Source: Candidatus Mcinerneyibacteriota bacterium
Lineage (GTDB): Bacteria > Macinerneyibacteriota > Macinerneyibacteria > Macinerneyibacteriales > DSCS01
DNA: 64,000 bases
Assembly (NCBI GenBank): GCA_016937175.1
Contig: JAFGWL010000056.1
Coordinates: forward strand, 25,685-89,684
Direction of reading: 5' to 3'
Positions within the stretch are counted from its first letter, which is position 1. Every line of letters begins with the position of its first letter. Made by a program: the position numbers and the translations under genes. Below, piece after piece: positions 1 through 64,000 of the stretch. The notes under the pieces were generated by a model. It was given only the letters and a program-made list of their open reading frames with translations. It ran no database searches and was not told the DNA's origin.

Positions 1-987
1 CCAGGGGCAGGCCCGGCTCCAGAAGACAAGATAGACATACTTTCCCCGATAATCCTCAAGACGGCGGGTCTCTTGTGAAAAGATCTCCTTCCCCTGGAAG
101 GGAGGCGCTGTATACCCTACCTGGGCGGCGAGGAGAGGTTCACCGACAGGCTGTTTTTCCAGCATGACTGTCATAGCACCGGTATCGACCCCGTTAAAGC
201 GGTAATGATCCCCCAGCGCAAAAAGAAGGTTTCCTTCAGTGAAATCCTCATAAGCTTCGGAATTTTCAAAATAACGGAATGTCGGGTAGTCAAAATCCAG
301 GCCACCCCCGGGAAAGATTATGAACTTTCTCCCGAGAAAAGTCCCTTCTCCTCTGAAGAAGGCTGTCCACCCCAGAGCCTCCCCATTCCAATCCATAAAC
401 CTGAAGGGTATGGTCAGGGTACGGACTTTCCCGTTAAGTTTTGCTTCCACACGGACGTCCACGCAAGCATCTCTTTTCTCTTTTTCAGAGAGTTTGTCCC
501 ACTCTTCGTGTGTCAACAGTTTGACAGGAGCATTATTGGAAAAATCGTGGTCATTGTCAGAATCAATGAGATAACGGGTAACCCCGGCCTCATCCTTCCC
601 TCTCATCACATAAAAATAGCAGCGGATAAACTCCTCTGAAAGTCTTTGACTTAGCGCCTTGTCCGGCTCTCCTTTGAAATAAAAATCAAAATAGTCTTTG
701 TCGATGATTCCTGCATGATAACTTTGATACCTGAACTGGTCATAATTCATGACCACTTCTTTTACCATGACATCGGCCCAGTTTTCAGGGACCCCCTTCA
801 CCTCTTTTTTCATCTCTGTCCAGGGATACCCCTCATAATCGGGACGCCAACCAAGGCCCCCTGTCATCGTTTCCGCCTGAGCCTCGTGATACCCTGTCTT
901 GAACTTGAACGTCACTTCTCCGTTTTGAACACCGCAGGATACAAGAAGCAACCCCGCGGCCAGCAGAATCCCAAACCCTCGTCTCAT
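1..987 (-). CDS. Lipoprotein, 3' end beyond window start. Signal peptide with lipobox LVSC; C-terminus ends ...GKYVYLVFWSRACPW, suggesting a TlpA/thioredoxin-like fold
   Basis: I translated the minus strand from ATG 987 to position 1 with no stop. GGAGG sits 5 nt upstream of the ATG. N-terminus MRRGFGILLAAGLLLVSC is a lipoprotein signal. The track omits this ORF because no stop lies in the window. Confidence 0.6.
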   Translation of the reverse strand, partial: MRRGFGILLAAGLLLVSCGVQNGEVTFKFKTGYHEAQAETMTGGLGWRPDYEGYPWTEMKKEVKGVPENWADVMVKEVVMNYDQFRYQSYHAGIIDKDYFDFYFKGEPDKALSQRLSEEFIRCYFYVMRGKDEAGVTRYLIDSDNDHDFSNNAPVKLLTHEEWDKLSEKEKRDACVDVRVEAKLNGKVRTLTIPFRFMDWNGEALGWTAFFRGEGTFLGRKFIIFPGGGLDFDYPTFRYFENSEAYEDFTEGNLLFALGDHYRFNGVDTGAMTVMLEKQPVGEPLLAAQVGYTAPPFQGKEIFSQETRRLEDYRGKYVYLVFWSRACPW

Positions 988-999
988 TCGAACCTCCTT

Positions 1000-1455
1000 C
1001 TACTCAGCAGACAACTTCATAAACTTCTTATCGGGGCCGGAAAGCGCCAATGAAACACCGATTCCTCCATCCTGTCTGCTTAAACGGAATTTATAGGCAT
1101 GGTAATGCCAATTATTGAACTTATAATGGGTAAATCTTGCTATCTCCTTCGCCTCATAAAAAACATGAAAAGTATTGTTCCCGTAACGATACCGTTCCCG
1201 GCTCAGCCCTGCTCTGATGATGCGGCCCTTGTCATACACCACACTTTCACCCCAGACGACTCTTACCTTTTGGCGGTCAAGCCCTTCAGCCAGAGACACT
1301 TTCACGCGGTTCATATTGAAAAAATAACTCAGGGCGTGAGCGGCGGTCGTTCGGCAAAAAACTCCTCCCGGTTTGAAAAAGAGGAAAAGGAGAACTCCTG
1401 AAACCAGCACGGCCCCGCATATCGCTGTAATCCTCAAGGAATGAGTCATGGCCAT
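1000..1455 (-). CDS. Hypothetical N-terminally membrane-anchored protein (about 151 aa)
   Basis: ORF with internal start MAMTHSL preceded by GGAGGG. The track start at 1506 would overlap the upstream gene. One N-terminal hydrophobic helix. Confidence 0.5.
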   Translation of the reverse strand: MAMTHSLRITAICGAVLVSGVLLFLFFKPGGVFCRTTAAHALSYFFNMNRVKVSLAEGLDRQKVRVVWGESVVYDKGRIIRAGLSRERYRYGNNTFHVFYEAKEIARFTHYKFNNWHYHAYKFRLSRQDGGIGVSLALSGPDKKFMKLSAE

Positions 1456-1465
1456 CTGATCCCTC

Positions 1466-2281
1466 CTACCGGATCTCTTTAGCACCTGAGCAGATATAGA
1501 CGACACTCATCAGGTAGCGGTACATCTCTTGTGCATTTTGAAACTGCACCTTGATTTTTCGGGGATGAAGAAGCTCAGCTCCCGGGATAACGGAACACAT
1601 ATAACCCTGGAGGGCATCCCGGAACTCGATCTCCATCCGTCCCGGTACTTTCAGCGAAAGAAGCGTACCCCGGTTCTCTTTTAACATCTCCCCTTCTCTT
1701 TCCAGTTTATTAAGAAGCTCCCGGTGAGGAAGCATCACGCCTGCAAATTTGGATATCGCCCTTTTAGAGACCAGAAACCGCGCTTCAGGGACTTTCGGGG
1801 AAAGGAAATCCCGTGTGACATCGTCTCCGTATACAAAAGAGACCGGGACTTTGAACTCTCCTGCCAGATAGGCATTGATGATCCCCTCGTCCACCGGTTC
1901 TCCGTTGACAGATATCCCGTAGACTGAAGACCCGGAATAGGTATGCTCCATCATCCCGCCGCCCCCTGCCGGGCTATGATATCCGAAGAGGACAAGATGG
2001 GTGAAGGTCGAATCTATTCCCTCCATCATATAAAAATTACGGGGATATCCTTTAATAAGGGTCACATCTTCTTCCAGCCTGTCCCACAGGATGTTTCGCC
2101 CCAAAGCATGAGAGTCACACAGGACGATCTCTGCATCAGGGACACTCCTGCGTATTCCGCGGCAGAAAGCATTGATCTCTTCAGTGGCAAGCCGGTCCTG
2201 TTCAGGAAGCCCGGAGGCCTCAGCCCAGGATGTCACTCCTCCGATGCCTTCGTAATCAAATGAGATAAAGACTTTCATCAC
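1466..2281 (-). CDS. Peptidase M55 family D-aminopeptidase (DppA-like)
   Basis: 271 aa. N-terminus MMKVFISFDYEGIGGV is typical of the DppA/M55 family. Promoter TTTACA-17-TATAAT on the minus strand at 2316-2344. Confidence 0.75.
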   Translation of the reverse strand: MMKVFISFDYEGIGGVTSWAEASGLPEQDRLATEEINAFCRGIRRSVPDAEIVLCDSHALGRNILWDRLEEDVTLIKGYPRNFYMMEGIDSTFTHLVLFGYHSPAGGGGMMEHTYSGSSVYGISVNGEPVDEGIINAYLAGEFKVPVSFVYGDDVTRDFLSPKVPEARFLVSKRAISKFAGVMLPHRELLNKLEREGEMLKENRGTLLSLKVPGRMEIEFRDALQGYMCSVIPGAELLHPRKIKVQFQNAQEMYRYLMSVVYICSGAKEIR

Positions 2282-2436
2282 TCCTCCTTTTCGGGCTTCT
2301 TGAAAAGATAGTAAAATTATACGAAAACTTCATCATCTGTAAAGGACTCTTTTTAACACCTTCTCCTTTATCTATCGGGAAACACCCGGGGAGGCCTTAT
2401 ACGGGCCCGTCCGAAAGCAAGCTCCCGTGAGAAGCC

Positions 2437-2465
2437 TTGACAGGAGGGCTAAGCACCCCTATAAT
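2437..2465 (+). promoter_or_regulatory. Consensus sigma70 promoter TTGACA-17nt-TATAAT for the 2510 gene
   Basis: TTGACA at 2437-2442, 17-nt spacer, TATAAT at 2460-2465. It is divergent from the dppA-like promoter. Confidence 0.55.
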
Positions 2466-2509
2466 AGGAGAGCTAAATTATTTAATCAAAGGCTTTTCAG
2501 GGAGGTAGT

Positions 2510-2830
2510 ATGGAGAAAGGACTCTTGATCGTCAAACGTATTCATCAGCGTAAAAGCCGTTTTCGTCGGTTTTGGATCTACATCGACGGTGAAAGGAGAC
2601 AACCCATCAAAGACGGGGAGGCTGTCTCCCTGGAACTTCCCATCGGGAAACATGATGTTCAGATACGTCAGGACATTTACCGCAGCCAGAAAACCCTTTT
2701 CGACCTCAAGGCCGGCGAAACCGTCTCTCTGGAATGCGGAAGCCCCATCCAGGGGATCAAACTGATCGCCACCTGGCTCTATGCCCTGATCCCGATCCCC
2801 GGACTCTATATCTATCTGAAAAAAAAGTAG
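2510..2830 (+). CDS. Small hypothetical protein (106 aa) with C-terminal transmembrane helix
   Basis: GGGAGG SD 6 nt upstream of the ATG. Basic N-terminal segment RKSRFRR; hydrophobic C-terminal helix. Confidence 0.6.
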   Translation: MEKGLLIVKRIHQRKSRFRRFWIYIDGERRQPIKDGEAVSLELPIGKHDVQIRQDIYRSQKTLFDLKAGETVSLECGSPIQGIKLIATWLYALIPIPGLYIYLKKK

Positions 2831-2843
2831 GGTGATAGCGGCC

Positions 2844-3902
2844 TTATCTGATCTTCATAGAAAAGATGCCGGAGGCGAGGATGAGGCGCCGTAATACCCT
2901 GTTATACATAAAGGGAAGCTTTCTGTTCTTAAGCCAGATATTAAACTTCAGTGCGGCTGTCTTTTTTCGATAAACTTTCTGAAAACAGGGAAAATTTGTA
3001 TTGATACTTTCAGCCAGCAAAAGACCGCTTTTGATCGCATAACTGATCCCTTCAGCTGAACTGGGGCTGATGAAGCCTGCCGCCTCACCTGTGAATGCGA
3101 CTTCACCCCTATGTGTCCTTATACTTTTCATGTCCCGGGGCCTGTTGATGAAAGCACTCTCTTTTTTAACAGGCTCTCCGGTAATCAGCCCTTCTCCTTT
3201 GAGCCGGTCTAACAGCCCCTCAAATTTCTGTCTGGCCTCTTCCCCGGGTGGAAGAGCACTCCCCACAATCAGATGACCGTTTTTCTGAATTATCCATGAA
3301 TAAAAATCAGTCACCGTGCGGTCAAATATCGAAGTATAAAAGGGGCTTTCCCGTTGAGTCATAAACCAGTATTGCAAGGCCAGATAAGAGGCCTTTCCGA
3401 AAGCGGGATCCGCCTGGCGCCTGACACGCGAAGCCGCTCCGTCAGCTCCCACCAGGATCTTCGTCCGGGCTTCCGAAATGACCCCCTTTTCACGGTACTT
3501 GATTACGAGCCCCTTTTCGTCTCTTTTGTAGGAGAGAAACAGAGTATTGAATTTTTTTTCTGCATGTTCGGGAAGAGACGAACAGAGCCAACGGTCGAAC
3601 TTTTCCCGGTCGATATTGATATAATAACGCTGATAATAGCGCTCCAGGCCGTGGTCTCTGTCAATGGTGCGTACGCTGAAGAGCTGAGGCCCTGTCAGAA
3701 CCTCGCCGGGGATACCGAGCCCAAGACGTCCCAGGATATTCTGGGCATCAGGTGCCAAAAGCCCGCCGCAGCACTTGTTCACCAGAGGAGGCCATTCATC
3801 CAGATTCCTTTTATCTATGAGCAGGACACGGTATTGCTTATCAAGGAAGCGAGCCAGAGAGGCCCCGGACGGCCCCGCACCGATTATGACCACATCATAC
3901 AC
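2844..3902 (-). CDS. FAD-dependent oxidoreductase (geranylgeranyl-reductase / halogenase-like Rossmann family)
   Basis: GTG start followed by VIIGAGPSGASLA (GxGxxG dinucleotide-binding motif). 352 aa. AAGGGGGA SD. Confidence 0.7.
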   Translation of the reverse strand: MYDVVIIGAGPSGASLARFLDKQYRVLLIDKRNLDEWPPLVNKCCGGLLAPDAQNILGRLGLGIPGEVLTGPQLFSVRTIDRDHGLERYYQRYYINIDREKFDRWLCSSLPEHAEKKFNTLFLSYKRDEKGLVIKYREKGVISEARTKILVGADGAASRVRRQADPAFGKASYLALQYWFMTQRESPFYTSIFDRTVTDFYSWIIQKNGHLIVGSALPPGEEARQKFEGLLDRLKGEGLITGEPVKKESAFINRPRDMKSIRTHRGEVAFTGEAAGFISPSSAEGISYAIKSGLLLAESINTNFPCFQKVYRKKTAALKFNIWLKNRKLPFMYNRVLRRLILASGIFSMKIR

Positions 3903-3980
3903 CCTATTCCCCCTTTACAACTCACTGGGAGCATTGTAGGGGAGATCCCGAAGGGTCTCAACCGATTTCTTCTTTTTTTT

Positions 3981-4178
3981 TCAGACAGTATCAGTTTTTC
4001 TCTGAAGATGATCTCCTGAAGCAGTATTCTGCCTCATATCCGGCCCCGCAAGAATCAGAAGCCATCCGAAAGGGCCCAGAAGAAAAGAAAAAAAAGCTCC
4101 TGCCCCGGCACGCCCTTTTCTATCACCTATGAGGGCCCCGATCAGGATAGTCACAACAGCGATAATATAATACTCCAT
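3981..4178 (-). CDS. Small membrane protein (65 aa, 2 predicted TM helices)
   Basis: GGAGAGGG SD. Two hydrophobic helices. Confidence 0.5.
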   Translation of the reverse strand: MEYYIIAVVTILIGALIGDRKGRAGAGAFFSFLLGPFGWLLILAGPDMRQNTASGDHLQRKTDTV

Positions 4179-4254
4179 TTCCCTCTCCGCTCAACTTTTC
4201 AAACGCTTTCAGATTATTCAAATTCTTTTTTCACCAGGGCAGGGAAGCCGATGG

Positions 4255-4950
4255 TCATGGGGTCGGCTCACCGGCCTCCTCTTGCCTTCCATGCATGGGA
4301 TGCATGGCTGTCAGGATCCAGGCTTTACAAAGGAGGTGAACAGCCTTTTCGATCCTTGATACAGGGCTCTTTGACTTTTCAAGAATGATCTTCAATTCTT
4401 TATCTTTGAAGGCCTGCGGGTGAAGTTCGCAGATCTTCCTCATCCTTTGTCCGGATCTGCCGGTATACGAGACTTCCACCATGTATCGCCCGGCAGACTG
4501 ATCAAGGGCGTAGAGAAGAGTCTCGGCGTCTTCAGGCCCTCGCAGAGGGAGGTCGACTGTTCTCTTTTCTGTGAGGGAGGACAGAGCAGCCTGGCTCACG
4601 ATCTCAATATCTTCCAGGATATATTGAAAGACCACTTTTACATCCACCAGTCTGTCCATTTCCGGCGGCTGCAGCTCCAAACGCACAAAAGCCCCTATTT
4701 TTCCGGTCTCTTCTTCCCGTGTGAAAAAGACCTTTTCTCCGCTTAGCTTCAGGTCCCCGGGAATGACCAGATTTTTTGGATTACGGTCATGATATTGTCC
4801 CCTGACATATGACCAGGCGTAGTTGAGGGCTGTGGCCCAGAGGAGAATTTCCACAATAAGGGAAGACCAACGATCAGCCCCGTAATAGATATTGACAATT
4901 ATCAATCCTGATAAAAGAGCCATCACTGTTATGACTTTAATTTTCTCCAT
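4255..4950 (-). CDS. Hypothetical membrane protein (2 N-terminal TM helices plus cytoplasmic domain)
   Basis: Internal start MEKIKVITVMALL preceded by AAGGGGGGG SD (C7 tract on plus 4948-4954). The track N-extension to 5067 lacks an SD. Confidence 0.55.
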   Translation of the reverse strand: MEKIKVITVMALLSGLIIVNIYYGADRWSSLIVEILLWATALNYAWSYVRGQYHDRNPKNLVIPGDLKLSGEKVFFTREEETGKIGAFVRLELQPPEMDRLVDVKVVFQYILEDIEIVSQAALSSLTEKRTVDLPLRGPEDAETLLYALDQSAGRYMVEVSYTGRSGQRMRKICELHPQAFKDKELKIILEKSKSPVSRIEKAVHLLCKAWILTAMHPMHGRQEEAGEPTP

Positions 4951-5090
4951 ACCCCCCCTTTGGGCTTTCCTTTCAAATTTCTGACATTTCACCTCTTTAT
5001 TGACATAATCGGATCCCCGATAAGGAACCGTAGTATTATCGTAACATACCGACCGGTCTTTTGCCACTATTTTTTTTCCTTCTTTTCTCC

Positions 5091-5204
5091 GTCAGTCCCA
5101 TAACCTCTTTCTGTTATTCCCATCCTTCTCCCTCTTTTCCGGCCTCTCTTCCAGGTTCACGATGACAGCCAGGATAATCATTATGGCCAGAATAAGTTTT
5201 TCCA
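5091..5204 (-). CDS. Small hydrophobic peptide (37 aa) MEKLILAIMIILAVIVNLEERPEKREKDGNNRKRLWD, type I toxin-like architecture
   Basis: Perfect AAGGAGG SD 6 nt upstream of the ATG. Single TM helix plus charged tail. Below the ORF-track length cutoff. Minus-strand TATAAT at 5256-5261 upstream. Confidence 0.45.
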
Positions 5205-5450
5205 TTACAGGGCCTCCTTAATTGCGACAAACCGTTCCGCGGCTCTCTCATGATTATTATAAAAACAGGCAGAGGGTTAGTTAAGACAGCAAAATGAATT
5301 TGATTTGGTTCCCATTACTATTTTAATCAATTATTATATTTGTAGTTAAATTAGATATACATGTATTCAGGTTCCCAATCAAGGAACTGGTGATATTCTT
5401 TTAGGCCTGTATGTTGTAGGCTTTCAGCCGGCATCCCTAAAGTGAAGCGA

Positions 5451-5477
5451 GAAAAAGGGAGAATATATTATTCTCTC
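5451..5477 (-). terminator. Rho-independent terminator overlapping the stop codon of the giant gene
   Basis: 9-bp stem gggagaata/tattctctc (one G-U pair), loop tat, followed on the minus strand by UUUUUCU. Confidence 0.5.
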
Positions 5478-8400
5478 TCCAATGGAATACGGCCGCTGAT
5501 AAGGAACGAATGATAGATTTTTTCAGCGATCATGGTTCCCAGAAGCTGGAAATAGGAGCTGTCAGAAGCTACCGAATAACGGTCGGAATCGATCCTTAGG
5601 TAGACGGAAGCTGTCGTCCTCTTGTTCAAATCCACTCTCCGTATCAGATCTCCTTTCTCTTCATCACCCGGGAGAGCCGGATCCGTGATCAGACGGCTGC
5701 TTTCTCCCTGCAATCCCAGACAATAAATATCTTCTGATACGTCCAAAACAATAAAAAATGAGCTGGCATGGAAGTAAGTGACCAGCAGGTCAAAGATCTG
5801 CCTGACCATGGCCTCCGGCCCGGTGATGGGTCGGATTTTTTGCGCCAGGTCAAAAACAGCATCGATCTTCTCACTTTCTCTCACAGGATCCCGGAGAGGT
5901 TTCGCTTCCTTCTCTTTTTCCCTGCGCTCAGGGACTCCCCGGATATAAACGGTTCTGTTTCTCCCGCTCTCTTTGGCATAGTAGAGGGCCTCATCTGCTT
6001 TGGCTACGAGCTCTTCCAGAGCCTTTCCGTCATCGGGGTAGAGGGCATAACCTATACTGCATGTCAATTTATAATTCTGGTTCAACACGGAATTTTCAGT
6101 GTTCTTCCGGACCCGGTCAATGATCTTTTCTCTGTCGGCATCTCGGGGTATGATCATGGAGACACAAAACTCTTCTCCTCCATACCGTCCCACAAAGTCA
6201 CTCATGCGGACAGTCCCCTTGACAATACGCCCCATCTCTTTCAGGACCGAGTCCCCTCGTGAATGGCCGTAGGTATCGTTGATATTCTTGAAATGGTCCA
6301 GGTCCAGAATGGCGATGAGAACCTGCTGTTCAGACTTATCGGCATAATCCAGCATATCCTGTGTAAGATTTATCCAATGCTCCCTCTTATAAAGGCCTGT
6401 GAGCCGGTCAAGAAGAGCTGTCCTCTTCAAATAATCATAGTATCCCGCTGCATTGATAAAGTCCCGGAAAGGGCCTAACCCTTCGGTGATTTCTTTGTCA
6501 GGATAGAGGAGAAGACGAGTCGTATCCAGGTAGAGACACCCTCTAAGAGCAAAGTAGTGAAAACTTGATTGCCTGTTTTCCCGTGTTTTGCTTTTTCCCC
6601 GCCCCAGTTTTTCAATATCCAGTACGGGAATGATCAGGATCCCCGTCAGGTTCCGTCCCTGCCTCTTCTCTTCCCGGTGATAGAAGATATCCCTATGGGC
6701 CTTTTCAAAAAGGATCTCATTCAGAAGGTCCCGCCTCATGGGAACCGGAACATGATACCGTCCTTCTTTTTCGATCACAAGTTTCTCTGTCCAGCCCGAA
6801 TAGAGGTCATATTCGAAAAAGCCCCCCCGTGTCATCCCTGTGATATCCATAAGGTCCACGAGGATCGACTTATAGAGCCCTGTCCCCTCATTGACCGGAG
6901 ATAGCTGGTAATCCTCCAGAGCCTTTCTCTTGCTCTCTGCAATCATCTCACGGGCGAGATCACGGTGGGCCTCTCTGAAGAGATCGGGCCGGTCAACCAC
7001 CGGGTCGATGCCATGCTTTTTCAGAAGGCTTGCATGAAAAGCCCATTCTTTGTTTTGTTCCATGAAGGAGGTTCTGTACTGTATGGGGACTGTATTAAGC
7101 CACTCTTTCATTTGGGTAAAGAGGTCCAGGAGGACATCATAGAAGAGAGCTGTCCCCTCTTCATGCTTCTCAACAAGAAGATGAAGTGTATAAAGCATCT
7201 GAGAAGATCTGTAAAAGGGTGCAGCATAAACCCTTTCCAGTGCCTCTTCACTTCCGAGAAAAGCTCTGAGGAGGTCGGAGCGGTTCTTCTCCTCTCTCTC
7301 CTCGATTTCAAAACCTTTTCTCTCAAGAGTATCCAGAAAGCGGACAGCCAGGTCTTTATCTCCCGAAAGCCAGGCCTTCTCCGCTCCATGAAGAAGGAGT
7401 GTGCTATAATGCTTTTTATCTTCTTCTGCAGAGTACCGGCGCAAAATAGCATCCATCTCCTTTTCCATGGCTTTCAGCCCCGCTTCCTCTGCCCGGGCTG
7501 TGAGAGAGACGACCAGGTATTCCACGCATTCTCGAAGAGAGGGACGGTCTTCAAAAAAGGCCCCTGCTTCTTTCAAAGCGGCCCGGGCCCGCTCATGGTC
7601 TCCCAGTTCAAACAGAAGGTCTGCCAGCAGGAAATTCATCTTAGCCCCCTCGCGGACCCCTTTTTCGTCTCCCAAATAATCAAATCCTTTGCTGATGACA
7701 TCATAGGCTTTGTCATAGTAATGGAGTGTCTTGTAGGCTTGGGCTAAATTCATTGTATTGATGGTAGCTGCATGAAAGAAATGGATCCGTTCTGCTGCCC
7801 TGACAGCACGGATCCAGGAAGAAATGGCCTCTTCAATTTCGCCCCGGTCGATGTTGACGATCCCTGTGTTGGTGGAAACGATGGCGATAAGCCTCTGATC
7901 GTCCAGGCGCTGGGCTATCTCCAGGGCTTTTTTGAAATATTCATGGGCACGGTCGACCTCTCTGGCCCTTCGGTAGGCGATGGCTCTTGCGTTATAAGCA
8001 TTGAACTCTGCATCTAAAGAGATGTGTTCCCGATTTTTTTCGACGATTGAAAGCATCTGCTGGGCTGTCTCTTCCATTTTTTTATTGTTCTGATTATCCA
8101 TATAACTTATCATAAGCTCATTAAGGAAGAGCGATTTCCGGTTTTCGTCAAGTCCGTCGATCATCTCCCTGAAGCCGCAGACCATCTCTTCGACTCTATC
8201 ATATTCACTTTTTGTGACATAAAAGACCAGAAGGTTGTAAAAAACAGTCCCCCATTCTTCCGGGTGATCTGCCGGCCCTTTCTCGATAAATCCCATGAGT
8301 TCCTTTATATCCTCTTTATCCCCGTTGGACAGGATGACAAGCCGATAACTCTTGTAAAGGGTCTTTAACAAAGGAGTATCCGCAAAAGCCTCCATCTGGG

Positions 8401-10243
8401 AGAGGACGACATCTTTGCCGATGAAACGCTGAAAATCATGCCGATATAATACCTCATAGAGTTTGAAGAGATTGACTCCCGTCAGGTTTTGAGCAGAATT
8501 ATGGATCTGGGAAAACAGGTTATAGAAAAAGCGGTGATGGACCGACTGTTCCCTGACACCCATCATCAGATAATGGCTCATGGCCTTGTGATAAGCCTCG
8601 GCGCCGAATCCCGTGTTCAGTGCCAGATAGACGAAGGTTTCAAGATAGGAAAGCTCCCGGAACCCGTTCTCTTCAAAATAATCCAGGACAAGACGGGCCA
8701 GAGCGGGGTCGACTTTTTTCTCCCCGGTCTCTATCAGGGAGGAGAGACGGAATACATAGAAGAGTTCATCCCGATAGGCCACATCCTGCTCCTCCAGAAC
8801 CGCCAGGGCTTTTTGCAGAGAGACGGGAGCCTTTTCAACAAAATCCTGAGGGATCTTTCCACCCATAGCCCGTCCCAGAGCCAGAGCCTCTTTCGTATCC
8901 TCCTCTGTTTTCCCCTTAAAAGCTGCGATACTGATTCCGGTGCAAAAACACCCCTGCGTCCGTGGAAAAGATCCCCGGGCTTCGATAAGCTTAAAACATT
9001 CCTTATCAGCTGCCTTACACAGGCTTTTCCTGACCAGGGAAGGCTCTCCCCCGCTCTGGTCCAGAAGCTCCTTAACGGCTTCTTGCATGTCATCAACGAA
9101 ATAATAGTAGTAATGAAGCACACGTGCGGTTTCTTTTTCATCCAGTTTCGCCATGGTCAAAGGGAACATTCCGGGAAGGGGCCTTCGGTTCCAGGCTACG
9201 ACACGGAGGTCTTTCGGTTGAAAACGCCTGGAAAGATAAGTCAAAAACCGCATATCTTCTTCAGACAGCTCCTCTCCTCTGCCCAGGCCTAAAAGGGCCG
9301 GGCCCGAGGCGACTTTATTTTCCAAAAAACGGATTGCTTTGGCACGCATCTCTTCAGGGGTCCTCGCCACAGACTCCCGGCCCTCTTCTTCAGACCGGCC
9401 CAGGTATTTTATGATCCCTTCTGCGAGGGAAGCCTTCTCCTCTTCCAGCCCGAAATACTCATACCCTTTAGCCTGGATCAGGGGGATAAGGCCCTGATAC
9501 CAGAGACGGGCATTTTCTTCAGAAGCATAATCATAAACGGTTGTGAGAGACTCCGTGGTTTCCAATAGGGAGATCTCTCTCTCTGACAGGATCAAGGCTC
9601 CCGGGAAAGGGGTCGAGCAGGCATGGCCCTGAATAAAGTCCCTCTGAAGGCTATCAGAGATCACTTCGCGATGAGGAAAATAGAGCCGGAGGTCTGGTAC
9701 ATCTTCGTCAGAGAGTTTGTATCCTGCTTCATTCATCAAACGGGTAAAGGCCATCAGGTCCGCTCGGCGGCCCATATCGATATCGACATAAAGCGGGCTC
9801 ATATCAAAAAAGACAGGGTTCCTTTTTGTATCCCTCAAGGCATTGCTTTCACGGAGATCCCCGTGGTAAGTCCCGTTAGCATGAAGAAAAGAGATGAGAG
9901 AAAAAAGGCTGTTGATCAACATCTCTTTGTTCTCCGGGTTCATTCGAAAAAGCCCCGGCATCTTATCAGCGATATAAAAAGAGCGGGAACTGTCTGTGTA
10001 ACGGCCGTCTATACTCGCCAGGGTGTGAAAAGAGCGGATAGGCCGCAGAAGTGGATGCCTGTAAAGAGAGGTAACCATATATTCTTTTGTCAGAAGGTCC
10101 TTTTGGAATTTTTCTTCAGAAACTGTTATTTTGAGGATAAGCTCTCTTTTTGGGAAAAAAAGGTCGCCTGCTTCATAGACGATAAAATTATTGTTTTTAT
10201 TAAGAAGTTTTTTAATCGTAAAGCGTCCGTTGACCAGTTTCAT
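5468..10243 (-). CDS. Giant multidomain signalling protein (1591 aa): degenerate protein-kinase-like N-terminus, possibly degenerate STAND/TPR core, GAF-like region, GGDEF diguanylate cyclase (GGEEF) and a C-terminal GAF-like extension
   Basis: Kinase-like motifs HGDLRESNAL (catalytic loop) and FFDMSP (in place of DFG). TPR-like helical repeats. LDLDHFKNINDTYGHSRGD...RYGGEEF is a GGDEF domain. GGAG SD. Confidence 0.9.
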   Translation of the reverse strand: MKLVNGRFTIKKLLNKNNNFIVYEAGDLFFPKRELILKITVSEEKFQKDLLTKEYMVTSLYRHPLLRPIRSFHTLASIDGRYTDSSRSFYIADKMPGLFRMNPENKEMLINSLFSLISFLHANGTYHGDLRESNALRDTKRNPVFFDMSPLYVDIDMGRRADLMAFTRLMNEAGYKLSDEDVPDLRLYFPHREVISDSLQRDFIQGHACSTPFPGALILSEREISLLETTESLTTVYDYASEENARLWYQGLIPLIQAKGYEYFGLEEEKASLAEGIIKYLGRSEEEGRESVARTPEEMRAKAIRFLENKVASGPALLGLGRGEELSEEDMRFLTYLSRRFQPKDLRVVAWNRRPLPGMFPLTMAKLDEKETARVLHYYYYFVDDMQEAVKELLDQSGGEPSLVRKSLCKAADKECFKLIEARGSFPRTQGCFCTGISIAAFKGKTEEDTKEALALGRAMGGKIPQDFVEKAPVSLQKALAVLEEQDVAYRDELFYVFRLSSLIETGEKKVDPALARLVLDYFEENGFRELSYLETFVYLALNTGFGAEAYHKAMSHYLMMGVREQSVHHRFFYNLFSQIHNSAQNLTGVNLFKLYEVLYRHDFQRFIGKDVVLSQMEAFADTPLLKTLYKSYRLVILSNGDKEDIKELMGFIEKGPADHPEEWGTVFYNLLVFYVTKSEYDRVEEMVCGFREMIDGLDENRKSLFLNELMISYMDNQNNKKMEETAQQMLSIVEKNREHISLDAEFNAYNARAIAYRRAREVDRAHEYFKKALEIAQRLDDQRLIAIVSTNTGIVNIDRGEIEEAISSWIRAVRAAERIHFFHAATINTMNLAQAYKTLHYYDKAYDVISKGFDYLGDEKGVREGAKMNFLLADLLFELGDHERARAALKEAGAFFEDRPSLRECVEYLVVSLTARAEEAGLKAMEKEMDAILRRYSAEEDKKHYSTLLLHGAEKAWLSGDKDLAVRFLDTLERKGFEIEEREEKNRSDLLRAFLGSEEALERVYAAPFYRSSQMLYTLHLLVEKHEEGTALFYDVLLDLFTQMKEWLNTVPIQYRTSFMEQNKEWAFHASLLKKHGIDPVVDRPDLFREAHRDLAREMIAESKRKALEDYQLSPVNEGTGLYKSILVDLMDITGMTRGGFFEYDLYSGWTEKLVIEKEGRYHVPVPMRRDLLNEILFEKAHRDIFYHREEKRQGRNLTGILIIPVLDIEKLGRGKSKTRENRQSSFHYFALRGCLYLDTTRLLLYPDKEITEGLGPFRDFINAAGYYDYLKRTALLDRLTGLYKREHWINLTQDMLDYADKSEQQVLIAILDLDHFKNINDTYGHSRGDSVLKEMGRIVKGTVRMSDFVGRYGGEEFCVSMIIPRDADREKIIDRVRKNTENSVLNQNYKLTCSIGYALYPDDGKALEELVAKADEALYYAKESGRNRTVYIRGVPERREKEKEAKPLRDPVRESEKIDAVFDLAQKIRPITGPEAMVRQIFDLLVTYFHASSFFIVLDVSEDIYCLGLQGESSRLITDPALPGDEEKGDLIRRVDLNKRTTASVYLRIDSDRYSVASDSSYFQLLGTMIAEKIYHSFLISGRIPLERE

Positions 10244-10261
10244 CTCATCTCCTGCCTCTTT

Positions 10262-11245
10262 TTATTGCTCCGTTTTTTTGGACTCGTCCGGCCGTCCCAT
10301 GGGCTCCATGAGACGCCAGGCGTTTCGATAAGCGATTTTTTCACACTCCCCTATGGTAAATCCCGCTTTTCTAAAGGCCTCAAACAACCTGGGTATCCCT
10401 GAATAATCCTCCAATTCCAGAGGACAGAATATTCCGTCGAAATCACTTCCCAAAGCGCAGGCCTCTATTCCCCCGCATCTTTTTAGATGTCTCATATGAG
10501 CGACAATTCCTTCAATGGTGCCGGTTTCTCCCGTGCCGAGAAAAGCAGAAGAAAAATTGACCCCGATGACTCCCCCACGTCCGGCTACATCACGGATCAT
10601 CTCATCTGTGAGATTCCTTGGATGCGGGGTTATGGCCCTGCAGCAGGAGTGGCTGGCCAGGAAAGGCCCTTCCATGATCGCTGCCACGTCTTTGAACCCC
10701 CTGTCTGACAGGTGAGAGACATCCACGAGGATCCCCTTTTGTTCCATGGCTTTAACAGCATCTTTTCCCAAGTCCGTAAGCCCCTTTTCCGTGTGGACCC
10801 AATCTTTATTGGGATACCCGAGCGAATTGGGGAAATTCCAGGTAAGTGTGATCAGCCGCACGCCTTTGCTGAAGAGAAGGTCGATGTCTTCCGGGGAAGT
10901 TATGATCCCTCCCTCTTCCAGCGTCAGTATGGCACTGATCTTATTTGAAGCTTTGTTTTTTTCAACATCCTCCAGAACGCGTGCCGATTCCAGTCCCGGA
11001 AGGGCTTCAATTTCTTCATAAAAACGGCTGATCATGGAAAAGGCATAATCCCTGTATTCTTCGATGGCCTTCGCCGGATCGCCCATATAGATGAAAGCAG
11101 CAAAGAACTGAGCTAAAGCTCCCCCTTTTCTCAGCTTCTCCATATCAATATGATACCCGTTTTTTTTGAAATCTCCTCCGTAAGTAAAGGTGCGCCACAG
11201 AGTATCGCAATGGAGGTCGATGACCGGAAAGGGAGCCTGCATCAC
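10262..11245 (-). CDS. Membrane dipeptidase, peptidase family M19 (renal-dipeptidase-like)
   Basis: PVIDLHCDTL and GSDFDG motifs of M19. Start MQAPFPV lies 2 nt after the upstream stop. The track N-extension overlaps the upstream gene. Confidence 0.8.
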   Translation of the reverse strand: MMQAPFPVIDLHCDTLWRTFTYGGDFKKNGYHIDMEKLRKGGALAQFFAAFIYMGDPAKAIEEYRDYAFSMISRFYEEIEALPGLESARVLEDVEKNKASNKISAILTLEEGGIITSPEDIDLLFSKGVRLITLTWNFPNSLGYPNKDWVHTEKGLTDLGKDAVKAMEQKGILVDVSHLSDRGFKDVAAIMEGPFLASHSCCRAITPHPRNLTDEMIRDVAGRGGVIGVNFSSAFLGTGETGTIEGIVAHMRHLKRCGGIEACALGSDFDGIFCPLELEDYSGIPRLFEAFRKAGFTIGECEKIAYRNAWRLMEPMGRPDESKKTEQ

Positions 11246-11246
11246 T

Positions 11247-12125
11247 CTAGAGTCCGTTCCACCCTGCCAGCCGAGACCAGAGCCACCAGGCAGCATATGC
11301 CTTGAGATTTCCGTTCAGCGCCTGGGTATGGGCCGGATAACAGAGGTACCAATCTGTCCCCGAAGTATGAGCATCCTGCCATTGGATGGCCCAATTGGCA
11401 TCGCGGATCTGATCCCCGTCTGAATCGTAATCACAATTATCATTGGCCAGCAAGGACAGATATTCCTCCCCGTCGGGATCATAACTCTCGATGTCGGCAA
11501 AATCGTAGAGGATCTTCTCATACTGCCTGCAGTAGGAGCGGATCTGTTCATTCCTCTGATGCAGGTTCCCGGCCAGGCCCGTTCCGTCCAGATGTCCGGT
11601 CATATAGACAAAAGCAACCCCGGGATAATCGATCTCCAGCTGATTCATAAGATTCAGATAGGTCAGGATATCCTCTTCCGAGGCATCAGAGACCTGTCCG
11701 CACCAGGACCATATCACCACATTACATTCAGGATGAGTGTCCAGATAGTCCCTGGTCGATTGGGCCCAGGAGACCCGGTCAGGGTTCCCCAGGTCGCTTG
11801 CTCCGCTGAAAGGGGTGTCCTGAAGATCCAAAGCTCCTCCGCTCCCGCCTTCATTCCAGGTATAGAGCCCCTCCCCCCCCATAAAGGCATCCAGGGCGTT
11901 CATCCCGGTAATGATCTGGCTTCCATGGGAAGTATGGCCGTAAGCGATATGGAGGTTCGTTTTAGCCGCCTCTATGGCCGATTCAGGGATCGCGTTGATG
12001 TCAGTACAAAGATGATCCACAATAAACCCGTCGCTTAAGACAGGGTCCAGGATCTTCGACTCCGTTTTGGCACATCCCCACAGAAAAATCAAAAGAATGA
12101 TAAGGAAAAAGAGCATTTTTCTCAT
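11247..12125 (-). CDS. Uncharacterised lipoprotein (possible hydrolase). Conserved blocks GHTSHG, VIWSWCGQ and YMTGHLDG
   Basis: Signal peptide with lipobox LWGC. GGAGGAGG SD. 292 aa. Confidence 0.65.
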   Translation of the reverse strand: MRKMLFFLIILLIFLWGCAKTESKILDPVLSDGFIVDHLCTDINAIPESAIEAAKTNLHIAYGHTSHGSQIITGMNALDAFMGGEGLYTWNEGGSGGALDLQDTPFSGASDLGNPDRVSWAQSTRDYLDTHPECNVVIWSWCGQVSDASEEDILTYLNLMNQLEIDYPGVAFVYMTGHLDGTGLAGNLHQRNEQIRSYCRQYEKILYDFADIESYDPDGEEYLSLLANDNCDYDSDGDQIRDANWAIQWQDAHTSGTDWYLCYPAHTQALNGNLKAYAAWWLWSRLAGWNGL

Positions 12126-12141
12126 ATGACCTCCTCCGTCT

Positions 12142-15100
12142 TCAAGTATCCTCTTCTTTTTGAATGGTATGAAAGGATGCTAAAAAGACCTTTTCACTGA
12201 TAATATTCCCCAGCATCGTAAAAAAACGTTCATCCTGCTGAAAAGAATAGCGGTCCGATCCCATCTCCAGATAGACCGAAACACTGTAATGTTCATGGAT
12301 GGAATAGGTATTCAGCCTGGCTCCGCCTAACCCCCTGTCAGACTCCATCTCTCTTTTGCCCACCCCCTGGGCAGAGGCTTTTTTTTCGTAATAAATAAAG
12401 TGACTGTTCCCGCCCATGAGAATTCCCAGACGTGTAGCTTGGAAAAGGGCTACGAGGATATCATAAATATCCGAAACGACCTCTTCAACAGGCATAAAGG
12501 GGTCGATCTTCTCTTCAATGCCCAGCAAGGCATCCAGCTTCTCTTTCTCCCGGACAGGGTCATCGATAGCCTTTTTATTGTTTTTCTTTTCTCCCGCTGC
12601 ACTCGCCGGCATGGTCTCATAGGCGATGGTCACATTTCGTCCGCTCGATTTTGCATAATAGAGAGCTTCATCGGCCTGTCCCAGCAGAGAGTCTAAAATC
12701 TCTGCATCCCGGGGATAGAGGGCATACCCTATGCTGACGGTCAGGTTGAACTTTTTGTTCAGGGCCGAACTCTGTACATTCGCCCGGATCCGGTCCGTGA
12801 TACCGGAATAGGAAGCTTTCGGGGGAACCATCATGGCCAGGACGATCTCCTCGCCTCCATAGCGTCCGACGATATCTGAGGCTCTGACTGTCTCTTTGAT
12901 AATAGCACTCACTTCTTTTAAAACAGCATCTCCCCTGGCATGGCCGTATCTGTCGTTAATATTCTTAAAATGGTCGATATCAAGGATGGCTATGATCACC
13001 TGCTGGTCATTGTTCAAAGCATATTCCATGAGTTTTTTGGTCAGATTGATCCAGTGTTCCCTTTTATAAAGGCCCGTAAGCTTGTCCATGAGAGCCGTCT
13101 GTTTCAGGTAATCGTAATAGCCTGCGGCATTGATGTAATCTCTCAGGGGGCCCAGCCCCTCTGTGACCTCCGCGTCAGGCACCAGCAGCATCCTGTCGCT
13201 GTCCAGATAGATACATCCCCTCAAGGCAAAGTAGTGGTAGCTTGACTGGCGCTTATTGTCTCCCCTGTATTTATTGTGTCCCAGTTTTTCTATGTCAAGC
13301 ACCGGGATCACCATGACAGCACTGGCAGAAGAACCTTTTCTGGCCGGTTCACGGCTGAAATAGACATCCCGATGGGATGATTCAAAAAGGACCTCGTTGA
13401 TCGCCTCTTTATAGACAGGAAGAGGTGGATGATATCCGGTCCCCAGGTCCAGAACCACTTTATGCTGCCACCCTTCATACATGTCATACTCATAATAGGC
13501 TGCCCGGGTCATGCCGGTGATCCGGATCAGGTCTTTCAGAATGGACCTGTAGAGATTCTCACCTTCACTCATGGGAGACAACCTGTAGTTTTTCAATGCC
13601 CGTTTTTTCTCTTCCCGGATAAAACGCCGTGCTGTCTGCTCATATTCCTGACGAAATGAGTCCAGATGAAATTTTTCGGACTCATACCCCTGTTCCCGGA
13701 GGAGCTTACTGTGGAAGCGCCATTCAGGATTCTTCTTTTTAAAGGAATCCCTGTATTGATAAGGGATATGCGCCAGCCAGCGGCTCATGATAGAAAGAAG
13801 CTGGGCACAATATTCCAGATGCAGTGCATTCTTCGTCTTCTCTTTTCGGATAAGAGCGTTAAGGACAAACATGGACCTGGAATACCCTGTAAACTCCCCC
13901 ATCCCCTCTTCATCAAACTCCCTCTTCTCTCCGCTGAGAAAGAGGATGACATCCATCATCTTCCTGTCCCCCGGCTCCAGGGTCTCCAGGGAGCCGGAGT
14001 CGATTTTTTTTACATAGTCAGCTGCATCCTGATAGTGGCCTGCACATAGGAGCTGAAGGGCAGCGGTCAGAAGGACGATACTGTAATAGGCCTGGTCTTC
14101 AGCGGAAGAAAAACGTGAAAAGAGGCCTTCGATAAACTCGTCCATGGACTTCTTCCCTTCTGCCTGGAAGAGAAGAGCGATTCTGACGTCGAAATACTCA
14201 TAACTTACTTTTAAAGCGCTCCGTTCTTCATAAAAGGGGGCCGCTTCCTTCAAATGGGCTTTAGCCTGTTGATAATCCCCCAGTTCCATAAGCATATCCG
14301 CATAGAGAAGATGAAGCTTTGAATTTTCCCGGAGTGTAGGAGCTTCAGCCAGGTAAAGCTCTATTTTTTTAAAGGTCGACAGGGCTTGCTCATACTGATG
14401 GAGAAGTTTGTAGACTAAAGATAGGTTGATCGAGTTTGTAACCATTGAAAAATAGATCTTTGCCTGCTCAGCAGCTTTCACTGCGCTTGTCCATGAGGCC
14501 GTACAAGCTTCATAATCTCCTGAATAGTAGTGTATGACACCGATATTAGTTGCCACAATAGCTTCGTAACGATAGTTCTCCAGGATCCGTGCGATCTCAA
14601 GTGCTTTGTTATAGTGGACCAAAGCCTCCGGAAGACGTCCCTGTCTGCGGAGAACGATGGCCAGATTGTTATGGCTGCTGAAGTGGGCATCCAGCCCTGT
14701 TTTCTCTCCTTTTTTTCCAACGATCTCAATCATGGACCGGGCTGTCTCCTGCATCTTTTCAAGATCCATCTTATCCATATAACAGGAAAACATCTCATTC
14801 ATGACCATGACCCGGTTTTCATCGTTCAACGATTCGATGGGCTTTTTATATTTCTCCATGAGCTGTTCCATCTCTTCATAGCGGCCGAGGAATTTCAACT
14901 TCAGCAGGACATGCCGGAGAACGAGGGCCCAGGTATCCTTCTCCTTCCGGTCATAAGCATCCAGAAAAGGGTACATCGCCCTTACATCATCCAGAGTCGC
15001 TTTATCATCCAGAGTCAGCTTAAAAGCCTTTGTGACCTGCTTCTCTCGTTCCGTCCGCCCCTCTTTCTCCAATTTTTCCAACAGGAGGGAATTGTCATAG

Positions 15101-16881
15101 ACATGATTGTGATCCAGCTTCAATAAGTTCAGATAGAGGTCAAAGGAGTTTCCCCCTTTCATCTCCCCGATATTTTTTTCAAAGGCCCGGAAGAGGCGAA
15201 AAAAGAGGACACGGTTCAGAGAACGCTCCCTTTCGCTCAACCGGTTGTAAAAAGAGAGGATCTTTTCGTAAGCTTCTTCCCCCTGCCCGGTGTTTAGCGA
15301 ATAAAAGACATAGCTTTCAAGATAAGCCTTCTCCTGAAATGCAAGTCTTTCCAGCTCATCATACAAAGGACGTTGATCCGTCGTCGTAAATTTTTGTCGG
15401 ACAAGATCGCCGGGGATCCTGTTCAACCGCAGGATGAAGAAAAGTTTGTCCCGGTAAAAAGCTTTCTCTTCCATGAGGTAGATAAGGGCCTTTTTTTCTT
15501 CAGAAGAGAAGAAATCGAAAAAAGAGGAAGGTATCTTTCCTCCCATGGATCGGGCCAGAACCACCACATCCTCTACGGCTTTTCGCTCAGAGCCGGGAAT
15601 CTCCTTTAAGGAAATGGAAAAATCGAAACTCTCTTTCCCCTTATCCAGCGAGACAGTCCCGTTTTTGAATATAAGAGACTCTCCTGCAGCCATTTGACGG
15701 ATAAGCCTAAGAAGGAGGGATGGCTCTCCTTCCGACTGACGCCACAGGGTCTTCGCGGCCTCTTCATCTTCGTTCAGATAAGGAATATAATACCGGAGGA
15801 CGCGACAGGATTCTTCTTCTGTCAGAAGCGGGCAGGAGAGGTTTTCAAACTCTTCAGCAGGCTCGCGCTGCCAGATGAAAAAAGAGATACGATTGTTTTC
15901 AAAATGGTTCGCAATCTTTCTGAGCAGGCTAAGGTCATCACGGCTCATGGATTCTGCCGCTCCCAGCCCAATGGCCACAGGCCCATACCCGGCTGCATCT
16001 TCAAGAAAGCTCAGGAGCCCCTCTTCTCCGTCTGCGCCATTGACTGCCGCTGTAAGCCTCTGAGAAAGGGGTTCCGGGCCTTCTGCCCTGTAAAGCTCGA
16101 TCCCCTCAGCCTGGATAAGAGACAAGACCGCCTCATACCAGATACGGGCATTATCAGCACCACGATAATCATAGATCACCGTCACCGGCTGTATAAAAGT
16201 GAGCCCGTCCGGGGTTCTTGACTGTATAAGTCGTTCAGCTGGGAAGGGAGTGGCCCTGATATGCTCCAGTGCCACAGCTTTAACGTAATCATCCGAGATA
16301 AGAGAACGGAAACCGGGCAGCGAGAAGAGCTCCGTTGCATCCTCTTCCCTGAAGGGAAACCCGAGAGACCTCAGTAACTCAGCAACGGCTTTCATATCAT
16401 TTTTCTGTCCCAGGGCATTATTCACATAGAGAGGGCTCATATCAAAAAAAAGAGGAAGCCCCTGGCCGTCAGCCAGGATATTGCTTTCCCTGAGATCTCC
16501 GTGATAAGCTTCATTTCTGTGTAGAAACCCTAAAAAGACATAAAGGGCACTGATTAGGGTTCCGGCCTTCTGCTTGTCGGCCTGGAAAAGCGAGGGATAT
16601 TTGTCGGCTATATAAAAGCAACGGGTTGTATCAGTGAATCGACCGTCGATGGTCCGCAAAGGGTGAAAGGAATCCAGGGGCCGAAGCAGCGGATGTCGGT
16701 TCAACAGGCCGGCAAGATATTCCTTTCTCAGAAGATCAGTCTGAAAACGTTCTTCCGAAGCCGTGACCTTCAATATCTTCTCTTCGCCCGGAAAGAGGCG
16801 GTCGACCGCTTCATAGACGATGAAATTGCTGTTCTCATTCAAAAGGGTTTTGATTTCAAAGCGGCCGTTGAATAGTTTCAT
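12142..16881 (-). CDS. Giant multidomain signalling protein, paralog of 5468..10243 (1579 aa): kinase-like N-terminus, TPR/STAND-like core, GAF-like region, GGDEF domain with variant motif GGEEI
   Basis: N-terminus MKLFNGRFEIKTLLNENSNFIVYEA is near-identical to its paralog. HGDLRESNIL and FFDMSP motifs. RYGGEEIVLAMM in the GGDEF domain. Confidence 0.9.
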   Translation of the reverse strand: MKLFNGRFEIKTLLNENSNFIVYEAVDRLFPGEEKILKVTASEERFQTDLLRKEYLAGLLNRHPLLRPLDSFHPLRTIDGRFTDTTRCFYIADKYPSLFQADKQKAGTLISALYVFLGFLHRNEAYHGDLRESNILADGQGLPLFFDMSPLYVNNALGQKNDMKAVAELLRSLGFPFREEDATELFSLPGFRSLISDDYVKAVALEHIRATPFPAERLIQSRTPDGLTFIQPVTVIYDYRGADNARIWYEAVLSLIQAEGIELYRAEGPEPLSQRLTAAVNGADGEEGLLSFLEDAAGYGPVAIGLGAAESMSRDDLSLLRKIANHFENNRISFFIWQREPAEEFENLSCPLLTEEESCRVLRYYIPYLNEDEEAAKTLWRQSEGEPSLLLRLIRQMAAGESLIFKNGTVSLDKGKESFDFSISLKEIPGSERKAVEDVVVLARSMGGKIPSSFFDFFSSEEKKALIYLMEEKAFYRDKLFFILRLNRIPGDLVRQKFTTTDQRPLYDELERLAFQEKAYLESYVFYSLNTGQGEEAYEKILSFYNRLSERERSLNRVLFFRLFRAFEKNIGEMKGGNSFDLYLNLLKLDHNHVYDNSLLLEKLEKEGRTEREKQVTKAFKLTLDDKATLDDVRAMYPFLDAYDRKEKDTWALVLRHVLLKLKFLGRYEEMEQLMEKYKKPIESLNDENRVMVMNEMFSCYMDKMDLEKMQETARSMIEIVGKKGEKTGLDAHFSSHNNLAIVLRRQGRLPEALVHYNKALEIARILENYRYEAIVATNIGVIHYYSGDYEACTASWTSAVKAAEQAKIYFSMVTNSINLSLVYKLLHQYEQALSTFKKIELYLAEAPTLRENSKLHLLYADMLMELGDYQQAKAHLKEAAPFYEERSALKVSYEYFDVRIALLFQAEGKKSMDEFIEGLFSRFSSAEDQAYYSIVLLTAALQLLCAGHYQDAADYVKKIDSGSLETLEPGDRKMMDVILFLSGEKREFDEEGMGEFTGYSRSMFVLNALIRKEKTKNALHLEYCAQLLSIMSRWLAHIPYQYRDSFKKKNPEWRFHSKLLREQGYESEKFHLDSFRQEYEQTARRFIREEKKRALKNYRLSPMSEGENLYRSILKDLIRITGMTRAAYYEYDMYEGWQHKVVLDLGTGYHPPLPVYKEAINEVLFESSHRDVYFSREPARKGSSASAVMVIPVLDIEKLGHNKYRGDNKRQSSYHYFALRGCIYLDSDRMLLVPDAEVTEGLGPLRDYINAAGYYDYLKQTALMDKLTGLYKREHWINLTKKLMEYALNNDQQVIIAILDIDHFKNINDRYGHARGDAVLKEVSAIIKETVRASDIVGRYGGEEIVLAMMVPPKASYSGITDRIRANVQSSALNKKFNLTVSIGYALYPRDAEILDSLLGQADEALYYAKSSGRNVTIAYETMPASAAGEKKNNKKAIDDPVREKEKLDALLGIEEKIDPFMPVEEVVSDIYDILVALFQATRLGILMGGNSHFIYYEKKASAQGVGKREMESDRGLGGARLNTYSIHEHYSVSVYLEMGSDRYSFQQDERFFTMLGNIISEKVFLASFHTIQKEEDT

Positions 16882-16956
16882 TTTTCTATCTTATCATCTT
16901 CCCGTAACTATTCAATCTCTTTTCCTTACCCATTTACCCTTTTTATCACTCAACCC

Positions 16957-16985
16957 TTGCCCATCACCATTCTCCCTGATATAAT
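16957..16985 (+). promoter_or_regulatory. Sigma70 promoter TTGCCC-17nt-TGaTATAAT (extended -10) for the zinc-ribbon gene. The predicted TSS coincides with the ATG, so the mRNA would be leaderless
   Basis: TTGCCC at 16957-16962; TATAAT at 16980-16985 with TG at 16977-16978; ATG at 16993; no SD. Confidence 0.5.
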
Positions 16986-16992
16986 TTCATTA

Positions 16993-17760
16993 ATGAAACG
17001 GGAATCATCTTTGTATCACTGTCCGGAATGCAGTGAATTCGTAACAATGTCCCAATCCTACTGTCCTGCTTGCGGGACACGCCTTTCCCCTTCCCGGCTC
17101 AGGCCAGCCGCAGAAGAGGATAAGGTGACCCGGAAACACAGACGCTCTTTTGTCCCCCTCATCCTCGTTTTCATCCTCCTTATCACCGCTGTCATTTTCC
17201 TCAGCCCTCTCAACCGGGCTCTTCGCCCTCTTCTTCCCGGAATGCCGGTTTTTCAGGAGCCCCCCGGGACCTTCGAATGGGACGGAGAATACCTTACGTC
17301 ACATGCGGGGAATTTTTATATCCGTCTTCCTTCTCCCCCGTCTTTTGAGATCTCACAGATCAAAGCTGAAGGGGCTTCTTTCGACGAATATATTTTTACA
17401 GCACAGGATGAAGAAAGCCAGTGTCGTATTCTTTTTACTCTTCTTGATGACAGGACTTGCGGGACTCTTGATTTCAGCCAGCCCCTGAAAGCTTTGGAAA
17501 CCCTCAGCAGGATGAACATCATCGAGGGGAACCCCGTATCGGCATCTCCCCTGCTCTTTTATGATTTCTGGCCGGGAATCGAATTTCAGGTAGAGGTCAT
17601 TCCCCGGCAGGGGTCTGCATTACTGGGAGTGGGACGAGCTTTTTTAAAAGAAAAGACCCTCTATATCATGGAAGTTGTCAGGCCCTCAGCCCCGGGGCTT
17701 CCCCAAAAGAGCTCTTCCATCCCCTGGGTCGACTCCTTCGGGTTGATCGATATCAACTGA
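16993..17760 (+). CDS. Zinc-ribbon (CPEC...CPAC) membrane-anchored protein with extracytoplasmic domain, 255 aa
   Basis: Two CxxC pairs at the N-terminus, then a TM helix (LILVFILLITAVIFL). The track start at 16957 is a TTG inside the -35 element and is rejected. Confidence 0.65.
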   Translation: MKRESSLYHCPECSEFVTMSQSYCPACGTRLSPSRLRPAAEEDKVTRKHRRSFVPLILVFILLITAVIFLSPLNRALRPLLPGMPVFQEPPGTFEWDGEYLTSHAGNFYIRLPSPPSFEISQIKAEGASFDEYIFTAQDEESQCRILFTLLDDRTCGTLDFSQPLKALETLSRMNIIEGNPVSASPLLFYDFWPGIEFQVEVIPRQGSALLGVGRAFLKEKTLYIMEVVRPSAPGLPQKSSSIPWVDSFGLIDIN

Positions 17761-17762
17761 TT

Positions 17763-19247
17763 CTATCTCTGATTATAATATCGGTACAGCTTGATGTCTG
17801 TGATCACCTTGCCCAGGCCCACAAAAATAACAAATATCTCAAGACGTCCCAGGAACATCCCGGCAATCTCAGTCCAAAGAATATAAGGCGGGGCTGTTGC
17901 TGAAGTCACTCCCACAGAAAGACCGACTGTCCCGAGAGAAGAGGCAAACTCAAAAAATGAATCTGTGAATGAGTATCCGGCTGTCATAAGGATAAGAGTT
18001 CCCGCGAAAAGAATCAGAAGATAGGTAAAGACAAAGGCAAAGATCTTGTGCACCATCTCTGTTGTGATCCATTGCATACCGCCGCCGTAATAGACTCCTT
18101 TACTTTGGATGGTATTCTTCGGTAAAAGCTGGCGTCTGATATGAAACCATAGTTCCTTAAGGATGACGATGACACGGATCTGCTTGACCCCCCCTGATGT
18201 CGAATAGGCTCCTCCTCCTGTGATCATTAAAATGGAGATAACTACAAGGGCGATCTCGCTGAATTTGGAATAGGGATGGATATTGAATCCGGTCGTTGTC
18301 AATCCCGATATAGACTCAAAAACAGCTGCTTTTATGCGATAAGCTAGCGGAGCTGCTTCACCTGAAGAAACAGAAAAAAAAAGGAACAGTGAACTTGCCA
18401 GGGCCATGACAGCGAAAAGCCTGACTTCAGTGTTCTTAAAAAGTTTTTTAATATTTCCGTGGAAGACCTCATAGGCTGTAATAAAATTCAGATTCCCCAC
18501 AAACATAAGAATGAGAATGATAAAATAAACAGGCCATGAACTCCAATAACCGATACTTTGAGGGTGCGTTGCAAAACCTCCGGTCGAGATCGCTGCAAAT
18601 GTATGATTGACAGCATCAAAAAAAGACATTCCGGCCCACTTTAAAAGAAGAACCCCCGTAATCGCATAAGCACCATAGATGCGCATGACGACTTTTGCCG
18701 AGCTGACCACGTTGGGGATCATTTTATCAGAGCGTCCCTCTGCTTCCATGATGGAACTACCGAAGCCGGCCTGTATTCCGAACACAGAAAGCATGATGAT
18801 GGCCAGCCCTGCTCCTCCGGCGAATTGCATAATACTTCTCCATAACAGAAAGGGAGATGTAATGGAGGTCACATCAAGCACAGAAAGGCCCGTCGTCGTC
18901 CATCCGCTCATGGATTCGAAAAAAGCAAGATGAAAGGGGATGTTCAGCCCGATCCAGAAAGGAAACGATGAGACTACAATGATCCAGAGCCAACCGAAAA
19001 CAGTCAGGACAGCACCGTAATAGAGATTCATCTCTTCATTTTTATAACGAATAAAGAGAATTCGTAGAACAAGCCCGGTGGCAAGGAGAACGAGAGAGGG
19101 AAACCAAAAAGAAAAGATCTCCCTGTTTCCTCCCCCCGAAGTCAAAAGAGCCATAAGGAGAGACGGAAGAAAGAGAAAACTTCCGATAATAGACATATAG
19201 CCTGTATAGTAGAGGATTCCAGCATATTTTCTCATTATCTCATTCAT
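17763..19247 (-). CDS. trkH: Trk/Ktr-type potassium uptake membrane subunit (TrkH/KtrB family)
   Basis: MSGWTTTGLSVLD and SGLTTTGFNI pore-loop motifs. Start MNEIM lies 4 nt after the upstream stop. Confidence 0.85.
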   Translation of the reverse strand: MNEIMRKYAGILYYTGYMSIIGSFLFLPSLLMALLTSGGGNREIFSFWFPSLVLLATGLVLRILFIRYKNEEMNLYYGAVLTVFGWLWIIVVSSFPFWIGLNIPFHLAFFESMSGWTTTGLSVLDVTSITSPFLLWRSIMQFAGGAGLAIIMLSVFGIQAGFGSSIMEAEGRSDKMIPNVVSSAKVVMRIYGAYAITGVLLLKWAGMSFFDAVNHTFAAISTGGFATHPQSIGYWSSWPVYFIILILMFVGNLNFITAYEVFHGNIKKLFKNTEVRLFAVMALASSLFLFFSVSSGEAAPLAYRIKAAVFESISGLTTTGFNIHPYSKFSEIALVVISILMITGGGAYSTSGGVKQIRVIVILKELWFHIRRQLLPKNTIQSKGVYYGGGMQWITTEMVHKIFAFVFTYLLILFAGTLILMTAGYSFTDSFFEFASSLGTVGLSVGVTSATAPPYILWTEIAGMFLGRLEIFVIFVGLGKVITDIKLYRYYNQR

Positions 19248-19251
19248 GTTG

Positions 19252-19908
19252 TCAGTCCCCTTCGATGATTTTTGCAATTTTTCCGATATTTTCAGGGTCA
19301 GAGATGACAAGGATCTTCTGCCCCGACCTCAGGGGAGTCTCTCCCCCGGGAATAGTGATCCCGTTCTCATCAAAGATGACACTGACCAGGGACATTTTGG
19401 GGAAATGGGCATCTTTGATAGCGACCCCGTTGACGGGCGAATCCTCGCTGATCTCGTATTGTGTCATAACTACTTTTCCTTCTGCGAAACTCATGAGATA
19501 AGAAAACCCTTCAAAGATGGTATTCTGACTGATCAGGTCGGCGATCATCTTTGTATTGGACAATCCTTTGATCCCGAAATCCCTAAAGACCTCTTCAAGC
19601 TCAAAATTGTTCACAAGAGCCAGGACATGAGGGACTTTGAAGATGGTCCTGGCTACTTGTCCAATAATGAAATTATCCTGATCCTTTTCCCGTAAAGTAA
19701 TCAGAACATCACAAAAATCAGTTTCCGCTTCTTTCAGGCTTTTCAGGCCCGTTCCGCTTCCCAGGATAACCCTGGCTTTTAATTCCTTCGACAAAAATTC
19801 GCATTCGCTTGGTTCACTGTTCAGAATTGTCAACTGATGCCCTTTTGAAAGTAGCATCTTACCTAGAAAAAATATAATACGTCCTGTGCCGATGATGGTT
19901 ATTTTCAC
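19252..19908 (-). CDS. trkA: TrkA/KtrA-like RCK protein (TrkA-N Rossmann plus TrkA-C)
   Basis: GTG start with GGGAGGA SD. VKITIIGTGRIIFFLG is Rossmann-type. The GTG overlaps the upstream TGA (GTGA). Confidence 0.75.
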   Translation of the reverse strand: MKITIIGTGRIIFFLGKMLLSKGHQLTILNSEPSECEFLSKELKARVILGSGTGLKSLKEAETDFCDVLITLREKDQDNFIIGQVARTIFKVPHVLALVNNFELEEVFRDFGIKGLSNTKMIADLISQNTIFEGFSYLMSFAEGKVVMTQYEISEDSPVNGVAIKDAHFPKMSLVSVIFDENGITIPGGETPLRSGQKILVISDPENIGKIAKIIEGD

Positions 19909-20330
19909 ATATCCTCCCTGAACATCCCCGTGATAAAGAGGTCTGACACCGTGGACACTGTGCTGAGGACTTCTATCCCAAAGTGATGGTAGAGCTCCTC
20001 CCATTTGGGATCGAAGACATGGGCAATGACCCTGGGGACTTCATAATATTTCCTCGCCATCTGGGCCACCATAAGATTGGCATTGTCATCATCACTCGTA
20101 CAAAGGAGATAATCGGCATCCTTTAATTTGGCTTGCTTCAGGATATTTGGATCAACTCCATCACCCAGGATCGTGAAGCCTCCGAAATTCTCATCCAATC
20201 TGGAGAAGGACTTCTTGTCTGTATCAATGACAGTGACACTGTGTCCGAGTCGGCTCAATTTATTAGCCAGATAGGATCCGATCTTCCCCGAACCTATGAT
20301 GACAATATACTTGATGTTTTTCATTATCAT
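19905..20330 (-). CDS. trkA: TrkA-N domain protein (NAD-binding RCK N-domain only)
   Basis: IVIIGSGKIGSYLANKL Rossmann motif. 141 aa. The ATG overlaps the stop of the response regulator (ATGA). Confidence 0.8.
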   Translation of the reverse strand: MIMKNIKYIVIIGSGKIGSYLANKLSRLGHSVTVIDTDKKSFSRLDENFGGFTILGDGVDPNILKQAKLKDADYLLCTSDDDNANLMVAQMARKYYEVPRVIAHVFDPKWEELYHHFGIEVLSTVSTVSDLFITGMFREDM

Positions 20331-20998
20331 CCACCAAGACTCACGGGTTTATCAGGATGCATACTCGTCGCCCGGTCAATATTCTCGATAGCGGGTTTAA
20401 AGGCCGGGTCTATGGCTGTTGCTGCCCTGTAATACTTCAAAGCGTTATTTCTCTCTCCAGTCTTCTCATAGTAGACCCCCATCAGATTGTAGCCTTCCGG
20501 CTGATTGGGATCAAGGGCTATAGCCCTCTTGATCAGCCCCAAAGCTGTGGATGTCTTCTTCCCTTTGATCAAACCGATGATCTTTTCAATAAGGTCGCCA
20601 TAACTCTCTTTTCCAGGAACACTCTCATCCCTCTCAAACTCGATATTCATTTCGACAATCTGTCGGATCTCTTTAGGAGTAAATGGTTTTTGGATAAAAT
20701 CCATCGCCCCTGCTTTCATAGCTTCCACGGCCGAATCAACTGTTCCGTGAGCTGTAATGATGATGACACAGGGTTTGATTTCAGAATTTTTCATAATTTC
20801 CTTAAGTGTATCGATACCGCTCATCCCCGGCATCTTCAGATCCAGAAGAATGATATCAAACCTGCTGGCTTTGTGCAATCTGACAGCTTCTTCACCGTTG
20901 ACAGCTGTTTCAATGAGACAATCCGGTTTCTCCAGCGCCATTTTTATTGTCGTTCTGATATTTTTTTCATCGTCTACGATAAGTATTTTTTTCATCAA
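20327..20998 (-). CDS. Response regulator: REC receiver domain fused to C-terminal TPR repeats, with no DNA-binding domain
   Basis: ILIVDDEKNIR...LLDLKMPGMSG receiver motifs. C-terminal TPR-like helices (YNLMGVYYEKTGERNNALKYYRAATAIDP). Confidence 0.85.
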   Translation of the reverse strand: MMKKILIVDDEKNIRTTIKMALEKPDCLIETAVNGEEAVRLHKASRFDIILLDLKMPGMSGIDTLKEIMKNSEIKPCVIIITAHGTVDSAVEAMKAGAMDFIQKPFTPKEIRQIVEMNIEFERDESVPGKESYGDLIEKIIGLIKGKKTSTALGLIKRAIALDPNQPEGYNLMGVYYEKTGERNNALKYYRAATAIDPAFKPAIENIDRATSMHPDKPVSLGG

Positions 20999-22854
20999 CC
21001 CTCCTCTTCTATCGTTCTCATAGGTAATGTGAAAGTAAAAGCCGCTCCATTGCCCTTCTCTGATTCGACCCAGATGGTTCCCTTATGAGCATGGATGATC
21101 TCCCTTGATATCGAAAGTCCCAATCCCGATGCCCCCTGCTTCTCCTTATCACCCGTTTGGAAAAAGCGGTCGAAGACACGGGAAAGATCCTCCGGGGAGA
21201 TTCCAGGACCGAAATCACGGACAGTGACATAGAGATTGTCCCGGATTATCCGGGTTTTAACTGCGACCTCTCCTTTTTCTTCGGTATACCGTAGGGCATT
21301 TCCTATAAGATTGACTAAGACCCAGACGATTTTTTCAGTATCATGGTAAAAAGGCGGACTCTCTTTACTGTCCACTTCTACTTTGATCCCCTTCTCTCTG
21401 ACCTGGTTTTCCAGGACACTTAATGCTTTATCGAGCGTCTCTGAAAAAGGACAAAGCTCAAAATTCAATGGAAGCTGGCCTGATTCCATTTTCGAAAGGT
21501 TCAAAAGATCACTGACCAGGTTGCTTAACCGGCTGATCTCTTCACCGATCATATCCACAAGTTCCGTCACCTCTTTGCCCTTAATTTTTTCTTTCAGCAG
21601 ATCGACACTCATCTGCATACCGGTCAATGGAGTCTTCAATTCATGGGATGCAGCCATAACAAAATCGCTTTTCATCTTATCCAGAATCCTAAACTTTGTG
21701 ATATCTGTAATCAGAACGACAGCCCCGAAGACCGATTCTTTTTTCATAAAGAGGGGGGTGATTGTATATTGATAATACTTTATACCTTTTTCTCCCTGGA
21801 TCTCGATCAGGTTTTCCCCTTCTTTTTTTTCAAGCCGGCCTGTTCCCATGATGCTTTTGATATTTTTAAACAGAGTCTCCTCTTTTATGACTTCAAGAAA
21901 ATGGCGGTCCAGAGATTCAGACTGGCTCATATGAAAGATATCGGCGGCTTTTGTGTTGATGTTGGTTATCTTCATTTCTTCATTGACGACAATGACGCCG
22001 TCATCGATCTTATTGATGATAGCTTCATTTTTCTTGGTCTCCGTAAGGATCTGCTTGATATTGAGATTCTGATAAAACTGAAGCTTCTGGCTCATCCTGT
22101 TGAATTCCGCAGCCAATTGCCCGAATTCGTCTTTTGATTTTGTTCCAAGTTTGATATTATAATTTCCCCGGCTGATTTCATCAATGGCTGGAAGAATCTC
22201 TTGCATCGGACGCGTGAGGAGGTGAGAAAAGAGAAGGCTCAGAAGAAAACCGGCCAAAAGAGTTCCGCTGCCGACAATAATCAAGGAGAGACGGCTTTTT
22301 GCTGCGATCTCTCTTGTCCGTTCACTGGTTAAAAACATGGTATGCTGGTTCAGGTTTCTTAAAGCGATACAGGCCTTCCTGACCTGATGAAATTTTACCA
22401 TCAGGTCGTTCAGGTAAAACTTTCTTCTTCCTTCATTCCCAGTACGCTGGTATTCCTTGACCATGAACTGATAGAACGAATTAAGGTAAGAATTGTAATG
22501 TTTTTCCAAATCCTCAATCAAAGCCCCCTCTCCCTGGATGGTCTCGTTCTCGGCAGCAGCCTTTAGCCATGAAAGAAAATCCTGCTCGTTCTTTTTAAAA
22601 TCTTCCAGAAGAGATGCACTGTAGTCTGAGAAGAGGATCAGCGTTATGCTGTCTTGCCGTTCAATCGAATCCACCATATTTTCAGCAGCGATAATACTGT
22701 TATAATTCTCCTTGAGGATCTCCTGACTTGCATCTCCCAGCTCGCTGAGTTTTGAGAGCGCCCATAGAAAGATCACTGCAATCAATACAAGAAAGACAGC
22801 ATAAGCGATGAGGATTCGCCACTTTAAAACCGGCTGATACTTTTTGTTATCCAT
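20995..22854 (-). CDS. Sensor histidine kinase (2 TM, HAMP, PAS, HisKA, HATPase)
   Basis: H-box HELKTPLTGM and G-box GLGLSISREI. 4-nt overlap with the downstream response regulator. Confidence 0.9.
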   Translation of the reverse strand: MDNKKYQPVLKWRILIAYAVFLVLIAVIFLWALSKLSELGDASQEILKENYNSIIAAENMVDSIERQDSITLILFSDYSASLLEDFKKNEQDFLSWLKAAAENETIQGEGALIEDLEKHYNSYLNSFYQFMVKEYQRTGNEGRRKFYLNDLMVKFHQVRKACIALRNLNQHTMFLTSERTREIAAKSRLSLIIVGSGTLLAGFLLSLLFSHLLTRPMQEILPAIDEISRGNYNIKLGTKSKDEFGQLAAEFNRMSQKLQFYQNLNIKQILTETKKNEAIINKIDDGVIVVNEEMKITNINTKAADIFHMSQSESLDRHFLEVIKEETLFKNIKSIMGTGRLEKKEGENLIEIQGEKGIKYYQYTITPLFMKKESVFGAVVLITDITKFRILDKMKSDFVMAASHELKTPLTGMQMSVDLLKEKIKGKEVTELVDMIGEEISRLSNLVSDLLNLSKMESGQLPLNFELCPFSETLDKALSVLENQVREKGIKVEVDSKESPPFYHDTEKIVWVLVNLIGNALRYTEEKGEVAVKTRIIRDNLYVTVRDFGPGISPEDLSRVFDRFFQTGDKEKQGASGLGLSISREIIHAHKGTIWVESEKGNGAAFTFTLPMRTIEEEG

Positions 22855-22898
22855 ATTGGGCTATTTTAGTCTGCCGGAGGTGTCTTGTCAATTTTCTT

Positions 22899-25379
22899 TT
22901 AACCCAACCGTTGCAACACCCTGGACAGTTCGGCAATAGAAAACGGCTTCTGTAAAAAGCCCACGGCTCCTTCCCTGGTCATAGCCCGGATCCTCTTGTC
23001 GCCAGTAAAACCGGAAATCAGGATAACGGAGACCCTGCTGTCTATTTTTTTCAGCTCCCGGAAGGTCTCGTACCCGTCCATCCCCGGCATGGAGAGGTCC
23101 AGCAGGACTCCTTTGAATTCACGGCCCTGTTCCCGATACAGAGCGATTCCCTCGGGCCCGCCGGAAACACAGATAGCTTCATATCCGCAAAGCTGAAGCA
23201 TCTCACTGGTAAAATCTCTGACCAGGCTTTCATCATCGATGATAAGGACCCTCCCTTCTCCCCTGATGATCTCATCCGTCACGGCCGGACATTGCGGAGC
23301 AGCTTTTTCCCCCTGGTAAGCGGGAAGAGTAATGGTAAAGAGAGTCCCTTTTCCCTCTGAGGAATCAACGGTGACTGTTCCCCCGTGCCTGTTCACGGCA
23401 TTGGAGACCATGATGAGTCCGAGTCCACTTCCGGCAGCTTTCTCTTTTGTGGTGAAAAAGGGGTCGAAGATCTGCCTGCGCACCCGTTCACTCATCCCCA
23501 CTCCTGTATCCCGGACAGTGATCACCCATGAAGCCCCCCCCTCTGCGGAGGGATGGAGAGCGACTGTCAGGGTCCCCCCCTTTTTCTCTTTTTCCGGGCG
23601 CATGATGGTCATGGCATGTTCGGCATTGACACAGAGGTTCAGGAGCATATGTTCGATCTGATAATAATCTCCGCTGATCAGGGCTTTTTGATCAAAAAAG
23701 TGAAAATCGAGGACCACCGATTTGTCCAGAGTATTCTTACAGATCTCAAAGATCTCTTCGAGGGCATCATTCAAGTCAAAGAGGGTCTCCTCCCCGCTGT
23801 TCATTTTGGATAAGCTGAGGAGCCTGTCGATCACCGATGAAGCTCGGCGTGAAGCTTTAGACAAGTTAGAAAGATAACCCAGGAGTTTCTCTTTATCGAG
23901 TTGTCCGCTCCTGTTGATATAGTATTCAGCCAGAGAGACCGTCCCTTCTATTCCCCCGAGGACATTGTTGAAATCGTGAGCCAGCCCTCCTGCCAGTGTT
24001 CCCACGACTTCCATCTTCTGAGCTTGAAGAAGCTGTCGGTTCATGAGATGGGATTCTGTCACGTCATCCACCCGGACTACCCCTTCCCTGCTGTTTTCTG
24101 TAAAGGGGAAAAAGGTGACATTTAGATAATATTCGGATTCTCCCGATTCATAGGGAAGCCCGAGGATGGTTTTTTCCCTGCCTTTTTTTGCAGCTTCCCG
24201 GATCTCAGACTCCACCGAGGCGAAGAAGGGGGAGACTTGCCCCAGTGAGAAATAACGTCCTTTCAGATGCTGAATGCCAAAGACACGCTCAGCAGCTTTG
24301 TTCCAGCCGGTCACGGTAAGGCCCCTGTCAATGGTGATCAGGACTGAAGGGGAAGAATCGATGATTCCCTGAAAATAGTTCTTGGACTCGGTGAGAGCCT
24401 TTTCCATCCGCCGGATCTCTTCCATCTCCTTTTTTGCCCGGGTGTTTTTCAGGCTCAGATAGATAAAGCCGGCGACCAGAGCCATAAGGACGAAAATGGT
24501 GAGAAAAAGACGCCACCGGTAACCCAGCAAAACCTCGACCTCACTGCTGTGAGGAGTCGAGACAGCGACTGACCAGAAGGTATCCCCCATCCTGATAGGA
24601 TAGAAGGAGGCGTATATGGTGATATTTTTCTCAGAATCCTCCGGTTTAAGGAAATAGGTGCCTTTTCCCTTCAATCCCTTGAGCATGTTGGTGATGATAC
24701 TCTCGAACCCGGGAGCTTCCTGGTGAAGGGCTCTTATCTTTTGTCCGATAAGCTCTTTAACAGGGTGGTAGATGATATACCCACCCTCTGAGATGACCCA
24801 GGGATACCCTTCCCCTGAGGTCCCGACGGGTTCGAAAAAACGACGGGCGATGGAATCAAAGGGGATCAGAACGGTAATACACCCTTTGAACGCTTCTCCT
24901 GCGAAAACGGGATAGGCATAGGCTACAGCCTGATATCCCTGAACAGTTTCAAAGACATCGCTGACCACAGGCTTGTGATCCTTTAAGATGCGTTCATTAT
25001 GTGGTTGCGAACTAACATCCATCCCGAGGACATCTTCCCGGACAGGATAGGTCCCTCTGATCCGTCCCGATTCATCGATCCGGGTCACAGCGATGATGCT
25101 CCCTTCATTGGCACGATAATAACGCTCCAGGAGCATCCCCATATCAAAGGTGTTGTAGATCACCCGGTTATGGGCCGACAGAAAATTCAGGTCTTTCTCG
25201 TAATGGCTGAAATATTCCCTGAGGGCTACCGAAGTCTGTTCGACGATGAGTTCGCGCTGCCGTTCGTGATGCCGGATGATCTCCTGAGAGATCTTATTAT
25301 AATTGACCAGGAGAAACAGCAGCCCTACACAGGTGAGACACCCTCCGATAAGAATCGATTTTGTAATTTTACCGTCCAT
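22899..25379 (-). CDS. Hybrid sensor histidine kinase (periplasmic Cache-like domain, PAS, HisKA, HATPase, C-terminal REC)
   Basis: H-box LAHDFNNVLGGI; GSGLGLIMV; C-terminal receiver VLIIDDESLV...LLDLSMPGMDG. Confidence 0.9.
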   Translation of the reverse strand: MDGKITKSILIGGCLTCVGLLFLLVNYNKISQEIIRHHERQRELIVEQTSVALREYFSHYEKDLNFLSAHNRVIYNTFDMGMLLERYYRANEGSIIAVTRIDESGRIRGTYPVREDVLGMDVSSQPHNERILKDHKPVVSDVFETVQGYQAVAYAYPVFAGEAFKGCITVLIPFDSIARRFFEPVGTSGEGYPWVISEGGYIIYHPVKELIGQKIRALHQEAPGFESIITNMLKGLKGKGTYFLKPEDSEKNITIYASFYPIRMGDTFWSVAVSTPHSSEVEVLLGYRWRLFLTIFVLMALVAGFIYLSLKNTRAKKEMEEIRRMEKALTESKNYFQGIIDSSPSVLITIDRGLTVTGWNKAAERVFGIQHLKGRYFSLGQVSPFFASVESEIREAAKKGREKTILGLPYESGESEYYLNVTFFPFTENSREGVVRVDDVTESHLMNRQLLQAQKMEVVGTLAGGLAHDFNNVLGGIEGTVSLAEYYINRSGQLDKEKLLGYLSNLSKASRRASSVIDRLLSLSKMNSGEETLFDLNDALEEIFEICKNTLDKSVVLDFHFFDQKALISGDYYQIEHMLLNLCVNAEHAMTIMRPEKEKKGGTLTVALHPSAEGGASWVITVRDTGVGMSERVRRQIFDPFFTTKEKAAGSGLGLIMVSNAVNRHGGTVTVDSSEGKGTLFTITLPAYQGEKAAPQCPAVTDEIIRGEGRVLIIDDESLVRDFTSEMLQLCGYEAICVSGGPEGIALYREQGREFKGVLLDLSMPGMDGYETFRELKKIDSRVSVILISGFTGDKRIRAMTREGAVGFLQKPFSIAELSRVLQRLG

Positions 25380-25555
25380 TTACATATCCTACCGTTGAGT
25401 ATGACCTGAAGAAGGCTTCCTGTCAATAACTGTCATGTTTTTGCTTCGTTTCTCTCCAGGCTAAGACTTCAGGCCCCGGCCCGGAGCCGCCTCCAGGGCC
25501 TGCAGGATTTAGAGGATTCGGTGGAAAGGAACGAAGGAAAGGCGGCTCCGATATC

Positions 25556-26056
25556 TCAAGCTGAAAGTGAAAAGGCCTTCTTGTCCCTTTGAGGGGAGAA
25601 GGGGCTTCTCTCTTTCAAGTGGACAGCCAGTGACGGGGTCTCCAAAAGAAGCTTGGCAAAGGAGATATTGAAAGACTCTTCACGGCTTGTCAGAAAGACT
25701 TCACGGAGACCGGCCACAGTTTCTGCAAATAAAAAGATATTGTCAAGCCTGAACGTCCGTCCGATAAGACGCAGATCAGCATAATCACTCTTTAACCGGG
25801 GCAAAAAACGCCTGGCATAATCTGTCACCCGGGGATTCTTTTCAAGATGAAGGAGGATCATTAAATAGGCCTCCCTCCCCGGTTCTTCCCCGGCTGATAT
25901 CCACTTCCATGTCCTCTCAGAATCCCGGTAAAACCACATGGGACAGGGATCTTCCTTAAAAAAGAGAGAAGCGCCCCCCCACTCGCCGGTAAGGGCAAAA
26001 TCCCAAAGAGCGGTCCTGCTGATATCTCCTCTTGTATCAAGAAGCGCTTCTTTCAT
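25556..26056 (-). CDS. Hypothetical protein (166 aa)
   Basis: Start MKEALLDT preceded by AAAGGAG. The track N-extension (start 26227) is in a different frame from the small upstream ORF and lacks an SD. Confidence 0.5.
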   Translation of the reverse strand: MKEALLDTRGDISRTALWDFALTGEWGGASLFFKEDPCPMWFYRDSERTWKWISAGEEPGREAYLMILLHLEKNPRVTDYARRFLPRLKSDYADLRLIGRTFRLDNIFLFAETVAGLREVFLTSREESFNISFAKLLLETPSLAVHLKERSPFSPQRDKKAFSLSA

Positions 26057-26193
26057 ATTGCGCTCCTTTTCCCTCTGGAAAAGGATTGCCTCTGCCCGCT
26101 GCTCCGGCGGATCATATAAACGACCTCCCTTGTGATCAACCCCCAGAGAAGAGCGGCTGTCCCCAATAAAATAAAAGCTAAAAGCATCATCAT
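26053..26193 (-). CDS. Small membrane peptide (46 aa) MMMLLAFILLGTAALLWGLITREVVYMIRRSSGQRQSFSRGKRSAI, translationally coupled to the downstream gene
   Basis: AAAGGAG SD. TM helix plus basic tail. Its stop TGA overlaps the ATG of 25556..26056 (ATGA). Confidence 0.4.
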   Translation of the reverse strand: MMMLLAFILLGTAALLWGLITREVVYMIRRSSGQRQSFSRGKRSAI

Positions 26194-26352
26194 TTCTCCT
26201 TTCTGTATTAATCATAAGGCCGCTCATTGATTCTTTGAAGATAGCAGTTTATTTATTTTAGAGTTCCCCTATTCTATTATATATTATTGTTATTCTAATA
26301 GTTACTTACTTTTATATTGTATTTAGGTTGCCATTTGCTGAACTTCTGAAAC

Positions 26353-26375
26353 GGGCGGAGAAGAAGCCTCCGCCC
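26353..26375 (-). terminator. GC-rich hairpin downstream of the pmbA-like gene
   Basis: Perfect 8-bp stem gggcggag/ctccgccc with a 7-nt loop; weak U-tract (GUUUCAG) on the minus strand. Confidence 0.4.
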
Positions 26376-26388
26376 GCAGGGAAAGTGT

Positions 26389-27693
26389 CTACTTCCCCGA
26401 GATAGTGATCTGGTCTGTCAGGGCCCAGGGAAGGCGGCTATGGCCTGAATCGCTGACTTCTGCAGAAACAGCTTTGATATTTCGGAAAAGCTCTTTGACA
26501 TTCCCGCTTATCATGGTTTCACTGAGTCCGTTTTTGATCTCTCCGTTTTCAATGAGGAAACTGTTTTTGGCCACTCCCGAGAAGTCACCGTTTTCCCCGG
26601 GATTCCCTCCGGAAAAGCGGGTGAGAAGGAGCCCCTTTTTAACACTTCTGATCATGGACTCAAGGGAATCCCGCCCAGGTTCAAGGAGATAGAAACGGCC
26701 ATTGTTGGCAGCCCGTTCCCGTTTGCATTTGGCTGCTCCATATTGGCTTAAAAGATAACTTTTCAGGACACCCTTTTCGATGAGTGTGAGGTTTTCTGCC
26801 GGGAATCCGTCCTGAGTTATCGCATACCCGCCCGCCATTGAGGGGTCCAGAGGAAGAGACTTCAAAGTGACCAGCGGAGAAGCCACCTCTTCGCCCAAAG
26901 CATCTTTCAGAAAAGAGGTTCCGGTGATCATGGCCCTGTCACTCAGATGAGAAGAAAGAAACATGATAAAATCCAGAAGACATTCGGGGGTCATAACGAT
27001 CTCCCCGATGCATTTACCGGGGAAAGGCCTTGTGTCAATGAGGCGCGGAGCTTCTCCTATGAGCCTCTTTACCCCCCCGGCCTCAAGGAGATGATGTGAA
27101 AGGTCATTCATAGTGACATCGGCAAAATTGAAAGAAGAGCTCTTTTCTCCTTTTTTGGCTGAAAACATTACAGTGAATTGGTAGAATCCCCGCTCATGGT
27201 ATAGATCAGCCTCATTACTGTTTTTGTAATGACGGGTAAGGACCTTATAGTCCAAAATGGCCTGTTCCAGGATCACTGAGGGATAAGTCGCCTTGACATC
27301 GGTAACAAATTCTTTCAGACGCTCGTACATCCGGTCAGCGTCGGGCCCGTCTCCTGCCGCTTCTCTTCTCAGGGTATTCTTTTCGGAAATGTCGTATGCA
27401 GGATCCTTTTCCGATGAGAGGGCGATATCGTATGTCTCACGGACCGTCTCGTTGACAGCATCCTCATCGGTCCTGTTCGTGGTCATTGTCCCTTTTTTAG
27501 CATCTTTAATAACTGTGAGAGTAAGTTCCGTATCAAAAATAGTTCTGAGAAGACTGATCTCTCCCCCATCCACATTCAGCTCATGGGTCATGGAATGAGT
27601 AAGGTCACAGGCCGTCTTCTCAGCCCCGGTCGCTTTCAGAGATTCACAGCTTTTGTTAAGGATATCAGTGCTTTTTTCATAGGACATCTTCAT
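26389..27693 (-). CDS. pmbA: PmbA/TldE-family metallopeptidase (peptidase U62)
   Basis: Start MKMSYEK with GGAGGG SD; abuts tldD. The family typically pairs with TldD. Confidence 0.8.
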   Translation of the reverse strand: MKMSYEKSTDILNKSCESLKATGAEKTACDLTHSMTHELNVDGGEISLLRTIFDTELTLTVIKDAKKGTMTTNRTDEDAVNETVRETYDIALSSEKDPAYDISEKNTLRREAAGDGPDADRMYERLKEFVTDVKATYPSVILEQAILDYKVLTRHYKNSNEADLYHERGFYQFTVMFSAKKGEKSSSFNFADVTMNDLSHHLLEAGGVKRLIGEAPRLIDTRPFPGKCIGEIVMTPECLLDFIMFLSSHLSDRAMITGTSFLKDALGEEVASPLVTLKSLPLDPSMAGGYAITQDGFPAENLTLIEKGVLKSYLLSQYGAAKCKRERAANNGRFYLLEPGRDSLESMIRSVKKGLLLTRFSGGNPGENGDFSGVAKNSFLIENGEIKNGLSETMISGNVKELFRNIKAVSAEVSDSGHSRLPWALTDQITISGK

Positions 27694-27694
27694 A

Positions 27695-29110
27695 CTACTT
27701 CCCTCCAATATTGATCCGGCATTTGACAGCAGGGCCGCCCATACCCACGGGGATGGCCTGCTTTTTTCCGCACATCCCGGCACAACTCCAGGACATCTCA
27801 TCTGATACCATGGTCACAGTCTTCAGCATATCGAAGGCTATCCCGGAGATTGTTGTGTTCTTTAGAGCTTTCCCCAGCTTTCCATTTTTGATCTCGTACC
27901 CCATGACGACTCCAAACATGAACTCACTGGTGGTATCCGCCTGTCCGTTACTGGCCTTGGCCAGATAATATCCATGATCAATGGAGGCGACCATATCTTC
28001 AAGTCTGTCCTTTCCGGGAAGGATCGCCGTATTTCTCATACGGATCAGTGGTTCGTCGCTGTATTCCGAGGCACGGGCGTTCCCTGTTGGAGCAAATCCA
28101 AAGTGAAGGGCTGTTTCTTTATTGAATAAGTAACTTTTCAGGATACCCTGTTCTATGATAGGGACATCTTTCGCCTCTGTCCCTTCATCATCTACAAAGA
28201 CAGGGACCGGGCACTGTACTCCAAGAGCTGTATGGGCAAAATCGGTGAGGGAGATCAGAGGGCTGGCCACCTCCTTATCCAGGTAATCTCCTGCTACAGA
28301 ACCTCCCAGGACGATGTCGGCTTCTGTAGTATGGCCTATAGCTTCGTGAGCCAGGATCCCTGCCAGATCGGCATCCATAATGACATCATGCTCTCCTGCT
28401 TCAGGATAGATCCCTTCAGCTTTTTCTTTCAGTTTCCCGTATAACCTGTCCAGACGCTCGAAAAAGTCTTCGGGAATTCCGAAATTATCTTCATACTGTC
28501 CGAAGCCGCCGTAGACATCATAGAGGTCCACAGGCCCTTCCCCCTTATCCAGAGTGAGAGAGACGATAAGAAGCGCCCGGGGGATCATGGAATAGGCCCG
28601 TGACCCTTCAGAGTTCAGAAGGGCTTTTTCCATATCCAGGTTTGCCATTGTCACACCGCGGGCACTGACATCGGGATAACTTTTTTTCAAGTAATTGTCG
28701 ATCTCCCTTAAAAACGCGGTCATCTCTTTTGGTGTCGCCCTCTGCTGAATCGTTGAAAAATCGTGATACCCCTGTGCGCTGCCATAGGCCAAAGGCATGG
28801 CATTCCGGTTTTCTCTGCTGTCGAGAAATTGAGCGTTTCTTGTAGCAGCCCGTATCACTGACTTTACATCCGCCTCTGAGGTTTCAGGACTGGCTGAAAA
28901 TCCCCAGACACCTCCGGCGTAGACACGGGCGGAGATACCGCTGCTATGGTTCCTCGTGTTGGCTACGACATCCCCGTTCAAAAGGGTAATCCGCAGATTC
29001 CTGTTTTTTTGGTATCGAAGTTCAGTATATTCACTGAAATCATCACGAAACTTATCAAGATATTCCAGGTTCAAAATGCCCTCCTTTTTTTTCACCCTCA
29101 TTATAATCAC
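27695..29110 (-). CDS. tldD: TldD-family metallopeptidase (peptidase U62)
   Basis: HEAIGH motif (ILAHEAIGHTTEAD). GTG start at 29110 with AGGTGA SD; alternative ATG (MRVKKK) about 9 nt downstream. Confidence 0.8.
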   Translation of the reverse strand: MIIMRVKKKEGILNLEYLDKFRDDFSEYTELRYQKNRNLRITLLNGDVVANTRNHSSGISARVYAGGVWGFSASPETSEADVKSVIRAATRNAQFLDSRENRNAMPLAYGSAQGYHDFSTIQQRATPKEMTAFLREIDNYLKKSYPDVSARGVTMANLDMEKALLNSEGSRAYSMIPRALLIVSLTLDKGEGPVDLYDVYGGFGQYEDNFGIPEDFFERLDRLYGKLKEKAEGIYPEAGEHDVIMDADLAGILAHEAIGHTTEADIVLGGSVAGDYLDKEVASPLISLTDFAHTALGVQCPVPVFVDDEGTEAKDVPIIEQGILKSYLFNKETALHFGFAPTGNARASEYSDEPLIRMRNTAILPGKDRLEDMVASIDHGYYLAKASNGQADTTSEFMFGVVMGYEIKNGKLGKALKNTTISGIAFDMLKTVTMVSDEMSWSCAGMCGKKQAIPVGMGGPAVKCRINIGGK

Positions 29111-29139
29111 GGGACTTTCACCTGTAAAGTGCCAAACTT

Positions 29140-30276
29140 TTATCTGTCCTCCAGGGTCGTTGTGTAGATGTAATCGCTTGTCGGCTTCTCTTTTCCCGTC
29201 TCTTTGTCAATCTCTGATATTGCCACAAAGACAAAGCGGTCATCGAAAGGGTAGAGACGGTAATCCTGATGAGGTTCGAGAAACTCGGCGTCCACTCTTT
29301 TGATATGCTTCAAAGTCTCCGTGTCGAAAATATCCACAAACCCCTTTTCCAACCCTGGGATAGGCAGGCCGTAATAGGCCTTTCTTCCATTTTCCCACTT
29401 GACTTCGTTTATCCCGGCGACACCTCTCAAAACATAGAGTTTCTCTCCTTTTACACACAAAGATGTCGCAGACGCCCCGCCGTTCGCTTCAAAAGAACCG
29501 TCGGGGAAACGGGAGATCTCCAGCGAGAGGAGCTCATTCAGGCCATCGTCATTATAAGCTGTCTTGACCAGTTTCAACTCGGGGCTATATTTTCTGATCT
29601 CATAAGCCCCCTTCAAGCCGAGCATGACAACATAGATGTTTCCTTTTCCATCTGTTGTATAACGGACAAGGTTTTCGAACATCTTCTCCACATCCAAGTC
29701 CGTTTCAGGGCTGATACGGCCCAGGGCATTGAATTGGCTGTCCGTCTTCACCACGGATCCGGGATAAGTCATCCCGATATAGTAATTGTCTCCATGCCTT
29801 GTCATCACACAGTTTCCAAAGGAGAGGCTGTAGGAGGCATCCTGGATGGGAATGGAATCCTCAAACTCTCCTTGGGGAGAGAACATCTCAATGGAATTTT
29901 TCTGACGGTCGATAAAATAGATCATCTCTCCATCCATCCCCATACCCGGAATCCAACTCCCCAGCTCTCCGGGCCCCTTCCCTGTATGAAGCTGGAAAGA
30001 TCCGATGTGCTCCAGCTCCTTATTGAAAAGAGCGACCTGGCGCATATCACTCTCATCGTGGATCACCACAGCCAGACGGTCTTTCCCATCTGATGAATGG
30101 AGATAAAAATCGATATTCCCCTCTTCAACCTTTAGTTTCTTTAACAGCGCTAATCTTCCGTCGGGTTTGAGAGCGATCCTATTATGAATGACTTTATCAT
30201 CGTTTCGGGATGCACAGCCGCAGAGAAAGAGGAGAAGCAGAGCAAAGAAAAAGAGAATAACATCTTTTTTGAACAT
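29140..30276 (-). CDS. Lipoprotein, predicted beta-propeller fold (378 aa)
   Basis: Signal peptide with lipobox LFLCGC; repetitive beta-strand-rich sequence. Confidence 0.6.
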   Translation of the reverse strand: MFKKDVILFFFALLLLFLCGCASRNDDKVIHNRIALKPDGRLALLKKLKVEEGNIDFYLHSSDGKDRLAVVIHDESDMRQVALFNKELEHIGSFQLHTGKGPGELGSWIPGMGMDGEMIYFIDRQKNSIEMFSPQGEFEDSIPIQDASYSLSFGNCVMTRHGDNYYIGMTYPGSVVKTDSQFNALGRISPETDLDVEKMFENLVRYTTDGKGNIYVVMLGLKGAYEIRKYSPELKLVKTAYNDDGLNELLSLEISRFPDGSFEANGGASATSLCVKGEKLYVLRGVAGINEVKWENGRKAYYGLPIPGLEKGFVDIFDTETLKHIKRVDAEFLEPHQDYRLYPFDDRFVFVAISEIDKETGKEKPTSDYIYTTTLEDR

Positions 30277-30382
30277 GGATAGTCTCCTTTCATAGTACCA
30301 TAATCATTACATTTCCATCGTAATCCGTAATAATTAGACAATAAAAAGAGACAGGTTGTTTCACCAAGTGAGCCGGAACAGG

Positions 30383-31312
30383 CTATTTGGCATACATGGT
30401 AAAGAAACGCATGACATCCTGAACAAAATCATATTTCTTCTCAACAAAGGGAAAATGTCCGGCATCATTATAGATGATAAAAATCGAATTGGGGATCAAG
30501 TCGTGAAGGGCCATGGCGCTCTCTTCTCCCACGGGATCTTTCTCTCCGTGAATGATGAGAACCGGCGGCCGGAGAGACTCCAGGCCGGGTGTCATGTCAT
30601 AAGAATCCATAAAGGGCTGTAAAGCCGTCATGACATTGAACATCTTGGCTGTCCGATCTCTGTCCAGGCCCAAATCGATGTCTGAGACTTCTTCGCCCTG
30701 AGCCATGGTCATTTTAAACAGGCATGAAAAGATAAACGAAACAGCTTCAGGGTCTCCTTCTTTAAAGGAACCGTTTTTTGAGATCTCCTGATAACGGTTC
30801 TGCTCCTCATAAGAAAGGCGGGAAAAATCGTTTTTTTTCGGAAGATAGGCCGATTTCATGGGAGCAGCCCCGGCCAGAACAAGGGAACCGCAACGTTCAG
30901 GGTAGCGTTTAGCATACTCCAGGGCCAGTAGGGCCCCGAAAGAGTGTCCCAGAAGGTTGACTCGCTCCAGTTTCAGTTCATTTCTCAGCATCTCAATATC
31001 ATCCACAAGCCGGTCAAAGGTGATCCGGCCTGGTTCCTCCTCGGAAGAGCGGCCGCATCCTCTCTGGTCAAAATAAATAAGTTTAAATTTCTGAGTCAGA
31101 AAAGAGAGATAGGGTTCAAGGTAATGAAACCCGAATCCCGGCCCTCCGTGGAGGACTATAACAGGGACCCCTTCTCCGGAACTCTTATAAAAGAGAGAGG
31201 CCTCTCCGTCTTCAACGTATCCTTCCTCATGCTGCCTTGACAGACACGAGAGAAAGAGGCAAAGAGCAACCAACCCGGCGATGATGAGACTGATCAGAAC
31301 CCAAAGCTTCAT
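30383..31312 (-). CDS. Alpha/beta hydrolase, proline iminopeptidase-like (S33), secreted/lipoprotein
   Basis: GHSFG nucleophile elbow; HGGPG oxyanion region. Start MKLWVL with AGGAGGT SD. Own promoter TTGATA-16-TATATT. Confidence 0.8.
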   Translation of the reverse strand: MKLWVLISLIIAGLVALCLFLSCLSRQHEEGYVEDGEASLFYKSSGEGVPVIVLHGGPGFGFHYLEPYLSFLTQKFKLIYFDQRGCGRSSEEEPGRITFDRLVDDIEMLRNELKLERVNLLGHSFGALLALEYAKRYPERCGSLVLAGAAPMKSAYLPKKNDFSRLSYEEQNRYQEISKNGSFKEGDPEAVSFIFSCLFKMTMAQGEEVSDIDLGLDRDRTAKMFNVMTALQPFMDSYDMTPGLESLRPPVLIIHGEKDPVGEESAMALHDLIPNSIFIIYNDAGHFPFVEKKYDFVQDVMRFFTMYAK

Positions 31313-31368
31313 CGGGACCTCCTGTAATGCTCTTTTGAATATACAGAAGGAAAGATAAATATCAAGAT

Positions 31369-31401
31369 AAAAAAAAAGGGAGAGAGGAAAACCTCTCTCC
31401 C
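31369..31401 (-). terminator. Strong rho-independent terminator
   Basis: Perfect 10-bp stem gggagagagg/cctctctccc with loop aaaa, followed on the minus strand by U9. Confidence 0.85.
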
Positions 31402-31421
31402 TCACCTGAAATAAGGCCTCT

Positions 31422-31964
31422 TTACTCTTCGTCGTCTTTTTTCTGCTCTTTCAGCATCTCTTTTTTCTTCTCCTGCAGCTTTTTTTGCTCTTTCAACTGA
31501 TCTTCCTCTGAGACACCGTCCTTTTTCTGTTCTTTGTTTTGAAGCTTTTTGGCCTCTTCCGACACACCCGGTTCATTGTCATTATTTTTGTTCTGAGCTT
31601 TATTGGCTTCCTTGTTCTTCAGCTGGGTCTCTTCACCCTTATTCTGATTAGCCTCTTTGTTCAGCTCTTTTTCCATTTCCCCATCTCCGGACTGATCCTT
31701 TGTCTGAGCCGCGTCTCCGTTGACCTCTTTTTCCTGCTCTTTATTCTGGGTCTCACCTTTGTTTTTATTCTCGTTGATCTCTTTCTCTTTTTCCAGCAGC
31801 TCTTTCTTCTCCTGGATTATGGTTTTGACCTTCTTCTTCTCAACGGTCCCTTTACCGGCTCCGGCCGATCCGGTTGTGCCCTGGGCTCCTCCGGAGCCCC
31901 CTTTCGCCAGAATCAATCCGAAAGCAGCCAGCACACATAAAAGTAACAGAACAGATCTTTTCAT
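31422..31964 (-). CDS. Secreted low-complexity K/E/Q/N-rich protein (180 aa), predicted intrinsically disordered
   Basis: Signal peptide MKRSVLLLLCVLAAFGLILA. The remainder is charged repeats (NKEANQNKGEETQLKNKEANKAQNK...). GGAGGGA SD. Own terminator. Confidence 0.65.
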   Translation of the reverse strand: MKRSVLLLLCVLAAFGLILAKGGSGGAQGTTGSAGAGKGTVEKKKVKTIIQEKKELLEKEKEINENKNKGETQNKEQEKEVNGDAAQTKDQSGDGEMEKELNKEANQNKGEETQLKNKEANKAQNKNNDNEPGVSEEAKKLQNKEQKKDGVSEEDQLKEQKKLQEKKKEMLKEQKKDDEE

Positions 31965-32016
31965 AGTGATCCCTCCTTTACTTTTAAATACGCTGTCGTC
32001 TCCGTTCCGGTTACAG

Positions 32017-35000
32017 TCAGTTCACTATGATGACTTTTGCCAGGGCCTCTCCCTCCGCATCTTTGACCTGTTTTTCATTCCCGTAGACGCTGTATATCCC
32101 CTGCTGTATCATCCTCCGGAAAAGAGGCGCATAGGAGCGGATCTCCTCAGGAGTCGTGGAAAGGACCTCTTTACGTATTCTGTTGATTTCCTGAAGATCC
32201 CCGCCAGTGAGGACTTTAGTAAAATAGTATCGGCCACGGCTTAACGGAGCATCAGGAAGATCCAGATTAGCTATCGTCCCGATAAGGTAGAGTTCCATCT
32301 CTTTTATTGAAGGCTGAAAACGGGCCAGGTAATCTTCTGTCTCTTCAAATACTTTCAAAGTCTCGGCGATGTGAGGGTCACGGAAAGAATACATCAGCAT
32401 CGTCCCGTTTTCATAGACTGACATTCCCCCTCCGTAAGCCCCTCCCCTGACGCGTAAAGACTGCCAGAGGTATGTATTTCTGACAATGGTCGCTGTTGCC
32501 AGAAGAGAGCCGTTATAATCCTGCCCCTCTTTTTTAAAATCAGCTACCTGGGCGACAAAATTGACCCGTGAGGGAGATGCAAACCCCTCATGAGGTCTGT
32601 ATTCAACCAGTTGGAGCACTTTGAAGGGAGGGGTTTCCCTCCGGTTTGAGTGAGATAGGTTACTGATGATTTTTTTGGTCTGTTTCAATCCTTCATTCAT
32701 GAGTTCTTTTTCTGTAATCAAGCCTGCCACGGCTCTTTCGGAGATAAAAATACGATCATAGGTCTGTTTCAACTTTGCCTGCACCTGAGCCGGATCATTT
32801 CGAAACGCTTCTTCTGTCTCCTTGACAAAAAGATAATAGTCGTATCCCGATGTGATCTCATCAAAAAGATGAGCACCTCCTAACCCTGCCCGGGCCCGGG
32901 CTATTGCCAACCCCAATCCATCGTTGAGGAGGGAGCGCTCCATTTGCGCCTTCTCATTTTCCAGGAGGGTCTTTAAACGTTTCTCATCTGAGAAATCAGT
33001 TTCGGTCAAGATTGTAGAGAGGAGCCCCACCGCCGTATCGGCTTCTCTTGCCAGGACACGCAAAGAGGTCACAGCATACGCTTTCCAGAGAGCCGGCTCC
33101 CGGGCATCAGCCAATTGAGAGATACCAAAATCCAGCCCACCCAGGTGTGTGCTGGTTTTAGTCGACAGCGTCTCATAATCGTCTCCCCCTGCTCCGAGTC
33201 TTCCCAAAAGGCGGGAAAGAAGGACGGCACTTTGAAGGCTCTTTTTGTCCAGGTCCGATATGTCAAAATAGAGTTCCCAGTAATGGATTCCATTGGTGTG
33301 ATCTTCATAAGTAAGGACGGAGCGGCCTTGAAGAGTCTTTTTCTTGCCGGCCGGAACAGCGACAACGGGTTCGATATCCGAAAGACTCAAAAGAGGGACC
33401 TTGCTCAACGCTTCTTCGCTGTCAGGAGTTTCCTGATAGGCCTTTAAAGCTTCATTTTTCTGAATAATCGCCTGAAGATCATCCTCTGTGAGAGAAGCCT
33501 GAACCTCAGCCAGACGCTCCTTTTCTACAGCCGCAAGCTGTTGATTCATCCCGGGGTCGGGGATCATGGTAAGAGAGAGGACATGATTGTTCTGAATAAA
33601 ATGTTTTTTGATCAGATCCTTCCAAATCGACCTGTCATTTCTGAGCCTTGCGATCACCTTTTCATATTTTAAGCATTCAAAAGGCTCTCCGGTGTTGATC
33701 CATGACCTGTTGATCTGAAACATATAACCCAAACCCTTTGAAAACCTGGCAGAAGGCTCCCTTAAACGGAATTCCAGCCGGTTGATGAGAGATGTGAGGA
33801 GAGATTCCTCCAATCCCTGTTCAGCTAGTTCTTTCAGTGTGTCGTCGATCAAAGCCGTAAATTCCCCTTCATTGTCCCTCTCTCCGCCCACGGCCACAAA
33901 GCTCATAACGGGATAAGCTGATGGATAAAACGAACTGTAAAAAAGAGTTCCCAGCCCTTTTGCTTCCATCTTCTTTTTCAAAGGTGATGCGGGTATACCC
34001 ATGAGATATTCTTCAAGTAGACTTAAGGCCGTCATCTCCACATTATCTTCGATCTCCTTCATCAGAAAATGATAGGAGAGATAATCCTGACCCTCTTTCC
34101 CGTCAGTCCCTCCGGGATAGGGGCGTGTCACTCGTCTTCTTTCAGCAAACCGTATCTGCTGAGGATTGTTGAAATGATTCTCACGTTTTTCGAACTCATT
34201 CAGATATTCCTCGCTGATATATTTCAGCTGTTCACATACATCGATATCGCCGTAAAGATAGATATAAGCATTGGAAGGGTGATAAAAGGTCTTATGGAAA
34301 TCGACAAACATCTCCTGTGTCAGAGAGGGTATCGACAGAGGATCTCCCCCAGAATTATTGGCATAGATCGTATCTGGGAGCAACTCTTGAGAAACAGCAT
34401 ACCGCAAAGCCGACTCCGGGGAGGACATGGCTCCTTTCATTTCGTTATATACAACGCCGTTATAACGCAGCTTCTCAAGGAGAGGATCCCACTCATAACG
34501 CCATCCTTCCTGCATAAGAATGCGCTCGTCTTTCAGCAAAACCGGATGAAAGACGCTATCCAGATAGACTGTCATCAAGTTATAAAAATCCTTTTTGTTT
34601 TTACTGGCGATGGGATACATAGTCATGTCATTGGATGTCATGGCATTTAAAAAGGTCCTTAAAGATCCCTTACGCATGATGTCAAAGGGGCTTTTGACAG
34701 GGAACCGCTCTGACCCGCATAGGACAGAATGCTCCATTATATGAGCCACGCCGGTATCATCCTGGGGAAGTGTCCGGAATGTGATGCCGAAAACATTATT
34801 GGTGTCATTATTTTCCAGTTTGACAAGACGGGCTCCGCTTTTCTCATGATGAAAAAGATAAGCTTGAGCTTCTATTTCAGGGATATACTCCTGTTTTATC
34901 AGTTTAAACCCTGAATAAAACTCTCCGTTGTTCAAACCCCTCTTCTCTTGCAGGCCGGAAGCCACAGAAATAAGTATTAATACAGCTATAACAGAACTAA

Positions 35001-35019
35001 ACACCTTTTTTTGTGCCAT
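32017..35019 (-). CDS. Large M16-family zinc peptidase (M16C, presequence-protease/pitrilysin-like, 1000 aa), secreted
   Basis: Inverted zinc motif HIMEH (GVAHIMEHSVLCG). Signal peptide. GGAGG SD. Confidence 0.85.
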   Translation of the reverse strand: MAQKKVFSSVIAVLILISVASGLQEKRGLNNGEFYSGFKLIKQEYIPEIEAQAYLFHHEKSGARLVKLENNDTNNVFGITFRTLPQDDTGVAHIMEHSVLCGSERFPVKSPFDIMRKGSLRTFLNAMTSNDMTMYPIASKNKKDFYNLMTVYLDSVFHPVLLKDERILMQEGWRYEWDPLLEKLRYNGVVYNEMKGAMSSPESALRYAVSQELLPDTIYANNSGGDPLSIPSLTQEMFVDFHKTFYHPSNAYIYLYGDIDVCEQLKYISEEYLNEFEKRENHFNNPQQIRFAERRRVTRPYPGGTDGKEGQDYLSYHFLMKEIEDNVEMTALSLLEEYLMGIPASPLKKKMEAKGLGTLFYSSFYPSAYPVMSFVAVGGERDNEGEFTALIDDTLKELAEQGLEESLLTSLINRLEFRLREPSARFSKGLGYMFQINRSWINTGEPFECLKYEKVIARLRNDRSIWKDLIKKHFIQNNHVLSLTMIPDPGMNQQLAAVEKERLAEVQASLTEDDLQAIIQKNEALKAYQETPDSEEALSKVPLLSLSDIEPVVAVPAGKKKTLQGRSVLTYEDHTNGIHYWELYFDISDLDKKSLQSAVLLSRLLGRLGAGGDDYETLSTKTSTHLGGLDFGISQLADAREPALWKAYAVTSLRVLAREADTAVGLLSTILTETDFSDEKRLKTLLENEKAQMERSLLNDGLGLAIARARAGLGGAHLFDEITSGYDYYLFVKETEEAFRNDPAQVQAKLKQTYDRIFISERAVAGLITEKELMNEGLKQTKKIISNLSHSNRRETPPFKVLQLVEYRPHEGFASPSRVNFVAQVADFKKEGQDYNGSLLATATIVRNTYLWQSLRVRGGAYGGGMSVYENGTMLMYSFRDPHIAETLKVFEETEDYLARFQPSIKEMELYLIGTIANLDLPDAPLSRGRYYFTKVLTGGDLQEINRIRKEVLSTTPEEIRSYAPLFRRMIQQGIYSVYGNEKQVKDAEGEALAKVIIVN

Positions 35020-35087
35020 AGGGGACCTCCGTTTTTTTCTTATACGGGTTACGAAATTTTTTGTTTCGTTTACAGGAATTTTTTATT

Positions 35088-35120
35088 GAAAAAAAGAAAA
35101 AGCGGCCCCGAAAGGCCGCT
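35088..35120 (-). terminator. Rho-independent terminator after the M16 pair
   Basis: Stem agcggcc/ggccgct followed on the minus strand by UUUUUCUUUUUUU. Confidence 0.75.
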
Positions 35121-35126
35121 TAAGAA

Positions 35127-36572
35127 TTACATCTCAATGACTTCGACAGGGATCCCGGCTTCTTCAAACTGAGGGACCAGCTTCTCTTTCTGTCCCAGGA
35201 TGACCGTGAGAAAACGGTCGGGATCCAGGTTCTTCTCAAAGATCCGCTGTGCTGTCTCTGCTGTCATATTGTTATAGCGTTTGATATTCTCGTTGACTTT
35301 ATTGGCGCTTTCCCCCCATATCTCAACACTGAGGACTACCGACTCGATGACGTCGATCTTCTCTACGTAGAATTTGGGAAGGAGGGCGTTGAAAAAGTTC
35401 ACTGTCTTAAAGAGTTCATCCTTTGTGATAGGTTCGGCCCTGTCAAGGATCTTGTCCATCTCCCCGATGATCGTCTGATAGGTATCGAGGGCACTCTCGG
35501 GCTTCACTTCCGTTGTCACGACATACTCTCCGCCCAGCTTATTGGCATTATAGGTGGACCTGGCATCGTACGCATAGCCCTTCTGCACACGCAACGTATC
35601 CATAAGGCGGCACTCAAAGGAGCCACTCCCATATACCATATTTGCGACCCTGAATTCAGTATCCTCGGGGTAATCGTGGGTAAAGAGGTCGAAACCCATC
35701 TTGAACTTGGCCTGGGTAGCATCGGGTTTATTGATGATATAGACCTTCCCGTATTCATCCCGGGGAGCCATGCTCTTCTGATGAGGAAGAGTCACCGGGG
35801 CCTTTTCCCAGGTTCCGAAGGCCTTTTCTATCTCTTTTTTCATCGCTTTAGCCGAGAAGTCTCCGGCAAAGGCCATAATGGTCATATTAGGGGCTACTGC
35901 TTCTTTATAATACTTCATCAGGCGGGCCGGGGTGTAGTTCTGAGCCGCAGCGGTGATGAGATCGATATCGGCATCAAAACTGTAGGGATGGTCTCCGTAC
36001 AGATGGCGATAGAAGATCATATCCACCAAGGCCGGGTCTTGAGTCCGGGCCATGCTCAATCCCTGGTAAAGCTCCATGAGTTTTCGTTGATAATAGGGAG
36101 CATCGAACTTAGGATTCATAAGGACATCGGCCATGAGTTCCAGGAGATGTCCCTTATCCTGAATAAGGGCGCTCCCTCTCAGGGTAAAGTAATCCCTTTT
36201 GACCCCCATGGAAAAAGAGAGGCCGTAGAGCTCTTTATACTTATCCAGGGCTTCTTCTGACCGGTTCTGTGTTCCCGTGGTCATCATATCGGTAAGGAAG
36301 GAGCTTATTCCGGCGACATCCTTGGTCTCATGGGCTCTCCCCCCTTTGATAAAACCCGTGACTTCGATAAGGGGCAGAGAGTGATCCTCCACCAGGTAGA
36401 CGACGAGCCCGTTATCCAGGACAAATCGCTCATAAGCGGGGATCTCGATCTCGGGGACTTTATTGACGCTCCGGGCCAACTCTTCAAACAGCTGGGGAGA
36501 AAATTCCACTCCTGCCAGGGCTGAAGGAATGAAGAGAGCCAGGGCCAACCATAGCATTATTAATCTTTTCAT
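35127..36572 (-). CDS. M16-family peptidase-like protein lacking the HxxEH motif (non-catalytic partner), secreted
   Basis: Signal peptide. M16 fold by length and similarity to the adjacent gene. No HxxEH. Confidence 0.75.
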   Translation of the reverse strand: MKRLIMLWLALALFIPSALAGVEFSPQLFEELARSVNKVPEIEIPAYERFVLDNGLVVYLVEDHSLPLIEVTGFIKGGRAHETKDVAGISSFLTDMMTTGTQNRSEEALDKYKELYGLSFSMGVKRDYFTLRGSALIQDKGHLLELMADVLMNPKFDAPYYQRKLMELYQGLSMARTQDPALVDMIFYRHLYGDHPYSFDADIDLITAAAQNYTPARLMKYYKEAVAPNMTIMAFAGDFSAKAMKKEIEKAFGTWEKAPVTLPHQKSMAPRDEYGKVYIINKPDATQAKFKMGFDLFTHDYPEDTEFRVANMVYGSGSFECRLMDTLRVQKGYAYDARSTYNANKLGGEYVVTTEVKPESALDTYQTIIGEMDKILDRAEPITKDELFKTVNFFNALLPKFYVEKIDVIESVVLSVEIWGESANKVNENIKRYNNMTAETAQRIFEKNLDPDRFLTVILGQKEKLVPQFEEAGIPVEVIEM

Positions 36573-36584
36573 GGATATCCTCCG

Positions 36585-37934
36585 TTATTTTCCCTTGGGG
36601 ACGACATATCCCACAGTTCTTTTTTGAGGCACGAGATATTTTCGGGCCGCTTCTCTGATATCCTCTCCGGTCAGGGCTTCAAGCTGCTGATACGACCTTT
36701 TATATAGGTCAGGATCATTGAAACGCAAGGTGTTGATAGCCAGCTGAGAAGCAAAGCCTCCTTTGTTCTTCAGGCTGAAGACCTTGGATTTGAGCGCGGC
36801 TTTTTTCACCGCTGCCAGCTCCTCTTCAGTAATACCTTCATCAATGAGCCTCTGTATCTCTGCGTCAAATGCCTCTTTGACATTATCCATGCTTTTGACC
36901 GACATAGGGATAAGATAGACAAAGAGATAGGAGGGGTCTCTCAGTTCAAAACTGAAGCTTCCCGCTTGCATGATCAGATGCTTCTCGTTTTTCAAGACAC
37001 TGTTGACCCGTGATGTGGCATTATTGACAAGGATGGCATTGAGGGCATTGAGGGCCACTATATCGGGGTGATTGCCCGCAGGGATCTTGTACATCATGCC
37101 GATGAGAGGGACCTGAGTCACTTTTTCAATCTTGATAAAGCGTTCCTCGGTCTGCTCGGGTTCAGTGATTCCCAGCCGAGTGACTTTTCGGGATTCATAG
37201 TCTCCGAAATATTTTTCAGCTAGTTTGAATACCTCCTGAGGATCCACATCGCCCGAAACGGCCATCACGGCATTGTTCGGGGCATAATACTGGGTGTAGT
37301 AGTCTCTCATATCTTCGACAGTATAAGCTAAGATAGAGTCCATCCAGCCGATGATGGTATGATGAAGGGGGTGCTTGATGAAGGCTTTGGACTGGATCTC
37401 TTCCATGGAGGACATGAAGAAGTTGTTTTCTGTCCTCTGGCGCCTTTCCTGAGCGACCACCTGCTGTTCACGGGCAAACTCCTCCGGATCGATCTTAAGG
37501 TTTCTCATCCGGTCGGCTTCGATAGCCATGGCCAGCTCCAGCTTGGCTGAAGGCAGCTCTTCTTCATACATGGTAAAATCATAATATGTGCCGGCGTTGG
37601 CCCATCCGCCGACCTGCTTAGTCAGGTGATGGACTTTATCCTTCCCCAGGCTTTCCGTTCCCAGAAACATCGTATGCTCCAGCATATGGGATATCCCGGA
37701 GATGCGTTCTGTCTCATCGATGGCTCCCACATTGTACCAGATCTCGAATTTTACCAGGGGGACGGCGTGGTCTTCCACCACATAGATCTTCAGCCCGTTA
37801 TCCAGCTGCATGGTCTCATAGCGGATCTCGGGGATTTCAGTTGCTGCGGAAGTGTCTTTGGTCTGGGCCATGGAACATCCGACGGCCAACACAAGGACTC
37901 CCAGGGCAAACAGGGTCATTATGCTTCTTTTCAT
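36585..37934 (-). CDS. M16-family zinc peptidase, catalytic (HMLEH), lipoprotein-like signal
   Basis: GISHMLEHTMFLGT inverted zinc-binding motif. Signal peptide ending VGCS. AAGGAGG SD. Confidence 0.85.
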   Translation of the reverse strand: MKRSIMTLFALGVLVLAVGCSMAQTKDTSAATEIPEIRYETMQLDNGLKIYVVEDHAVPLVKFEIWYNVGAIDETERISGISHMLEHTMFLGTESLGKDKVHHLTKQVGGWANAGTYYDFTMYEEELPSAKLELAMAIEADRMRNLKIDPEEFAREQQVVAQERRQRTENNFFMSSMEEIQSKAFIKHPLHHTIIGWMDSILAYTVEDMRDYYTQYYAPNNAVMAVSGDVDPQEVFKLAEKYFGDYESRKVTRLGITEPEQTEERFIKIEKVTQVPLIGMMYKIPAGNHPDIVALNALNAILVNNATSRVNSVLKNEKHLIMQAGSFSFELRDPSYLFVYLIPMSVKSMDNVKEAFDAEIQRLIDEGITEEELAAVKKAALKSKVFSLKNKGGFASQLAINTLRFNDPDLYKRSYQQLEALTGEDIREAARKYLVPQKRTVGYVVPKGK

Positions 37935-38005
37935 AGAGCCTCCTTAAATTGGTTCTACTTCTTTATACGGATTCAGCTCTTTTTGTTGCACAGAATCCTT
38001 ACCAA

Positions 38006-39241
38006 TTATGAACACTTCTCCTTTTTATATTGTTCCAGGATGCTGAGGACAGCTTCGATATCAGCTTCCGTATGATCTCCGTTCACCTGAAAACGGATCT
38101 CTTCATCTCCTTTGGGAACCACAGGGTAGTTCAACCCTGTGGCCAGGACACCGTTCCGGGTAAGATACTCCACCAGGTCTGCTGTCTTCTTCGTATCCCT
38201 GACCAGGAGGGGGACGACGGGATGCTCCCCGGGAAGTGTCTCATACCCCAGGGATATAAGCCCTTCTTTGAATTTCGAAGTCATGGCACGTAAATGCTCC
38301 AGCCTTTTCTTCCCTTCGTCGCTTTCGAGGATATCCAGGACTTTCAGGGCAGCAGCTGCTTCCGAACAGGTTATGGGATTAGAGTAGATATACATGGGGG
38401 TCGTCTCCCGGAAATAGTCGATGACAGCCTGGTCCGACACCACATACCCGCCGTTGACGCCGAAAGCTTTCCCCAGGGTCCCGATGAGAATATCGACTTT
38501 GGCTCCTGTGTACTCTTCTGTCCCTCGTCCGGTCTTACCGAACCCGCCTACTCCGTGGGAATCATCGGCGATGGAGATAACCCCTTCTTCGAACCGGCTG
38601 TCATAGGCACGGCAGAGGGCCGTAAGCTCGTCGAAAGGGCTGTGGTCTCCGCGCATGCTGAAGATGCCGTCGGTAATGACCAGGACTCTCTTCCCCTTCC
38701 CCACAGCCTCTTTGAGTTTGTCTTCCAGATCCTTCATATCATTATGCCTGAAGATAAATTTTTGCGCCGGCCGGGAAAGGCGGAGGGCGTTGATTATACA
38801 ATTGTGGTTGAGTTCGTCGCTGATGACCACGGTCTCCGAAGTCGTCAGGGGAACGATGACCCCCATGCTGGTCACATAGGCCGAGCTCAGGATCATACAG
38901 GCTTCCCGCCCGTGGAAAGAGGCCAGCCTCTTTTCCAGTTCCACATGGGGTTTATGTGTCCCGCTGATAAACCGGACTGCACCCGGGCCCACTCCATATT
39001 CCAGTGCGGCCTTCTCTTCTGCTTTGATGACTTCAGGATGCATAGAGAGGCCGAGATAAGAATTGGCATTCATCTTGATATACTCTTTGTCGCCGCTTCC
39101 TTCCAGAAGATACCGGGGGCCCTTATCCTGGCGGGGAGGAATGATCTTGACAATGATCTTTTCCTTCCCTTTTGACGTCCCCTTTTCCATGAGTTCCAGG
39201 ACTTCCTTCTTCAACAGGTCATTCAATTTATTCAAAGCCAT
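38006..39241 (-). CDS. kbl: 2-amino-3-ketobutyrate CoA ligase (glycine C-acetyltransferase), PLP-dependent
   Basis: GTLGKAFG PLP-lysine motif; YPVVPKGDEEIRFQ; SDELNHNCII. These blocks match KBL/AONS family conservation. Confidence 0.8.
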   Translation of the reverse strand: MALNKLNDLLKKEVLELMEKGTSKGKEKIIVKIIPPRQDKGPRYLLEGSGDKEYIKMNANSYLGLSMHPEVIKAEEKAALEYGVGPGAVRFISGTHKPHVELEKRLASFHGREACMILSSAYVTSMGVIVPLTTSETVVISDELNHNCIINALRLSRPAQKFIFRHNDMKDLEDKLKEAVGKGKRVLVITDGIFSMRGDHSPFDELTALCRAYDSRFEEGVISIADDSHGVGGFGKTGRGTEEYTGAKVDILIGTLGKAFGVNGGYVVSDQAVIDYFRETTPMYIYSNPITCSEAAAALKVLDILESDEGKKRLEHLRAMTSKFKEGLISLGYETLPGEHPVVPLLVRDTKKTADLVEYLTRNGVLATGLNYPVVPKGDEEIRFQVNGDHTEADIEAVLSILEQYKKEKCS

Positions 39242-39255
39242 CTTTGCCTCCTCTT

Positions 39256-40140
39256 TTAGAGTAATCCCATGACAATCGAGTTCAGCTTCGTGGCCGCATC
39301 ATCGGCCCTGCTCAGCATGATGATAGGGGCTTTCCCCCCTACGACAAGCCCTCCGAAGGCACAATCAGCTGTATACATCATAGCTTTGGCCATGAGGTTG
39401 CCGGAAAGGACATCCGGCACCAGGATAATATCGGCATTTCCCGCAACCGGGGAAGAGATCCCTTTGACAGCAGCAGCCTCTTCGGACAAGGCATTATCCA
39501 ACCCGAAGGGCCCGTCGATTATACACCCTTTGATCTGCCCCCGCCGGCTCATCCCTGCCAGAAGAGCAGCATCCAGGGTCGCCTGTGATTTAGGGTTCAC
39601 TGTCTCCACATGAGCCACAGCAGCGATTTTAGGATTATTCCATCCCAGCCTTGACGCATATTCCACGGCATTACCGATGATCATGACCTTATCCTGGAGA
39701 GTGGGTGACAAGACCATTCCACTGTCTGTTATCATAATCAGGCGTCCGATCTTTGCTGCGTCCATGAGGACGATATGGCTTAAGAGAGAGCCTGTCCGCA
39801 GGCCCTTCTCTTCGTCCAGGGCCGCTTTCAAAAAGAGAGCGGTGGGGAGCTTTCCCTTCATCAACGCGTCAGCTTCGCCAGAAGCTACCAGGGAAGCACT
39901 TTTAAGAGCCCCTTCCCACTCCCCGGGAGCATGGATGATCTCATAATCATCCTGTGAGATCTCTGCCTCTTCAAAGGAAGCGTCTATCTTTTCCCTGTCC
40001 CCTACGAGAAGAGAACGGGCGATGCCCTCTCTCCGGGCTTCTTCAAGAGCACGGATCACTTCCCCTCCGTAGGGATGGGCGACGGCTAGCCGCCGGTTCC
40101 TGCCTTTTACTCCGTCAAACAGGTCAGAAAATCTTTTCAC
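39256..40140 (-). CDS. Phosphate acetyl/butyryl-transferase family protein (short Ptb-type)
   Basis: 294 aa, Pta/Ptb fold features. Lies 14 nt upstream of kbl. Confidence 0.7.
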   Translation of the reverse strand: MKRFSDLFDGVKGRNRRLAVAHPYGGEVIRALEEARREGIARSLLVGDREKIDASFEEAEISQDDYEIIHAPGEWEGALKSASLVASGEADALMKGKLPTALFLKAALDEEKGLRTGSLLSHIVLMDAAKIGRLIMITDSGMVLSPTLQDKVMIIGNAVEYASRLGWNNPKIAAVAHVETVNPKSQATLDAALLAGMSRRGQIKGCIIDGPFGLDNALSEEAAAVKGISSPVAGNADIILVPDVLSGNLMAKAMMYTADCAFGGLVVGGKAPIIMLSRADDAATKLNSIVMGLL

Positions 40141-40154
40141 AAGAATCCCTCTTT

Positions 40155-41567
40155 TCAGTTCATCTTCTCAAAAAAGGTTTTATAGGCTTCATAACAGGTA
40201 TAAATATCCATGACCGACGCCAGCTCAAAGGGAGAATGCATGGAGAGGAGGGCCGGGCCGGCATCTACGACATTCATGTTGTATTCAGCCAGGAACTTGG
40301 CGACGGTTCCGCCGCCCCCTTCGTCAACTTTCCCCAGAGTCCCGATCTGCCAATCGACATTATTGTCATCCCATATCCTGCGGACCTTGGCCATAAATTC
40401 GGCATCTGCGTCATTAGAGCCGCCTTTCCCCCCTGAACCGGTATATTTAGTCAGGACGATCCCGTACCCCAGGCGGGGAGCGTTCAAGGGGTCATGGACT
40501 GATTTGAAGTTGGGGTTGATCCCCGCGCCCACATCAGAGGAGAGGACGTTGGATCTCTCCATGGCTTTACGGAGCATAAGGTCGTTGAACCCCTTTTCCT
40601 GATAGTCCATGATCTCAGAGAGGACACGGAGGATAAACCAGGACTGCATCCCCGAACGGCCTTCGCTTCCTATCTCCTCTTTGTCAGCCAAAAAATTCAC
40701 CGCAGTATATTCCGGGTCTTCCACATCAAAGATAGCCATTGAAGAGGTGTAACCGCAGATCCTGTCGTCATGTCCGAAGGCTCCGATGAGTCCTTTATCA
40801 AATCCGACCCACCTGGCAGACCCTGCCGGGACTAGCTGCAGCTCGGCGGAAATAAAATCGGCTTCTGTGATTCCGTATTTCTCGTGAAGGATCTCAAGCA
40901 CATGGATCTTGATCTTGTTTTTGACCTTTTCATCATCTACAGGGATGGACCCGCAGAGCATGTTGAGGTCTTCTCCTGAAAAACCGCTGAGAAGCTTCTT
41001 ATCTCCCTGGATCTTCCTGGAGAGGTGAGGAAGCACATCGGGAAAAGTCAGGACTCCCTCCTCTTCTTTTTCTCCCCAGACGATATTGATCCTTGTCCCG
41101 TCTTTTTTCACGATAATCCCGTGAAGGGCCAGAGGCAGGTTCACCCAGTGATATTTTTTGATCCCTCCGTAATAGTGTGTCTTGACAAGGCAATACTCCT
41201 CGTCTTCATAGAGGGGGTTCATCTTCAGGTCGATATGGGGGACATCCACATGGGAGGCCACAAGATTGACCCCATCTTTTACACTCTTTTCTCCCAGGAC
41301 GATCAGGACAAGGTTCTTTTCCTGATTTACATCATAGAATTTACGATGCCCCTTTTTTCCCAGTTGAGACAGAGGCAAAAACCCTCTCTTTTCGGCCATT
41401 TTGACCACTTCGCGGACATTCTCACGCTCTGTCTTCACCGCCGAGAGAAAATTCCTGTATTCTTCGCTGAACCGGAAGGCTTTCTTTCTCACTTCACCGT
41501 CATGTTTGATCCAGCTGCTTTTTTTCTCATTGAGCAACTCTTTTTCCAGTTTTTCATATTTTGTCAT
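40155..41567 (-). CDS. M18-family aminopeptidase (aspartyl aminopeptidase-like)
   Basis: 470 aa; His/Asp/Glu-rich metal-binding blocks typical of M18/M42. Confidence 0.7.
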   Translation of the reverse strand: MTKYEKLEKELLNEKKSSWIKHDGEVRKKAFRFSEEYRNFLSAVKTERENVREVVKMAEKRGFLPLSQLGKKGHRKFYDVNQEKNLVLIVLGEKSVKDGVNLVASHVDVPHIDLKMNPLYEDEEYCLVKTHYYGGIKKYHWVNLPLALHGIIVKKDGTRINIVWGEKEEEGVLTFPDVLPHLSRKIQGDKKLLSGFSGEDLNMLCGSIPVDDEKVKNKIKIHVLEILHEKYGITEADFISAELQLVPAGSARWVGFDKGLIGAFGHDDRICGYTSSMAIFDVEDPEYTAVNFLADKEEIGSEGRSGMQSWFILRVLSEIMDYQEKGFNDLMLRKAMERSNVLSSDVGAGINPNFKSVHDPLNAPRLGYGIVLTKYTGSGGKGGSNDADAEFMAKVRRIWDDNNVDWQIGTLGKVDEGGGGTVAKFLAEYNMNVVDAGPALLSMHSPFELASVMDIYTCYEAYKTFFEKMN

Positions 41568-41652
41568 TCGTATCCCTCCTTCATTTTTTTCCTGTGCCTA
41601 TTATAGAGGGAAGGGCTTTCCCGTCAAGGCTATTATTTCGTATACAGAAACA

Positions 41653-42828
41653 TCAAAACCATAAAACGATCCCTGTCAGCGCAGCCGCCGCCATAAAAAG
41701 AGGCAGTGATGCAGGAATCAAAAATCTCTTATACAGACTTGTGAGTTTTACATCAAAATAGTCCACCGTAAGCACCAGGCAAAGATGAGTGGGAGAGAGG
41801 ATGATACCCACAAAGACAAAGGTGTAAAGTGCCAGAAGATGGAGCAGTCCGAAATCGGGAAAAAGGGCCATGAAAACGGGAAAAGCGATACTCACCCCGG
41901 CAACCGTCAGCCCCGTGGCAAACCCCACCACCAGAGGCAGCCCCATAAAAAAGAGGATCAGAAGCCAGGAGGGGATAGCCCCTACGCTTCCGAAGATCTC
42001 TCCTTCCTGGACAATAGTCTTAAAAAACATCGCTCCGAAGATCAGAAAAAACATCGAAAGATAACGGATCTTTCCGAAAGCCCTGAAAAAGTCTTTTGCG
42101 GGGATCTTTTCAGCCAGAGTGAAAACCAGAACGGATATAACAAGGCTCAACAGGATATTCAACCTGAAGAGGGCATAAAGAAGGATCAGGAGGATGATGG
42201 GATAGATGATCCGGAGAAGCTCTCTCCAGTTGACAGCCCCGAATTTCAAAGGGCCGTCTACATGCCTGATCATAAAAAATCCCGACAGGACCGCAAGAAG
42301 CATCAACGGGAGCATTCCCAGGAAGACCGATGAGAAGCGAATGGTTACAAATCCGTTCATAAACAGGATGATAGCCGGATATAGAGGCCATCCGAACTCC
42401 CAGACATGCCTGAACCAATAGTTGACAAAGGCTTTCTCCTCCCCTGTCATCCGGAGACTTTCTCCGATCTGCCCCACAAAGGGAGCCGAGACCATGGCTC
42501 CTCCCGGCATGGGTATAAGCCCGATGAGCATGGCCGGAAAAAGCAGAGCGCTTTTACTGACCCCCATATGTCCCGCCAGGGAATCGATCCGTCCCTTTTT
42601 CCCCATGAGGTTAAGAAGGAGATAGATAAGATAGACTGTAAAAAGAAGCTGGATATTACTCCAGTCTGTCACAGTAGCCAGGGCAAACCGGTAGGCTCGG
42701 TAGTTGGGTATATGGAAGGCAAAGAGACTGAGCAGCCCTGAAAAGACAAGGGCCAGGCCGATATTGACCTTCATCTTGATCAACAGGATCAAAAAGACGA
42801 TGATCAGGAGAAATTTGAGAAAAATCAT
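41653..42828 (-). CDS. Polytopic membrane protein of unknown function (about 10-12 TM), possibly DUF401-like
   Basis: Highly hydrophobic, 391 aa. Located immediately downstream of the decarboxylase beta subunit. Confidence 0.55.
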   Translation of the reverse strand: MIFLKFLLIIVFLILLIKMKVNIGLALVFSGLLSLFAFHIPNYRAYRFALATVTDWSNIQLLFTVYLIYLLLNLMGKKGRIDSLAGHMGVSKSALLFPAMLIGLIPMPGGAMVSAPFVGQIGESLRMTGEEKAFVNYWFRHVWEFGWPLYPAIILFMNGFVTIRFSSVFLGMLPLMLLAVLSGFFMIRHVDGPLKFGAVNWRELLRIIYPIILLILLYALFRLNILLSLVISVLVFTLAEKIPAKDFFRAFGKIRYLSMFFLIFGAMFFKTIVQEGEIFGSVGAIPSWLLILFFMGLPLVVGFATGLTVAGVSIAFPVFMALFPDFGLLHLLALYTFVFVGIILSPTHLCLVLTVDYFDVKLTSLYKRFLIPASLPLFMAAAALTGIVLWF

Positions 42829-42886
42829 GTAAGATCATTCCCTTTCTGAAAAAGGAACCCGGAAAACTATTCCGGGTCCCTGTATC

Positions 42887-44095
42887 TTACTTGACAAAAA
42901 TGGCCAGAAAGACCCCTGCAGCAATGGCCGAACCGATGACTCCGGCGACATTGGGTGCCATAGCGTGCATAAGCAGATGGTTGTCTTTATCATACTGCCG
43001 GGCAAAATGCTGGACCACGCGGGCAGAATCGGGAACAGCCGAGACCCCGGCAGCCCCGATCAGGGGATTGATCTTTCTTTTTAAAAAGAGGTTCATGATC
43101 TTGGCGAAAAGAAGCCCTGAAGCTGTAGCCACAGCAAAAGAGAGAGCCCCCAGGCCGAAGATCTTCAAAGATTCCCATTTGATAAAATAACTGGCCTGTG
43201 TACTGGCGCCCACGGAAAATCCCAGAAGGATCGTCGCGATATCAAGGATAGCATTGGCTGCAGTCTTGGCCAGGCGTTCAGTTACTCCGCTCTCTTTAAG
43301 AATATTCCCGAACATGAGCATTCCTACCAGGGGAATGGCTCCGGGGGCTATAAGAGCTGATCCGATGAAAGCGATGACCGGAAAAGCGATGCGTTCCACT
43401 TTGGTCACTCTCCGGGGCGGCTGCATCCTGATAAGACGTTCTTTTTTTGTGGTCATCAGTTTCATGATAGGCGGTTGGATCACCGGCACAAGGGCCATAT
43501 AGGAATAGGCTGCGATGGCAATGGGGCCCAAAAGCGGCGGGGCAAGCTGAGAGGCTATAAAGATGGATGTAGGGCCGTCGGCTCCGCCGATGATCCCTAT
43601 AGAAGCCGCCTCCATGGGAGTGAAACCCAGATAGAGGGCTCCCAGGAAAGTGGCATAGATCCCCACCTGGGCCGCTCCGCCCAGAAGAACGGATTTTGGG
43701 CTTGATATCAGTGTAGAGAAATCGGTCAGAGCTCCGATGCCCAGGAAGATCAGCGGGGGAAAGATACCGGCCCGCACCCCCCAGTAGATATAACTGAAGA
43801 CACTGTCCATACTGAACCCGTTGGCCACCGTATCATAGACCCCGATAGGGATGTTGGGAGCACTGGCGATATTCCCAATGATGATTCCGAACCCGATGGG
43901 CAGGAGAAGAAGAGGCTCATATTTTTTGGCAATAGCCAGGTATATGGCCACGATTCCCACAACCAGCATGATGATATTCCCCCACTGCATATGGGCAAAC
44001 CCTGTATTCCCCAGGATGTCTTTGAAGAGGTCGATCAGATGTTCCAATGAAGCCGGAATCGCCATCTGGCTGCTTAAGGCAGAAATCACGTGCAT
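42887..44095 (-). CDS. mmdB: Na+-translocating decarboxylase beta subunit (OadB/MmdB/GcdB family)
   Basis: 402 aa integral membrane protein with characteristic beta-subunit sequence. Confidence 0.85.
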   Translation of the reverse strand: MHVISALSSQMAIPASLEHLIDLFKDILGNTGFAHMQWGNIIMLVVGIVAIYLAIAKKYEPLLLLPIGFGIIIGNIASAPNIPIGVYDTVANGFSMDSVFSYIYWGVRAGIFPPLIFLGIGALTDFSTLISSPKSVLLGGAAQVGIYATFLGALYLGFTPMEAASIGIIGGADGPTSIFIASQLAPPLLGPIAIAAYSYMALVPVIQPPIMKLMTTKKERLIRMQPPRRVTKVERIAFPVIAFIGSALIAPGAIPLVGMLMFGNILKESGVTERLAKTAANAILDIATILLGFSVGASTQASYFIKWESLKIFGLGALSFAVATASGLLFAKIMNLFLKRKINPLIGAAGVSAVPDSARVVQHFARQYDKDNHLLMHAMAPNVAGVIGSAIAAGVFLAIFVK

Positions 44096-44107
44096 GCTTT
44101 CTCTCCT

Positions 44108-44554
44108 TTATTCCAGGACGATGAGGATGTCTCCTTCATAGACAGAATCCCCGCGTCTGACCTTTATCTCTTTAACTGTCCCCTCCTGGGGCGACTGGAC
44201 TTCATTCTCCATCTTCATGGCTTCCATGATCAGGACATCCTGTCCGGCTTTCACCATGTCTCCCTCTTTGACAAGAATCTCCAGGATGAGTCCCGGAAGC
44301 GGCGCTGTCACATGGCCGGACCCTACGACCTCCCTGGGTTTCCTGAGAGTTTCTCCCTCTTTGGCAGCCGGAGCTGGCTGCCTTTTGAGAGGCGGAGCTG
44401 CAGGTCTGATATCCAGAGCCTTGGGCTCTCCCAGGTCTTTCAGCCCGACGGTATACTCGGTTCCGTTGACAGAAAGTTTCGCTTTTTCGGCGCCGAACTC
44501 CTGCACTTTGACTTTGTACTCTTTTCCGTTTATTTCAAGTGTGATTTCCTTCAT
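44108..44554 (-). CDS. mmdC: Biotin carboxyl carrier subunit of the decarboxylase
   Basis: EAMKMENE biotinyl-lysine motif. Confidence 0.85.
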   Translation of the reverse strand: MKEITLEINGKEYKVKVQEFGAEKAKLSVNGTEYTVGLKDLGEPKALDIRPAAPPLKRQPAPAAKEGETLRKPREVVGSGHVTAPLPGLILEILVKEGDMVKAGQDVLIMEAMKMENEVQSPQEGTVKEIKVRRGDSVYEGDILIVLE

Positions 44555-44562
44555 ACTCCCCC

Positions 44563-44967
44563 CTATACTCTATGGCCGTATTTCATGCCGGATTTCCAGG
44601 CAGTCTGTTCGCGGCCTTGCCGAAATGTTATTTTACTTTGCAGTTCATCCATATGGAGCCTTTTATAGAGCTCCACGGTGGCCCCGATGGCCGCCAGGAT
44701 GTCACTGTCCAGCTCATCCTGGACAATGATCCCCTTTTCCGCGGCTGCAGACGGTACAGTAACGGATTCTCCGGGGATATCGGTTTTGATCTTTTTAGCC
44801 GGGGAATGGGTAAAGACGATATTAAACAGGGCAATAAGCAGAGCGATGAGGATGAGCCCTGTGAAAACAGTCATAATACCGCTTAACGCCACATTTCCTC
44901 CATGGAACTTCTCCTGGATGGCCTGTTGCACCACGGGATCCTGGGTCATCTGTAAGAGCAGATACAC
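44563..44967 (-). CDS. Small membrane-anchored subunit (OadG/MmdD-like)
   Basis: N-terminal TM helix; size and position between the alpha and biotin-carrier subunits. Confidence 0.55.
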   Translation of the reverse strand: MYLLLQMTQDPVVQQAIQEKFHGGNVALSGIMTVFTGLILIALLIALFNIVFTHSPAKKIKTDIPGESVTVPSAAAEKGIIVQDELDSDILAAIGATVELYKRLHMDELQSKITFRQGREQTAWKSGMKYGHRV

Positions 44968-44982
44968 GATACTCCCCTCCCC

Positions 44983-46533
44983 TTACAACGGGATGTTCCC
45001 GTGTTTTTTCGGCGGGTTCTGATCCCTTTTATTCTGAAGCATCTCAAGCGCCTTGATCAGTTTATAACGTGTCAGCTTGGGTTCGATGACATCGTCCACA
45101 TCTCCCCGTGACGCTGCCACATAGGGGTTGGCGAACTTTTCCCGGTACTCCTCTTCTTTTTCCTGCAGCTTGGCTTCAGGATTCTCAGATGCAGCGATCT
45201 CTTTGGCAAAGACGATCTCGCTGGCTCCTTTGGGACCCATGACGGCGATCTCTGCAGAGGGCCAGGCAAATATCATGTCGCCGTTGAGCTGTTTGGAGTT
45301 CATGACGCAATAGGCTCCTCCGTAAGCTTTTCTTGTAATGACCGTGATCCGCGGGACAGTGGCCTCGGCATAAGCATAGAGCAGTTTTGCCCCGTGGCGG
45401 ATGATCCCGCCGTATTCCTGGACAGTTCCCGGCATGAAGCCCGGGACATCTTCAAATGTGACGATAGGAACATTGAACGCGTCACAGACCCGGACAAAAC
45501 GGGCTGCTTTAACAGAAGCATTGATATCAAGGACCCCGGCCAGATGTTTGGGCTGGTTGGCGACGATCCCGATGCTCTTTCCGTTAAGGCGGGCATATCC
45601 GATGACGATATTGGGTGCGAAATATTCCTGGACTTCTAAGAACTTCCCGTCATCCACGATACGGGTGATGATATCCTTGACATCGTAAGGTTTATTGGGG
45701 TTGTCAGGGATGATATAGTTGAGTTCTTCATCGACGCGGTCCACGGGATCCTCAGTCTTGACGACGGGAGGCTCCTCCATATTATTCTGGGGCAGATAAG
45801 AGAGCAGGACCCTGATTCCCTCAAAGAGGTCTTTTTCATTGTCATAGGTCATGTGAGTCACACCGCTTTTTGTCGCGTGGACCATGGCTCCGCCCAACTC
45901 TTCTTTGGTCACATCCTCGTGGGTGACGGCTTTGACCACTTTAGGGCCCGTGACAAACATCTGAGATGTATTCTGGGCCATAAAAATAAAATCTGTGACG
46001 GCGGGAGAATAGACCGCCCCCCCGGCTGCAGGCCCCACGATAGCCGTGATCTGGGGAACGACCCCCGAATACATGACATTGCGGTAGAAGATAGAGGCAT
46101 ATCCTGCCAACGCTCCGACTCCTTCCTGAATACGGGCTCCGCCGGAATCGTTGATCCCCACTACGGGAGCTCCCGTCTTGGCTGCCATTTCCATGATCTT
46201 AACGATCTTGGCCGCCACTGTCTCGGAAAGAGAACCGCCGATCACAGTAAAATCAAAAGAATAGACAAAGACCAGACGGCCTTCCACTGTCCCATATCCG
46301 GTGACCATGCCGTCACCATAGTATTTTTTCTTTTCCATGCCGAACTCGGTGCAGGTATGGGTTCGAAGGGCGTCGATCTCTTCAAAGCTCCCCTGATCCA
46401 GGAGCAGTTCAATGCGCTCCCGGGCGGTGAGTTTTCCTCTGGCATGCTGCTTAGCGATAGCCTCTGTCCCGCCGCCGGATCGGGATTTTTCCATTTTCTC
46501 TTTCAGTTCAAGGATTTTACGGTCCATGGACAT
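44983..46533 (-). CDS. mmdA: Methylmalonyl-CoA decarboxylase alpha subunit (carboxyltransferase)
   Basis: 516 aa acyl-CoA carboxyltransferase fold. Confidence 0.85.
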
Positions 46534-46537
46534 AATC

Positions 46538-46951
46538 TTACTCCTCTCCGGCCTGGCACAGTTCAGTCAGTACTTTGGCCGATGATTTTGGATGTAAAAA
46601 AGCTATACGGCTGCCGTGGGCGCCGCTTCGGGGTTCTTCATCGATGAGACGGACCCCTTTTCCCTTCATAATGCTTAACTCGTCTTCAATGTCGTCTGTG
46701 TTGTAAGCCAGGTGATGGATCCCTTCGCCCTTCTTTTCAATGAATTTTGCAATAGGGCTCTCTTCTGAAAGAGGTTCCAACAACTCGATCTTCACTTCAC
46801 CCACTTGAAACATAGCCACCCTGACCTTCTGCTCAGGCACTTCTTCCGTCCCTACCAGCTTCAATCCGAGGATATCCCTGTAAAAAGGGATTTGCTCCTC
46901 CAGCGAAGAGACAGCGACTCCTACATGGTCGATCTTCCTGATCATTGTCAT
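46538..46951 (-). CDS. Methylmalonyl-CoA epimerase (VOC/glyoxalase fold)
   Basis: 137 aa; IDHVGVAV...EGIHHLAY. Confidence 0.8.
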
Positions 46952-47904
46952 TCACTCTCCTTTTTTAAAAAAAACCGTAAACGCTCATTTATAAAATGGT
47001 ATGGTTTGACGTCCTTATTATAGATCATTTCAGCCCATTCGCCCACATTATTATAAAAATCCATTTTTCTGTCAAGTAATTCGTGGATTTTAAGCGAAAA
47101 TATCCTGAGAAGCTCCTTCCGGATGCGCTCTTTTCTCTTTTCCCTGAGCTCCCCGCTCTCCTCCAGCTGACCATAGAGCCTTTCCATCTCATTCCGGAGA
47201 TGATCCAGTCCCTTCTTCATCTTGGCAGAGACCAGGCAGACAGGGTTCATCTTCTCTTTTTCACCGGCATATTTGAACCCCAGGACATATTCCACTTCTG
47301 TGCGAAGCTTTTCAGCTCCCTCTTTGTCGCTCTTATTGATGACAAAAATATCTCCGATCTCCATGACTCCGGCCTTCATCGCCTGGATCTCATCCCCCAT
47401 GCCGGGGACAAGGACAAGGAGGACTAGGTCGGTGAGCTCGATGATATCCACTTCTGTCTGGCCCACTCCGATGGTCTCCACGATAATCGTGTCAAATCCG
47501 GCGGCGTCCAGGACCTTGACTGCGTCGAGCGTCGCGCCGGAAACTCCCCCGAGATGGCCCCGGGAAGCCATGGAGCGGATAAAGACTCCGTCATCCTCTG
47601 CATGGGACTGCATCCTGAGCCGGTCTCCCAGCAGGGCCCCGCCCGTAAAGGGAGAGCTGGGGTCCACGGCCACAACTGCGACTTTCCGGCCCCTATCCCG
47701 CTCACAGGAGATGAGAAGATCAGCGAGTGTGCTCTTGCCGGCGCCGGGCGGGCCTGTAATCCCCCAGACCTGCGCCTTCCCCGTGTGGGGAAAGAGAGCA
47801 TCGATCAACTCCTCGCGCCCTTTTATGTTATTTTCCACCAGAGAGATTCCACGGGCGATGGCCCGGATCTTTCCCCCGATGATATCACGGGCCAACTCGG
47901 TCAT
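46948..47904 (-). CDS. meaB: MeaB/ArgK-type G-protein chaperone of methylmalonyl-CoA mutase
   Basis: P-loop [13 protein letters not shown]; 4-nt overlaps with both neighbours. Confidence 0.85.
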
Positions 47905-48308
47905 TGATTCCGTTCATCCCTTTTCGATTCGATAAAATCCACGATCTCCTGTATCGGTGTTCCCGGAGTGAAGACAGCCCGAACTCCTTTTTCCTTCAAG
48001 AAAGGAATATCCTCTTCGGGGATGACACCTCCCCCGAAAACGATGATATCGGCAGCATCATTCTCACGGAGAAGATCCACGATCCGGGGAAAGAGTTCGT
48101 TATGAGCCCCTGAAAGAAGACTCAGCCCGACAAAATCAACATCCTCCTGCAGGGCCGTCCTGACAATGCTTTCGGGAGTCTGCCGGATGCCTGTATAGAT
48201 GACTTCATACCCTTCATCTTTCAGAGCCCGGGCGACATATTTTGCTCCTCTGTCATGGCCGTCCAGGCCGGGTTTGGCGATCAGTATCCTTAATTTTCGT
48301 TTACTCAT
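47901..48308 (-). CDS. Methylmalonyl-CoA mutase B12-binding subunit
   Basis: DxHxxG cobalamin-binding motif ([12 protein letters not shown]). Confidence 0.85.
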
Positions 48309-48319
48309 TTTTTCCCCCT

Positions 48320-49993
48320 TTACAGAACAATAGACTCTTTATATTCTCCGTAGACTTCCCTCAGGATATTGCATATCTCCCCCAGAGAGGCATATTCCCG
48401 TACAGCATCGATGATGAGCGGCATCAGGTTCACATCAGGCTTCGCTGCGGCGTCTTCCAGGGCTTTCAACGCCTTTTTAACCGCCTCATTATCACGTTCG
48501 GCTTTTGTCCGGGCCAGTTTTTTGACCTGAAGGTCCCGCAAAGCGGGATCGACTTTGAGAAGGTCTCTGGGAGCTTCCTCTTTGATCGTAAACTTGTTGA
48601 CACCCACAACGATACGGTCACCTTTTTCCACATCCTTCTGGTAACGGTAGGCGGCATCCTGGATCTCTTTCTGTATATAACCCTTTTCGATAGCTTTTAC
48701 CATTCCGCCCATCTCTTCGATCTTTTCGATATAATCCATGGCTTCGTTGTAGATGCGGCTGGTCAGGGCTTCTACATAATAGGAACCGGCCAGGGGGTCC
48801 ACGGTATTGGCCACCCCGGACTCATGGGCCACGATTTGTTGCGTCCTCAAAGCAATACGGACAGAATCCTCTGTGGGCAGGGCCAGAGCCTCGTCTCTGG
48901 AATTTGTATGAAGGCTCTGGGTCCCTCCCAAAACAGCGGCCAAAGTCTGGATCGCAACACGGACGATATTGTTGTCCGGTTGCTGAGCGGTCAGGGTCGA
49001 ACCTCCTGTCTGTGTATGAAAACGCAGCATCATGGACTTCGAGGACTTTGCAAGAAACTTCTCTTTCATGAGCGTCGCCCATATCCTCCTGGCAGCCCGG
49101 TATTTGGCTACTTCTTCCAGAAGGTCGTTATGAGCATTGAAGAAAAAGGAGAGACGGTCGGCGAACTGGTCTACATCGAGCCCTGCCCTGACTGCGGTCT
49201 TGACATATTCCATGCCGTCGGCGATGGTAAACGCCACTTCCTGGACAGCCGTAGACCCCGCCTCCCTGATATGATAACCGGAAATGCTGATAGTGTTCCA
49301 TTTGGGGACCTCTTTTGAGCAGAACTCAAAGATATTCGTGATCAGGCGCATGGAGGGCTCCGGAGGAAAGATATAGGTCCCCCGGGCGATATACTCTTTC
49401 AGGATATCATTCTGTATCGTCCCGCGGAGCTGATCCCGGGAGACGCCCTGCTTTTCTCCTACGACGATATACATGGCCAGAAGGACCGAGGCAGGAGCAT
49501 TGATGGTCATGGATGTGGAGACTTTGTCCAGGGGGATCCCCTCGAAAAGGATCTCCATATCTTTGAGTGTATCGATGGCGACACCCACTTTTCCCACTTC
49601 GCCCACACTCATGGCATCATCCGAGTCATACCCGATCTGCGTCGGCAGATCAAAAGCCACGGAGAGGCCGGTCTGGCCTTGCTCCAGCAAATATTTATAC
49701 CTTCTGTTGGATTCTTCAGCTGTGCCGAATCCGGCATATTGCCGCATGGTCCAGAAACGGCCCCGGTACATGGTAGGCTGGACACCCCTTGTGAAGGGGT
49801 ATTCTCCGGGAAAGCCGACTTCATCCAGCCAGCGCTCTTCGTCAAAGGACTCAGGAGAATAGGCACGGTCTACGGGGATATCCGATCCCGTAACAAAGAT
49901 CTCTTTCCGTTCCGGGAAACGGCTGATGACTTTATCTACGGTTTTTTCCTCCCACTTTCTGCGGGCTTCCTTGATTTTCTTATACTCTTCCAC
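48320..49993 (-). CDS. Methylmalonyl-CoA mutase catalytic (large) subunit
   Basis: 557 aa; TIM-barrel mutase N-domain. Confidence 0.9.
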
Positions 49994-50003
49994 GATAGCC
50001 TCC

Positions 50004-51203
50004 TTACTTTTCCTGTGTCAGCTCAAGGGTCTCTTTGGCGATCATCAACTCTTCGTTGGTGGGGATGACCAGGACTTTGATGCGGCTTTCCGGAGCGGAG
50101 ATATCCACTCTTTTCCCCCGCACCTTGTTCTTCTCCTTGTCGATTTTAATCCCCAAAAACTCCATTCCGCTGCAGATCTCTTCTCTGGTCTCCCAACCGT
50201 TCTCCCCGATACCGGCGGTAAAGACAAGGGCATCGGCCCCGTTCATGACAGCCAGATAGCCCCCTATAAACTTTTTAGCGTTATAATGGACAAGGTCCAG
50301 GGCCAGCTGGGCCCTCTTGTCTTTCTCGTTCCAGGCCTTCTGCTCGATGTCCCGCATATCGCTCGAGATCCCCGAGACGCCCAGCATCCCGCTTTTTTTG
50401 TAAATAAGGTCATGCAGGCTCTCAGGCGTGAAATCCCCTGTATTGAGAAGGTGAGTCAATATTCCCGGATCGAAATCACCGGCCCGGGTACCCATGGGGA
50501 TCCCGCACATGGTACTGAAACCCAGGGAAGTGTCCACAGAATGGCCGTTCTGAACGGCGCTGAAAGATGTCCCGTTCCCCATATGGCAGGTAATGACCTT
50601 GATCTCCTCAAAGGGGCGCCCCAGCATAGCTGCCGCTTCCAGAGCCACATAATGATGGGATGTCCCGTGAAATCCGTACCTGCGTATCCCGTACTGCTCG
50701 TAAAGCTCATAAGGCAGAGCATACATATAGGCCTTTTCGGGCATCCTTGAATGGAAAGAGGTATCAAAGACGATGACATTGGGGACCTGCGGGATCAGCT
50801 CCAGCATAGCCTTGACACCCACCAGGTTGTGCGGATTGTGAAGAGGAGCCAGATGATTCAGCTTTTCCAGAGCGGGAATATCCTCAGCAGTGACCACAGC
50901 AGAATCTTTATACTCTTCTCCTCCGTGGACATAACGATGTCCCACAGCATCGATCTCATTGAAATCGGAGATGACTCCGTGTTCTGAATCCGTCAGAATA
51001 TCGAGAACGGCAGAGAGCCCTTCCTTATGTCCGGGAATCTGAAGGGTTTTTTTGTGTTGATCTCCATCCGTCTTCCAGGAGATGGCCGATTCTTCCAGGC
51101 CGATCCTCTCCACAAGTCCCCTCAGCAAGACCTCTTCGCTTGACATGTCAAGCATCTGGAACTTGATGGATGAACTTCCTGAATTCAATACCAAAATTTT
51201 CAT
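50004..51203 (-). CDS. ackA: Acetate (propionate) kinase
   Basis: [17 protein letters not shown]-terminal motif. 399 aa. Confidence 0.9.
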
Positions 51204-52534
51204 AAATCTTCCTCCAATTGGCTGTTTCGTTTCAACTTAATCACAACTTCTCCGTCAATCGTATCCCGGTTGAAATCGGCAGAAAAGAAGAGTCTTGAGA
51301 AATTTGCATAGACACCTTCATTCTTATAGACTTCATTGAGATAGAGACTGTCCATATAGAGACTGATATGGGAGCTACGGTATATCAGGCCCCGCACAAA
51401 ATCCCCTGCCCGGGAAGAGGGTAAGATCCCCGTCTCCAGGCCCCGGTTATAGATTTTTAAGCTGTGCAGGCTGTCAAAAAAAAGAAGAAAATCCCCCCGG
51501 GCGTAATAGAAGGGCCTTTTCATCTCCTCCCACTTTTCTTTAAACAAGTTCTTAACGATGAGGCCGGCTATCCCTGTCACATCCACAGTCCAGGCCCGAA
51601 GTCCGTCGAAATCATCTTCCCTGAACTCAACAGGGTAGCGTTTTTCCAATTCTCCGGCGATCCGCCCCATCTCTTTCAATCCGGTTTCTTTCTCCATGAC
51701 GGCGAAATAATCATCCACATCGCGGGCTCCGATCACGGCTCCCGCTTCTAAAAGGGGCATGATCTGTTTCTCGATATCGATGCCTGTCTTTTCATAGATC
51801 TTTCTTCGGGTCTCCATGAACTTCTGAAAAAGGGCACTCCTCTGAAACATCTTTCTGATACGGGCATAATGAGCTTCGAAATCCGCCATGTTGACCTTGA
51901 GTATAAAGTCGGAATCGGAAGGGACCAGGGCCAGACACTTCTCCGCCCGGGCCTGCTGCGCAGCATCCCCTATGGGGTTCTTCATGTGATAGGAGATTTT
52001 AAGCGCGTTGTGCCGGGATAAGACATTGACTTCACCCCAGAGGGCTTCTCCGAGTTCCTCCTCTTTCAAAAACATCTCAGGCCTCTTCAGGACAAACCGG
52101 GCATCCCCTCCTCCTTTGAGCTTTCCTGTCTCTTCCCTGTGTGATCCGATATAGCCCCCCGTCATGACATAGTCTTTATTGGTCGTAATACAGAGTACAT
52201 TCCCTTCCACCGGACCCAGCGAGGAAAAGAGCGGCGCTAAAAATGAGAGTTCGATGAAAATATAGGTGTTTTTATCCTGATCCAGGGCCAGATAAAAGTC
52301 TTTACCAGGGAGCCATCTGATCCACTTCTTACTCTTGAATTCTCCTGCATAACGGTCAACAAGAGGGGAATCAAGTTTGAGAAAAGACTTGAAAGAGCGG
52401 ACTTTGGCAAAAGCCACGGTGTCCTGAGGGAAAAAATCAGGAGCGCTCCGGCGGTTAAAAAGATAGTACGCCCCGATGGTTAAGAGAATAAGGAGAATTA
52501 GGGTCAGGGCAACCCCGGGAATTTTTTTTTTCAT
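51200..52534 (-). CDS. Hypothetical N-terminally anchored protein (about 444 aa)
   Basis: Start MKKKIPGVALTLILL with GGGGA SD. The track start at 52555 is a TTG abutting the tRNA. 4-nt overlap with ackA. Confidence 0.55.
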   Translation of the reverse strand: MKKKIPGVALTLILLILLTIGAYYLFNRRSAPDFFPQDTVAFAKVRSFKSFLKLDSPLVDRYAGEFKSKKWIRWLPGKDFYLALDQDKNTYIFIELSFLAPLFSSLGPVEGNVLCITTNKDYVMTGGYIGSHREETGKLKGGGDARFVLKRPEMFLKEEELGEALWGEVNVLSRHNALKISYHMKNPIGDAAQQARAEKCLALVPSDSDFILKVNMADFEAHYARIRKMFQRSALFQKFMETRRKIYEKTGIDIEKQIMPLLEAGAVIGARDVDDYFAVMEKETGLKEMGRIAGELEKRYPVEFREDDFDGLRAWTVDVTGIAGLIVKNLFKEKWEEMKRPFYYARGDFLLFFDSLHSLKIYNRGLETGILPSSRAGDFVRGLIYRSSHISLYMDSLYLNEVYKNEGVYANFSRLFFSADFNRDTIDGEVVIKLKRNSQLEEDL

Positions 52535-52555
52535 TATTTTCCCCGCCAAAAGCAA

Positions 52556-52628
52556 TGTGCCCGAAAGGAGTCGAACCTTCAGCCTACAGATCCGGAGTCT
52601 GTCGCTCTATCCATTGAGCTACGGGCAC
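52556..52628 (-). tRNA. tRNA-Arg (anticodon CCG)
   Basis: Hand-folded cloverleaf: acceptor GUGCCCG/CGGGCAC, D-stem GCUC/GAGC, anticodon stem ACAGA/UCUGU with loop CUCCGGA, T-stem GAAGG/CCUUU with loop UUCGACU. No encoded CCA. Confidence 0.85.
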
Positions 52629-52639
52629 GTACGAGCAGT

Positions 52640-52667
52640 ATTATAATGGCCCTTTAAGACTTGTCAA
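52640..52667 (-). promoter_or_regulatory. Perfect consensus sigma70 promoter TTGACA-16nt-TATAAT driving tRNA-Arg
   Basis: Minus-strand TTGACA (plus 52662-52667), 16-nt spacer, TATAAT (plus 52640-52645). tRNA +1 lies 11 nt downstream. Confidence 0.6.
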
Positions 52668-52688
52668 GACAGATAACAGCCTCTTTGC

Positions 52689-54077
52689 TCAATTCAGCTC
52701 GAAGGATTCACCCATTTCCGGCACGTAGATCTCCGCTTTCGAGATCTCACCGAGAGACTCTGCAAAAGCGAGAGCAGACTCCTCTTCTCCATGGACGACG
52801 AAGATCTTTTCAGGCTCCTGTTTCAGCCCCCGGACAAATCCCAGAAGCTCATCTCTGTCCGCATGGGCGGAGAAGGATTCGATACGCGCGACTTCAGCAT
52901 GGACTTCATAAGGTTCTCCGAAGATCTTTACCGGACTTTCGCCGGTGAGGATCTTCCTGCCCAGGGTATTTTCAGCCTGAAAACCCACAAAAAGGACAGT
53001 ATTGCGCTCATCTTCGACATTATTCTTGAGATGGTGAAGAATGCGTCCCGCTTCAGCCATACCCGATGCCGATATAATGATCATGGGATCCTGAGTGTCA
53101 TTGAGTTTTTTGGAGTCTTCCACATGCTGAATGTAACGAAGACTGTCGAAACCGAAGGGGTCCCCTTCCCTGACCAGGAAATCATGGGTCTCCCTGTCGA
53201 AGCATTCGGCATGAAGCCTGAAGACGGAAGTGGCGTTGACACTCAGGGGGCTGTCGACAAAGACAGGGACATCGGGGATCTGATTACGGAGGAAAAGACG
53301 GTGAAGCGCATAGACCAGCTCCTGGGTCCGACCCACGGAAAAAGAGGGGACGATGACTTTTCCGTTTCTCTTTACTGTCCTGGTGATGACAGCTGCCAGC
53401 TCCTTTTCCATATTCTCGATATCGTCATGCAGCCGGTTTCCGTAAGTACTCTCAATGACCAGGTAATCCACGGGAAGGTCGATGGAATCGGGATCCCTCA
53501 GAATAGGAAGGTTTTTCCGGCCCAGGTCTCCGGAAAAAAGGATGTTTTTCCCCTCTGCTTGAACCATGATCATGGCAGAACCCAGTATATGGCCTGCGTC
53601 ATAGAATTTCAGCTTGATGTCGTCATGCAAGGCAAAGAGCCGGTTATAGTTATAACTGACGAAATACTGGAGGGCGTTGATGGCGTCATCCATGGTATAG
53701 AGGGGCTCGAAGGGATTTTTCCCACTTCTTATCCTTTTTTTATTCACATAAGCCACATCAAATTCCTGAATATGGGCGGAATCCCTGAGCATGATATTGG
53801 CCAGGTCGCGTGTGGCATGGGTGCAGACGATATCTCCTTCAAACCCGCGACTGACCAGGGTGGGTATACTTCCTGAATGATCGATGTGGGCGTGGGTGAG
53901 CAAAACGGCATCCACAGCTTCCGGATCGATCCCCTCCAGCCTGCGGTTCATCTCAAAGGCTTCCTTGCGCTTACCCTGAAAAAGGCCGCAATCGACGAGG
54001 ATCTGCCGGTTCCCCGTCTCCAGAAGATGTTTTGATCCGGTCACTGTCCTGGCTGCTCCATGGAACGATAATCTCAT
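52689..54077 (-). CDS. Metallo-beta-lactamase/beta-CASP family ribonuclease (RNase J/CPSF-like)
   Basis: LLTHAHIDHSGSIP (HxHxDH). Start MRLSFHG with AAGGAG SD; the thyX stop lies between the SD and the ATG. Confidence 0.8.
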   Translation of the reverse strand: MRLSFHGAARTVTGSKHLLETGNRQILVDCGLFQGKRKEAFEMNRRLEGIDPEAVDAVLLTHAHIDHSGSIPTLVSRGFEGDIVCTHATRDLANIMLRDSAHIQEFDVAYVNKKRIRSGKNPFEPLYTMDDAINALQYFVSYNYNRLFALHDDIKLKFYDAGHILGSAMIMVQAEGKNILFSGDLGRKNLPILRDPDSIDLPVDYLVIESTYGNRLHDDIENMEKELAAVITRTVKRNGKVIVPSFSVGRTQELVYALHRLFLRNQIPDVPVFVDSPLSVNATSVFRLHAECFDRETHDFLVREGDPFGFDSLRYIQHVEDSKKLNDTQDPMIIISASGMAEAGRILHHLKNNVEDERNTVLFVGFQAENTLGRKILTGESPVKIFGEPYEVHAEVARIESFSAHADRDELLGFVRGLKQEPEKIFVVHGEEESALAFAESLGEISKAEIYVPEMGESFELN

Positions 54078-54078
54078 C

Positions 54079-55542
54079 CTATTCTCCTTTTTTTTCATTT
54101 CTCATTCTTATAAAAGCATCTTTTCCCATGAGTTGTCCGGTCAAAAGAGGATAGGCTTCATGGAGTTTCTCCCGTATCATCTCTGACAAGGCCCGGATCC
54201 CCCATTGGGCATGGGTGTCGCTCCGGAGACGGACAAAATGGTACCATTCGCGGAGGTTGGCTTTGACCACGACTTTTCGTCTGTGGGCATTGGTAAGGAC
54301 ATAGCCTGCCCCGTTCTTATCGTATAATCTCACTTTCTCATAAAATTCATTGACTCTTTCGATCTCTTCCATGAAAGAGCCTTCTTCCCCTATCTCTTTG
54401 ATGGAATCGGGGACCGTAACCCCCAGGCCGGGAGTGTATTCCCCCGTTAGCCGGCTCATCAGGCGATGCCTTTTCAGCTGGGCATAACAGGAGGCCGAGG
54501 CCAGGACTTCAAATGTCGCTGTGGCCAGTTCAAAGGCCCTGTCCACGCTGTCATAAAAGTTGATCCCCTTCATCGCCTCCCTGATAACGCTCTTCTTGTC
54601 AATGGTTTTGATATTGTCCAGAAGGGCCTGATAATCATGGCCGGAATCTTCAAAGACCAGTCCGGCCACTACCTTATCCTCACCGTCTGACGTCCATGAA
54701 ACCAGACGGACGATATCGGGGCCGGGATCCAGTCGTTGTGTTTTGACTGGGAATCCTCCCCGCCAGGCTTTCACATCATATTCTCCGGGCTCATGGAAAA
54801 CGACCAGCGAGGGAACCTTGTCCCGGACCAGGCTGAATATCTCGTCTCCCAGCATGCGGACCTCATACAACGGGGAGGCTGCCATCTGACGAAGTATATA
54901 TTCGAGGTTTCTGGCGTTGACTGTCATCCCCATCTGCGATGTGGTGGCCAGAGAGAGGATATACCGGGCGTCCTCTTTCGCCTTTCCCGTCAGCTCCCGT
55001 TCTGAAATCCGGGGTTCCTTCTCTTTGAAATATTCGAGGAGAGCGGTGTAGTACCGGTTATAGAGGTTGTTTTCTCTCTCCAGGAGTTCCCTGAACTCCC
55101 GGGTAAGCTCCTTATCGTCTTTGATCTCATCGGGAGTGATAAAATCTTTTCCAAGTTTAATATACCTTTGTGATTTTTCTGTAAAAGAGAGGAGGCGATG
55201 CTCCTGGAGCCATTCTGAAGCCAGGCGGGAGATTCCGAGAAGATCAAAATTGAAGACGGCATGCTCGGCAATAGATCCGTGCCCCATCCCGTAGATGATC
55301 TTTTCATTGGACCTCCGGGCCTTTTCGACTTCCCGGACAGCCTGGCTTCTCAGCTCCTCAACGGAGAGAGGCGACCGGCTGATGCGGGCATAGGCTGCTG
55401 AGATGGTTTCAGGGGTAAGAGCTCCGTTTTTCAGCAGGCGGATCAGTTCATCCCGGGATCTTTCGTCCTCTTCCAGCAGGGCTTTTTCCATAAGTTGCAG
55501 AAGTGACATGTCAATATTCATGCCGGCAAGAATAACCTTCAT
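54079..55542 (-). CDS. thyX: Flavin-dependent thymidylate synthase, long (double-length) form
   Basis: ThyX signature-like EHRLLSFTEKSQRY in the first half and KRHRLMS in the second half. 487 aa versus about 220-280 aa for canonical ThyX. Confidence 0.7.
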   Translation of the reverse strand: MKVILAGMNIDMSLLQLMEKALLEEDERSRDELIRLLKNGALTPETISAAYARISRSPLSVEELRSQAVREVEKARRSNEKIIYGMGHGSIAEHAVFNFDLLGISRLASEWLQEHRLLSFTEKSQRYIKLGKDFITPDEIKDDKELTREFRELLERENNLYNRYYTALLEYFKEKEPRISERELTGKAKEDARYILSLATTSQMGMTVNARNLEYILRQMAASPLYEVRMLGDEIFSLVRDKVPSLVVFHEPGEYDVKAWRGGFPVKTQRLDPGPDIVRLVSWTSDGEDKVVAGLVFEDSGHDYQALLDNIKTIDKKSVIREAMKGINFYDSVDRAFELATATFEVLASASCYAQLKRHRLMSRLTGEYTPGLGVTVPDSIKEIGEEGSFMEEIERVNEFYEKVRLYDKNGAGYVLTNAHRRKVVVKANLREWYHFVRLRSDTHAQWGIRALSEMIREKLHEAYPLLTGQLMGKDAFIRMRNEKKGE

Positions 55543-55611
55543 GGAACCCCCTTTTTTCGCGAGTATACAGGAGCCTTCCGGTCAAATCAATCCGTTTTTT
55601 GTCCCCGCCGG

Positions 55612-56889
55612 TCAATACCCCTGCATGGCTTTCCCCAGGGAGAAGATTGGCATGTAGATAGCTAAGGTAAGGATCAGGACCACAACGGCCATAAAAATGA
55701 TAAGCATCGGTTCGATGATCTGGCTGATCCTGTCCACCTTCTTATTGATCTCATTGTCATAAAACTGGTTGAACTTCAACAGCATATCGTCCAGGGAACC
55801 GGTCTCTTCCCCTGTCCCCACCATCTGAACAAGGATAGAGGGGTAGATGGGGCCCTCTTCCTGCATACTGGCATAGATGGTATATCCCTGCTGTATTTTT
55901 TTCCTGACTCGGTCCAGAGAGCGCCTGTAGATCTCATTATTGATGATATTGCGCGACAGTTCCAGGGATTCGAGGATATTGATCCCTGCAGTCATAAGCA
56001 ACCCGAAAGTCTTGGAAAAATTTACCAAAATCCCCATCTGATAAATAGGGCCGAGATTGGGAAATTTGAGCAGGAACTTATGATAGTAGAAACGAACAGC
56101 CTCATTTGTCCTGATAAGATACTTCATCAATATCACAAGGGCGATGATGAGGATGAGTACAAAGAAGAAATTCTTCCTCATGAATTCCGCTACGGACATG
56201 ATCATCAGAGTGATGGGAGGGAGTTTTGCCCCCATGTCCGAATAAATCGTCTTGAATTTAGGGATGACAAAAAGCATAACGCCCAGAGTGGCCAGGATAA
56301 TAAAGGAAAAGACAAAGAGAGGGTAGCGGGTAGCCGATTTGATCTTGTCGCTGATGTCTTTCAACCGCTCCATATACTCGCTTATACTGATAAGGGTCAC
56401 GTCAAGGCCGCCCGAAGCCTCGGCGCTTTTTATCATGTTGACAAAAAGGCGGTTAAAGACTTTGGGATATTTGGCAATGGAATCGGAAAAAGCGACTCCT
56501 CCCCGGATATCGTCGATGACTTTTCCCAGGATCTCTCGGAACTCCTGGTTTTTCTCGTCCCGCGTCAATGTCTCCAGAGACTGCATAATGGGAAGCCCTG
56601 CGCTGATCATGGAACCTAATTGCCGGGAAAACATAATAAGCGTGGTAGCATCGACTGAGGTCCCTGATATATTGATCCGGTTAAGGCTTTTGATAAAATC
56701 GATCAGCGAAGGTTTCGAAGAGGCACCCTTTTCATGGATATCCAGGATCGTCTTGTCTTTGTCCCTGAGCATGGAGACAAGCTCTTCGCGGTTCACGGCA
56801 AAGATATTCTGCCTGATCTTCTTCCCGGAAGGTTCAAAGTAGGTCACACGGTATTCAGGCATATCACTCTTCCCCGAAGGTGGCTGCAA
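55612..56889 (-). CDS. gspF: Type II secretion / type IV pilus platform protein (GspF/PilC family)
   Basis: 425 aa, 3-TM GspF topology. Overlaps gspE by 26 nt. Confidence 0.85.
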   Translation of the reverse strand: MQPPSGKSDMPEYRVTYFEPSGKKIRQNIFAVNREELVSMLRDKDKTILDIHEKGASSKPSLIDFIKSLNRINISGTSVDATTLIMFSRQLGSMISAGLPIMQSLETLTRDEKNQEFREILGKVIDDIRGGVAFSDSIAKYPKVFNRLFVNMIKSAEASGGLDVTLISISEYMERLKDISDKIKSATRYPLFVFSFIILATLGVMLFVIPKFKTIYSDMGAKLPPITLMIMSVAEFMRKNFFFVLILIIALVILMKYLIRTNEAVRFYYHKFLLKFPNLGPIYQMGILVNFSKTFGLLMTAGINILESLELSRNIINNEIYRRSLDRVRKKIQQGYTIYASMQEEGPIYPSILVQMVGTGEETGSLDDMLLKFNQFYDNEINKKVDRISQIIEPMLIIFMAVVVLILTLAIYMPIFSLGKAMQGY

Positions 56890-58576
56890 AGACCTCTTCC
56901 ACAGTGGTCACTCCCCTTTCGACTTTTTCCATGCCGTCATCACGCATGAGAAGCATTCCCTCACTCAAGGCCTCTGCTTTGAGTTCATCGGAGTCGGCAT
57001 TACGGTAGATCATCTTACGCAGGGATTTGCTGATGGAAAGGATCTCAAAGATCCCCACACGCCCTGAATAGCCTGTATTATTACAGGCCAGACAGCCCTG
57101 TCCTCTGTGGAGGACAGTATCTTTTTTCAGGCCGTACTTCTCCAAAGCCTCACTGTCAGCCACATAGGCTTCCTTGCAGCTGTCACAGACGCGCCGCACC
57201 AGGCGCTGGGCCACCACCATATTGAGGGAAGAGCCCACCAGGTAGGGAGGGATCCCCATATCAAGGAGCCTGGCCACTGTGGCAGATGCATTATTCGCAT
57301 GGATGGTGGAAAGGACCATATGTCCCGTAAGAGCCGCCCGGATGGCTATCTCAGCTGTTGCCTTGTCCCTGATCTCGCCTACCATGATCACATCTGGGTC
57401 CTGACGGAGCATGGAGCGGAGGCCGGCGGCAAAAGTGAGTCCTGCTTTCTCATTCACCTGGACCTGATTGACATTGTCCATGTTGTATTCAATGGGATCC
57501 TCGATGGTGATGATGTTCTTGTCAGGGCTCACCAATTCTTTTAAAATAGCATACATAGTGGTCGTCTTGCCGCTTCCGGTGGGGCCGGAAACCAGGATAA
57601 TGCCATAGGGTTTCTCGAAGTTTTCGATAAACTGGGGCAGAGCCCTGTTGGAGATCCCGAGGCTTTCCACGTCCAGCAGACCCATAGACTTGTTCAGGAT
57701 CCTCATGACGATCTTTTCCCCGTAACTTGTGGGAAGGGTAGAGACGCGGATATCCACATTGTAATTCTTATGCCGGAATGAGAAACGCCCGTCCTGAGGG
57801 ACCCTCTTTTCGGCAATATTGATATTGGCGATGATCTTGATCCGGGAGACAATGGCCGCCTGAAGCTTTTTGGGCGGAGTGACGATCTCCAGAAGTTTCC
57901 CGTCGATACGGAACCTGACCTTCAGCATATACTCGAAGGGTTCGATATGGATATCTGTAGCGTTCTTGTTGATGGCCTCGATGAGAATATAGTTGACCAG
58001 ACGGATGGCCGGAGCCTCATCTTCTTCGGAGACGACCATCTCAGGTTCTGTCTCCTCCTCTTTTTCAAAGGAGATCTCCCCTTCGGTCTGCATCTGGATC
58101 TCCTTGACCTTCTGGATCTCAGAATAGAGCCGTTCGATGCTTGCGGCGATATCCTCTGCGTCAGCAAGCATGGTGACGATATTCATAGAGACGATACTTT
58201 TAAGATTTTCCAGGAGGATGATATCTTCCGGATGTTCTGTGGCTACATAGAGTTTATCCGTACGCTGGTCATACCTGATGGGAAGGACGTTATACTTCTG
58301 GGCTACTTCACGGGGGATCTTATAGACGACGTCGGGGCTGATATTGATGAACATGTCCCGTGTGACCAGATCCACATTAAGCTGTTCAGCAAGGACGGCA
58401 AGAAAATCATCCTTGTCGACAAGGCCCAGCTCGATGATAGCCTTCCCCAGCTTGATCCCCTCTTTTTTCTGGTAGGAGAGGGCATTTTCCAGCTGCTCCT
58501 CATTGATGAGCCCTTTGCTGACAAGAAGCTCTCCGACCCGTGAATAGACATTTTTATATCGTTTGGGATCTGCCAT
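56864..58576 (-). CDS. gspE: Type II secretion / type IV pilus assembly ATPase (GspE/PilB family)
   Basis: Walker A GPTGSGKTTT; N-terminal GSPII_E_N-like domain. Confidence 0.9.
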   Translation of the reverse strand: MADPKRYKNVYSRVGELLVSKGLINEEQLENALSYQKKEGIKLGKAIIELGLVDKDDFLAVLAEQLNVDLVTRDMFINISPDVVYKIPREVAQKYNVLPIRYDQRTDKLYVATEHPEDIILLENLKSIVSMNIVTMLADAEDIAASIERLYSEIQKVKEIQMQTEGEISFEKEEETEPEMVVSEEDEAPAIRLVNYILIEAINKNATDIHIEPFEYMLKVRFRIDGKLLEIVTPPKKLQAAIVSRIKIIANINIAEKRVPQDGRFSFRHKNYNVDIRVSTLPTSYGEKIVMRILNKSMGLLDVESLGISNRALPQFIENFEKPYGIILVSGPTGSGKTTTMYAILKELVSPDKNIITIEDPIEYNMDNVNQVQVNEKAGLTFAAGLRSMLRQDPDVIMVGEIRDKATAEIAIRAALTGHMVLSTIHANNASATVARLLDMGIPPYLVGSSLNMVVAQRLVRRVCDSCKEAYVADSEALEKYGLKKDTVLHRGQGCLACNNTGYSGRVGIFEILSISKSLRKMIYRNADSDELKAEALSEGMLLMRDDGMEKVERGVTTVEEVFAATFGEE

Positions 58577-58584
58577 GTCATCTC

Positions 58585-59175
58585 CTATCGGCCGGATATT
58601 CCGGCGGTCTTCGCTTTGAGCAGTATAAGTTTGAACAGCGAGACTTTTGTATAATCATAGGCCGGGGTCCGGAGGAGTTTTTTCATCCCGGAAAGGCTGA
58701 TCTGAGGGTAAGTGGCCAGGATCCGCTCGACTTTTTCCCGGAGCGTGAGGCCTTTGACATCGGTAAAGTCTTCTACTGTATCGAGATTGATATTTGTGAT
58801 ATCCGTAGGGGAGAGCGAAGAGTCGTAAAAGGAGAGGACCGCATCAGCCGGCTCACGGTAGTAGGAGAGGATCCGGTCGTACTCCAGAAGATGAAAAGCC
58901 TTTTCAGGGTCTTTACGAAGAGCTGTGATCCTGATATCACCACCCCCCGCCTTGATATTGTTCAGGATCCCAATAATGGTGTTCCATCCTACGGCAGCCA
59001 CGAACTCCACATCAGACATATCCAGGACGAATTGGAGTTTTTCCTCGGCCAGGAGCCGTGTAAAGCGCTGGATAAGGATATTGGCAGTCCCTGAGTCCAG
59101 ATATCCCTGAAGGGCTATGACCGTGACCTTTTTCCCCTTCCCGGCTTCTTTTATCTCTTTGATAAGCTTTTCCAT
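58585..59175 (-). CDS. STAS-domain (anti-sigma-factor-antagonist-like) protein with a C-terminal extension
   Basis: SpoIIAA-like pattern VTVIALQGYLDSGTANIL...FVLDMSDVEFVAAVGWNTIIG. Lies 8 nt upstream of gspE. Confidence 0.65.
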   Translation of the reverse strand: MEKLIKEIKEAGKGKKVTVIALQGYLDSGTANILIQRFTRLLAEEKLQFVLDMSDVEFVAAVGWNTIIGILNNIKAGGGDIRITALRKDPEKAFHLLEYDRILSYYREPADAVLSFYDSSLSPTDITNINLDTVEDFTDVKGLTLREKVERILATYPQISLSGMKKLLRTPAYDYTKVSLFKLILLKAKTAGISGR

Positions 59176-59241
59176 AAAGCCCCTTTCATCGTATGGTTTT
59201 TCTCTTATATCATATCATGAAGGGCTCTCTTTTTCAACCGT

Positions 59242-60162
59242 TTACTCGATGATGACCTGTATGCTGCTGGGATCGAGGTCAATAAGGCTGACTGCTTCGG
59301 GATGGCCGATCTCCGGAACCAGATTGTATGTCCCCTTCTCGTAGTCTCTCAGGTCCAGACTGACACTAATACTCTCCCGTAGCGCTTCTGTCTCCATGGA
59401 GACGGGGGCTTCGAATTTGAGAGAGACTACCCGGGGGAATATAAGAGAATAGGAGCCGGTGACCCGGACAGGGATATCTCTGATTTCGGCTGTTTTTAGT
59501 TTGACAATCTCGATCTGGGCGAAGATCTTATCTTCTTCATCTCTGAGAAGAGTGGTATTCTCCGGAATATCAAGGGTAACTTCTTTGCTGAAGGACTCGG
59601 TCATCCCCTCCAGATCAAGGGGATAGGTCTCCAGGATCCCTACGCTTTTGGGCCCCCTTATCTTCACCACTGAAGGCGTCACGATAATCGGCTGCATAAG
59701 CTTATACCCTTTTGGAGGCGTTCCCCGGGAAACGATCCGAATGGGGACATATTTCTCTTCTTTCTCATCAATAACGACTCTGACGGAATCATGACGCTCG
59801 CTGATCTGAAATAGGCTGAGGTTTTCGGTCCCCATTATATTTCTTTTATCCAGGGAAAGTTCATATTTACCCTTTTCAAAACCAGTCAGTTTGACTTCAT
59901 AATAGAGCTCTTTTTTCATCAATTTTATAATATCGCTACCCCGGGCCTCCACACGGACGATGACCTCCTCTGGATCCATCGAAGCGATGACGAGACTCTC
60001 TTGTAACCCTGAATAGCGGACAGAGAGGTGAAAAGCTTTCGTAACGACCCGGTTATGTACTAAAGAAAACCAGAGAAGCAGAGAGATGAAGAAAGCCAAA
60101 ATCTTATATAGGGTGTTCCTGAAGAAAACGCCGGTAGGACGCTTAAGGAGTCTCTTTCCCAT
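59242..60162 (-). CDS. cdaR: CdaR/YbbR-domain regulator of diadenylate cyclase
   Basis: N-terminal TM plus repeated YbbR-like beta domains. Overlaps cdaA. Confidence 0.75.
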   Translation of the reverse strand: MGKRLLKRPTGVFFRNTLYKILAFFISLLLWFSLVHNRVVTKAFHLSVRYSGLQESLVIASMDPEEVIVRVEARGSDIIKLMKKELYYEVKLTGFEKGKYELSLDKRNIMGTENLSLFQISERHDSVRVVIDEKEEKYVPIRIVSRGTPPKGYKLMQPIIVTPSVVKIRGPKSVGILETYPLDLEGMTESFSKEVTLDIPENTTLLRDEEDKIFAQIEIVKLKTAEIRDIPVRVTGSYSLIFPRVVSLKFEAPVSMETEALRESISVSLDLRDYEKGTYNLVPEIGHPEAVSLIDLDPSSIQVIIE

Positions 60163-60922
60163 CGCCCTCCTCCCTTTTTTCCTTCTTCAGTGTCTCCTGA
60201 CCCAGCCTTTCCTTCTCTATGAGAAGGTCATAGAGGACATCCTTGACCTCATTTCTGTTCATCCCTCGGGTGAGGAACTGTCCCCGATGAGCAAAGGAGA
60301 TCCGCTTTGTCTCCTCGGAGATCACGATGACCCCTGCATCGGTGAGCTCACTCAGTCCTACCGCAGCCCTGTGCCTCGTCCCGAACTCGCGGGGGATATT
60401 GGCCCCTTCCGGGAGCGGCAGAACACAGCGGGCAGCATAAATACGTCCGTTACGGATAACCACGGCCCCGTCATGAAGAGGAGTGTTCAACGAAAAGATG
60501 GTCACAAGAAGCTCACGGGTGACAGCTGCATCCAGGATGACGGCATTCTCTATGTAATTCCTGATATCAGTGTTCTGCTCGAAGACAATAAGGGCTCCTA
60601 TTCTCCGTGAAGACATCTCCATGACAGCTTCGATGATCTCATTGATATAAGCCTCCTCTTCGGAGACAGCCTTCCTCATGATGAGGGAAAAGAGCGGCAG
60701 CTTTGAGACCTTATCCAGGATGTTGCGAAACTCAGGCTGGAATAAAAGGAGGAAGAAGACTCCCCAGATGACGAGAAACAGGCTGCTGAGATAGTGGAGC
60801 ATATGAAGCTGTAGCCACTGCGCTGCAAAGAAGAGAAGAAGTATGATCATCAGGAGGATGGTCATCTGCAAAGCCTTTATCCCCTTAAACGTCAGGAGGA
60901 GAAAATAGATAATAGAGGCCAC
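60143..60922 (-). CDS. cdaA: Diadenylate cyclase CdaA (membrane DAC domain)
   Basis: 3 N-terminal TM helices; DAC motifs TPLHDGAVVIR and RHRAAVGLSE. Confidence 0.85.
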   Translation of the reverse strand: MASIIYFLLLTFKGIKALQMTILLMIILLLFFAAQWLQLHMLHYLSSLFLVIWGVFFLLLFQPEFRNILDKVSKLPLFSLIMRKAVSEEEAYINEIIEAVMEMSSRRIGALIVFEQNTDIRNYIENAVILDAAVTRELLVTIFSLNTPLHDGAVVIRNGRIYAARCVLPLPEGANIPREFGTRHRAAVGLSELTDAGVIVISEETKRISFAHRGQFLTRGMNRNEVKDVLYDLLIEKERLGQETLKKEKREEGDGKETP

Positions 60923-60983
60923 GATAAGAATATCCAGGATATCGAGAATCGTGATATTTTGCAGATAGATCAGGAAATTGATA

Positions 60984-61556
60984 TTAATGCCCTCCCTTTA
61001 TCAAAAAAAGAGCCTCTTCACGTGTCGATTTTCTCTTAAAAGCTCCCCGCATGGCTGATGTCACCGTCTTGGACCCCGGTTTTTTGATCCCCCGCATGAT
61101 CATACAGAGGTGTTCCGCTTCAACGATGACAAAGACTCCAAGAGGGTTGACAAGATTCATAATGGTATCAGCTATCTTCGTCGTGAGTCTCTCCTGAAGC
61201 TGGGGAGCACGGGAGATCAAGTCCACAGCCCGGGCTATCTTACTGAGTCCGGTTACACGGTTCTCCTTGGGAATATAAGCGACATGGGCTTTGCCGAAAA
61301 ACGGCAGAAGATGGTGCTCACACATGGAGTAAAAGGGGATATCCTTGACGATGACCATCTCGTCTTCATCAAAATCGGCATGAAATGTCACGACGATGTT
61401 TTTAAGCTCTTCGTCGGCTCTGTGAAGCCCGCTGAAGACCTCTTCATACATGTCGGCCACCCGACGCGGAGTTTCAGCCAGGCCTTCCCGGTCAGGGTCT
61501 TCGCCGATGGCTTCCAGAAGTTCTCTGACGGCTTGCCGGATCTTTGCCTTATCCAT
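60984..61556 (-). CDS. folE: GTP cyclohydrolase I
   Basis: [19 protein letters not shown]. Start MDKAKIRQ with GGAGGGG SD; overlaps the ftsH stop by 8 nt. Confidence 0.85.
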
Positions 61557-63366
61557 TTGCCCCCTCCCCCCGGATGAGGGTGTCGATCTCCTCAGCTTCC
61601 AGGACTTCTTTATCCAGAAGAGCTTCGGCCAGCCTGACAAGGATGTCCTTGTTTTCAGCCAGGATCGTTTTAGCTTCCCGGTAAGCCTCTGTTACTATAT
61701 TGCTTACTGAGCGGTCGATCTTTTCAGCTGTGCTTTCACTGTAGTCCCGGGTGCTTCCCAGGTCTCTTCCCAGGAAAATATGCTCCTCTTTTTTCCCGAA
61801 TGTCAAGGGGCCGACTTCATCGCTCATCCCCCAGTTGGAGACCATTTTCCGAGCGATATCGGTGACTCTCTCCAGATCGTCGGAAGCACCGCTGCTGTAT
61901 TCGTTGAAGATGATCTCTTCGGCGGCTCTACCTCCGAGGATACGCTGCATGAGCCCCGTAAGGTAATCTTTTGTATAGAGGTGTTTCTGGTCCAGGGGCA
62001 GAAAATGGGTCACACCGAGGGCTCTGCCCCGGGGAACGATGGTCACTTTATGGATGGGATCTCCGTTTTTAGTCAGTTTACCGATCAGGACATGCCCCGA
62101 TTCGTGGTATGCGATCCTTTTTTTCTCCTCATCGGTGATGACCAGGCTTTTACGCGCTTTCCCCATGAGGACCTTGTCCTTGGCTTCTTCGAAATCTTCC
62201 ATCTCCACGGATTCTTTGTTAAGACGCGCTGCCAAAAGAGCGGCTTCATTGGTCATATTCGCAAGGTCAGCACCACTCATCCCGGGGGTAGCTTTGGCCA
62301 GGATATCGAGACGGACATCAGCGTGGACGGGGATCGAACGGGTATGGACTTTGAGGATCTCTTCCCTTCCTTTTACATCGGGAAGGTCGATGACGACCTG
62401 ACGGTCAAAACGCCCGGGGCGAAGCAGGGCCGGGTCCAGGACATCCGGCCTGTTGGTGGCAGCGATGAGGATCACACCGAGTTTCGTGTCAAACCCGTCC
62501 ATCTCCACAAGAAGCTGGTTCAGTGTCTGTTCCCTCTCGTCATGCCCGCCGCCAAGCCCGGACCCTCTTGAGCGTCCCACGGCATCGATCTCGTCGATGA
62601 AGATGATAGCCGGTGCACCCCGTTTGGCCTGTTCAAAGAGGTCACGGACCCGGGCGGCACCCACACCCACGAACATCTCCACAAAATCTGACCCGCTCAG
62701 GGAGAGGAAGGGGACGTTGGCTTCTCCCGCCACGGCTTTGGCCAGAAGGGTCTTTCCTGTTCCCGGGGCCCCCACGAGGAGGACTCCTTTTGGGATCTTG
62801 CCTCCCAGTCTCTGAAAGCGGGAGGGCGCCTTGAGGTAATCGATGATCTCTTCCAGCTCCTCTTTTGCTTCTTCACAACCGGCGACATCATTGAAGGTCA
62901 CGCCCACTTCGCCTTTGGCGATCATCCTGGCACGGCTTTTGCCGAACGAGAAGGCTTTGTTGTTGCCCCCCTGCATATTACGCAGAAACATGATGAAAAA
63001 GACTACGAAGATGAGAGTAGGCAGCACATAGATAAGAAAAAGCTTCAAGTCTCCCGACGAGGGTTTTTTGATCTTGATGTCGGAATTCTGGCTGAGGAGA
63101 CGATCGATGGTATTGGCCTGGTCCAGGGGGATGACCGTCGTAAACTCTGTGGCCTTATCCGGATAGGGCTTTTTGAACAGCCCTGTGACGTCCATCTCCT
63201 GAATCTCTACCGAATCCACATTCCCTGACTCCACCTGAGCGATGAATTCGCTGTAGGTGATCTCCACTGTCTTTGTGTTTTTCTGCCATTTATTCAGCCA
63301 GCTGAACGCCAGCATAAAAATAAAAAAGAGTATGATCCATATCATGACGTCTTTGAATTTACCCAT
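61549..63366 (-). CDS. ftsH: ATP-dependent zinc metalloprotease FtsH
   Basis: AAA Walker A GAPGTGKT; zinc site HESGH; 2 N-terminal TM helices. Confidence 0.9.
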
Positions 63367-63394
63367 GCACAGTTCTCCTTAATCCTTTTGATGA

Positions 63395-63422
63395 ATTGTA
63401 AAGAAACAGGCTTAAAAGTCAA
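63395..63422 (-). promoter_or_regulatory. Sigma70 promoter TTGACT-16nt-TACAAT upstream of ftsH
   Basis: Minus-strand TTGACT (plus 63417-63422) and TACAAT (plus 63395-63400). The -35 is embedded in the inverted repeat GTCAA-n6-TTGAC and overlaps the NUDIX stop. Confidence 0.45.
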
Positions 63423-64000
63423 GGGAATTTGACCGGCTCCCCCTGCGGCAGGAGAAGCTGGTGCACCATGAGAAGAAAACGCCCTGTGATCCCCCAGATA
63501 ACACCGAAAGAGGCAGAAAACGAGACGATCTCATGCCTGAGGGGCTTCCCTGCTTCCTGCCGGGCTTTGAAAGTAAGCTCTGGCCCTGTCTGTGGGACAG
63601 CTTCCCACTCCAGAACGCCCTTACGGAAGGAAGAGGAAGACTGGATCTCCCGGAGCGGGAGGAGGTGGAGAGATTCCACTTCCCGGGGAGAAGGACGGAG
63701 ATCCTCCATCGTCTCTCGTTTCAGGACACCCCAAAACCCATGGACCACCTTCCCCCAGGGGTTGACCACAACACCCACAGCCCCGCCGGGTTCCAGATCG
63801 CTGAGAGGAACCCCGATCTCTTCAGATGTCTCACGAAGGGCTGTGGCCATAAGCGAGCTGTCCCCTTCGTCGTAATGACCCCCCGGAAAAGCGAACTGGC
63901 CGGGATGAGAGATCGTCCCTGTGCGTTTTTCCAGGAGAAGAGTCCACTCTCCCTCCTGATAAAAGAAAGGGATGAAGACAGAGGAGGGACGTGAAAGCCC
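63419..64000 (-). CDS. NUDIX hydrolase (CoA-pyrophosphatase/NudL-like), 5' end beyond window end
   Basis: NUDIX box GGHYDEGDSSLMATALRETSEEIGV. The minus strand frame stays open, without stops, from 63850 to 64000. Confidence 0.75.
   Translation of the reverse strand, partial: GLSRPSSVFIPFFYQEGEWTLLLEKRTGTISHPGQFAFPGGHYDEGDSSLMATALRETSEEIGVPLSDLEPGGAVGVVVNPWGKVVHGFWGVLKRETMEDLRPSPREVESLHLLPLREIQSSSSFRKGVLEWEAVPQTGPELTFKARQEAGKPLRHEIVSFSASFGVIWGITGRFLLMVHQLLLPQGEPVKFP

Follow-up and report, generated by a model that had tools for sequence, protein, structure and literature searches.

A 37-codon open reading frame of Candidatus Mcinerneyibacteriota as the founder of a putative lineage-specific family of small single-pass membrane proteins

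A small open reading frame (ORF) lies on the minus strand of a contig from Candidatus Mcinerneyibacteriota, in the spacer between a giant gene and a gene for a 231-aa protein. The locus raises the question of whether so short a frame is a gene and, if it is, whether the product is a type I toxin, as a preliminary description had proposed, or a small membrane protein of another kind. The window analyzed here is the whole stretch of 64,000 nucleotides that contains the frame. In the ORF list of the window, the frame (MEKLILAIMIILAVIVNLEERPEKREKDGNNRKRLWD) runs over 5092..5205 and is made up of 37 codons and a TGA stop. The preliminary description had the strand right, with coordinates (5091-5204) that are off by one. 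It had also recognized the Shine-Dalgarno (SD) sequence AAGGAGG, which is present at 5219..5213; the gap to the ATG is 7 nt (ccctgta) and not the 6 nt given there.

Within a single genome, an ORF with such an SD is no more than chance would provide. The window has 20 occurrences of AAGGAGG where 20.3 are expected, and 71 ORFs of at least 20 aa in the ORF list overlap 3000..8000. These numbers favor a reading in which the frame is a chance ORF within a conserved regulatory region or a non-coding RNA. That reading and the alternative of a true gene make different predictions for related loci, and the analysis is a comparative sequence analysis on metagenome assemblies.

The sample is composed of 21 syntenic loci in four clades. 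Loci L001-L009 and L011-L016 are contigs from metagenomes together with one genome bin, and were reached via homologues of the protein encoded downstream of the small ORF. Loci L017-L022 carry group P0008 and were added by a phmmer scan with the peptide against 1.84 billion representative proteins. The giant GGDEF protein encoded upstream, used as the anchor in a contig search, retrieved no relatives. Identity of the downstream protein to the copy in the window is 86-90%, 59%, 56%, and 56% in the four clades.

The small ORF is intact in all 21 syntenic loci, in the same place and with the same stop position. Its length is 37 codons, or 38 in clade 4. The position of the start codon is fixed across clades, and the codon itself is ATG, TTG, or GTG. 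Identity between clades is 61-71% over the ORF, 36-56% over the 5' UTR, and 32-40% over the upstream spacer, and AAGGAGG never varies within the otherwise diverged 5' UTR. The conservation of frame, length, start, stop, and SD across the four clades is well beyond chance. The preliminary description had named loss of the reading frame in relatives as the result that would count against a gene, and the frame is kept in 21/21 loci.

The substitutions are those of a coding sequence. Over the 21 loci and four clades, the small ORF occurs as 8 nucleotide alleles that encode 7 peptide variants. Between clades, pS is 0.60-0.96 (saturated) and pN is 0.15-0.28, and the differences per codon position in one example are 10, 4, and 19. 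The excess of synonymous changes over random placement has a binomial P of 2.3e-6 for L003 against L005, 4e-4 for the window against L005, and 1e-2 in a further comparison. Other frames across the ORF are interrupted by stops or lack a consistent start. One frame on the antisense strand is open across it, but is poorly conserved and lacks a start. Two alternative ORFs, a 45-aa frame at 5114..5251 and a 27-aa frame at 5351..5434, were rejected, as neither is conserved. The pattern indicates purifying selection on the peptide sequence along its whole length, including the C-terminal motif described below.

From this evidence, the small ORF is very probably a real protein-coding gene. The reading as a chance ORF in a regulatory region or non-coding RNA can also point to the want of a testable Rfam match: searches of the whole window, and a permissive run on 4700-5700, gave nothing relevant. 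Against it stand the coding pattern of substitution, the start, stop, and length kept in four clades, and the lack of a conserved RNA structure. It is extremely improbable.

The frame had been called unannotated, and this is indirectly supported. The exact peptide is missing from a collection of 15 billion proteins that includes the neighbor protein from the same MAG, and look-ups of identical sequences returned no record for the peptide or for its variants. Among the relatives, gene callers treat the small ORF inconsistently. It is called correctly in L006 and has no call at all in L001. N-terminally extended calls are found in L002 (1373..1516, 47 aa), L003 (9705..9872, 55 aa), and P0008 (54 aa), and begin within the promoter or the 5' UTR. 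In L005, a 57-aa call in the wrong frame (9770..9943) replaces the small ORF.

The peptide has two parts of constant length. The hydrophobic stretch (L4-L18 in the window) is exactly 15 residues in every clade, with a mean Kyte-Doolittle value of 3.2-3.3, and is preceded by an acidic residue near the N-terminus. An Asn near its C-terminal end (N17 in window numbering) is invariant. The tail is exactly 19 residues in every clade, is 63-68% charged with a net charge of +1 to +4, and closes with an invariant K-x-[LI]-W-[DE]. AF2 predicts a single helix over residues 2-36, with pLDDT of 82-90 over residues 1-20. One transmembrane (TM) helix followed by a highly charged tail was the build first proposed, and hydropathy and AF2 agree on an N-terminal hydrophobic helix and a charged tail; a stretch of 15 residues is short for spanning the membrane fully. 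The positive-inside rule predicts a cytoplasmic tail and an N-terminus on the outside.

The peptide belongs to no family in the collections searched. Five peptide variants run against Pfam with E up to 10 gave insignificant matches only (YxzE 0.096, SIT 0.086, PsbP_2 0.16), and NCBIfam and PADLOC gave no match. A profile search for wider relatives returned P0007 only, the phmmer scan of 1.84 billion representatives returned P0007 and P0008 only, and no member of the peptide family was found in the viral contigs searched. The peptide family is narrow in distribution and confined to the four clades. The possibility that the peptide is a duplicate of the first TM helix of the neighbor protein was considered, as both start with MEK and end with ..VN, and was rejected; the two show no sequence similarity (hhalign probability 0.3%). 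As judged from the aligned loci, the small ORF is the founder of a small, lineage-specific family of predicted single-pass membrane proteins in Candidatus Mcinerneyibacteriota and close relatives.

The features of the locus are collected in Table 1.

Table 1. Positions of the small ORF, its neighbor gene, and the conserved sites around them in the window.
Feature	Position	Strand	Remarks
Neighbor gene, 231-aa lineage-specific protein	4255..4950	-	Downstream of the small ORF in 21/21 loci
Conserved block TGGCAA, 17 nt, TGtTACGAT (P2)	5038..5066	-	Extended -10 promoter-like; opposite strand reads TAACAT
Small ORF, 37 codons + TGA	5092..5205	-	15-residue hydrophobic helix (L4-L18) and 19-residue charged tail ending K-R-L-W-D
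Shine-Dalgarno AAGGAGG	5213..5219	-	7 nt (ccctgta) before the ATG; invariant in 4/4 clades
ATCATGAG block directly after the -10 hexamer	5247..5254	-	From the alignment; nearly invariant across clades
Promoter-like P1, TTAACT, 17 nt, TATAAT	5256..5284	-	10/12 match; -10 block kept in four clades
Second GGGAAC box	5308..5313	-	62 nt downstream of the GGGAAC in the 3' arm of the palindrome; about -60 from the predicted TSS
Palindrome GTTCC-N7-GGAAC	5371..5387	-	About 120 nt upstream of the predicted TSS

Upstream of the small ORF, conserved sites are arranged at fixed spacing. The minus-strand TATAAT reported in the preliminary description is there, at 5261..5256, and is part of the promoter-like P1. 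The -10 hexamer (TATAAT; TAAAAT in clade 4) and its surrounding block TGCTGTCTWWAC are kept at fixed spacing in four clades. The transcription start site (TSS) is predicted at ~5249, so that the 5' UTR would be about 44 nt long (44-47 nt across loci). The ATCATGAG block may be a repressor's operator that overlaps the promoter, or it may be conserved as the initial transcribed sequence. Clade 4 has two copies of AATAATCATG, with their starts 28 nt apart (L017 612..621 and 640..649).

Farther upstream, the palindrome GTTCC-N7-GGAAC is complete in clades 1, 2, and 4, and clade 3 departs from it only slightly (GTTCA...GGAAC). Clades 1-3 align without gaps between the palindrome and the second GGGAAC box, and by eye the spacing in clade 4 agrees. 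The palindrome and the box look like transcription factor binding sites. Neither the palindrome nor the -10/ATCATGA block has further convincing sites in the window. Because the upstream boxes, the -10 block, and ATCATGAG are all held at fixed spacing, the alignment suggests that the region is a regulated promoter.

Downstream of the small ORF, on the same strand, lies the gene of the 231-aa protein. This protein has two N-terminal TM helices, a beta-sandwich, and C-terminal helices, and its length across clades is 219-246 aa. The copy in the window is 100% identical to the hypothetical protein JXR74_07315 of a Candidatus Mcinerneyibacteriota MAG. It has no family in Pfam, NCBIfam, or PADLOC, and none of 5.8 billion proteins belongs to its family outside the four clades. 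Conservation places its real start at ATG 4950, with a GGGGGG SD. The start at GTG 5067, given by the mechanical ORF list and by a 270-aa call (P0002), was rejected on the same ground. The spacer that holds the small ORF had been put at 400 nt, which is correct only with the GTG start; with the start set at ATG 4950 by conservation, the spacer is 517 nt. The terminator of the giant gene, placed just before the small ORF in the same description, was not found: no site there is terminator-like, and the only hairpin is a weak one of 5 bp that occurs only in the clade of the window.

Between the small ORF and the neighbor gene, a scan found no terminator-like sites, and the conserved block P2 lies 45-85 nt downstream of the stop of the small ORF. 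The -10 hexamer of P2 varies (TACGAT, TATAAT, TATCAT, TATGAT, TACAAT), and T1, A2, A5, T6, and the TG extension are kept. In L005, the scan scores P2 as a sense-strand promoter, TGGAAA-17-TATGAT with TG. The block is best read as a promoter of the downstream gene, in an orientation inferred from these sites; with a core that is almost a palindrome, it may also act on the opposite strand. On the plus strand, a promoter-like CTGACA-17-CATAAT with a TG extension (4981..5009) lies antisense to the 5' UTR of the 231-aa gene. It points towards the small ORF and is conserved only in the clade of the window.

A short frame on the same strand and upstream of the neighbor gene, with no terminator between the two, is also what would be expected of a leader peptide. 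In such an arrangement, the translation of the upstream ORF, and not its product, would control the downstream gene in cis. The amino-acid sequence of the small ORF, however, is under purifying selection throughout and has an invariant C-terminal motif. In addition, 141 nt and a promoter-like block precede the next start codon, and no conserved attenuator-like structure is found. A role as a leader peptide is very improbable.

The comparison with type I toxins has more in its favor. Such a peptide would depolarize or permeabilize the membrane, and its synthesis would be held down by an antisense RNA. Here the antisense RNA could start at P2 on the opposite strand, with TAACAT as its -10 hexamer, and overlap the 3' end of the toxin mRNA. 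Antisense overlap with the 3' end of the toxin mRNA occurs in fst/RNAII, txpA/ratA, and bsrG/SR4. P2 is conserved and promoter-like, and its core could be used on either strand, which is consistent with this arrangement.

The peptide also fits the descriptors of type I toxins, which call for <70 aa, a single hydrophobic helix, and an abundance of charged or bulky residues at the C-terminus (Fozo et al. 2010, PMC2887945). It has 37 aa and a single hydrophobic helix at L4-L18, though this is short for a full span, and its highly charged tail (63-68%) ends in K-x-[LI]-W-[DE], read as RKRLWD in the window. Fst/Ldr-type toxins (TisB, Hok, TxpA, BsrG) share this size and the one helix, their C-terminus is polar or charged and includes bulky residues, and they too lie in intergenic spacers and are missed by annotation (PMC2887945). 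The vertical inheritance of the small ORF is no argument against a toxin, because type I toxin loci are reported not to be horizontally spread (Fozo et al. 2010, PMC2887945).

The remaining evidence argues against a toxin. Pfam includes models of type I toxin families (Fst/Ldr, TisB, Hok, Ibs, ShoB, TxpA, and others), and the searches of Pfam, NCBIfam, and PADLOC placed the peptide in none of them. By tblastn, the 64-kb window and each related locus have a single copy, with no tandem repeat; tandem or multiple copies are frequent in type I toxins, though not universal. Flanking genes are close, at 262 nt upstream and 141 nt downstream, against the at least 400 nt and at least 250 nt asked in searches for type I toxins, a distance criterion that is a search heuristic and not a strict definition (Fozo et al. 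2010, PMC2887945). At 19 residues, the tail is long for a class in which most members have short terminal extensions only (PMC12648545).

Signs of translational restraint by mRNA structure were not seen. The SD is perfect and largely unpaired, at 55-65% unpaired in six relatives when folded from the predicted, unmapped TSS. Folding z-scores of -0.9 to +1.7 make the predicted mRNA no more stable than shuffles. Conserved RNA structure is lacking as well, with consensus values of only -3.9 kcal/mol on the antisense strand and -5.9 kcal/mol on the other. A scan found no antisense promoter or terminator common to the clades, and P2 is the better promoter on the sense strand, where it has the TG extension, the conserved T1/A2/A5/T6, and a -35-like hexamer at 17 nt. 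An antisense promoter inside the ORF was discarded as evidence, because it occurs only in L005 and is built from conserved codons.

The small ORF differs from Fst/Ldr-type toxins in lacking homology, detectable antisense RNA signals, SD sequestration, and a structured mRNA. It differs further in being single copy, close to its flanking genes, without a terminator of its own, and co-oriented with a constantly linked neighbor gene. The label of type I toxin given in the preliminary description is not borne out by the family searches, the copy number, the flanking distances, or the RNA folding, and a peptide that damages the membrane under antisense control is improbable. A more specific form, a vertically inherited type I-like module in which the regulated peptide would be membrane-active and P2 would be the promoter of a convergent antisense RNA, is quite improbable. 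If this form were true, Mcinerneyibacteriota would gain its first described system of the type, and the peptide would stand for a new toxin family marked by a conserved K-x-L-W-[DE] end.

The other genes around the small ORF vary among clades. The upstream giant gene in the window (5468..10243, minus strand) encodes a 1591-aa TPR-GGDEF protein. The clade 4 locus has no giant GGDEF gene, and an M19 peptidase gene directly precedes the small ORF (L018 65..1693). Docking of the C-terminal tail onto the TPR region of the giant GGDEF protein was considered as a role for the peptide and is weakened by the clade 4 locus, where that gene is missing. In the window, the giant ORF is one of two minus-strand ORFs of ~1590 aa that lie close together (5468..10243 and 12142..16881). 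For the second, TPR-GGDEF is shown only for its 1575-aa counterparts in L003 and L005.

On the other side of the neighbor gene, a gene for a 65-aa membrane protein (3981..4178, minus strand) encodes two hydrophobic segments and the motifs GRAGAGAFFS and GPFGWLL. It is kept in clades 1 and 2 (60-95% identity) and absent from clades 3 and 4, and its product has no known family. Beyond it, also on the minus strand, 2844..3902 encodes a member of the geranylgeranyl-reductase family that binds FAD (NF008519, 386 bits). All four clades have a homologue downstream of the small ORF; that of clade 4 is a 125-aa fragment. From its family, this gene could tie the cluster to membrane lipid or prenyl quinone chemistry.

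The only gene that adjoins the small ORF in all four clades is that of the 219-246-aa neighbor protein. The reading preferred here, which is given about an even chance of being right, is that the product, as a small membrane protein, modulates a larger one by binding to it, and that this larger protein is probably the constant neighbor. Binding a larger membrane protein is the general mechanism of bacterial small membrane proteins (PMC12648545). The peptide has the traits of the class, being below the limit of about 50 aa, with one hydrophobic helix and without a catalytic domain. The hedge of the preliminary description, that the peptide might be a small membrane regulator, fits the evidence.

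In the proposed sequence of events, the small ORF would be transcribed from its own regulated sigma-70-type promoter with conserved upstream boxes, and the transcript from P1 would probably read through into the neighbor gene. The peptide would insert so that its N-terminus faces outward and its tail the cytoplasm. It would then bind a larger membrane protein and stabilize or modulate it, as KdpF, CydX, AcrZ, and MgrB do, rather than act by membrane damage. The most likely target would be the adjacent 2-TM protein, and the conserved C-terminal motif would be the contact point.

The link between the two genes can be read in more than one way. The small ORF adjoins the 2-TM protein gene in 21/21 loci while other neighbors vary. 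This linkage is weak support for a partnership, because the four clades cover a narrow phylogenetic span; in clades so close, constant adjacency could be plain synteny and not functional coupling. The two genes also need not be co-expressed, since the conserved promoter-like block lies between them. An alternative is therefore a condition-induced small membrane protein with a target other than the neighbor, so that the adjacency would be inherited synteny. Candidate targets would be a sensor kinase, a transporter, or the membrane as such. The conserved promoter of the small ORF, with its operator-like upstream boxes, and the separate promoter-like block of the neighbor are consistent with such independence, and many small membrane proteins, MgrB and AcrZ among them, are encoded away from their targets (PMC12648545). 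Set against this, the small ORF and the neighbor are the only gene pair kept in four clades while flanking genes vary, and the two families share the same narrow distribution. Action on another target is a serious contender, if an unlikely one.

Under the preferred reading of a partner of the neighbor protein, the closest known systems are KdpF (29 aa) and CydX (37 aa). Like the peptide, they are single hydrophobic helices, within a range of 29-37 residues, and are conserved, often unannotated, and without catalytic function (PMC12648545). Their genes lie beside those of the larger membrane protein that they bind, as the small ORF lies beside that of its candidate partner (PMC12648545). In contrast, the peptide has no sequence similarity to either, and its tail is half of the protein, highly charged, and provided with a conserved C-terminal motif. 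The candidate partner is an uncharacterized 2-TM beta-sandwich protein and not a transporter or an oxidase. The small ORF comes first, with its own predicted promoter, and the partnership is a proposal from gene adjacency.

A second group for comparison is made up of MgrB, AcrZ, MgtS, and MgtR, which are single-pass peptides of about 30-50 aa. Their promoters are regulated, and they exert their effect by binding to a larger membrane protein. The peptide shares the size and the single pass, has no homology to them, and differs in that its target is proposed solely from gene adjacency.

Annotation routinely overlooks small membrane proteins, and outside model organisms few are known. In the relatives, the small ORF is variously missed, extended, or replaced by a call in the wrong frame. 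The small ORF represents a new family within a known kind of gene and leaves general concepts unchanged. Its signature is defined by a helix of 15 residues, a charged tail of 19, and a K-x-L-W-[DE] terminus. For a candidate phylum without cultured members, it adds a well-supported gene and is a clean gain in annotation. With a candidate partner and a conserved, apparently regulated promoter region, the locus may be taken as a concrete two-gene module.

Follow-up and report, generated by a model that had tools for sequence, protein, structure and literature searches.

The two giant proteins encoded at this locus of an uncultured bacterium, Candidatus Mcinerneyibacteriota, are probably paralogues of ancient origin, cytoplasmic sensor diguanylate cyclases with a plan of the STAND type, a reading to which we give a probability of roughly 60% with the mechanism proposed below for the scaffold, the kinase and the pair included. 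Giants A and B share one domain order: a minimal Hanks-type kinase, an AAA+/STAND-like NOD with a winged helix, a helical arm with a TPR sensor, a GAF domain, a GGDEF domain and a C-terminal GAF-like domain. This layout agrees with the STAND scheme in the literature (PMC4381067). Both minus-strand reading frames named in a preliminary description of the sequence are present in the 64,000-nucleotide stretch that was analysed (the window), as are the lipoprotein and dipeptidase genes that it placed between them. In the order of transcription of the cluster, A–lipoprotein–M19 dipeptidase–B, followed by the gene upstream, the features are:

12142..16881, minus strand: Giant A, an open reading frame of 1579 aa; Pfam TPR at residues 733-889, GGDEF at 1263-1416
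11247..12125, minus strand: predicted lipoprotein of 292 aa, with a signal peptide and an LWGC lipobox
10262..11242, minus strand: M19 family dipeptidase (Pfam Peptidase_M19, E 9.7e-81), without a signal peptide
5468..10243, minus strand: Giant B, an open reading frame of 1591 aa
16957..17760, plus strand: zinc-ribbon and single-TM protein of 267 aa, divergently transcribed from the cluster

A frameshift or fusion artefact was rejected as the origin of the giants, as full-length reading frames of 1575-1625 aa recur in independent assemblies. Giant B is 100% identical to a public protein whose sole annotation is 'diguanylate cyclase [Candidatus Mcinerneyibacteriota bacterium]'. In both giants Pfam detected only TPR and GGDEF, and Pfam and NCBIfam together made no kinase, AAA_16/NB-ARC or GAF domain call. 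The kinase, NOD and GAF assignments came from structure prediction (the AlphaFold model of residues 1-525 has a pLDDT of 86 and a pTM of 0.87) combined with profile searches, and they divide Giant B as follows:

9554..10243, minus strand: minimal Hanks-type kinase domain, residues 1-230
8729..9553, minus strand: NOD-like alpha/beta domain, helical lid with GEP (399-401), then a winged helix, residues 231-505
6989..8728, minus strand: helical arm and TPR sensor, residues 506-1085; Pfam TPR_2, TPR_12 and TPR_MalT at ~720-995
6428..6889, minus strand: GAF-like domain whose last helix continues into the GGDEF domain, residues 1119-1272
5939..6427, minus strand: GGDEF diguanylate cyclase domain, residues 1273-1435; GGEEF motif and RMSD (RxxD) I-site
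5489..5887, minus strand: C-terminal GAF-like alpha/beta domain, residues 1453-1585; model pLDDT 77-92

The domain map drawn earlier is largely upheld. Pfam confirms GGDEF in both giants above the curated thresholds (E 1e-37 and 7e-39) and TPR repeats at ~735-900, and the predicted structure contains the kinase and NOD folds. The motifs HGDLRESN, GEPSL(V/L) and GLGxxE were all found in the translations, with the latter two misplaced in that map.

The N-terminal domain of Giant B has a bilobal kinase fold, present in the model of residues 1-525, and at the level of sequence its kinase homology is statistically significant. The window copies themselves fall below threshold (Pkinase 0.028, RIO1 1.4e-4), RIO1 and OspG being among the weak matches of the region, and Pfam kinase matches span model positions 1-142 only. 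A profile of distant members matches Pkinase proteins with E values from 1e-11 to 1e-6 (database size 5.8e9 sequences), hhalign gives kinase probabilities of 95% and 98%, and the family fragment P0186 scores 63.2 bits against Pkinase, vs a Pfam cutoff of 31.7. The domain is reduced. Its glycine-rich GxGxxG loop is absent (window copies read LLNKNNNFIVYEA at this position, distant members GESDNS), as are the activation segment (DFG...APE) and the full C-lobe, with only 15 residues between D147 and the alphaF Asp D162; hhalign aligned DMSPLY to the SPE/APE region and skipped DFG.

The domain had been described as a pseudokinase, which is not borne out by its conservation. Across 13 family sequences that are only ~20% identical overall, K38, E54, H127-G128-D129, N134 and D162 never vary, and D147 (DMS/DIS) is retained in 12. 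A true pseudokinase would be a nucleotide-independent scaffold or docking module, with signalling passing only via TPR and GAF to GGDEF. Such a domain would be in keeping with LLNxNxNF or GESDNS in place of the glycine-rich loop, the loss of which could abolish ATP binding, with the lack of both an activation loop and an APE motif, with the sub-threshold Pkinase scores of the window copies and with the distant member P0017, where N replaces the DFG-type Asp. However, it is difficult to see why the beta3 Lys, the alphaC Glu, HGD, the Asn and the alphaF Asp would be retained at such divergence unless the domain is catalytic or at least binds Mg-ATP, and RIO1 and OspG appear among the weak matches. 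Minimal kinases without activation loops (RIO, Bud32, OspG) are active. We regard a pseudokinase as possible, though doubtful, and favour a kinase domain that would bind ATP and that probably phosphorylates itself or a partner.

Behind the kinase, Giant B has the STAND-type layout of an alpha/beta NBD, a helical lid and a winged helix, followed by the arm and the repeat sensor. The NOD keeps the fold and the GxP motif, and has lost Walker A family-wide and Walker B in the window clade. Where Walker A (GxxxxGK[ST]) is expected the sequence reads YDYASEENARLW, and no GK[ST] occurs in any of the 13 members. Walker B (hhhhD[DE]) is absent in the window clade, which has LLGLGR or IGLGA, and only certain distant members still have its acidic residues (IIDD in P0007, IIPD in P0010 and P0017). 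The GLGxxE segment, first taken as Walker-A-like, sits on the Walker B strand, aligned to the IIDD of P0007. The identification of GEPSL as the STAND GxP motif is sound, although the motif lies in the helical lid of the NOD, upstream of the TPR core and not inside it; its G is invariant and E-P is found in 10 of the 13 members. Database matches to this region are sparse: AAA_16 matched two of the 13 members (best E 0.017) and nSTAND_NTPase4 one (E 0.0095), none of them significantly, a profile of the region had no relevant match among PDB sequences, and the lone non-kinase match in the fold search, among the 60 rows listed, was Cdc6.

The arm and TPR region of Giant B has weak matches to the TPRs of MalT, AfsR and NsdA. 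The Pfam TPR_MalT match is sub-threshold (33.8 bits vs a cutoff of 45). At least one GAF fold flanks the GGDEF domain in the giants. The first GAF-like domain has a GAF fold; no Pfam GAF model matched A or B at E<=1, and its profile found the BphP GAF in the PDB at a non-significant E of 0.23. The model of the C-terminal domain has a helix-strand-strand...strand-strand-helix order, and a profile of this domain had no match among PDB sequences.

The cyclase domain is well preserved. The active site of Giant B reads RYGGEEF, with DLDHFKNIND and KESGRN, and that of Giant A reads GGEEI, with RASD as its I-site. GGEE is invariant in the 13 sequences, and so are the R and D of the RxxD I-site, which precedes GGDEF by five residues. 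In one or both giants, the GGDEF domain might instead be a non-catalytic c-di-GMP receptor acting via the I-site, which would make the giants c-di-GMP-regulated kinases or scaffolds, and the invariant RxxD together with GGEEI instead of GGEEF in the A clade, P0003 and P0004 would be compatible with this. We consider it unlikely, given that DxDHFKxxND, GGEE and KxxGRN are intact in all members, that B and all distant members have the canonical GGEE[F/Y], and that scores against models of active diguanylate cyclases are high.

The preliminary description proposed a recent duplication or concerted evolution, based on near-identical N-terminal 60 residues. These residues are 67% identical between A and B, and residues 1261-1320 are better conserved (75%). 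End to end, the window copies are 40% identical; by domain, the kinase, TPR, first GAF and GGDEF are 41-61% identical and the NOD, winged helix and arms 25-32%. Each giant has its own orthologues in at least three other genomes (58-73% identity; 59-73% for those of A), on which ground gene conversion was rejected too. Judged from these comparisons, the duplication is old, because A and B are each closer to their own orthologues than to each other (37-40%).

Members of the family come only from an uncultured candidate phylum. An exhaustive search of 1.84 billion proteins with a profile of residues 1-1100 gave ~11 clusters at 50% identity, exclusively from MAGs and metagenomes. Seven clusters of the family are distant (P0006, P0007, P0009, P0010, P0011, P0017 and P0018). 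A word-indexed homology search with the N-terminal 718 aa had no match, which reflects its pre-filter, as the collection contains identical and 72%-identical proteins. Pfam scans of 13 long TPR-only matches from this search and of P0203, from the profile search with distant members, for relatives with kinase, AAA_16 or GGDEF domains, gave only generic CHAT-TPR, NB-ARC-TPR and HisKA-TPR proteins, and a single-protein metagenome scan for the genomic context of distant (~20% identical) members found nothing. Beside the relative P0003, PP2C phosphatases were seen.

Giant A, the lipoprotein, the M19 dipeptidase and Giant B form a probable operon, co-transcription being inferred from spacing and synteny. 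The tight packing seen earlier is real, with gaps of 16 nt between A and the lipoprotein gene and 18 nt between M19 and B; the lipoprotein/M19 gap is 4 nt. From start-codon context, the probable M19 start is ATG 11242, 4 nt past the TAG stop of the lipoprotein gene; the ATG at 11296 given by the ORF finder is an unlikely start, as it overlaps the lipoprotein gene. The order of the four genes is kept in loci L001-L003 and L005-L011 (in L003 the M19 gene was called at the equivalent position). The lipoprotein, to which no family was assigned in Pfam, NCBIfam or PDB, has orthologues 73-88% identical to one another, and its position is unchanged in all related loci. The zinc-ribbon gene likewise accompanies the cluster in syntenic position at every related locus, which is an association only.

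It is improbable, in our view, that the four genes are merely adjacent and separately regulated, with the lipoprotein and dipeptidase functionally unrelated to the giants. The minus strand of the cluster does contain promoter-like hexamers (e.g., 12125-12097 and 10215-10187), and the relative P0003 is single-copy, without lipoprotein and M19 neighbours, so that the pairing is not universal. However, matches in the promoter scan were only ~2x as frequent as in shuffled sequence and are not evidence of function, the three short gaps (16, 4 and 18 nt) come with ribosome-binding sites, no terminator-like sites were seen within them, and the gene order is common to all A/B-clade loci, down to ~59% identity.

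Returning to the sensor diguanylate cyclases that we favour, the plan would run from an effector through the NOD (NBD, lid and winged helix), the arm and the TPR sensor to a second effector. The dead NOD, arm and TPR repeats would act as a ligand-responsive oligomerisation scaffold that brings two GGDEF domains together, as c-di-GMP synthesis needs, with small-molecule input via the GAF domains and product feedback via the I-site. The kinase would supply the nucleotide-dependent input that the NOD can no longer give. Because A and B are retained as a pair within one probable operon that also encodes a lipoprotein and a cytoplasmic dipeptidase, the two giants probably work jointly, perhaps as hetero-oligomers, and their pathway is probably connected with the cell envelope or with peptide metabolism. 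We speculate further, with low expectation, that the NOD is a nucleotide-free structural relic whose role as ATP-dependent switch was taken over by the minimal kinase, so that ATP binding or autophosphorylation of the kinase, together with TPR and GAF ligands, would license A/B hetero-oligomerisation and hence c-di-GMP synthesis, while the lipoprotein and dipeptidase might generate or report a signal, perhaps a peptide.

STAND-like NODs with TPR sensors, like nucleotide cyclases, are recurrent components of defence systems, and a defence role was mentioned in the preliminary description. That the genes form an anti-phage or conflict system, with a STAND/Avs-like sensor, a cyclic-nucleotide effector and the lipoprotein and peptidase as downstream effectors, is highly improbable: its support is a pair of weak PADLOC matches (generic TPR, 2.6e-5; MkoA, 7e-4, over the kinase catalytic loop), while none of six proteins has a specific PADLOC family, the lipoprotein, M19 and flanking ORFs have no match in PADLOC-DB, the NOD lacks a P-loop, synteny is steady over lineages at 59-96% identity with flanking genes included rather than variable as in an island, the neighbours are housekeeping genes (TrkAH, two-component systems, peptidases), no mobile-element genes were seen near the cluster, and GGDEF domains that carry an I-site typically belong to housekeeping c-di-GMP signalling.

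The view that this architecture is not a characterised module agrees with the literature, in which we found no experimental characterisation of it; it is, however, not unprecedented (PMC1262709, PMC4381067, PMC2176072). An 1826-aa Kinase + 6 TPR + GGDEF protein of Clostridium thermocellum (gi|23020879) was listed in 2005 by Krupa & Srinivasan (PMC1262709). Compared by domain types only, this protein, known from genome surveys only, is likewise giant and cytoplasmic with an N-terminal Ser/Thr-kinase, central TPRs and a C-terminal GGDEF. Unlike A and B, it has a canonical kinase, since this was detectable with 2005 methods, and a NOD, GAF domains and tandem paralogues were not reported for it. 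A close relation to the A/B family is unlikely, because the exhaustive profile search gave only ~11 full-length relatives.

Kinase-STAND proteins such as PknK of M. tuberculosis are also recognised (PMC4381067), and 'Kinase + MalT-like' proteins have been listed (PMC1262709). A and B share with MalT and PknK the order of effector, NBD-lid-winged helix, arm and repeat sensor and a GxP-type lid motif, with MalT the sub-threshold TPR_MalT match, and with PknK an N-terminal kinase as effector. In MalT and PknK, however, a working P-loop allows ADP/ATP exchange to drive multimerisation, whereas the A/B family is without Walker A and has GAF-GGDEF-GAF outputs in place of a DNA-binding domain. Proteins combining a kinase and GAF with HisKA or a cyclase are common in cyanobacteria (PMC2176072). 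HstK/cbSTKIII (Ser/Thr kinase + GAF + HisKA) and Tery_2857 (kinase + GAF + class III cyclase) resemble A and B in having an N-terminal Hanks kinase and a GAF directly before a dimerising output enzyme (PMC2176072), which in Tery_2857 is also a nucleotide cyclase. Their kinases are canonical, their output is a histidine kinase or class III cyclase and not GGDEF, and no sequence relationship between A/B and these dual kinases was detected.

Known sensor diguanylate cyclases with an I-site (PleD 1w25, Geobacter GAF-GGDEF 6d9m, DgcR and phytochrome-GGDEF 5llw) have ~300-700 aa and one sensor module; A and B carry, in addition, a kinase, a dead NOD and TPR repeats, and have a further GAF-like domain at the C-terminus. 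The metagenomic protein P0188 (901 aa) has the same HGD...D-I-S kinase subtype (hhalign 98%, 33% identity), which in Pfam terms ends after the catalytic loop and is followed by an AAA+ ORC/Cdc6-like NTPase, and the NOD of A and B also best matches Cdc6. The NTPase regions nevertheless did not align in hhalign, in which the NOD region showed no resemblance to the ORC-CDC6-like domain of P0188, and TPR, GAF and GGDEF were not reported in that protein.

Overall, the design of A and B is a rare, very divergent variant of the documented kinase+TPR+GGDEF and kinase+STAND types. The value of the finding is limited in that this class of architecture has precedents and the proposed function is inferred. 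About 1,000 residues per giant have so far been unannotated, the public records saying only "diguanylate cyclase", and our analysis supplies domain boundaries and candidate residues (K38, D129, D147, RxxD and GGEEF). The family is one of few signalling features in its candidate phylum with a conserved genomic signature. If the proposed mechanism is true, a STAND-type oligomerisation scaffold would have stayed in use after the loss of its ATPase with the help of a borrowed kinase domain, and Ser/Thr-kinase signalling would be physically coupled to c-di-GMP synthesis within one polypeptide; if the kinase is indeed the switch, this would be a new mode of gating for a STAND-type platform.

Four minus-strand genes, which encode giant A, a putative lipoprotein, an M19 dipeptidase and giant B, are tightly packed in the window, and the two giants are 40% identical across their entire length. 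These genes, their neighbours and the related loci discussed below are as follows.

12142-16881, minus strand: giant A, an ORF of 1579 aa
11247-12125, minus strand: putative lipoprotein of 292 aa, an ORF with a signal peptide and an LWGC lipobox
ATG 11296 (ORF-finder start) or, more plausibly, ATG 11242, minus strand: M19 dipeptidase (Pfam E 9.7e-81)
5468-10243, minus strand: giant B, an ORF of 1591 aa
5092-5205, minus strand: ORF of 37 codons in the gap of 400 nt that follows giant B; its ribosome-binding site (AAGGAGG) is strong
16957-17760, plus strand: zinc-ribbon/TM protein of 267 aa (N-terminal CPEC...CPAC, one TM segment), transcribed divergently
20327-25379, minus strand: closely upstream of TrkAH, genes for a response regulator-TPR fusion and for two sensor histidine kinases that are HAMP-PAS and dCache-PAS hybrids
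L003 10001-14767, L008 14848-19644 and L011 14848-16772: P0004, a third paralogue (1588 aa, ~37% identical to A and B), directly after giant B
L004 8742-14743 (GCA_964548195.1): P0003, a more distant single-copy relative, directly following genes for a SpoIIE/PP2C-type phosphatase and [FeFe]-hydrogenase-like proteins

The start proposed for the dipeptidase by the ORF finder lies inside the lipoprotein gene; the in-frame ATG 11242, 4 nt past the lipoprotein TAG, appears more plausible. The other two intergenic gaps are 16 and 18 nt, GGAGG-like ribosome-binding sites precede each, and no terminator-like hairpin was found in any gap between the four genes. In the product of the 37-codon ORF, a charged tail comes after a hydrophobic N-terminus (MEKLILAIMIILAVIVNLEERPEKREKDGNNRKRLWD).

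A database protein that matches giant B at 100% identity carries the bare name 'diguanylate cyclase [Candidatus Mcinerneyibacteriota bacterium]'. An exhaustive HMMER search of 1.84 billion representative proteins, using a profile of residues 1-1100 (residue numbers are those of B) built from both paralogues, returned only ~11 full-length relatives, each 1575-1625 aa, the remaining strong matches being to the TPR segment alone. Every relative derives from a MAG or metagenome, and the few that are named are labelled "diguanylate cyclase", "GGDEF domain-containing protein" or "hypothetical protein". The family is real, fixed in length, rare and effectively unannotated. A word-indexed homology search with the N-terminal 718 aa gave zero matches despite identical and 72%-identical full-length proteins in the collection, and its empty result does not indicate absence. 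Three relatives, P0165, P0171 and P0172 (HDS02425.1, HDS03134.1 and HDS03359.1), share an HDS prefix and the label 'Firmicutes bacterium', suggesting that at least four members of the family may be encoded by a single MAG; they span two clusters, one P0004-like and one resembling the distant P0007.

The preliminary description took the N-terminal 60 residues of A and B to be near-identical and proposed a recent duplication or concerted evolution. A GTDB genome scan recovered the pair in two other genomes (L001, L002), where A-type proteins are 58-73% identical among themselves, as are B-type proteins, whereas A and B are 37-40% identical in every comparison among the three genomes. Therefore, the duplication is older than the split of these lineages, and the pairwise identities in the three genomes give no sign of gene conversion between A and B. 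The first 60 residues are in fact 67% identical, above average but below the start of the GGDEF domain (75%), a pattern that we attribute to constraint on a functional domain rather than recency.

The gene order also recurs: the divergent zinc-ribbon/TM gene, A, lipoprotein, M19 and B follow one another in several metagenomes at 59-96% identity, and the zinc-ribbon/TM gene adjoins A in every related locus that reaches far enough upstream. The three loci with P0004 in tandem after B probably represent one lineage; in the window, a 270-aa ORF occupies this slot. P0003 occurs without the lipoprotein and M19 genes, and its place beside a phosphatase gene, given its own kinase domain, hints at a cycle of phosphorylation. 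Neighbours in the window include TrkH/TrkA, the response regulator with TPR, the two sensor histidine kinases, an M55 peptidase and an FAD-binding protein, with signalling genes crowded along all of 5-25 kb. Among the PADLOC models, only a generic TPR one and, weakly, MkoA (over the kinase catalytic loop) matched; this outcome and the stable synteny speak against a defence island.

The 292-aa lipoprotein is better conserved across genomes (73-88%) than the giants (59-73%). It falls outside the families of Pfam, NCBIfam and the PDB; a match to the MHB haemophore model recurs below threshold in all four orthologues (24.6 bits, cutoff 27.4). Its invariant motifs (GHTSHGSQ, WSWCGQVS, MTGHLDGTG and CYPAHTQ) point to an enzyme or to a site for a metal or ligand. 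We treat the link of the lipoprotein and dipeptidase to the giants as association only.

Pfam missed the kinase domain (residues 1-230) in both window copies, and across six close homologues the top scores were E 0.028 (Pkinase) and E 1.4e-4 (RIO1). All other tests agree on a kinase. In a profile search of PDB sequences, protein kinases fill the best 60 of 115 matches (E<=10; top E 0.0014). An AlphaFold2 model of residues 1-525 (12-sequence alignment; pLDDT 86, pTM 0.87) gave 1,789 Foldseek matches to the PDB at E<=1e-3, with kinases making up 50 of the 50 matches listed. A profile of seven distant members matches genuine Pkinase proteins with E values, over the whole database, of 1e-11 to 1e-6, hhalign assigns 95% and 98% probability against two of them, and the family fragment P0186 clears Pfam's own Pkinase threshold.

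An alignment of 13 sequences, the distant ones just ~20% identical to B, shows beta3 K38, alphaC E54, the HGD loop (127-129), N134 and alphaF D162 to be invariant; 12 of the 13 retain D147 (the aspartate of D-M/I-S, after beta8). The glycine-rich loop is absent from this domain, and D147 and D162 are only 15 residues apart, leaving no room for an activation segment; hhalign pairs DMSPLY with the SPE/APE motif. Residues 1-230 are read as a minimal non-RD kinase that probably retains ATP-Mg binding and phosphotransfer, and the initial label of pseudokinase is therefore not supported and becomes the less likely reading. In the metagenomic P0188 (901 aa), a short kinase that shares the HGD/D-I-S subtype (98% by hhalign) is joined to an NTPase that Pfam classes as ORC-CDC6-like; P0188 may be a sister architecture whose NTPase can still be recognised.

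Residues 231-505 are modelled as a five-stranded alpha/beta domain (b1 233-237, a1 242-257, b2 262-265, b3 316-322, b4 346-352, b5 360-362), a three-helix lid whose last helix opens with GEP (399-401), and a winged helix (445-498). This is the NBD-HD-WHD order that defines the STAND NOD (PMC4381067). At the sequence level such a NOD has weak support, with matches to AAA_16 in 2 of 13 members (best E 0.017) and to nSTAND_NTPase4 in one of 13 (E 0.0095). The glycine of GxP is invariant. YDYASEENARLW occupies the Walker A position, where GK[ST] is absent from all 13 aligned members. The GLG earlier likened to Walker A sits on b3, the Walker B position, aligned with IIDD (P0007) and IIPD (P0010, P0017). 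Given this fold, the missing GK[ST] and GLG at Walker B, the proposed STAND-like core holds at the level of the modelled fold but not as a canonical NTPase. The NOD is among the least conserved parts (25-32%, A versus B).

Residues 506-1085 are helical, with TPR units found by Pfam, a sub-threshold TPR_MalT match (~720-995) and weak NCBIfam matches to TPR regions of MalT, AfsR and NsdA; they fit the arm-plus-sensor position of the STAND scheme. The model of residues 1085-1591 comprises a long helix, an alpha/beta domain (1119-1272) whose last helix runs into GGDEF, the GGDEF domain itself and a second alpha/beta domain (1453-1585); its domains are sound but their packing is not, because pLDDT is 75 with a pTM of only 0.40. 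The GGDEF domains look competent, with intact DxDHFKNIND and KESGRN, an RxxD I-site at canonical spacing in 13 of 13 sequences, and RYGGEEF in B or RYGGEEI in A, the GGEEI variant being fixed in the A clade, P0003 and P0004.

Kinase, TPR and GGDEF have been on record together since 2005 in a 1826-aa C. thermocellum protein (PMC1262709), PknK and other kinase-STAND proteins are recognised MalT-subfamily members (PMC4381067), and proteins joining kinase and GAF to HisKA or cyclase domains abound in cyanobacteria (PMC2176072). These combinations are already known, but the architecture of the giants is uncharacterised. It differs in its extreme divergence (three of five domain types are invisible to Pfam), a minimal kinase with intact catalytic residues, the family-wide loss of the NOD P-loop, and an extra C-terminal GAF-like domain with a conserved, predicted two-paralogue operon.

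The order of the domains agrees with the STAND plan, flanked by the kinase on one side and by GAF-GGDEF-GAF on the other; catalytic residues of kinase and GGDEF are conserved in the alignments, the NOD appears dead, and the paralogue pair and gene order are maintained. We propose that the TPR and GAF domains sense ligands and that the NOD and arm would drive assembly, bringing GGDEF domains together for c-di-GMP synthesis, which the I-site would subject to product inhibition. The kinase may provide an ATP-dependent input or output, and A and B would cooperate.

Follow-up and report, generated by a model that had tools for sequence, protein, structure and literature searches.

Trimmed Hanks-type kinase domains with retained catalytic residues at the head of two giant diguanylate cyclases

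Introduction

Two neighbouring genes in a Candidatus Mcinerneyibacteriota genome encode giant c-di-GMP synthases, referred to here as A and B, each of which opens with a trimmed protein-kinase domain. What does such a fold do at the head of a diguanylate cyclase, and could it still use ATP? A preliminary description of this locus had called the N-terminal domains catalytically degenerate, either a pseudokinase or an atypical kinase. Both proteins are at present labelled only 'diguanylate cyclase': Pfam and NCBIfam recognise TPR and GGDEF regions alone in the full-length proteins and leave the N-terminal 500 residues unrecognised, and an exact-sequence look-up of protein A returned no record. 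A search of the literature on pseudokinases and diguanylate cyclases found nothing about this trimmed-kinase/GGDEF family. The window referred to below is the whole 64,000-nucleotide stretch of DNA that was analysed, and all of the features described lie on its minus strand.

Results

Architecture and surroundings of the two paralogs

Both paralogs run in the same order from a kinase-like domain through a NOD-like module, a TPR region and a GAF-like region to a GGDEF output. The trimmed kinase-like domain covers residues 1–221 of A (9581–10243), with a catalytic core at residues 1–175 followed by three short helices, and residues 1–221 of B (16219–16881), which is collinear with A over the domain without a gap. 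The paralogs are 49% identical across their first 264 residues and carry the same kinase motifs. A TPR/MalT-like helical sensor region in A (7262–8005; Pfam TPR_2, TPR_12 and TPR_MalT) corresponds to a TPR region in B (14215–14679; TPR_1, TPR_2 and TPR_12). Residues ~1081–1265 are perhaps GAF-like, with weak support from alignment to the GAF domain of the related protein P0031 (hhalign probability 19%, E 0.0012), and nothing matched the C-terminal ~150 residues. The output domain is a GGDEF diguanylate cyclase that is intact and bears an I-site, judged from the match to the domain model (PF00990), the GG[DE]EF active-site motif and the RxxD inhibitory site. In A this domain (5954–6418; Pfam GGDEF 1.1e-37, TIGR00254 1.5e-44) has an RMSD I-site and GGEEF, and in B (12634–13095; Pfam GGDEF 7.3e-39) a RASD I-site and GGEEI.

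Neither a PP2C phosphatase nor an FHA partner is encoded adjacent to the two genes. The neighbouring genes suggest no partner or substrate for a kinase, nor does any metabolic context point to a small-molecule substrate. A scan of the window with Rfam found one tRNA and no c-di-GMP riboswitch.

The N-terminal domains belong to the Hanks superfamily

When the first 269 residues were used as query, a word-indexed search for homologs returned only one near-identical fragment; the family was collected with an exhaustive HMMER library and a genome scan, and comprises 18 sequences, 15 of them full-length. The family profile matches solved Hanks kinases at 1e-16, and Pfam Pkinase (PF00069) is matched by 12 of the 18 members (best E 1.4e-18); the window proteins themselves, when their N-termini were scanned alone, reach 11.4 and 12.6 bits where the gathering cutoff is 31.7, being too diverged for the Pfam thresholds of Pkinase or of AAA_16. 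The domain has the bilobal protein-kinase fold, which bears out the earlier view of the N-termini as kinase-like, and its closest relatives by both sequence and structure are Hanks Ser/Thr kinases, not APH, CAK or SelO. Each paralog begins with a genuine but trimmed Hanks-type (eukaryotic-like) kinase domain. Other kinase-fold families are touched only lightly: Pfam RIO1 (PF01163) scores 15.1 bits in A, over residues 95–149 only and below its cutoff of 22, and is matched at E<=0.01 by four of the 18 members; Kdo (2/18), APH (1/18) and ABC1 (1/18) give scattered matches that are sub-threshold or low in count, and RNase L appears among weak single-sequence matches.

Catalytic residues are retained

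The residues that bind ATP and Mg and those that transfer the phosphoryl group are all retained and are under strong purifying selection. The preliminary description had picked out the right motifs: aligned to canonical kinases, they correspond to the beta3 Lys, catalytic loop and DFG equivalent. K38, which aligns on the VAVK Lys and is the equivalent of the VAIK lysine, lies in the beta3 strand LILKI of A (10127–10141) and KILKV of B (16765–16779), and E54, the equivalent of PKA E91, lies in the alphaC segment TKEYM of A (10076–10090) within model helix 45–61. Both are invariant in the 18 family sequences, and together they correspond to the beta3 Lys–alphaC Glu salt-bridge pair, in register with canonical kinases. 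The catalytic loop, HGDLRESNAL in A (9836–9865; H127, G128, D129 and N134) and HGDLRESNIL in B (16474–16503), aligns on HRDLKPQN; the H, D and N of HRDxxxxN are present as H127, D129 and N134, the H, G, D and N are invariant (18/18), and the replacement of the HRD Arg by Gly makes this a kinase of the non-RD type. D162, the equivalent of PKA D220, is likewise invariant and sits in the alphaF-like helix segment RADLM of A (9752–9766), aligned on the Asp of sDlyslG in canonical Hanks kinases.

The Mg-loop reads FFDMSP in both A (9794–9811) and B (16432–16449), and the family motif is D-[MIL]-S-P. It had been proposed that DFG is replaced by DMS; the Phe (to M, I or L) and the Gly (to Ser) have indeed changed, but the metal-binding Asp has not, D147 being the DFG-Asp equivalent and kept in 17 of the 18 members. 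The exception, P0016, is a full-length member with Asn at this position, Cys at the K168-equivalent position (R, K, S, C or N across the family) and its whole architecture intact, from which it follows that at least one lineage can do without catalysis.

These catalytic residues are invariant or nearly so although the family has diverged to 21–29% identity. With dS close to saturation or past it (pS 0.62–0.88), dN/dS is of limited value, and we relied on contrasts in dN and amino-acid identity between domains, by which constraint on the kinase-like domain matches that on the catalytic GGDEF domain.

The glycine-rich loop and the activation segment are missing

At the beta1–beta2 turn of A, where a glycine-rich loop would be expected from alignment on GRGGMADVY of StkP, the sequence is NKNNNFIVY (10175–10201), with no glycine; in the structure model of A, beta1 spans residues 8–16 and beta2 residues 20–27. 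GxGxxG is absent, as had been noted before, being represented by NKNNNF in A and NENSNF in B, and its second Gly is missing from all of the family except P0019, a 190-aa fragment (17/18). The family consensus at this site is x-E-[STN]-x-N-[SF]-h-x-Y, with N19 in 15 of the 18 sequences. The loop has not decayed; its place has been taken by x-E-[STN]-x-N-[SF], a motif that is polar and conserved. The VAIK Ala, a catalytic-spine residue in contact with adenine, is occupied in the family by a bulky I, L, F or V. To judge from these sequences, the missing GxGxxG and the bulky substitute for the Ala could weaken or block ATP binding.

An activation segment of ~29 residues is also missing between D147 and the alphaF-like helix (a gap of 29–30 columns relative to seven canonical Hanks kinases). 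Only 7 residues separate D147 from the next helix in the structure model, and profile alignments to PDB kinases end at position ~150. The activation loop, P+1 loop, APE motif and alphaG are absent. What remains is the N-lobe together with the C-lobe's catalytic heart, made up of alphaE, the catalytic loop, the Mg loop and alphaF. Without the glycine-rich loop, the activation/P+1/APE segment and alphaG there is no canonical protein-substrate site.

The adjoining STAND module has no P-loop

Next to the kinase-like domain is a NOD-like module of STAND/AAA+ fold in A (residues 233–503; 8735–9547) and one of the same type in B (15412–16185), in which a P-loop NTPase fold is followed by helical and winged-helix domains. 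Walker A (GxxxxGK[ST]) has no match anywhere across the 15 full-length family members, and in A the sequence YDYASEENAR aligns to GPQGVGKT of P0031, a canonical relative. Walker B (hhhhD[DE]) was not found at the aligned strand, which reads LLGLGRGE in A and AIGLGAAE in B; IIDD or IIPD is kept there in some distant family members. It is in the STAND NTPase module that the nucleotide-binding loop has been lost. The preliminary description mentioned neither this P-loop loss nor the deletion of the whole activation segment, the latter being the larger anomaly.

Discussion

A pseudokinase is defined by sequence as having lost at least one of the VAIK Lys, HRD Asp and DFG Asp (PMC12599244). The kinase-like domain does not fit this definition: both window paralogs retain all of K, D and D, as do 17 of the 18 family sequences. 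With every catalytic residue kept, it looks like an atypical nucleotide-using switch and not a dead kinase, so that of the earlier wording 'atypical kinase' is supported and catalytic degeneracy is not.

We give a probability of about one half to the reading that the domain binds ATP-Mg, most likely turns it over, and acts as a nucleotide switch that gates the GGDEF domain. The trimmed domain would still bind ATP-Mg and would most likely turn ATP over, by hydrolysis or by autophosphorylation in cis or trans, as RIO-type trimmed kinases do; it would not phosphorylate independent protein substrates. Its nucleotide cycle would serve as a conformational or oligomerisation switch in lieu of the dead NOD, which can no longer provide one, and would link what the TPR and GAF-like regions sense to GGDEF dimerisation and hence to GGDEF activity. 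Counting against this reading are the missing GxGxxG and the bulky residues at the VAIK Ala, the D147N of P0016, the variable K168-equivalent position and the lack of an adjacent PP2C phosphatase or FHA partner. Conservation alone is no proof of turnover, since invariant 'catalytic' residues persist in some nucleotide-binding yet inactive kinase domains.

A functional pseudokinase in the broad sense, essentially the reading of the preliminary description, is a serious possibility that we rate at somewhat less than even odds. The kinase fold might then bind nucleotide, would perform no phosphotransfer and would serve as an allosteric, dimerisation or scaffold module that positions the GGDEF domain (cf. 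RNase L, JAK JH2 and the kinase-homology domain of receptor guanylyl cyclases). The missing glycine-rich loop, activation/P+1/APE segment and alphaG, the bulky residues at the VAIK Ala, the tolerated D147N of P0016 and the weak match to RNase L are in keeping with it, as is the classing of ~40% of related CP1/COG3899-linked kinases as pseudokinases (PMC12599244). It also has a precedent in the EssB/YukC pseudokinase of Firmicute type VIIb secretion, which resembles A and B in its ~200 residues, degraded glycine-rich loop and much reduced activation loop, and whose kinase fold is used for dimerisation and scaffolding (PMC12599244). EssB-type scaffolds, however, lack all three catalytic motifs, unlike the domain described here, which falls outside the sequence definition of a pseudokinase. 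Moreover, neither D129, the catalytic base, nor N134 is required simply to maintain the fold, and both are invariant over deep divergence; constraint on the domain equals that on the catalytic GGDEF domain.

The nucleotide-switch reading can be taken further, to a version that we consider rather unlikely in its entirety. The kinase domain would be a RIO-like, ATP-driven ATPase or autophosphorylating switch, derived independently from Hanks kinases, that has replaced the STAND NTPase with its dead P-loop and controls assembly of the NOD-TPR scaffold and thereby c-di-GMP synthesis, and co-transcribed A (GGEEF) and B (GGEEI) might form a hetero-oligomer.

It is improbable that the domain performs another chemistry or acts on a non-protein substrate, whether by phosphorylating a small molecule, as do APH and choline kinases, or by AMPylation or glutamylation, as do SelO and SidJ. 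An HGDLxxxN loop without an activation loop is also typical of small kinases of the APH, Kdo and RIO types, kinase folds are known to support other activities (PMC12599244), and the scattered Kdo, APH and ABC1 matches would fit. Against this, the domain is closest to Hanks Ser/Thr kinases, its C-lobe is smaller rather than elaborated and has no substrate-binding insertion like that of APH or choline kinases, and the gene context offers no small-molecule substrate. That the motifs match by coincidence and the N-terminus is no kinase fold, as the sub-threshold Pkinase scores of the window proteins and the single near-identical homolog from the word-indexed search might suggest, is refuted by the family-profile, Pfam and structure-model evidence for a Hanks kinase fold.

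The same domain order is found in the CP1-type Ser/Thr kinases fused to COG3899 (an AAA_16 STAND ATPase with TPRs) and to GAF, FhlA or PAS outputs (PMC12599244). P0031 is such a protein (Pkinase-AAA_16-TPR-GAF-Sigma54), and the kinase and NOD regions of the family align to it; PknK of M. tuberculosis, a kinase plus MalT-like protein, is of the same general type. Kinase plus MalT-like proteins have been described (PMC1262709). The A/B family differs from the CP1/COG3899 proteins in having no G-loop, activation segment or Walker A and in its GGDEF output. By description only, A and B can also be likened to a giant Firmicute protein, the 1826-aa 'Kinase + 6 TPR + GGDEF' of Clostridium thermocellum, with an N-terminal Ser/Thr kinase, TPRs and a C-terminal GGDEF (PMC1262709), in which the kinase domain was described as recognisable (Krupa & Srinivasan, 2005).

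With the RIO kinases Rio1 and Rio2, A and B share a trimmed fold that lacks the activation loop and keeps the catalytic residues, a resemblance in build and not in membership. Since the closest sequence relatives are Hanks kinases, the trimming looks convergent, and the likeness to RIO is no more than analogy in structure and function. RIO proteins act on their own in ribosome biogenesis and are not N-terminal modules of signalling proteins. In receptor guanylyl cyclases, RNase L and IRE1, as in A and B, a kinase-fold module lies upstream of a nucleotide cyclase-type or other catalytic output; in those enzymes dimerisation and output depend on the nucleotide state of the module. GGDEF and class III cyclase domains are homologous, and the kinase-homology domain borne by eukaryotic guanylyl cyclases has no catalytic residues (PMC1262709), whereas the kinase-like domain of A and B retains them. 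What A and B share with these gating domains is the fold, with no further evolutionary link.

Fusions of Hanks-type kinases and pseudokinases to STAND ATPases abound in bacteria but, to our knowledge, have hardly been studied. This family offers a natural minimal case, in which the kinase fold is a nucleotide-handling core with its catalytic residues preserved, the STAND switch is disabled and the c-di-GMP output is easily measured. If ATP is turned over, bacteria would have independently reinvented the RIO-type 'kinase fold used as an ATPase switch', and the family would be tractable for study of the role that a kinase core has without a substrate-binding lobe; if it is not, the K/D/D sequence rule would misclassify some pseudokinases.

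Results

Genes A (5468–10243, minus strand, 1591 aa) and B (12142–16881, minus strand, 1579 aa) encode paralogs with 40% identity across their full length. For both proteins, standard libraries report TPR repeats (approximately residues 735–995) and, at the C-terminus, a GGDEF diguanylate cyclase domain, but nothing else, so that the first ~700 residues carry no annotation. The preliminary description had matched kinase motifs within the first 201 residues of A and the first 200 of B, and every string that it quoted is present where it was placed. The catalytic loop reads HGDLRESNAL in A (9836–9865) and HGDLRESNIL in B (16474–16503), and the VAIK-like lysine lies in ILK(I/V)T (10127–10141 and 16765–16779, respectively). 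The beta1-beta2 turn (NKNNNFIVY in A, NENSNFIVY in B) is devoid of glycine, as had been noticed. DFG is replaced by DMS, in FFDMSP (9794–9811 and 16432–16449); the Asp is kept and just the Phe and Gly differ.

Searched as single sequences, the kinase-like domains score below the Pfam cutoffs for both Pkinase (11–13 bits; cutoff 31.7) and RIO1 (15 bits; cutoff 22), and the best PDB match is CIPK24 (E 0.004); all of these weak matches are protein kinases, with HGDLRESN aligned on HRDLKPEN. A word-indexed homolog search returned one fragment only, 98% identical. Exhaustive HMMER searching of 1.84 billion cluster representatives recovered ~16 clusters (E 1e-131 to 4e-7) whose proteins are ~1,600 aa long and share the architecture of A and B, below which the next matches are ordinary Hanks kinases. 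Family members come from metagenomes and MAGs only; their records, where named, read 'diguanylate cyclase', 'GGDEF domain-containing protein' or 'hypothetical protein', in bins labelled 'Bacillota/Firmicutes bacterium'. A profile built from 18 sequences over the N-terminal ~230 residues (21–76% identity to A) aligns in register with the solved bacterial Hanks kinases StkP (E 1.8e-16) and S. aureus PknB (E 6.7e-16), which identifies the matched motifs as kinase catalytic elements. Pfam Pkinase is matched individually by 12 of the 18 (best E 1.4e-18).

Nine columns of this alignment are invariant (D27, K38, E54, D79, H127, G128, D129, N134 and D162, numbered as in A) and five more are nearly so, D147 among them. 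The beta3 Lys (K38), alphaC Glu (E54), catalytic Asp and Asn (D129, N134) and the alphaF Asp (D162), which holds the catalytic loop in place, are thus conserved in 18/18 sequences, and the DFG-type Asp (D147) in 17/18, followed by another hydrophobic (M, I or L) at the Phe position. The chance of all five catalytic positions landing within the 14 conserved columns is 3.9e-7. This conservation argues against the label 'catalytically degenerate', which is not established, while that of atypical kinase stands. A pseudokinase is currently defined by loss of the VAIK Lys, HRD Asp or DFG Asp (PMC12599244), and judged by sequence the domains of A and B fall outside that definition. The kinase-like domain is also among the three most constrained regions of the protein: between A and its ortholog on the metagenomic contig L001 it retains 81% identity (dN 0.12; 57% between A and B), compared with 84% for the GGDEF domain (0.085; 63%), 67% for the helical/TPR region (0.23; 31%) and 65% for the NOD-like module (0.26; 33%). 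As dS is saturated, constraint is read from identity and dN contrasts between regions alone.

The second Gly of GxGxxG is absent in 17/18 sequences, the exception being a 190-aa fragment (P0019). In place of the loop the family carries a polar motif that is itself conserved, x-E-[STN]-x-N-[SF], in which N19 is present in 15/18. A further loss, overlooked in the preliminary description, is deletion of the whole activation segment: relative to seven canonical Hanks kinases, the stretch from D-M-S-P to the alphaF helix lacks 29–30 alignment columns, only 7 residues separate D147 from that helix in the predicted model, and PDB profile alignments consistently stop at ~position 150. The activation loop, P+1 loop and APE are absent, as apparently is alphaG. 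HGD in place of HRD makes the domain a non-RD type, which fits the absence of an activation loop since nothing there could be phosphorylated.

The region that follows (A residues 233–503, 8735–9547; B, 15412–16185; both minus strand) is annotated by no library and has a STAND/AAA+ NTPase fold without Walker A. Aligned to a canonical relative (P0031, Pkinase-AAA_16-TPR-GAF-Sigma54), the Walker A motif GPQGVGKT falls on YDYASEENAR of A and the Walker B motif hhhhDD on LLGLGRGE; the Walker B acidic residues are also missing in the window clade. Because Walker A is replaced and [AG]xxxxGK[ST] occurs nowhere in any of the 15 full-length members, this STAND switch has lost its nucleotide-binding loop, whereas nucleotide-handling residues are kept in the kinase core. 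The module looks like a 'pseudo-NTPase' NOD.

Both GGDEF domains look competent from their motifs (RMSD...GGEEF in A; RASD...GGEEI in B, 12634–13095), and the RxxD I-site is present in 14/15 family members. GGEEI is shared by B, its two closest relatives (P0003 and the B gene of contig L002) and two clusters further removed (P0004, P0005), with GGEEF retained in the A clade. Before the GGDEF domain, A residues ~1081–1265 (6449–7003) bear only a weak resemblance to a GAF domain (that of P0031; E 0.0012, hhalign probability 19%), and the ~150 residues after it (5468–5935) match nothing; both regions are conserved family-wide.

Between B and A lie genes for a 292-aa lipoprotein of no assigned family and an M19 dipeptidase. 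The four genes are separated by 16–18 nt gaps or short overlaps and, given this tight packing, probably form a single operon. The same order (window 10262–16881, minus strand) recurs in MAG contigs L001 (1373–12797) and L002 (1374–12599), and partly in L003. The conserved adjacency of A and B, with the GGEEI/GGEEF split, raises the possibility of A-B hetero-oligomers. L003 (JGI metagenome 3300010349; 3001–4618) represents a 98%-identical strain in which the loss of 1 bp from a C-run near codon 253 splits gene A into a 254-aa product (P0001) and a downstream ORF, probably through assembly or homopolymer error rather than real truncation. Upstream of the block is a divergently transcribed Zn-ribbon membrane protein gene (16957–17760), likewise conserved, directly followed by a TrkH and two TrkA-type genes of a potassium uptake system (17763–20330, minus strand; the TrkA-like ORFs overlap by ~100 nt in mechanical gene calls) and then by a HAMP-PAS histidine kinase gene (20995–22854). 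Rfam detected no c-di-GMP riboswitch in the window, its sole match being a tRNA gene (52556–52628, minus strand).

Discussion

The architecture of A and B lies within a known class, in which a Hanks kinase is joined to a STAND ATPase of the COG3899 type together with TPR and GAF regions. This class comprises the CP1 bSTKs, ~40% of which are pseudokinases (PMC12599244), and kinase plus MalT-like proteins, exemplified in M. tuberculosis (PMC1262709). A giant Kinase-TPR-GGDEF protein was recorded in Clostridium thermocellum in 2005 (PMC1262709). The novelty lies in how the parts are brought together: a kinase core trimmed in a RIO-like way with its catalytic residues all in place, a NOD that lacks a P-loop, and GGDEF as the output. 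The family that combines them is small, had not been described before and has been found in MAGs only.

With the fold, residue conservation, deletions, dead P-loop and intact cyclase established, we propose, with a probability of about 0.5, that the kinase-like domain is an ATP switch. It would bind ATP and turn it over, by hydrolysis or autophosphorylation, thereby gating oligomerisation of the NOD-TPR scaffold, which in turn would gate GGDEF dimerisation. The RIO family offers the best precedent; the domain itself is not classed as a RIO member. The main rival, a serious possibility, is a module that binds nucleotide without catalysis and acts allosterically or in dimerisation, as in RNase L, JAK JH2 and the kinase-homology domain of guanylyl cyclases. 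The absent G-loop favours such a module, as do the bulky I, L, F or V residues at the VAIK-Ala position, which normally contacts adenine. So does P0016 (1624 aa), the sole full-length member with Asn at the DFG-type Asp (LTNLRC) and Cys at the K168-equivalent (HGDICPEN), which may be a true pseudokinase derivative inside the family and a useful natural control. A conventional protein kinase is unlikely because all substrate-docking elements are absent, and an inert domain is unlikely given the invariance of every catalytic residue. That the domain performs some other chemistry, or acts on a small molecule, is quite improbable, and we do not favour it. The family offers a tidy, testable case of pseudokinase versus atypical kinase, and of what replaces a dead STAND switch.

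Follow-up and report, generated by a model that had tools for sequence, protein, structure and literature searches.

Divergent extended −10 promoters adjoining both start codons predict two leaderless mRNAs in Candidatus Mcinerneyibacteriota

Where would the mRNAs of two divergent genes begin, and how would they be translated, when neither start codon has a convincing Shine–Dalgarno (SD) sequence? This question is raised by a 111-bp intergenic region in a 64,000-nt stretch of Candidatus Mcinerneyibacteriota DNA (the window). A zinc-ribbon gene (plus strand, ATG 16993) and giant gene 2 (minus strand, ATG 16881) diverge from this shared region. SD strength was calculated as the energy of the duplex formed with the anti-SD CACCUCCUUA. 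For most other genes of the window, it was −8 to −13 kcal/mol, and roughly 40 had a GGAGG-type SD. The values for ATG 16993 and ATG 16881 were +0.6 and −3.8 kcal/mol, respectively. No purine-rich complement of the anti-SD was found 5–10 nt upstream of either start codon; the only GGGAAG near ATG 16881 was located 17–22 nt upstream, within the promoter spacer. Giant gene 1, an operon-internal paralogue of giant gene 2, had the SD aggcaggag (−8.2). The strong SDs at most genes of the window indicated that the organism uses SDs and that the starts at 16993 and 16881 are exceptions.

The product of giant gene 2 (12142–16881, −) is 1579 aa long. Pfam assigned it TPR repeats and, at the C-terminus, a GGDEF domain; its N-terminus is kinase-like. 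The gene heads an operon that also encodes a 292-aa protein, an M19 dipeptidase, and the 1591-aa product of giant gene 1 (5468–10243, −). The N-terminal domain of giant gene 2 contains the kinase-like motif YHGDLRESNIL. Neither giant paralogue had a Pfam match in its N-terminal ~400 aa (15700–16881 and 9044–10243, −), and the protein-kinase-like catalytic-loop motif YHGDLRESN was invariant across the giant-protein orthologues and the paralogue.

The product of the zinc-ribbon gene (16993–17760, +) is 255 aa long. Its N-terminal part is a four-Cys zinc ribbon, matched weakly by Pfam at residues 8–31, and a single transmembrane helix spans residues 54–76. The C-terminal domain matched no known family. 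The predicted structure had a mean pLDDT of 49, which was too poor for a fold search. The family consisted of only five protein clusters among 5.8 billion sequences, one bearing the label Candidatus Mcinerneyibacteriales and another Firmicutes/Bacillota, and an exact-sequence look-up of the window's protein returned no record. Nearly all genes of the window are on the minus strand, with a negative GC skew throughout, and the zinc-ribbon gene is among the very few plus-strand genes. A module at 17763–22854, encoding TrkH, two TrkA-like proteins, a response regulator with TPR, and a histidine kinase, sits between the zinc-ribbon gene and a hybrid kinase gene. This module was found only in the window; in four related contigs (L001, L004, L007, and L020), the hybrid kinase gene directly follows the zinc-ribbon gene.

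The sequence between the two start codons was read directly. On the plus strand, the −35 hexamer TTGCCC (16957–16962) is followed by a 17-nt spacer (16963–16979) closing in TGa and by the hexamer TATAAT (16980–16985), giving the extended −10 element TGaTATAAT (16977–16985). The 7-nt discriminator ttcatta (16986–16992) then leads to the ATG at 16993–16995. On the minus strand, the −35 hexamer TTGAAT (16915..16910) is followed by a 16-nt spacer closing in TGa (16896..16894) and by TAAGAT (16893..16888), giving TGaTAAGAT (16896..16888). The 6-nt discriminator agaaaa (16887..16882) leads to the ATG of giant gene 2 (16881..16879). The −10 box is therefore 7 nt from the start codon of the zinc-ribbon gene and 6 nt from that of giant gene 2. 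Both promoters carry TG at −15/−14, one base before TAnnnT, as extended −10 promoters do. Both genes start with ATG and head their transcription units.

The initial annotation had described TTGCCC-17-TGaTATAAT ending 7 nt before ATG 16993 and TTGAAT-16-TAAGAT ending 6 nt before ATG 16881. Both descriptions were exact, and the minus promoter has an additional TG extension (TGnTAnnnT) that had been overlooked. The annotation had also reported no SD before ATG 16993 and no convincing SD before the ATG of giant gene 2, which the duplex energies bore out.

A consensus promoter scan of 8 kb was performed with a threshold of 9/12. The plus site was one of three 10/12 matches. Besides it, only one listed site had TG ahead of the −10, with a score of 9/12. 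The −35 of the plus site, TTGCCC, is poor (4/6). The minus site was absent from the scan list because its hexamers score 8/12. An Rfam search over the window gave tRNA only, with no riboswitch or leader RNA found here.

We consider it probable that the region contains two back-to-back, non-overlapping sigma-70-type extended −10 promoters that would produce two leaderless, SD-less mRNAs (0–1-nt leader). The transcription start site (TSS) is usually the seventh base after the −10 hexamer, ideally a purine following a pyrimidine. The operational definition of a leaderless mRNA covers a TSS 0–5 nt upstream of the start codon. For giant gene 2, RNA polymerase would start at the A of its ATG (16881). 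For the zinc-ribbon gene, the start would be A16992, with a leader of 1 nt (5′-AAUG), or A16993. The predicted TSSs of the two promoters would be 111–112 bp apart. With the promoters positioned at the start codons, both mRNAs would have a leader of 0–1 nt and would lack an SD. Ribosomes would bind the 5′-terminal AUG directly, as in leaderless translation. In the predicted folds of both mRNAs, the 5′ AUGs were unpaired, and the folding was indistinguishable from that of shuffled sequences, a result that is compatible with leaderless mRNAs but does not discriminate. We infer promoter use by RNA polymerase, the exact TSSs, and the translation route from the sequence.

The layout resembles published cases. 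In bacterial leaderless genes analyzed with GeneMarkS-2, the Pribnow box is 6–8 nt from the start (PMC6028130), and in Deinococcus the −10 element adjoins ORFs (PMC12340547); the 6–8-nt spacing is diagnostic of leaderless genes in bacteria. Leaderless translation in E. coli has a strong preference for AUG, and on this route 70S particles engage an AUG located at the 5′ end or close to it (PMC9031893).

To follow the region across relatives, five distinct intergenic versions from related metagenome-assembled genomes (MAGs) were aligned. They represent about four lineages of one small clade: the window with L001 and L002; L004; L007; and L014/L020. A scan of genome contigs with the alignment of giant-protein N-termini (A2) gave L013–L015. 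The MAG labels within this one syntenic clade were inconsistent (P0002 vs P0005/L014), being Candidatus Mcinerneyibacteriales in one record and Firmicutes/Bacillota in others. Fourfold-degenerate sites of the flanking genes were 44% identical between the window and L004/L007. The L014/L020 lineage shared 52% identity with the window in the giant protein and 38% in the zinc-ribbon protein. The intergenic length was 110–112 nt across the three closer lineages.

The promoter elements were far better conserved than their surroundings. In the promoter hexamers, TGn motifs, and start codons, 31/36 alignment columns were invariant, versus 24/81 in the rest of the intergenic region (alignment A6; Fisher p = 1.5e-8). 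ATG was present at both starts in all five lineage sequences. TGATATAAT-N7-ATG and TGATAnnAT-N6-ATG were retained in all lineages, with the distance to ATG unchanged. In L014/L020, the giant gene has TTGAAA-16-TGaTATTAT-6-ATG, and the zinc-ribbon gene has TTGCTC-16-TGaTATAAT-7-ATG.

For the plus promoter, all nine positions of the extended −10 were invariant in all lineages. Its −35 occurred as TTGCCC, TTGTCC, or TTGCTC, with 4/6 columns (TTG and the fifth position) invariant among the five lineage sequences. The spacer was 17 nt, but 16 nt in L014. The discriminator was 7 nt in all lineages, and 2/7 of its positions were invariant (TA immediately before ATG). For the minus promoter, the first five bases of the −35 (TTGAA) were invariant, the hexamer being TTGAAA in L014, and the 16-nt spacer was constant in all lineages. 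The extended −10 was TGATAAAAT in L004/L007 and TGATATTAT in L014. TGA, T−12, A−11, A−8, and T−7 were invariant, and the hexamer varied only at the tolerant −10 and −9 positions (TAAGAT, TAAAAT, and TATTAT). The discriminator was 6 nt in all lineages and read taaaaa in L014. Thus, the discriminators varied in sequence but never in length. These alignments support purifying selection acting on both promoter-like sites and on their distances to ATG.

The region between the two promoters (16916–16956) was mostly unconserved, with 12/41 columns invariant. The exception was a block at 16916–16925, directly upstream of the minus −35 (GGAAAAGAGA on the minus strand), which was conserved at 10/10 positions in the close lineages and at about 6/9 in L014. 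This block may act as an UP-like element or bind a regulator.

The hybrid kinase gene served as a control. It encodes an 826-aa dCache/hybrid histidine kinase (ATG 25379, −) and has a conserved promoter, TTGACA (25426..25421)-17-CATACT (25403..25398). Its spacer was 16 or 17 nt, and the −10 and the ATG were 18 nt apart in the window, against 16 nt in L020. Its leader carries an SD-like motif, GGTAGG in the window and the closer lineages and AGGT in L020. The conserved promoter indicated that the sigma-70 consensus holds in this clade. The leader indicated that leadered genes in the clade carry an SD, with the −10-to-ATG distance free to vary.

The best surviving alternative is that the promoters lie further upstream. 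The mRNAs would then have leaders without SD, initiation would rely on A/U-rich, unstructured sequence, and the TATAAT-like blocks would be secondary or incidental. The consensus scan did list a plus-strand site of this kind, TTGAAT-18-TATCAT (16868–16897), which would give the zinc-ribbon gene an 88-nt SD-less leader. Its TATCAT and TTGA were conserved in all lineages, and the sequence just before both ATGs is A/T-rich. However, this site overlaps the minus −10 and codons 4–5 of giant gene 2, and the shared minus-strand TGATA together with the invariant Asn5 codon accounts for its conservation. The would-be leader (16916–16976) is the least conserved part of the region, and leadered genes in the clade have SD-like motifs. 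Upstream promoters would also leave unexplained why TGATATAAT is invariant and why the 6- and 7-nt distances are fixed amid diverging bases. We therefore regard this alternative as unlikely. TTGAAT-18-TATCAT itself could be a second, upstream promoter of the zinc-ribbon gene or a by-product of the overlap.

Another alternative is that the conserved blocks are an operator pair for a transcription factor controlling both genes and are merely promoter-like. The two −10-like blocks, ATCTTATCA ... TGATATAAT, are imperfect inverted counterparts (7/9 positions match by eye), and the conserved block at 16916–16925 lies beside the minus −35. However, the conserved positions are the key ones for sigma-70 (TTG, TG at −15/−14, T−12, A−11, and T−7), the changes in the minus −10 fall where a sigma-70 promoter tolerates them, and each block has a −35 at 16–17 nt. 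The perfect 10-nt inverted repeat of the window is also not kept in L004/L007. An operator pair in place of promoters is thus very improbable; a regulator site could coexist with the two predicted promoters. The perfect repeat (16868–16877/16906–16915, TTGAATAGTT/AACTATTCAA) brackets the −10 and start of giant gene 2. It was considered as a candidate element and set aside as probably due to chance, as it is not conserved in L004/L007.

The prediction of leaderless mRNAs depends on where translation starts, and the two start codons were examined by protein comparison. For giant gene 2, an in-frame TAA is located 9 nt upstream of ATG 16881. M1 was invariant, and conservation was seen from residue 5 (NGRFEI) in the orthologues and the paralogue. 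The SD-led giant gene 1 begins at a Met homologous to M1 of giant gene 2. In the zinc-ribbon protein, M1, K2, CPEC, and CPxC were conserved even at 38% overall identity. Between the window and L004, 6/8 changes in the first 16 codons past ATG 16993 were synonymous. In the 12 codons from TTG 16957 to the ATG, 3/4 changes were non-synonymous, falling at codon positions 1 and 2, and the remaining bases were conserved across all three codon positions. This substitution pattern indicated constraint at the DNA level and not at the protein level upstream of ATG 16993. Protein conservation begins at M1 of each protein, which supports both ATGs as the likely true translation starts.

With the zinc-ribbon start at ATG 16993, TTG 16957 is best read as part of the −35. 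The initial annotation had rejected the ORF-track start at TTG 16957, which lies in the −35 hexamer, as almost certainly wrong; the comparison agreed, since this TTG forms the first three bases of the −35 and protein conservation begins only at ATG 16993. Use of a different start codon had been named as a finding that would overturn the leaderless proposal, and the sequence comparison favored ATG 16993 over both TTG 16957 and the internal ATG 17047. A start of the zinc-ribbon gene at TTG 16957 or ATG 17047 would put the −10 within the coding sequence or far ahead of it; no stop codon interrupts the frame from 16957 on, and gene callers picked the internal ATG in the L004–L012 contigs (238 and 237 aa), but the excess of non-synonymous changes stops at ATG 16993, TTG 16957 likewise has no SD (+2.7), ATG 17047 would drop the first CxxC of the conserved four-Cys zinc ribbon, Met19 is replaced by Ile in L001 and by Gly in L014, and M1–K2 is invariant, which makes mis-assigned starts highly unlikely. 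The public calls P0003 and P0004 (238 and 237 aa, respectively) begin 18 codons late (in L004, 6001 was called and the start is at 5947), probably because of the missing SD.

How often such a pattern arises was estimated across the whole window. Counting both strands of the 64-kb window (128 kb), TTG-N16–18-TGNTANNNT occurred seven times, or 5.5e-5 per position. Three of the seven occurrences were intergenic, each facing a gene start. Two of these are the sites before ATG 16993 and ATG 16881; the third precedes gene 59175, whose 33-nt leader carries an SD. With ~47 gene starts and 4 allowed gaps, ~0.01 coincidences of the motif with a start were expected, versus 2 seen, which are adjacent to each other. 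A stringent scan of the whole window for ORF starts next to a −10 gave only 16993, 16881, and 22854. The −10-adjacent, SD-less pattern fits about 3 of 20 transcription-unit heads in the 64 kb.

The start at 22854 is a third leaderless candidate, on the minus strand. TTGACA (22891..22886) is followed by 17 nt, TAAAAT (22868..22863), 8 nt, and ATG 22854, and the whole promoter is contained within a 44-nt intergenic gap. The gene encodes a 619-aa HAMP-PAS histidine kinase and lacks an SD (−2.8). A metagenome scan with this kinase found only relatives with 28–34% identity. Two other −10-adjacent starts were dropped. At 25379, TAGGAT proved to be the conserved SD-like motif downstream of the real TTGACA-17-CATACT promoter. 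At 26227, the lineages could not be aligned upstream of the start, and a cluster of ATGs led by an SD is found further downstream in a different frame.

The arrangement is the already known "−10 adjacent to ORF" leaderless mode, and its mechanism is not new. It resembles the leaderless genes of Actinobacteria and Deinococcus-Thermus (GeneMarkS-2 "group C"; PMC6028130, PMC12340547), in which TANNNT lies 6–8 nt before ATG, the SD is missing, and the gene heads its transcription unit. A difference is that 25–60% of transcripts or operons are leaderless in those phyla, whereas the leaderless genes predicted here are in an SD-dominated genome fragment. Another difference is that the promoters here are of the extended −10 type with a recognizable −35. 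They belong to the standard class of extended −10 (TGn) sigma-70 promoters, with TG one base upstream and a weak or partial −35.

Classic single leaderless genes in SD-using bacteria are lambda cI, transcribed from PRM, and tetR of Tn1721. The likeness to them lies in isolated leaderless regulatory genes in an SD-using genome, often in a divergent promoter region, with a 5′-terminal AUG. Unlike in those cases, the prediction here covers both genes of a divergent pair, and neither product is a repressor: one is a giant TPR-GGDEF protein and the other a membrane zinc-ribbon protein. The locus also resembles the symmetric bidirectional promoters reportedly described by Warman et al. in 2021 in that divergent transcription would arise from one short intergenic region. 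In those promoters, the −10 elements are said to overlap and the TSSs to be separated by about 18 bp. In contrast, the −10 elements here (16888–16893 and 16980–16985) do not overlap and, with their TG extension on the plus strand, are 83 bp apart (16893 to 16977), pointing to two separate promoters and not to a symmetric bidirectional one. What is slightly unusual is that the predicted mode occurs in an SD-dominated genome fragment, involves both divergent partners, and has persisted on both sides of a deep split within a candidate phylum.

A broader interpretation is that this SD-dependent phylum expresses a small, conserved set of signaling genes in leaderless form, tying their translation to the state of the ribosome (70S or stress-type initiation). 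Its members would be the giant TPR-GGDEF protein, the membrane zinc-ribbon protein encoded opposite it, and perhaps the histidine kinase at 22854; the divergent pair would act as a co-regulated unit that couples c-di-GMP signaling to translational status. We regard this interpretation as speculative and distinctly improbable at present.

For annotation, the locus provides a direct correction: the zinc-ribbon gene was called 18 codons late in one sub-lineage, and the mechanical ORF start at TTG 16957 is 12 codons early. If confirmed, the two leaderless mRNAs would be the first sign that this mode of expression occurs in Candidatus Mcinerneyibacteriota. They would also offer a tidy case in which both divergent genes of an SD-rich genome are leaderless and have remained so over a deep divergence.
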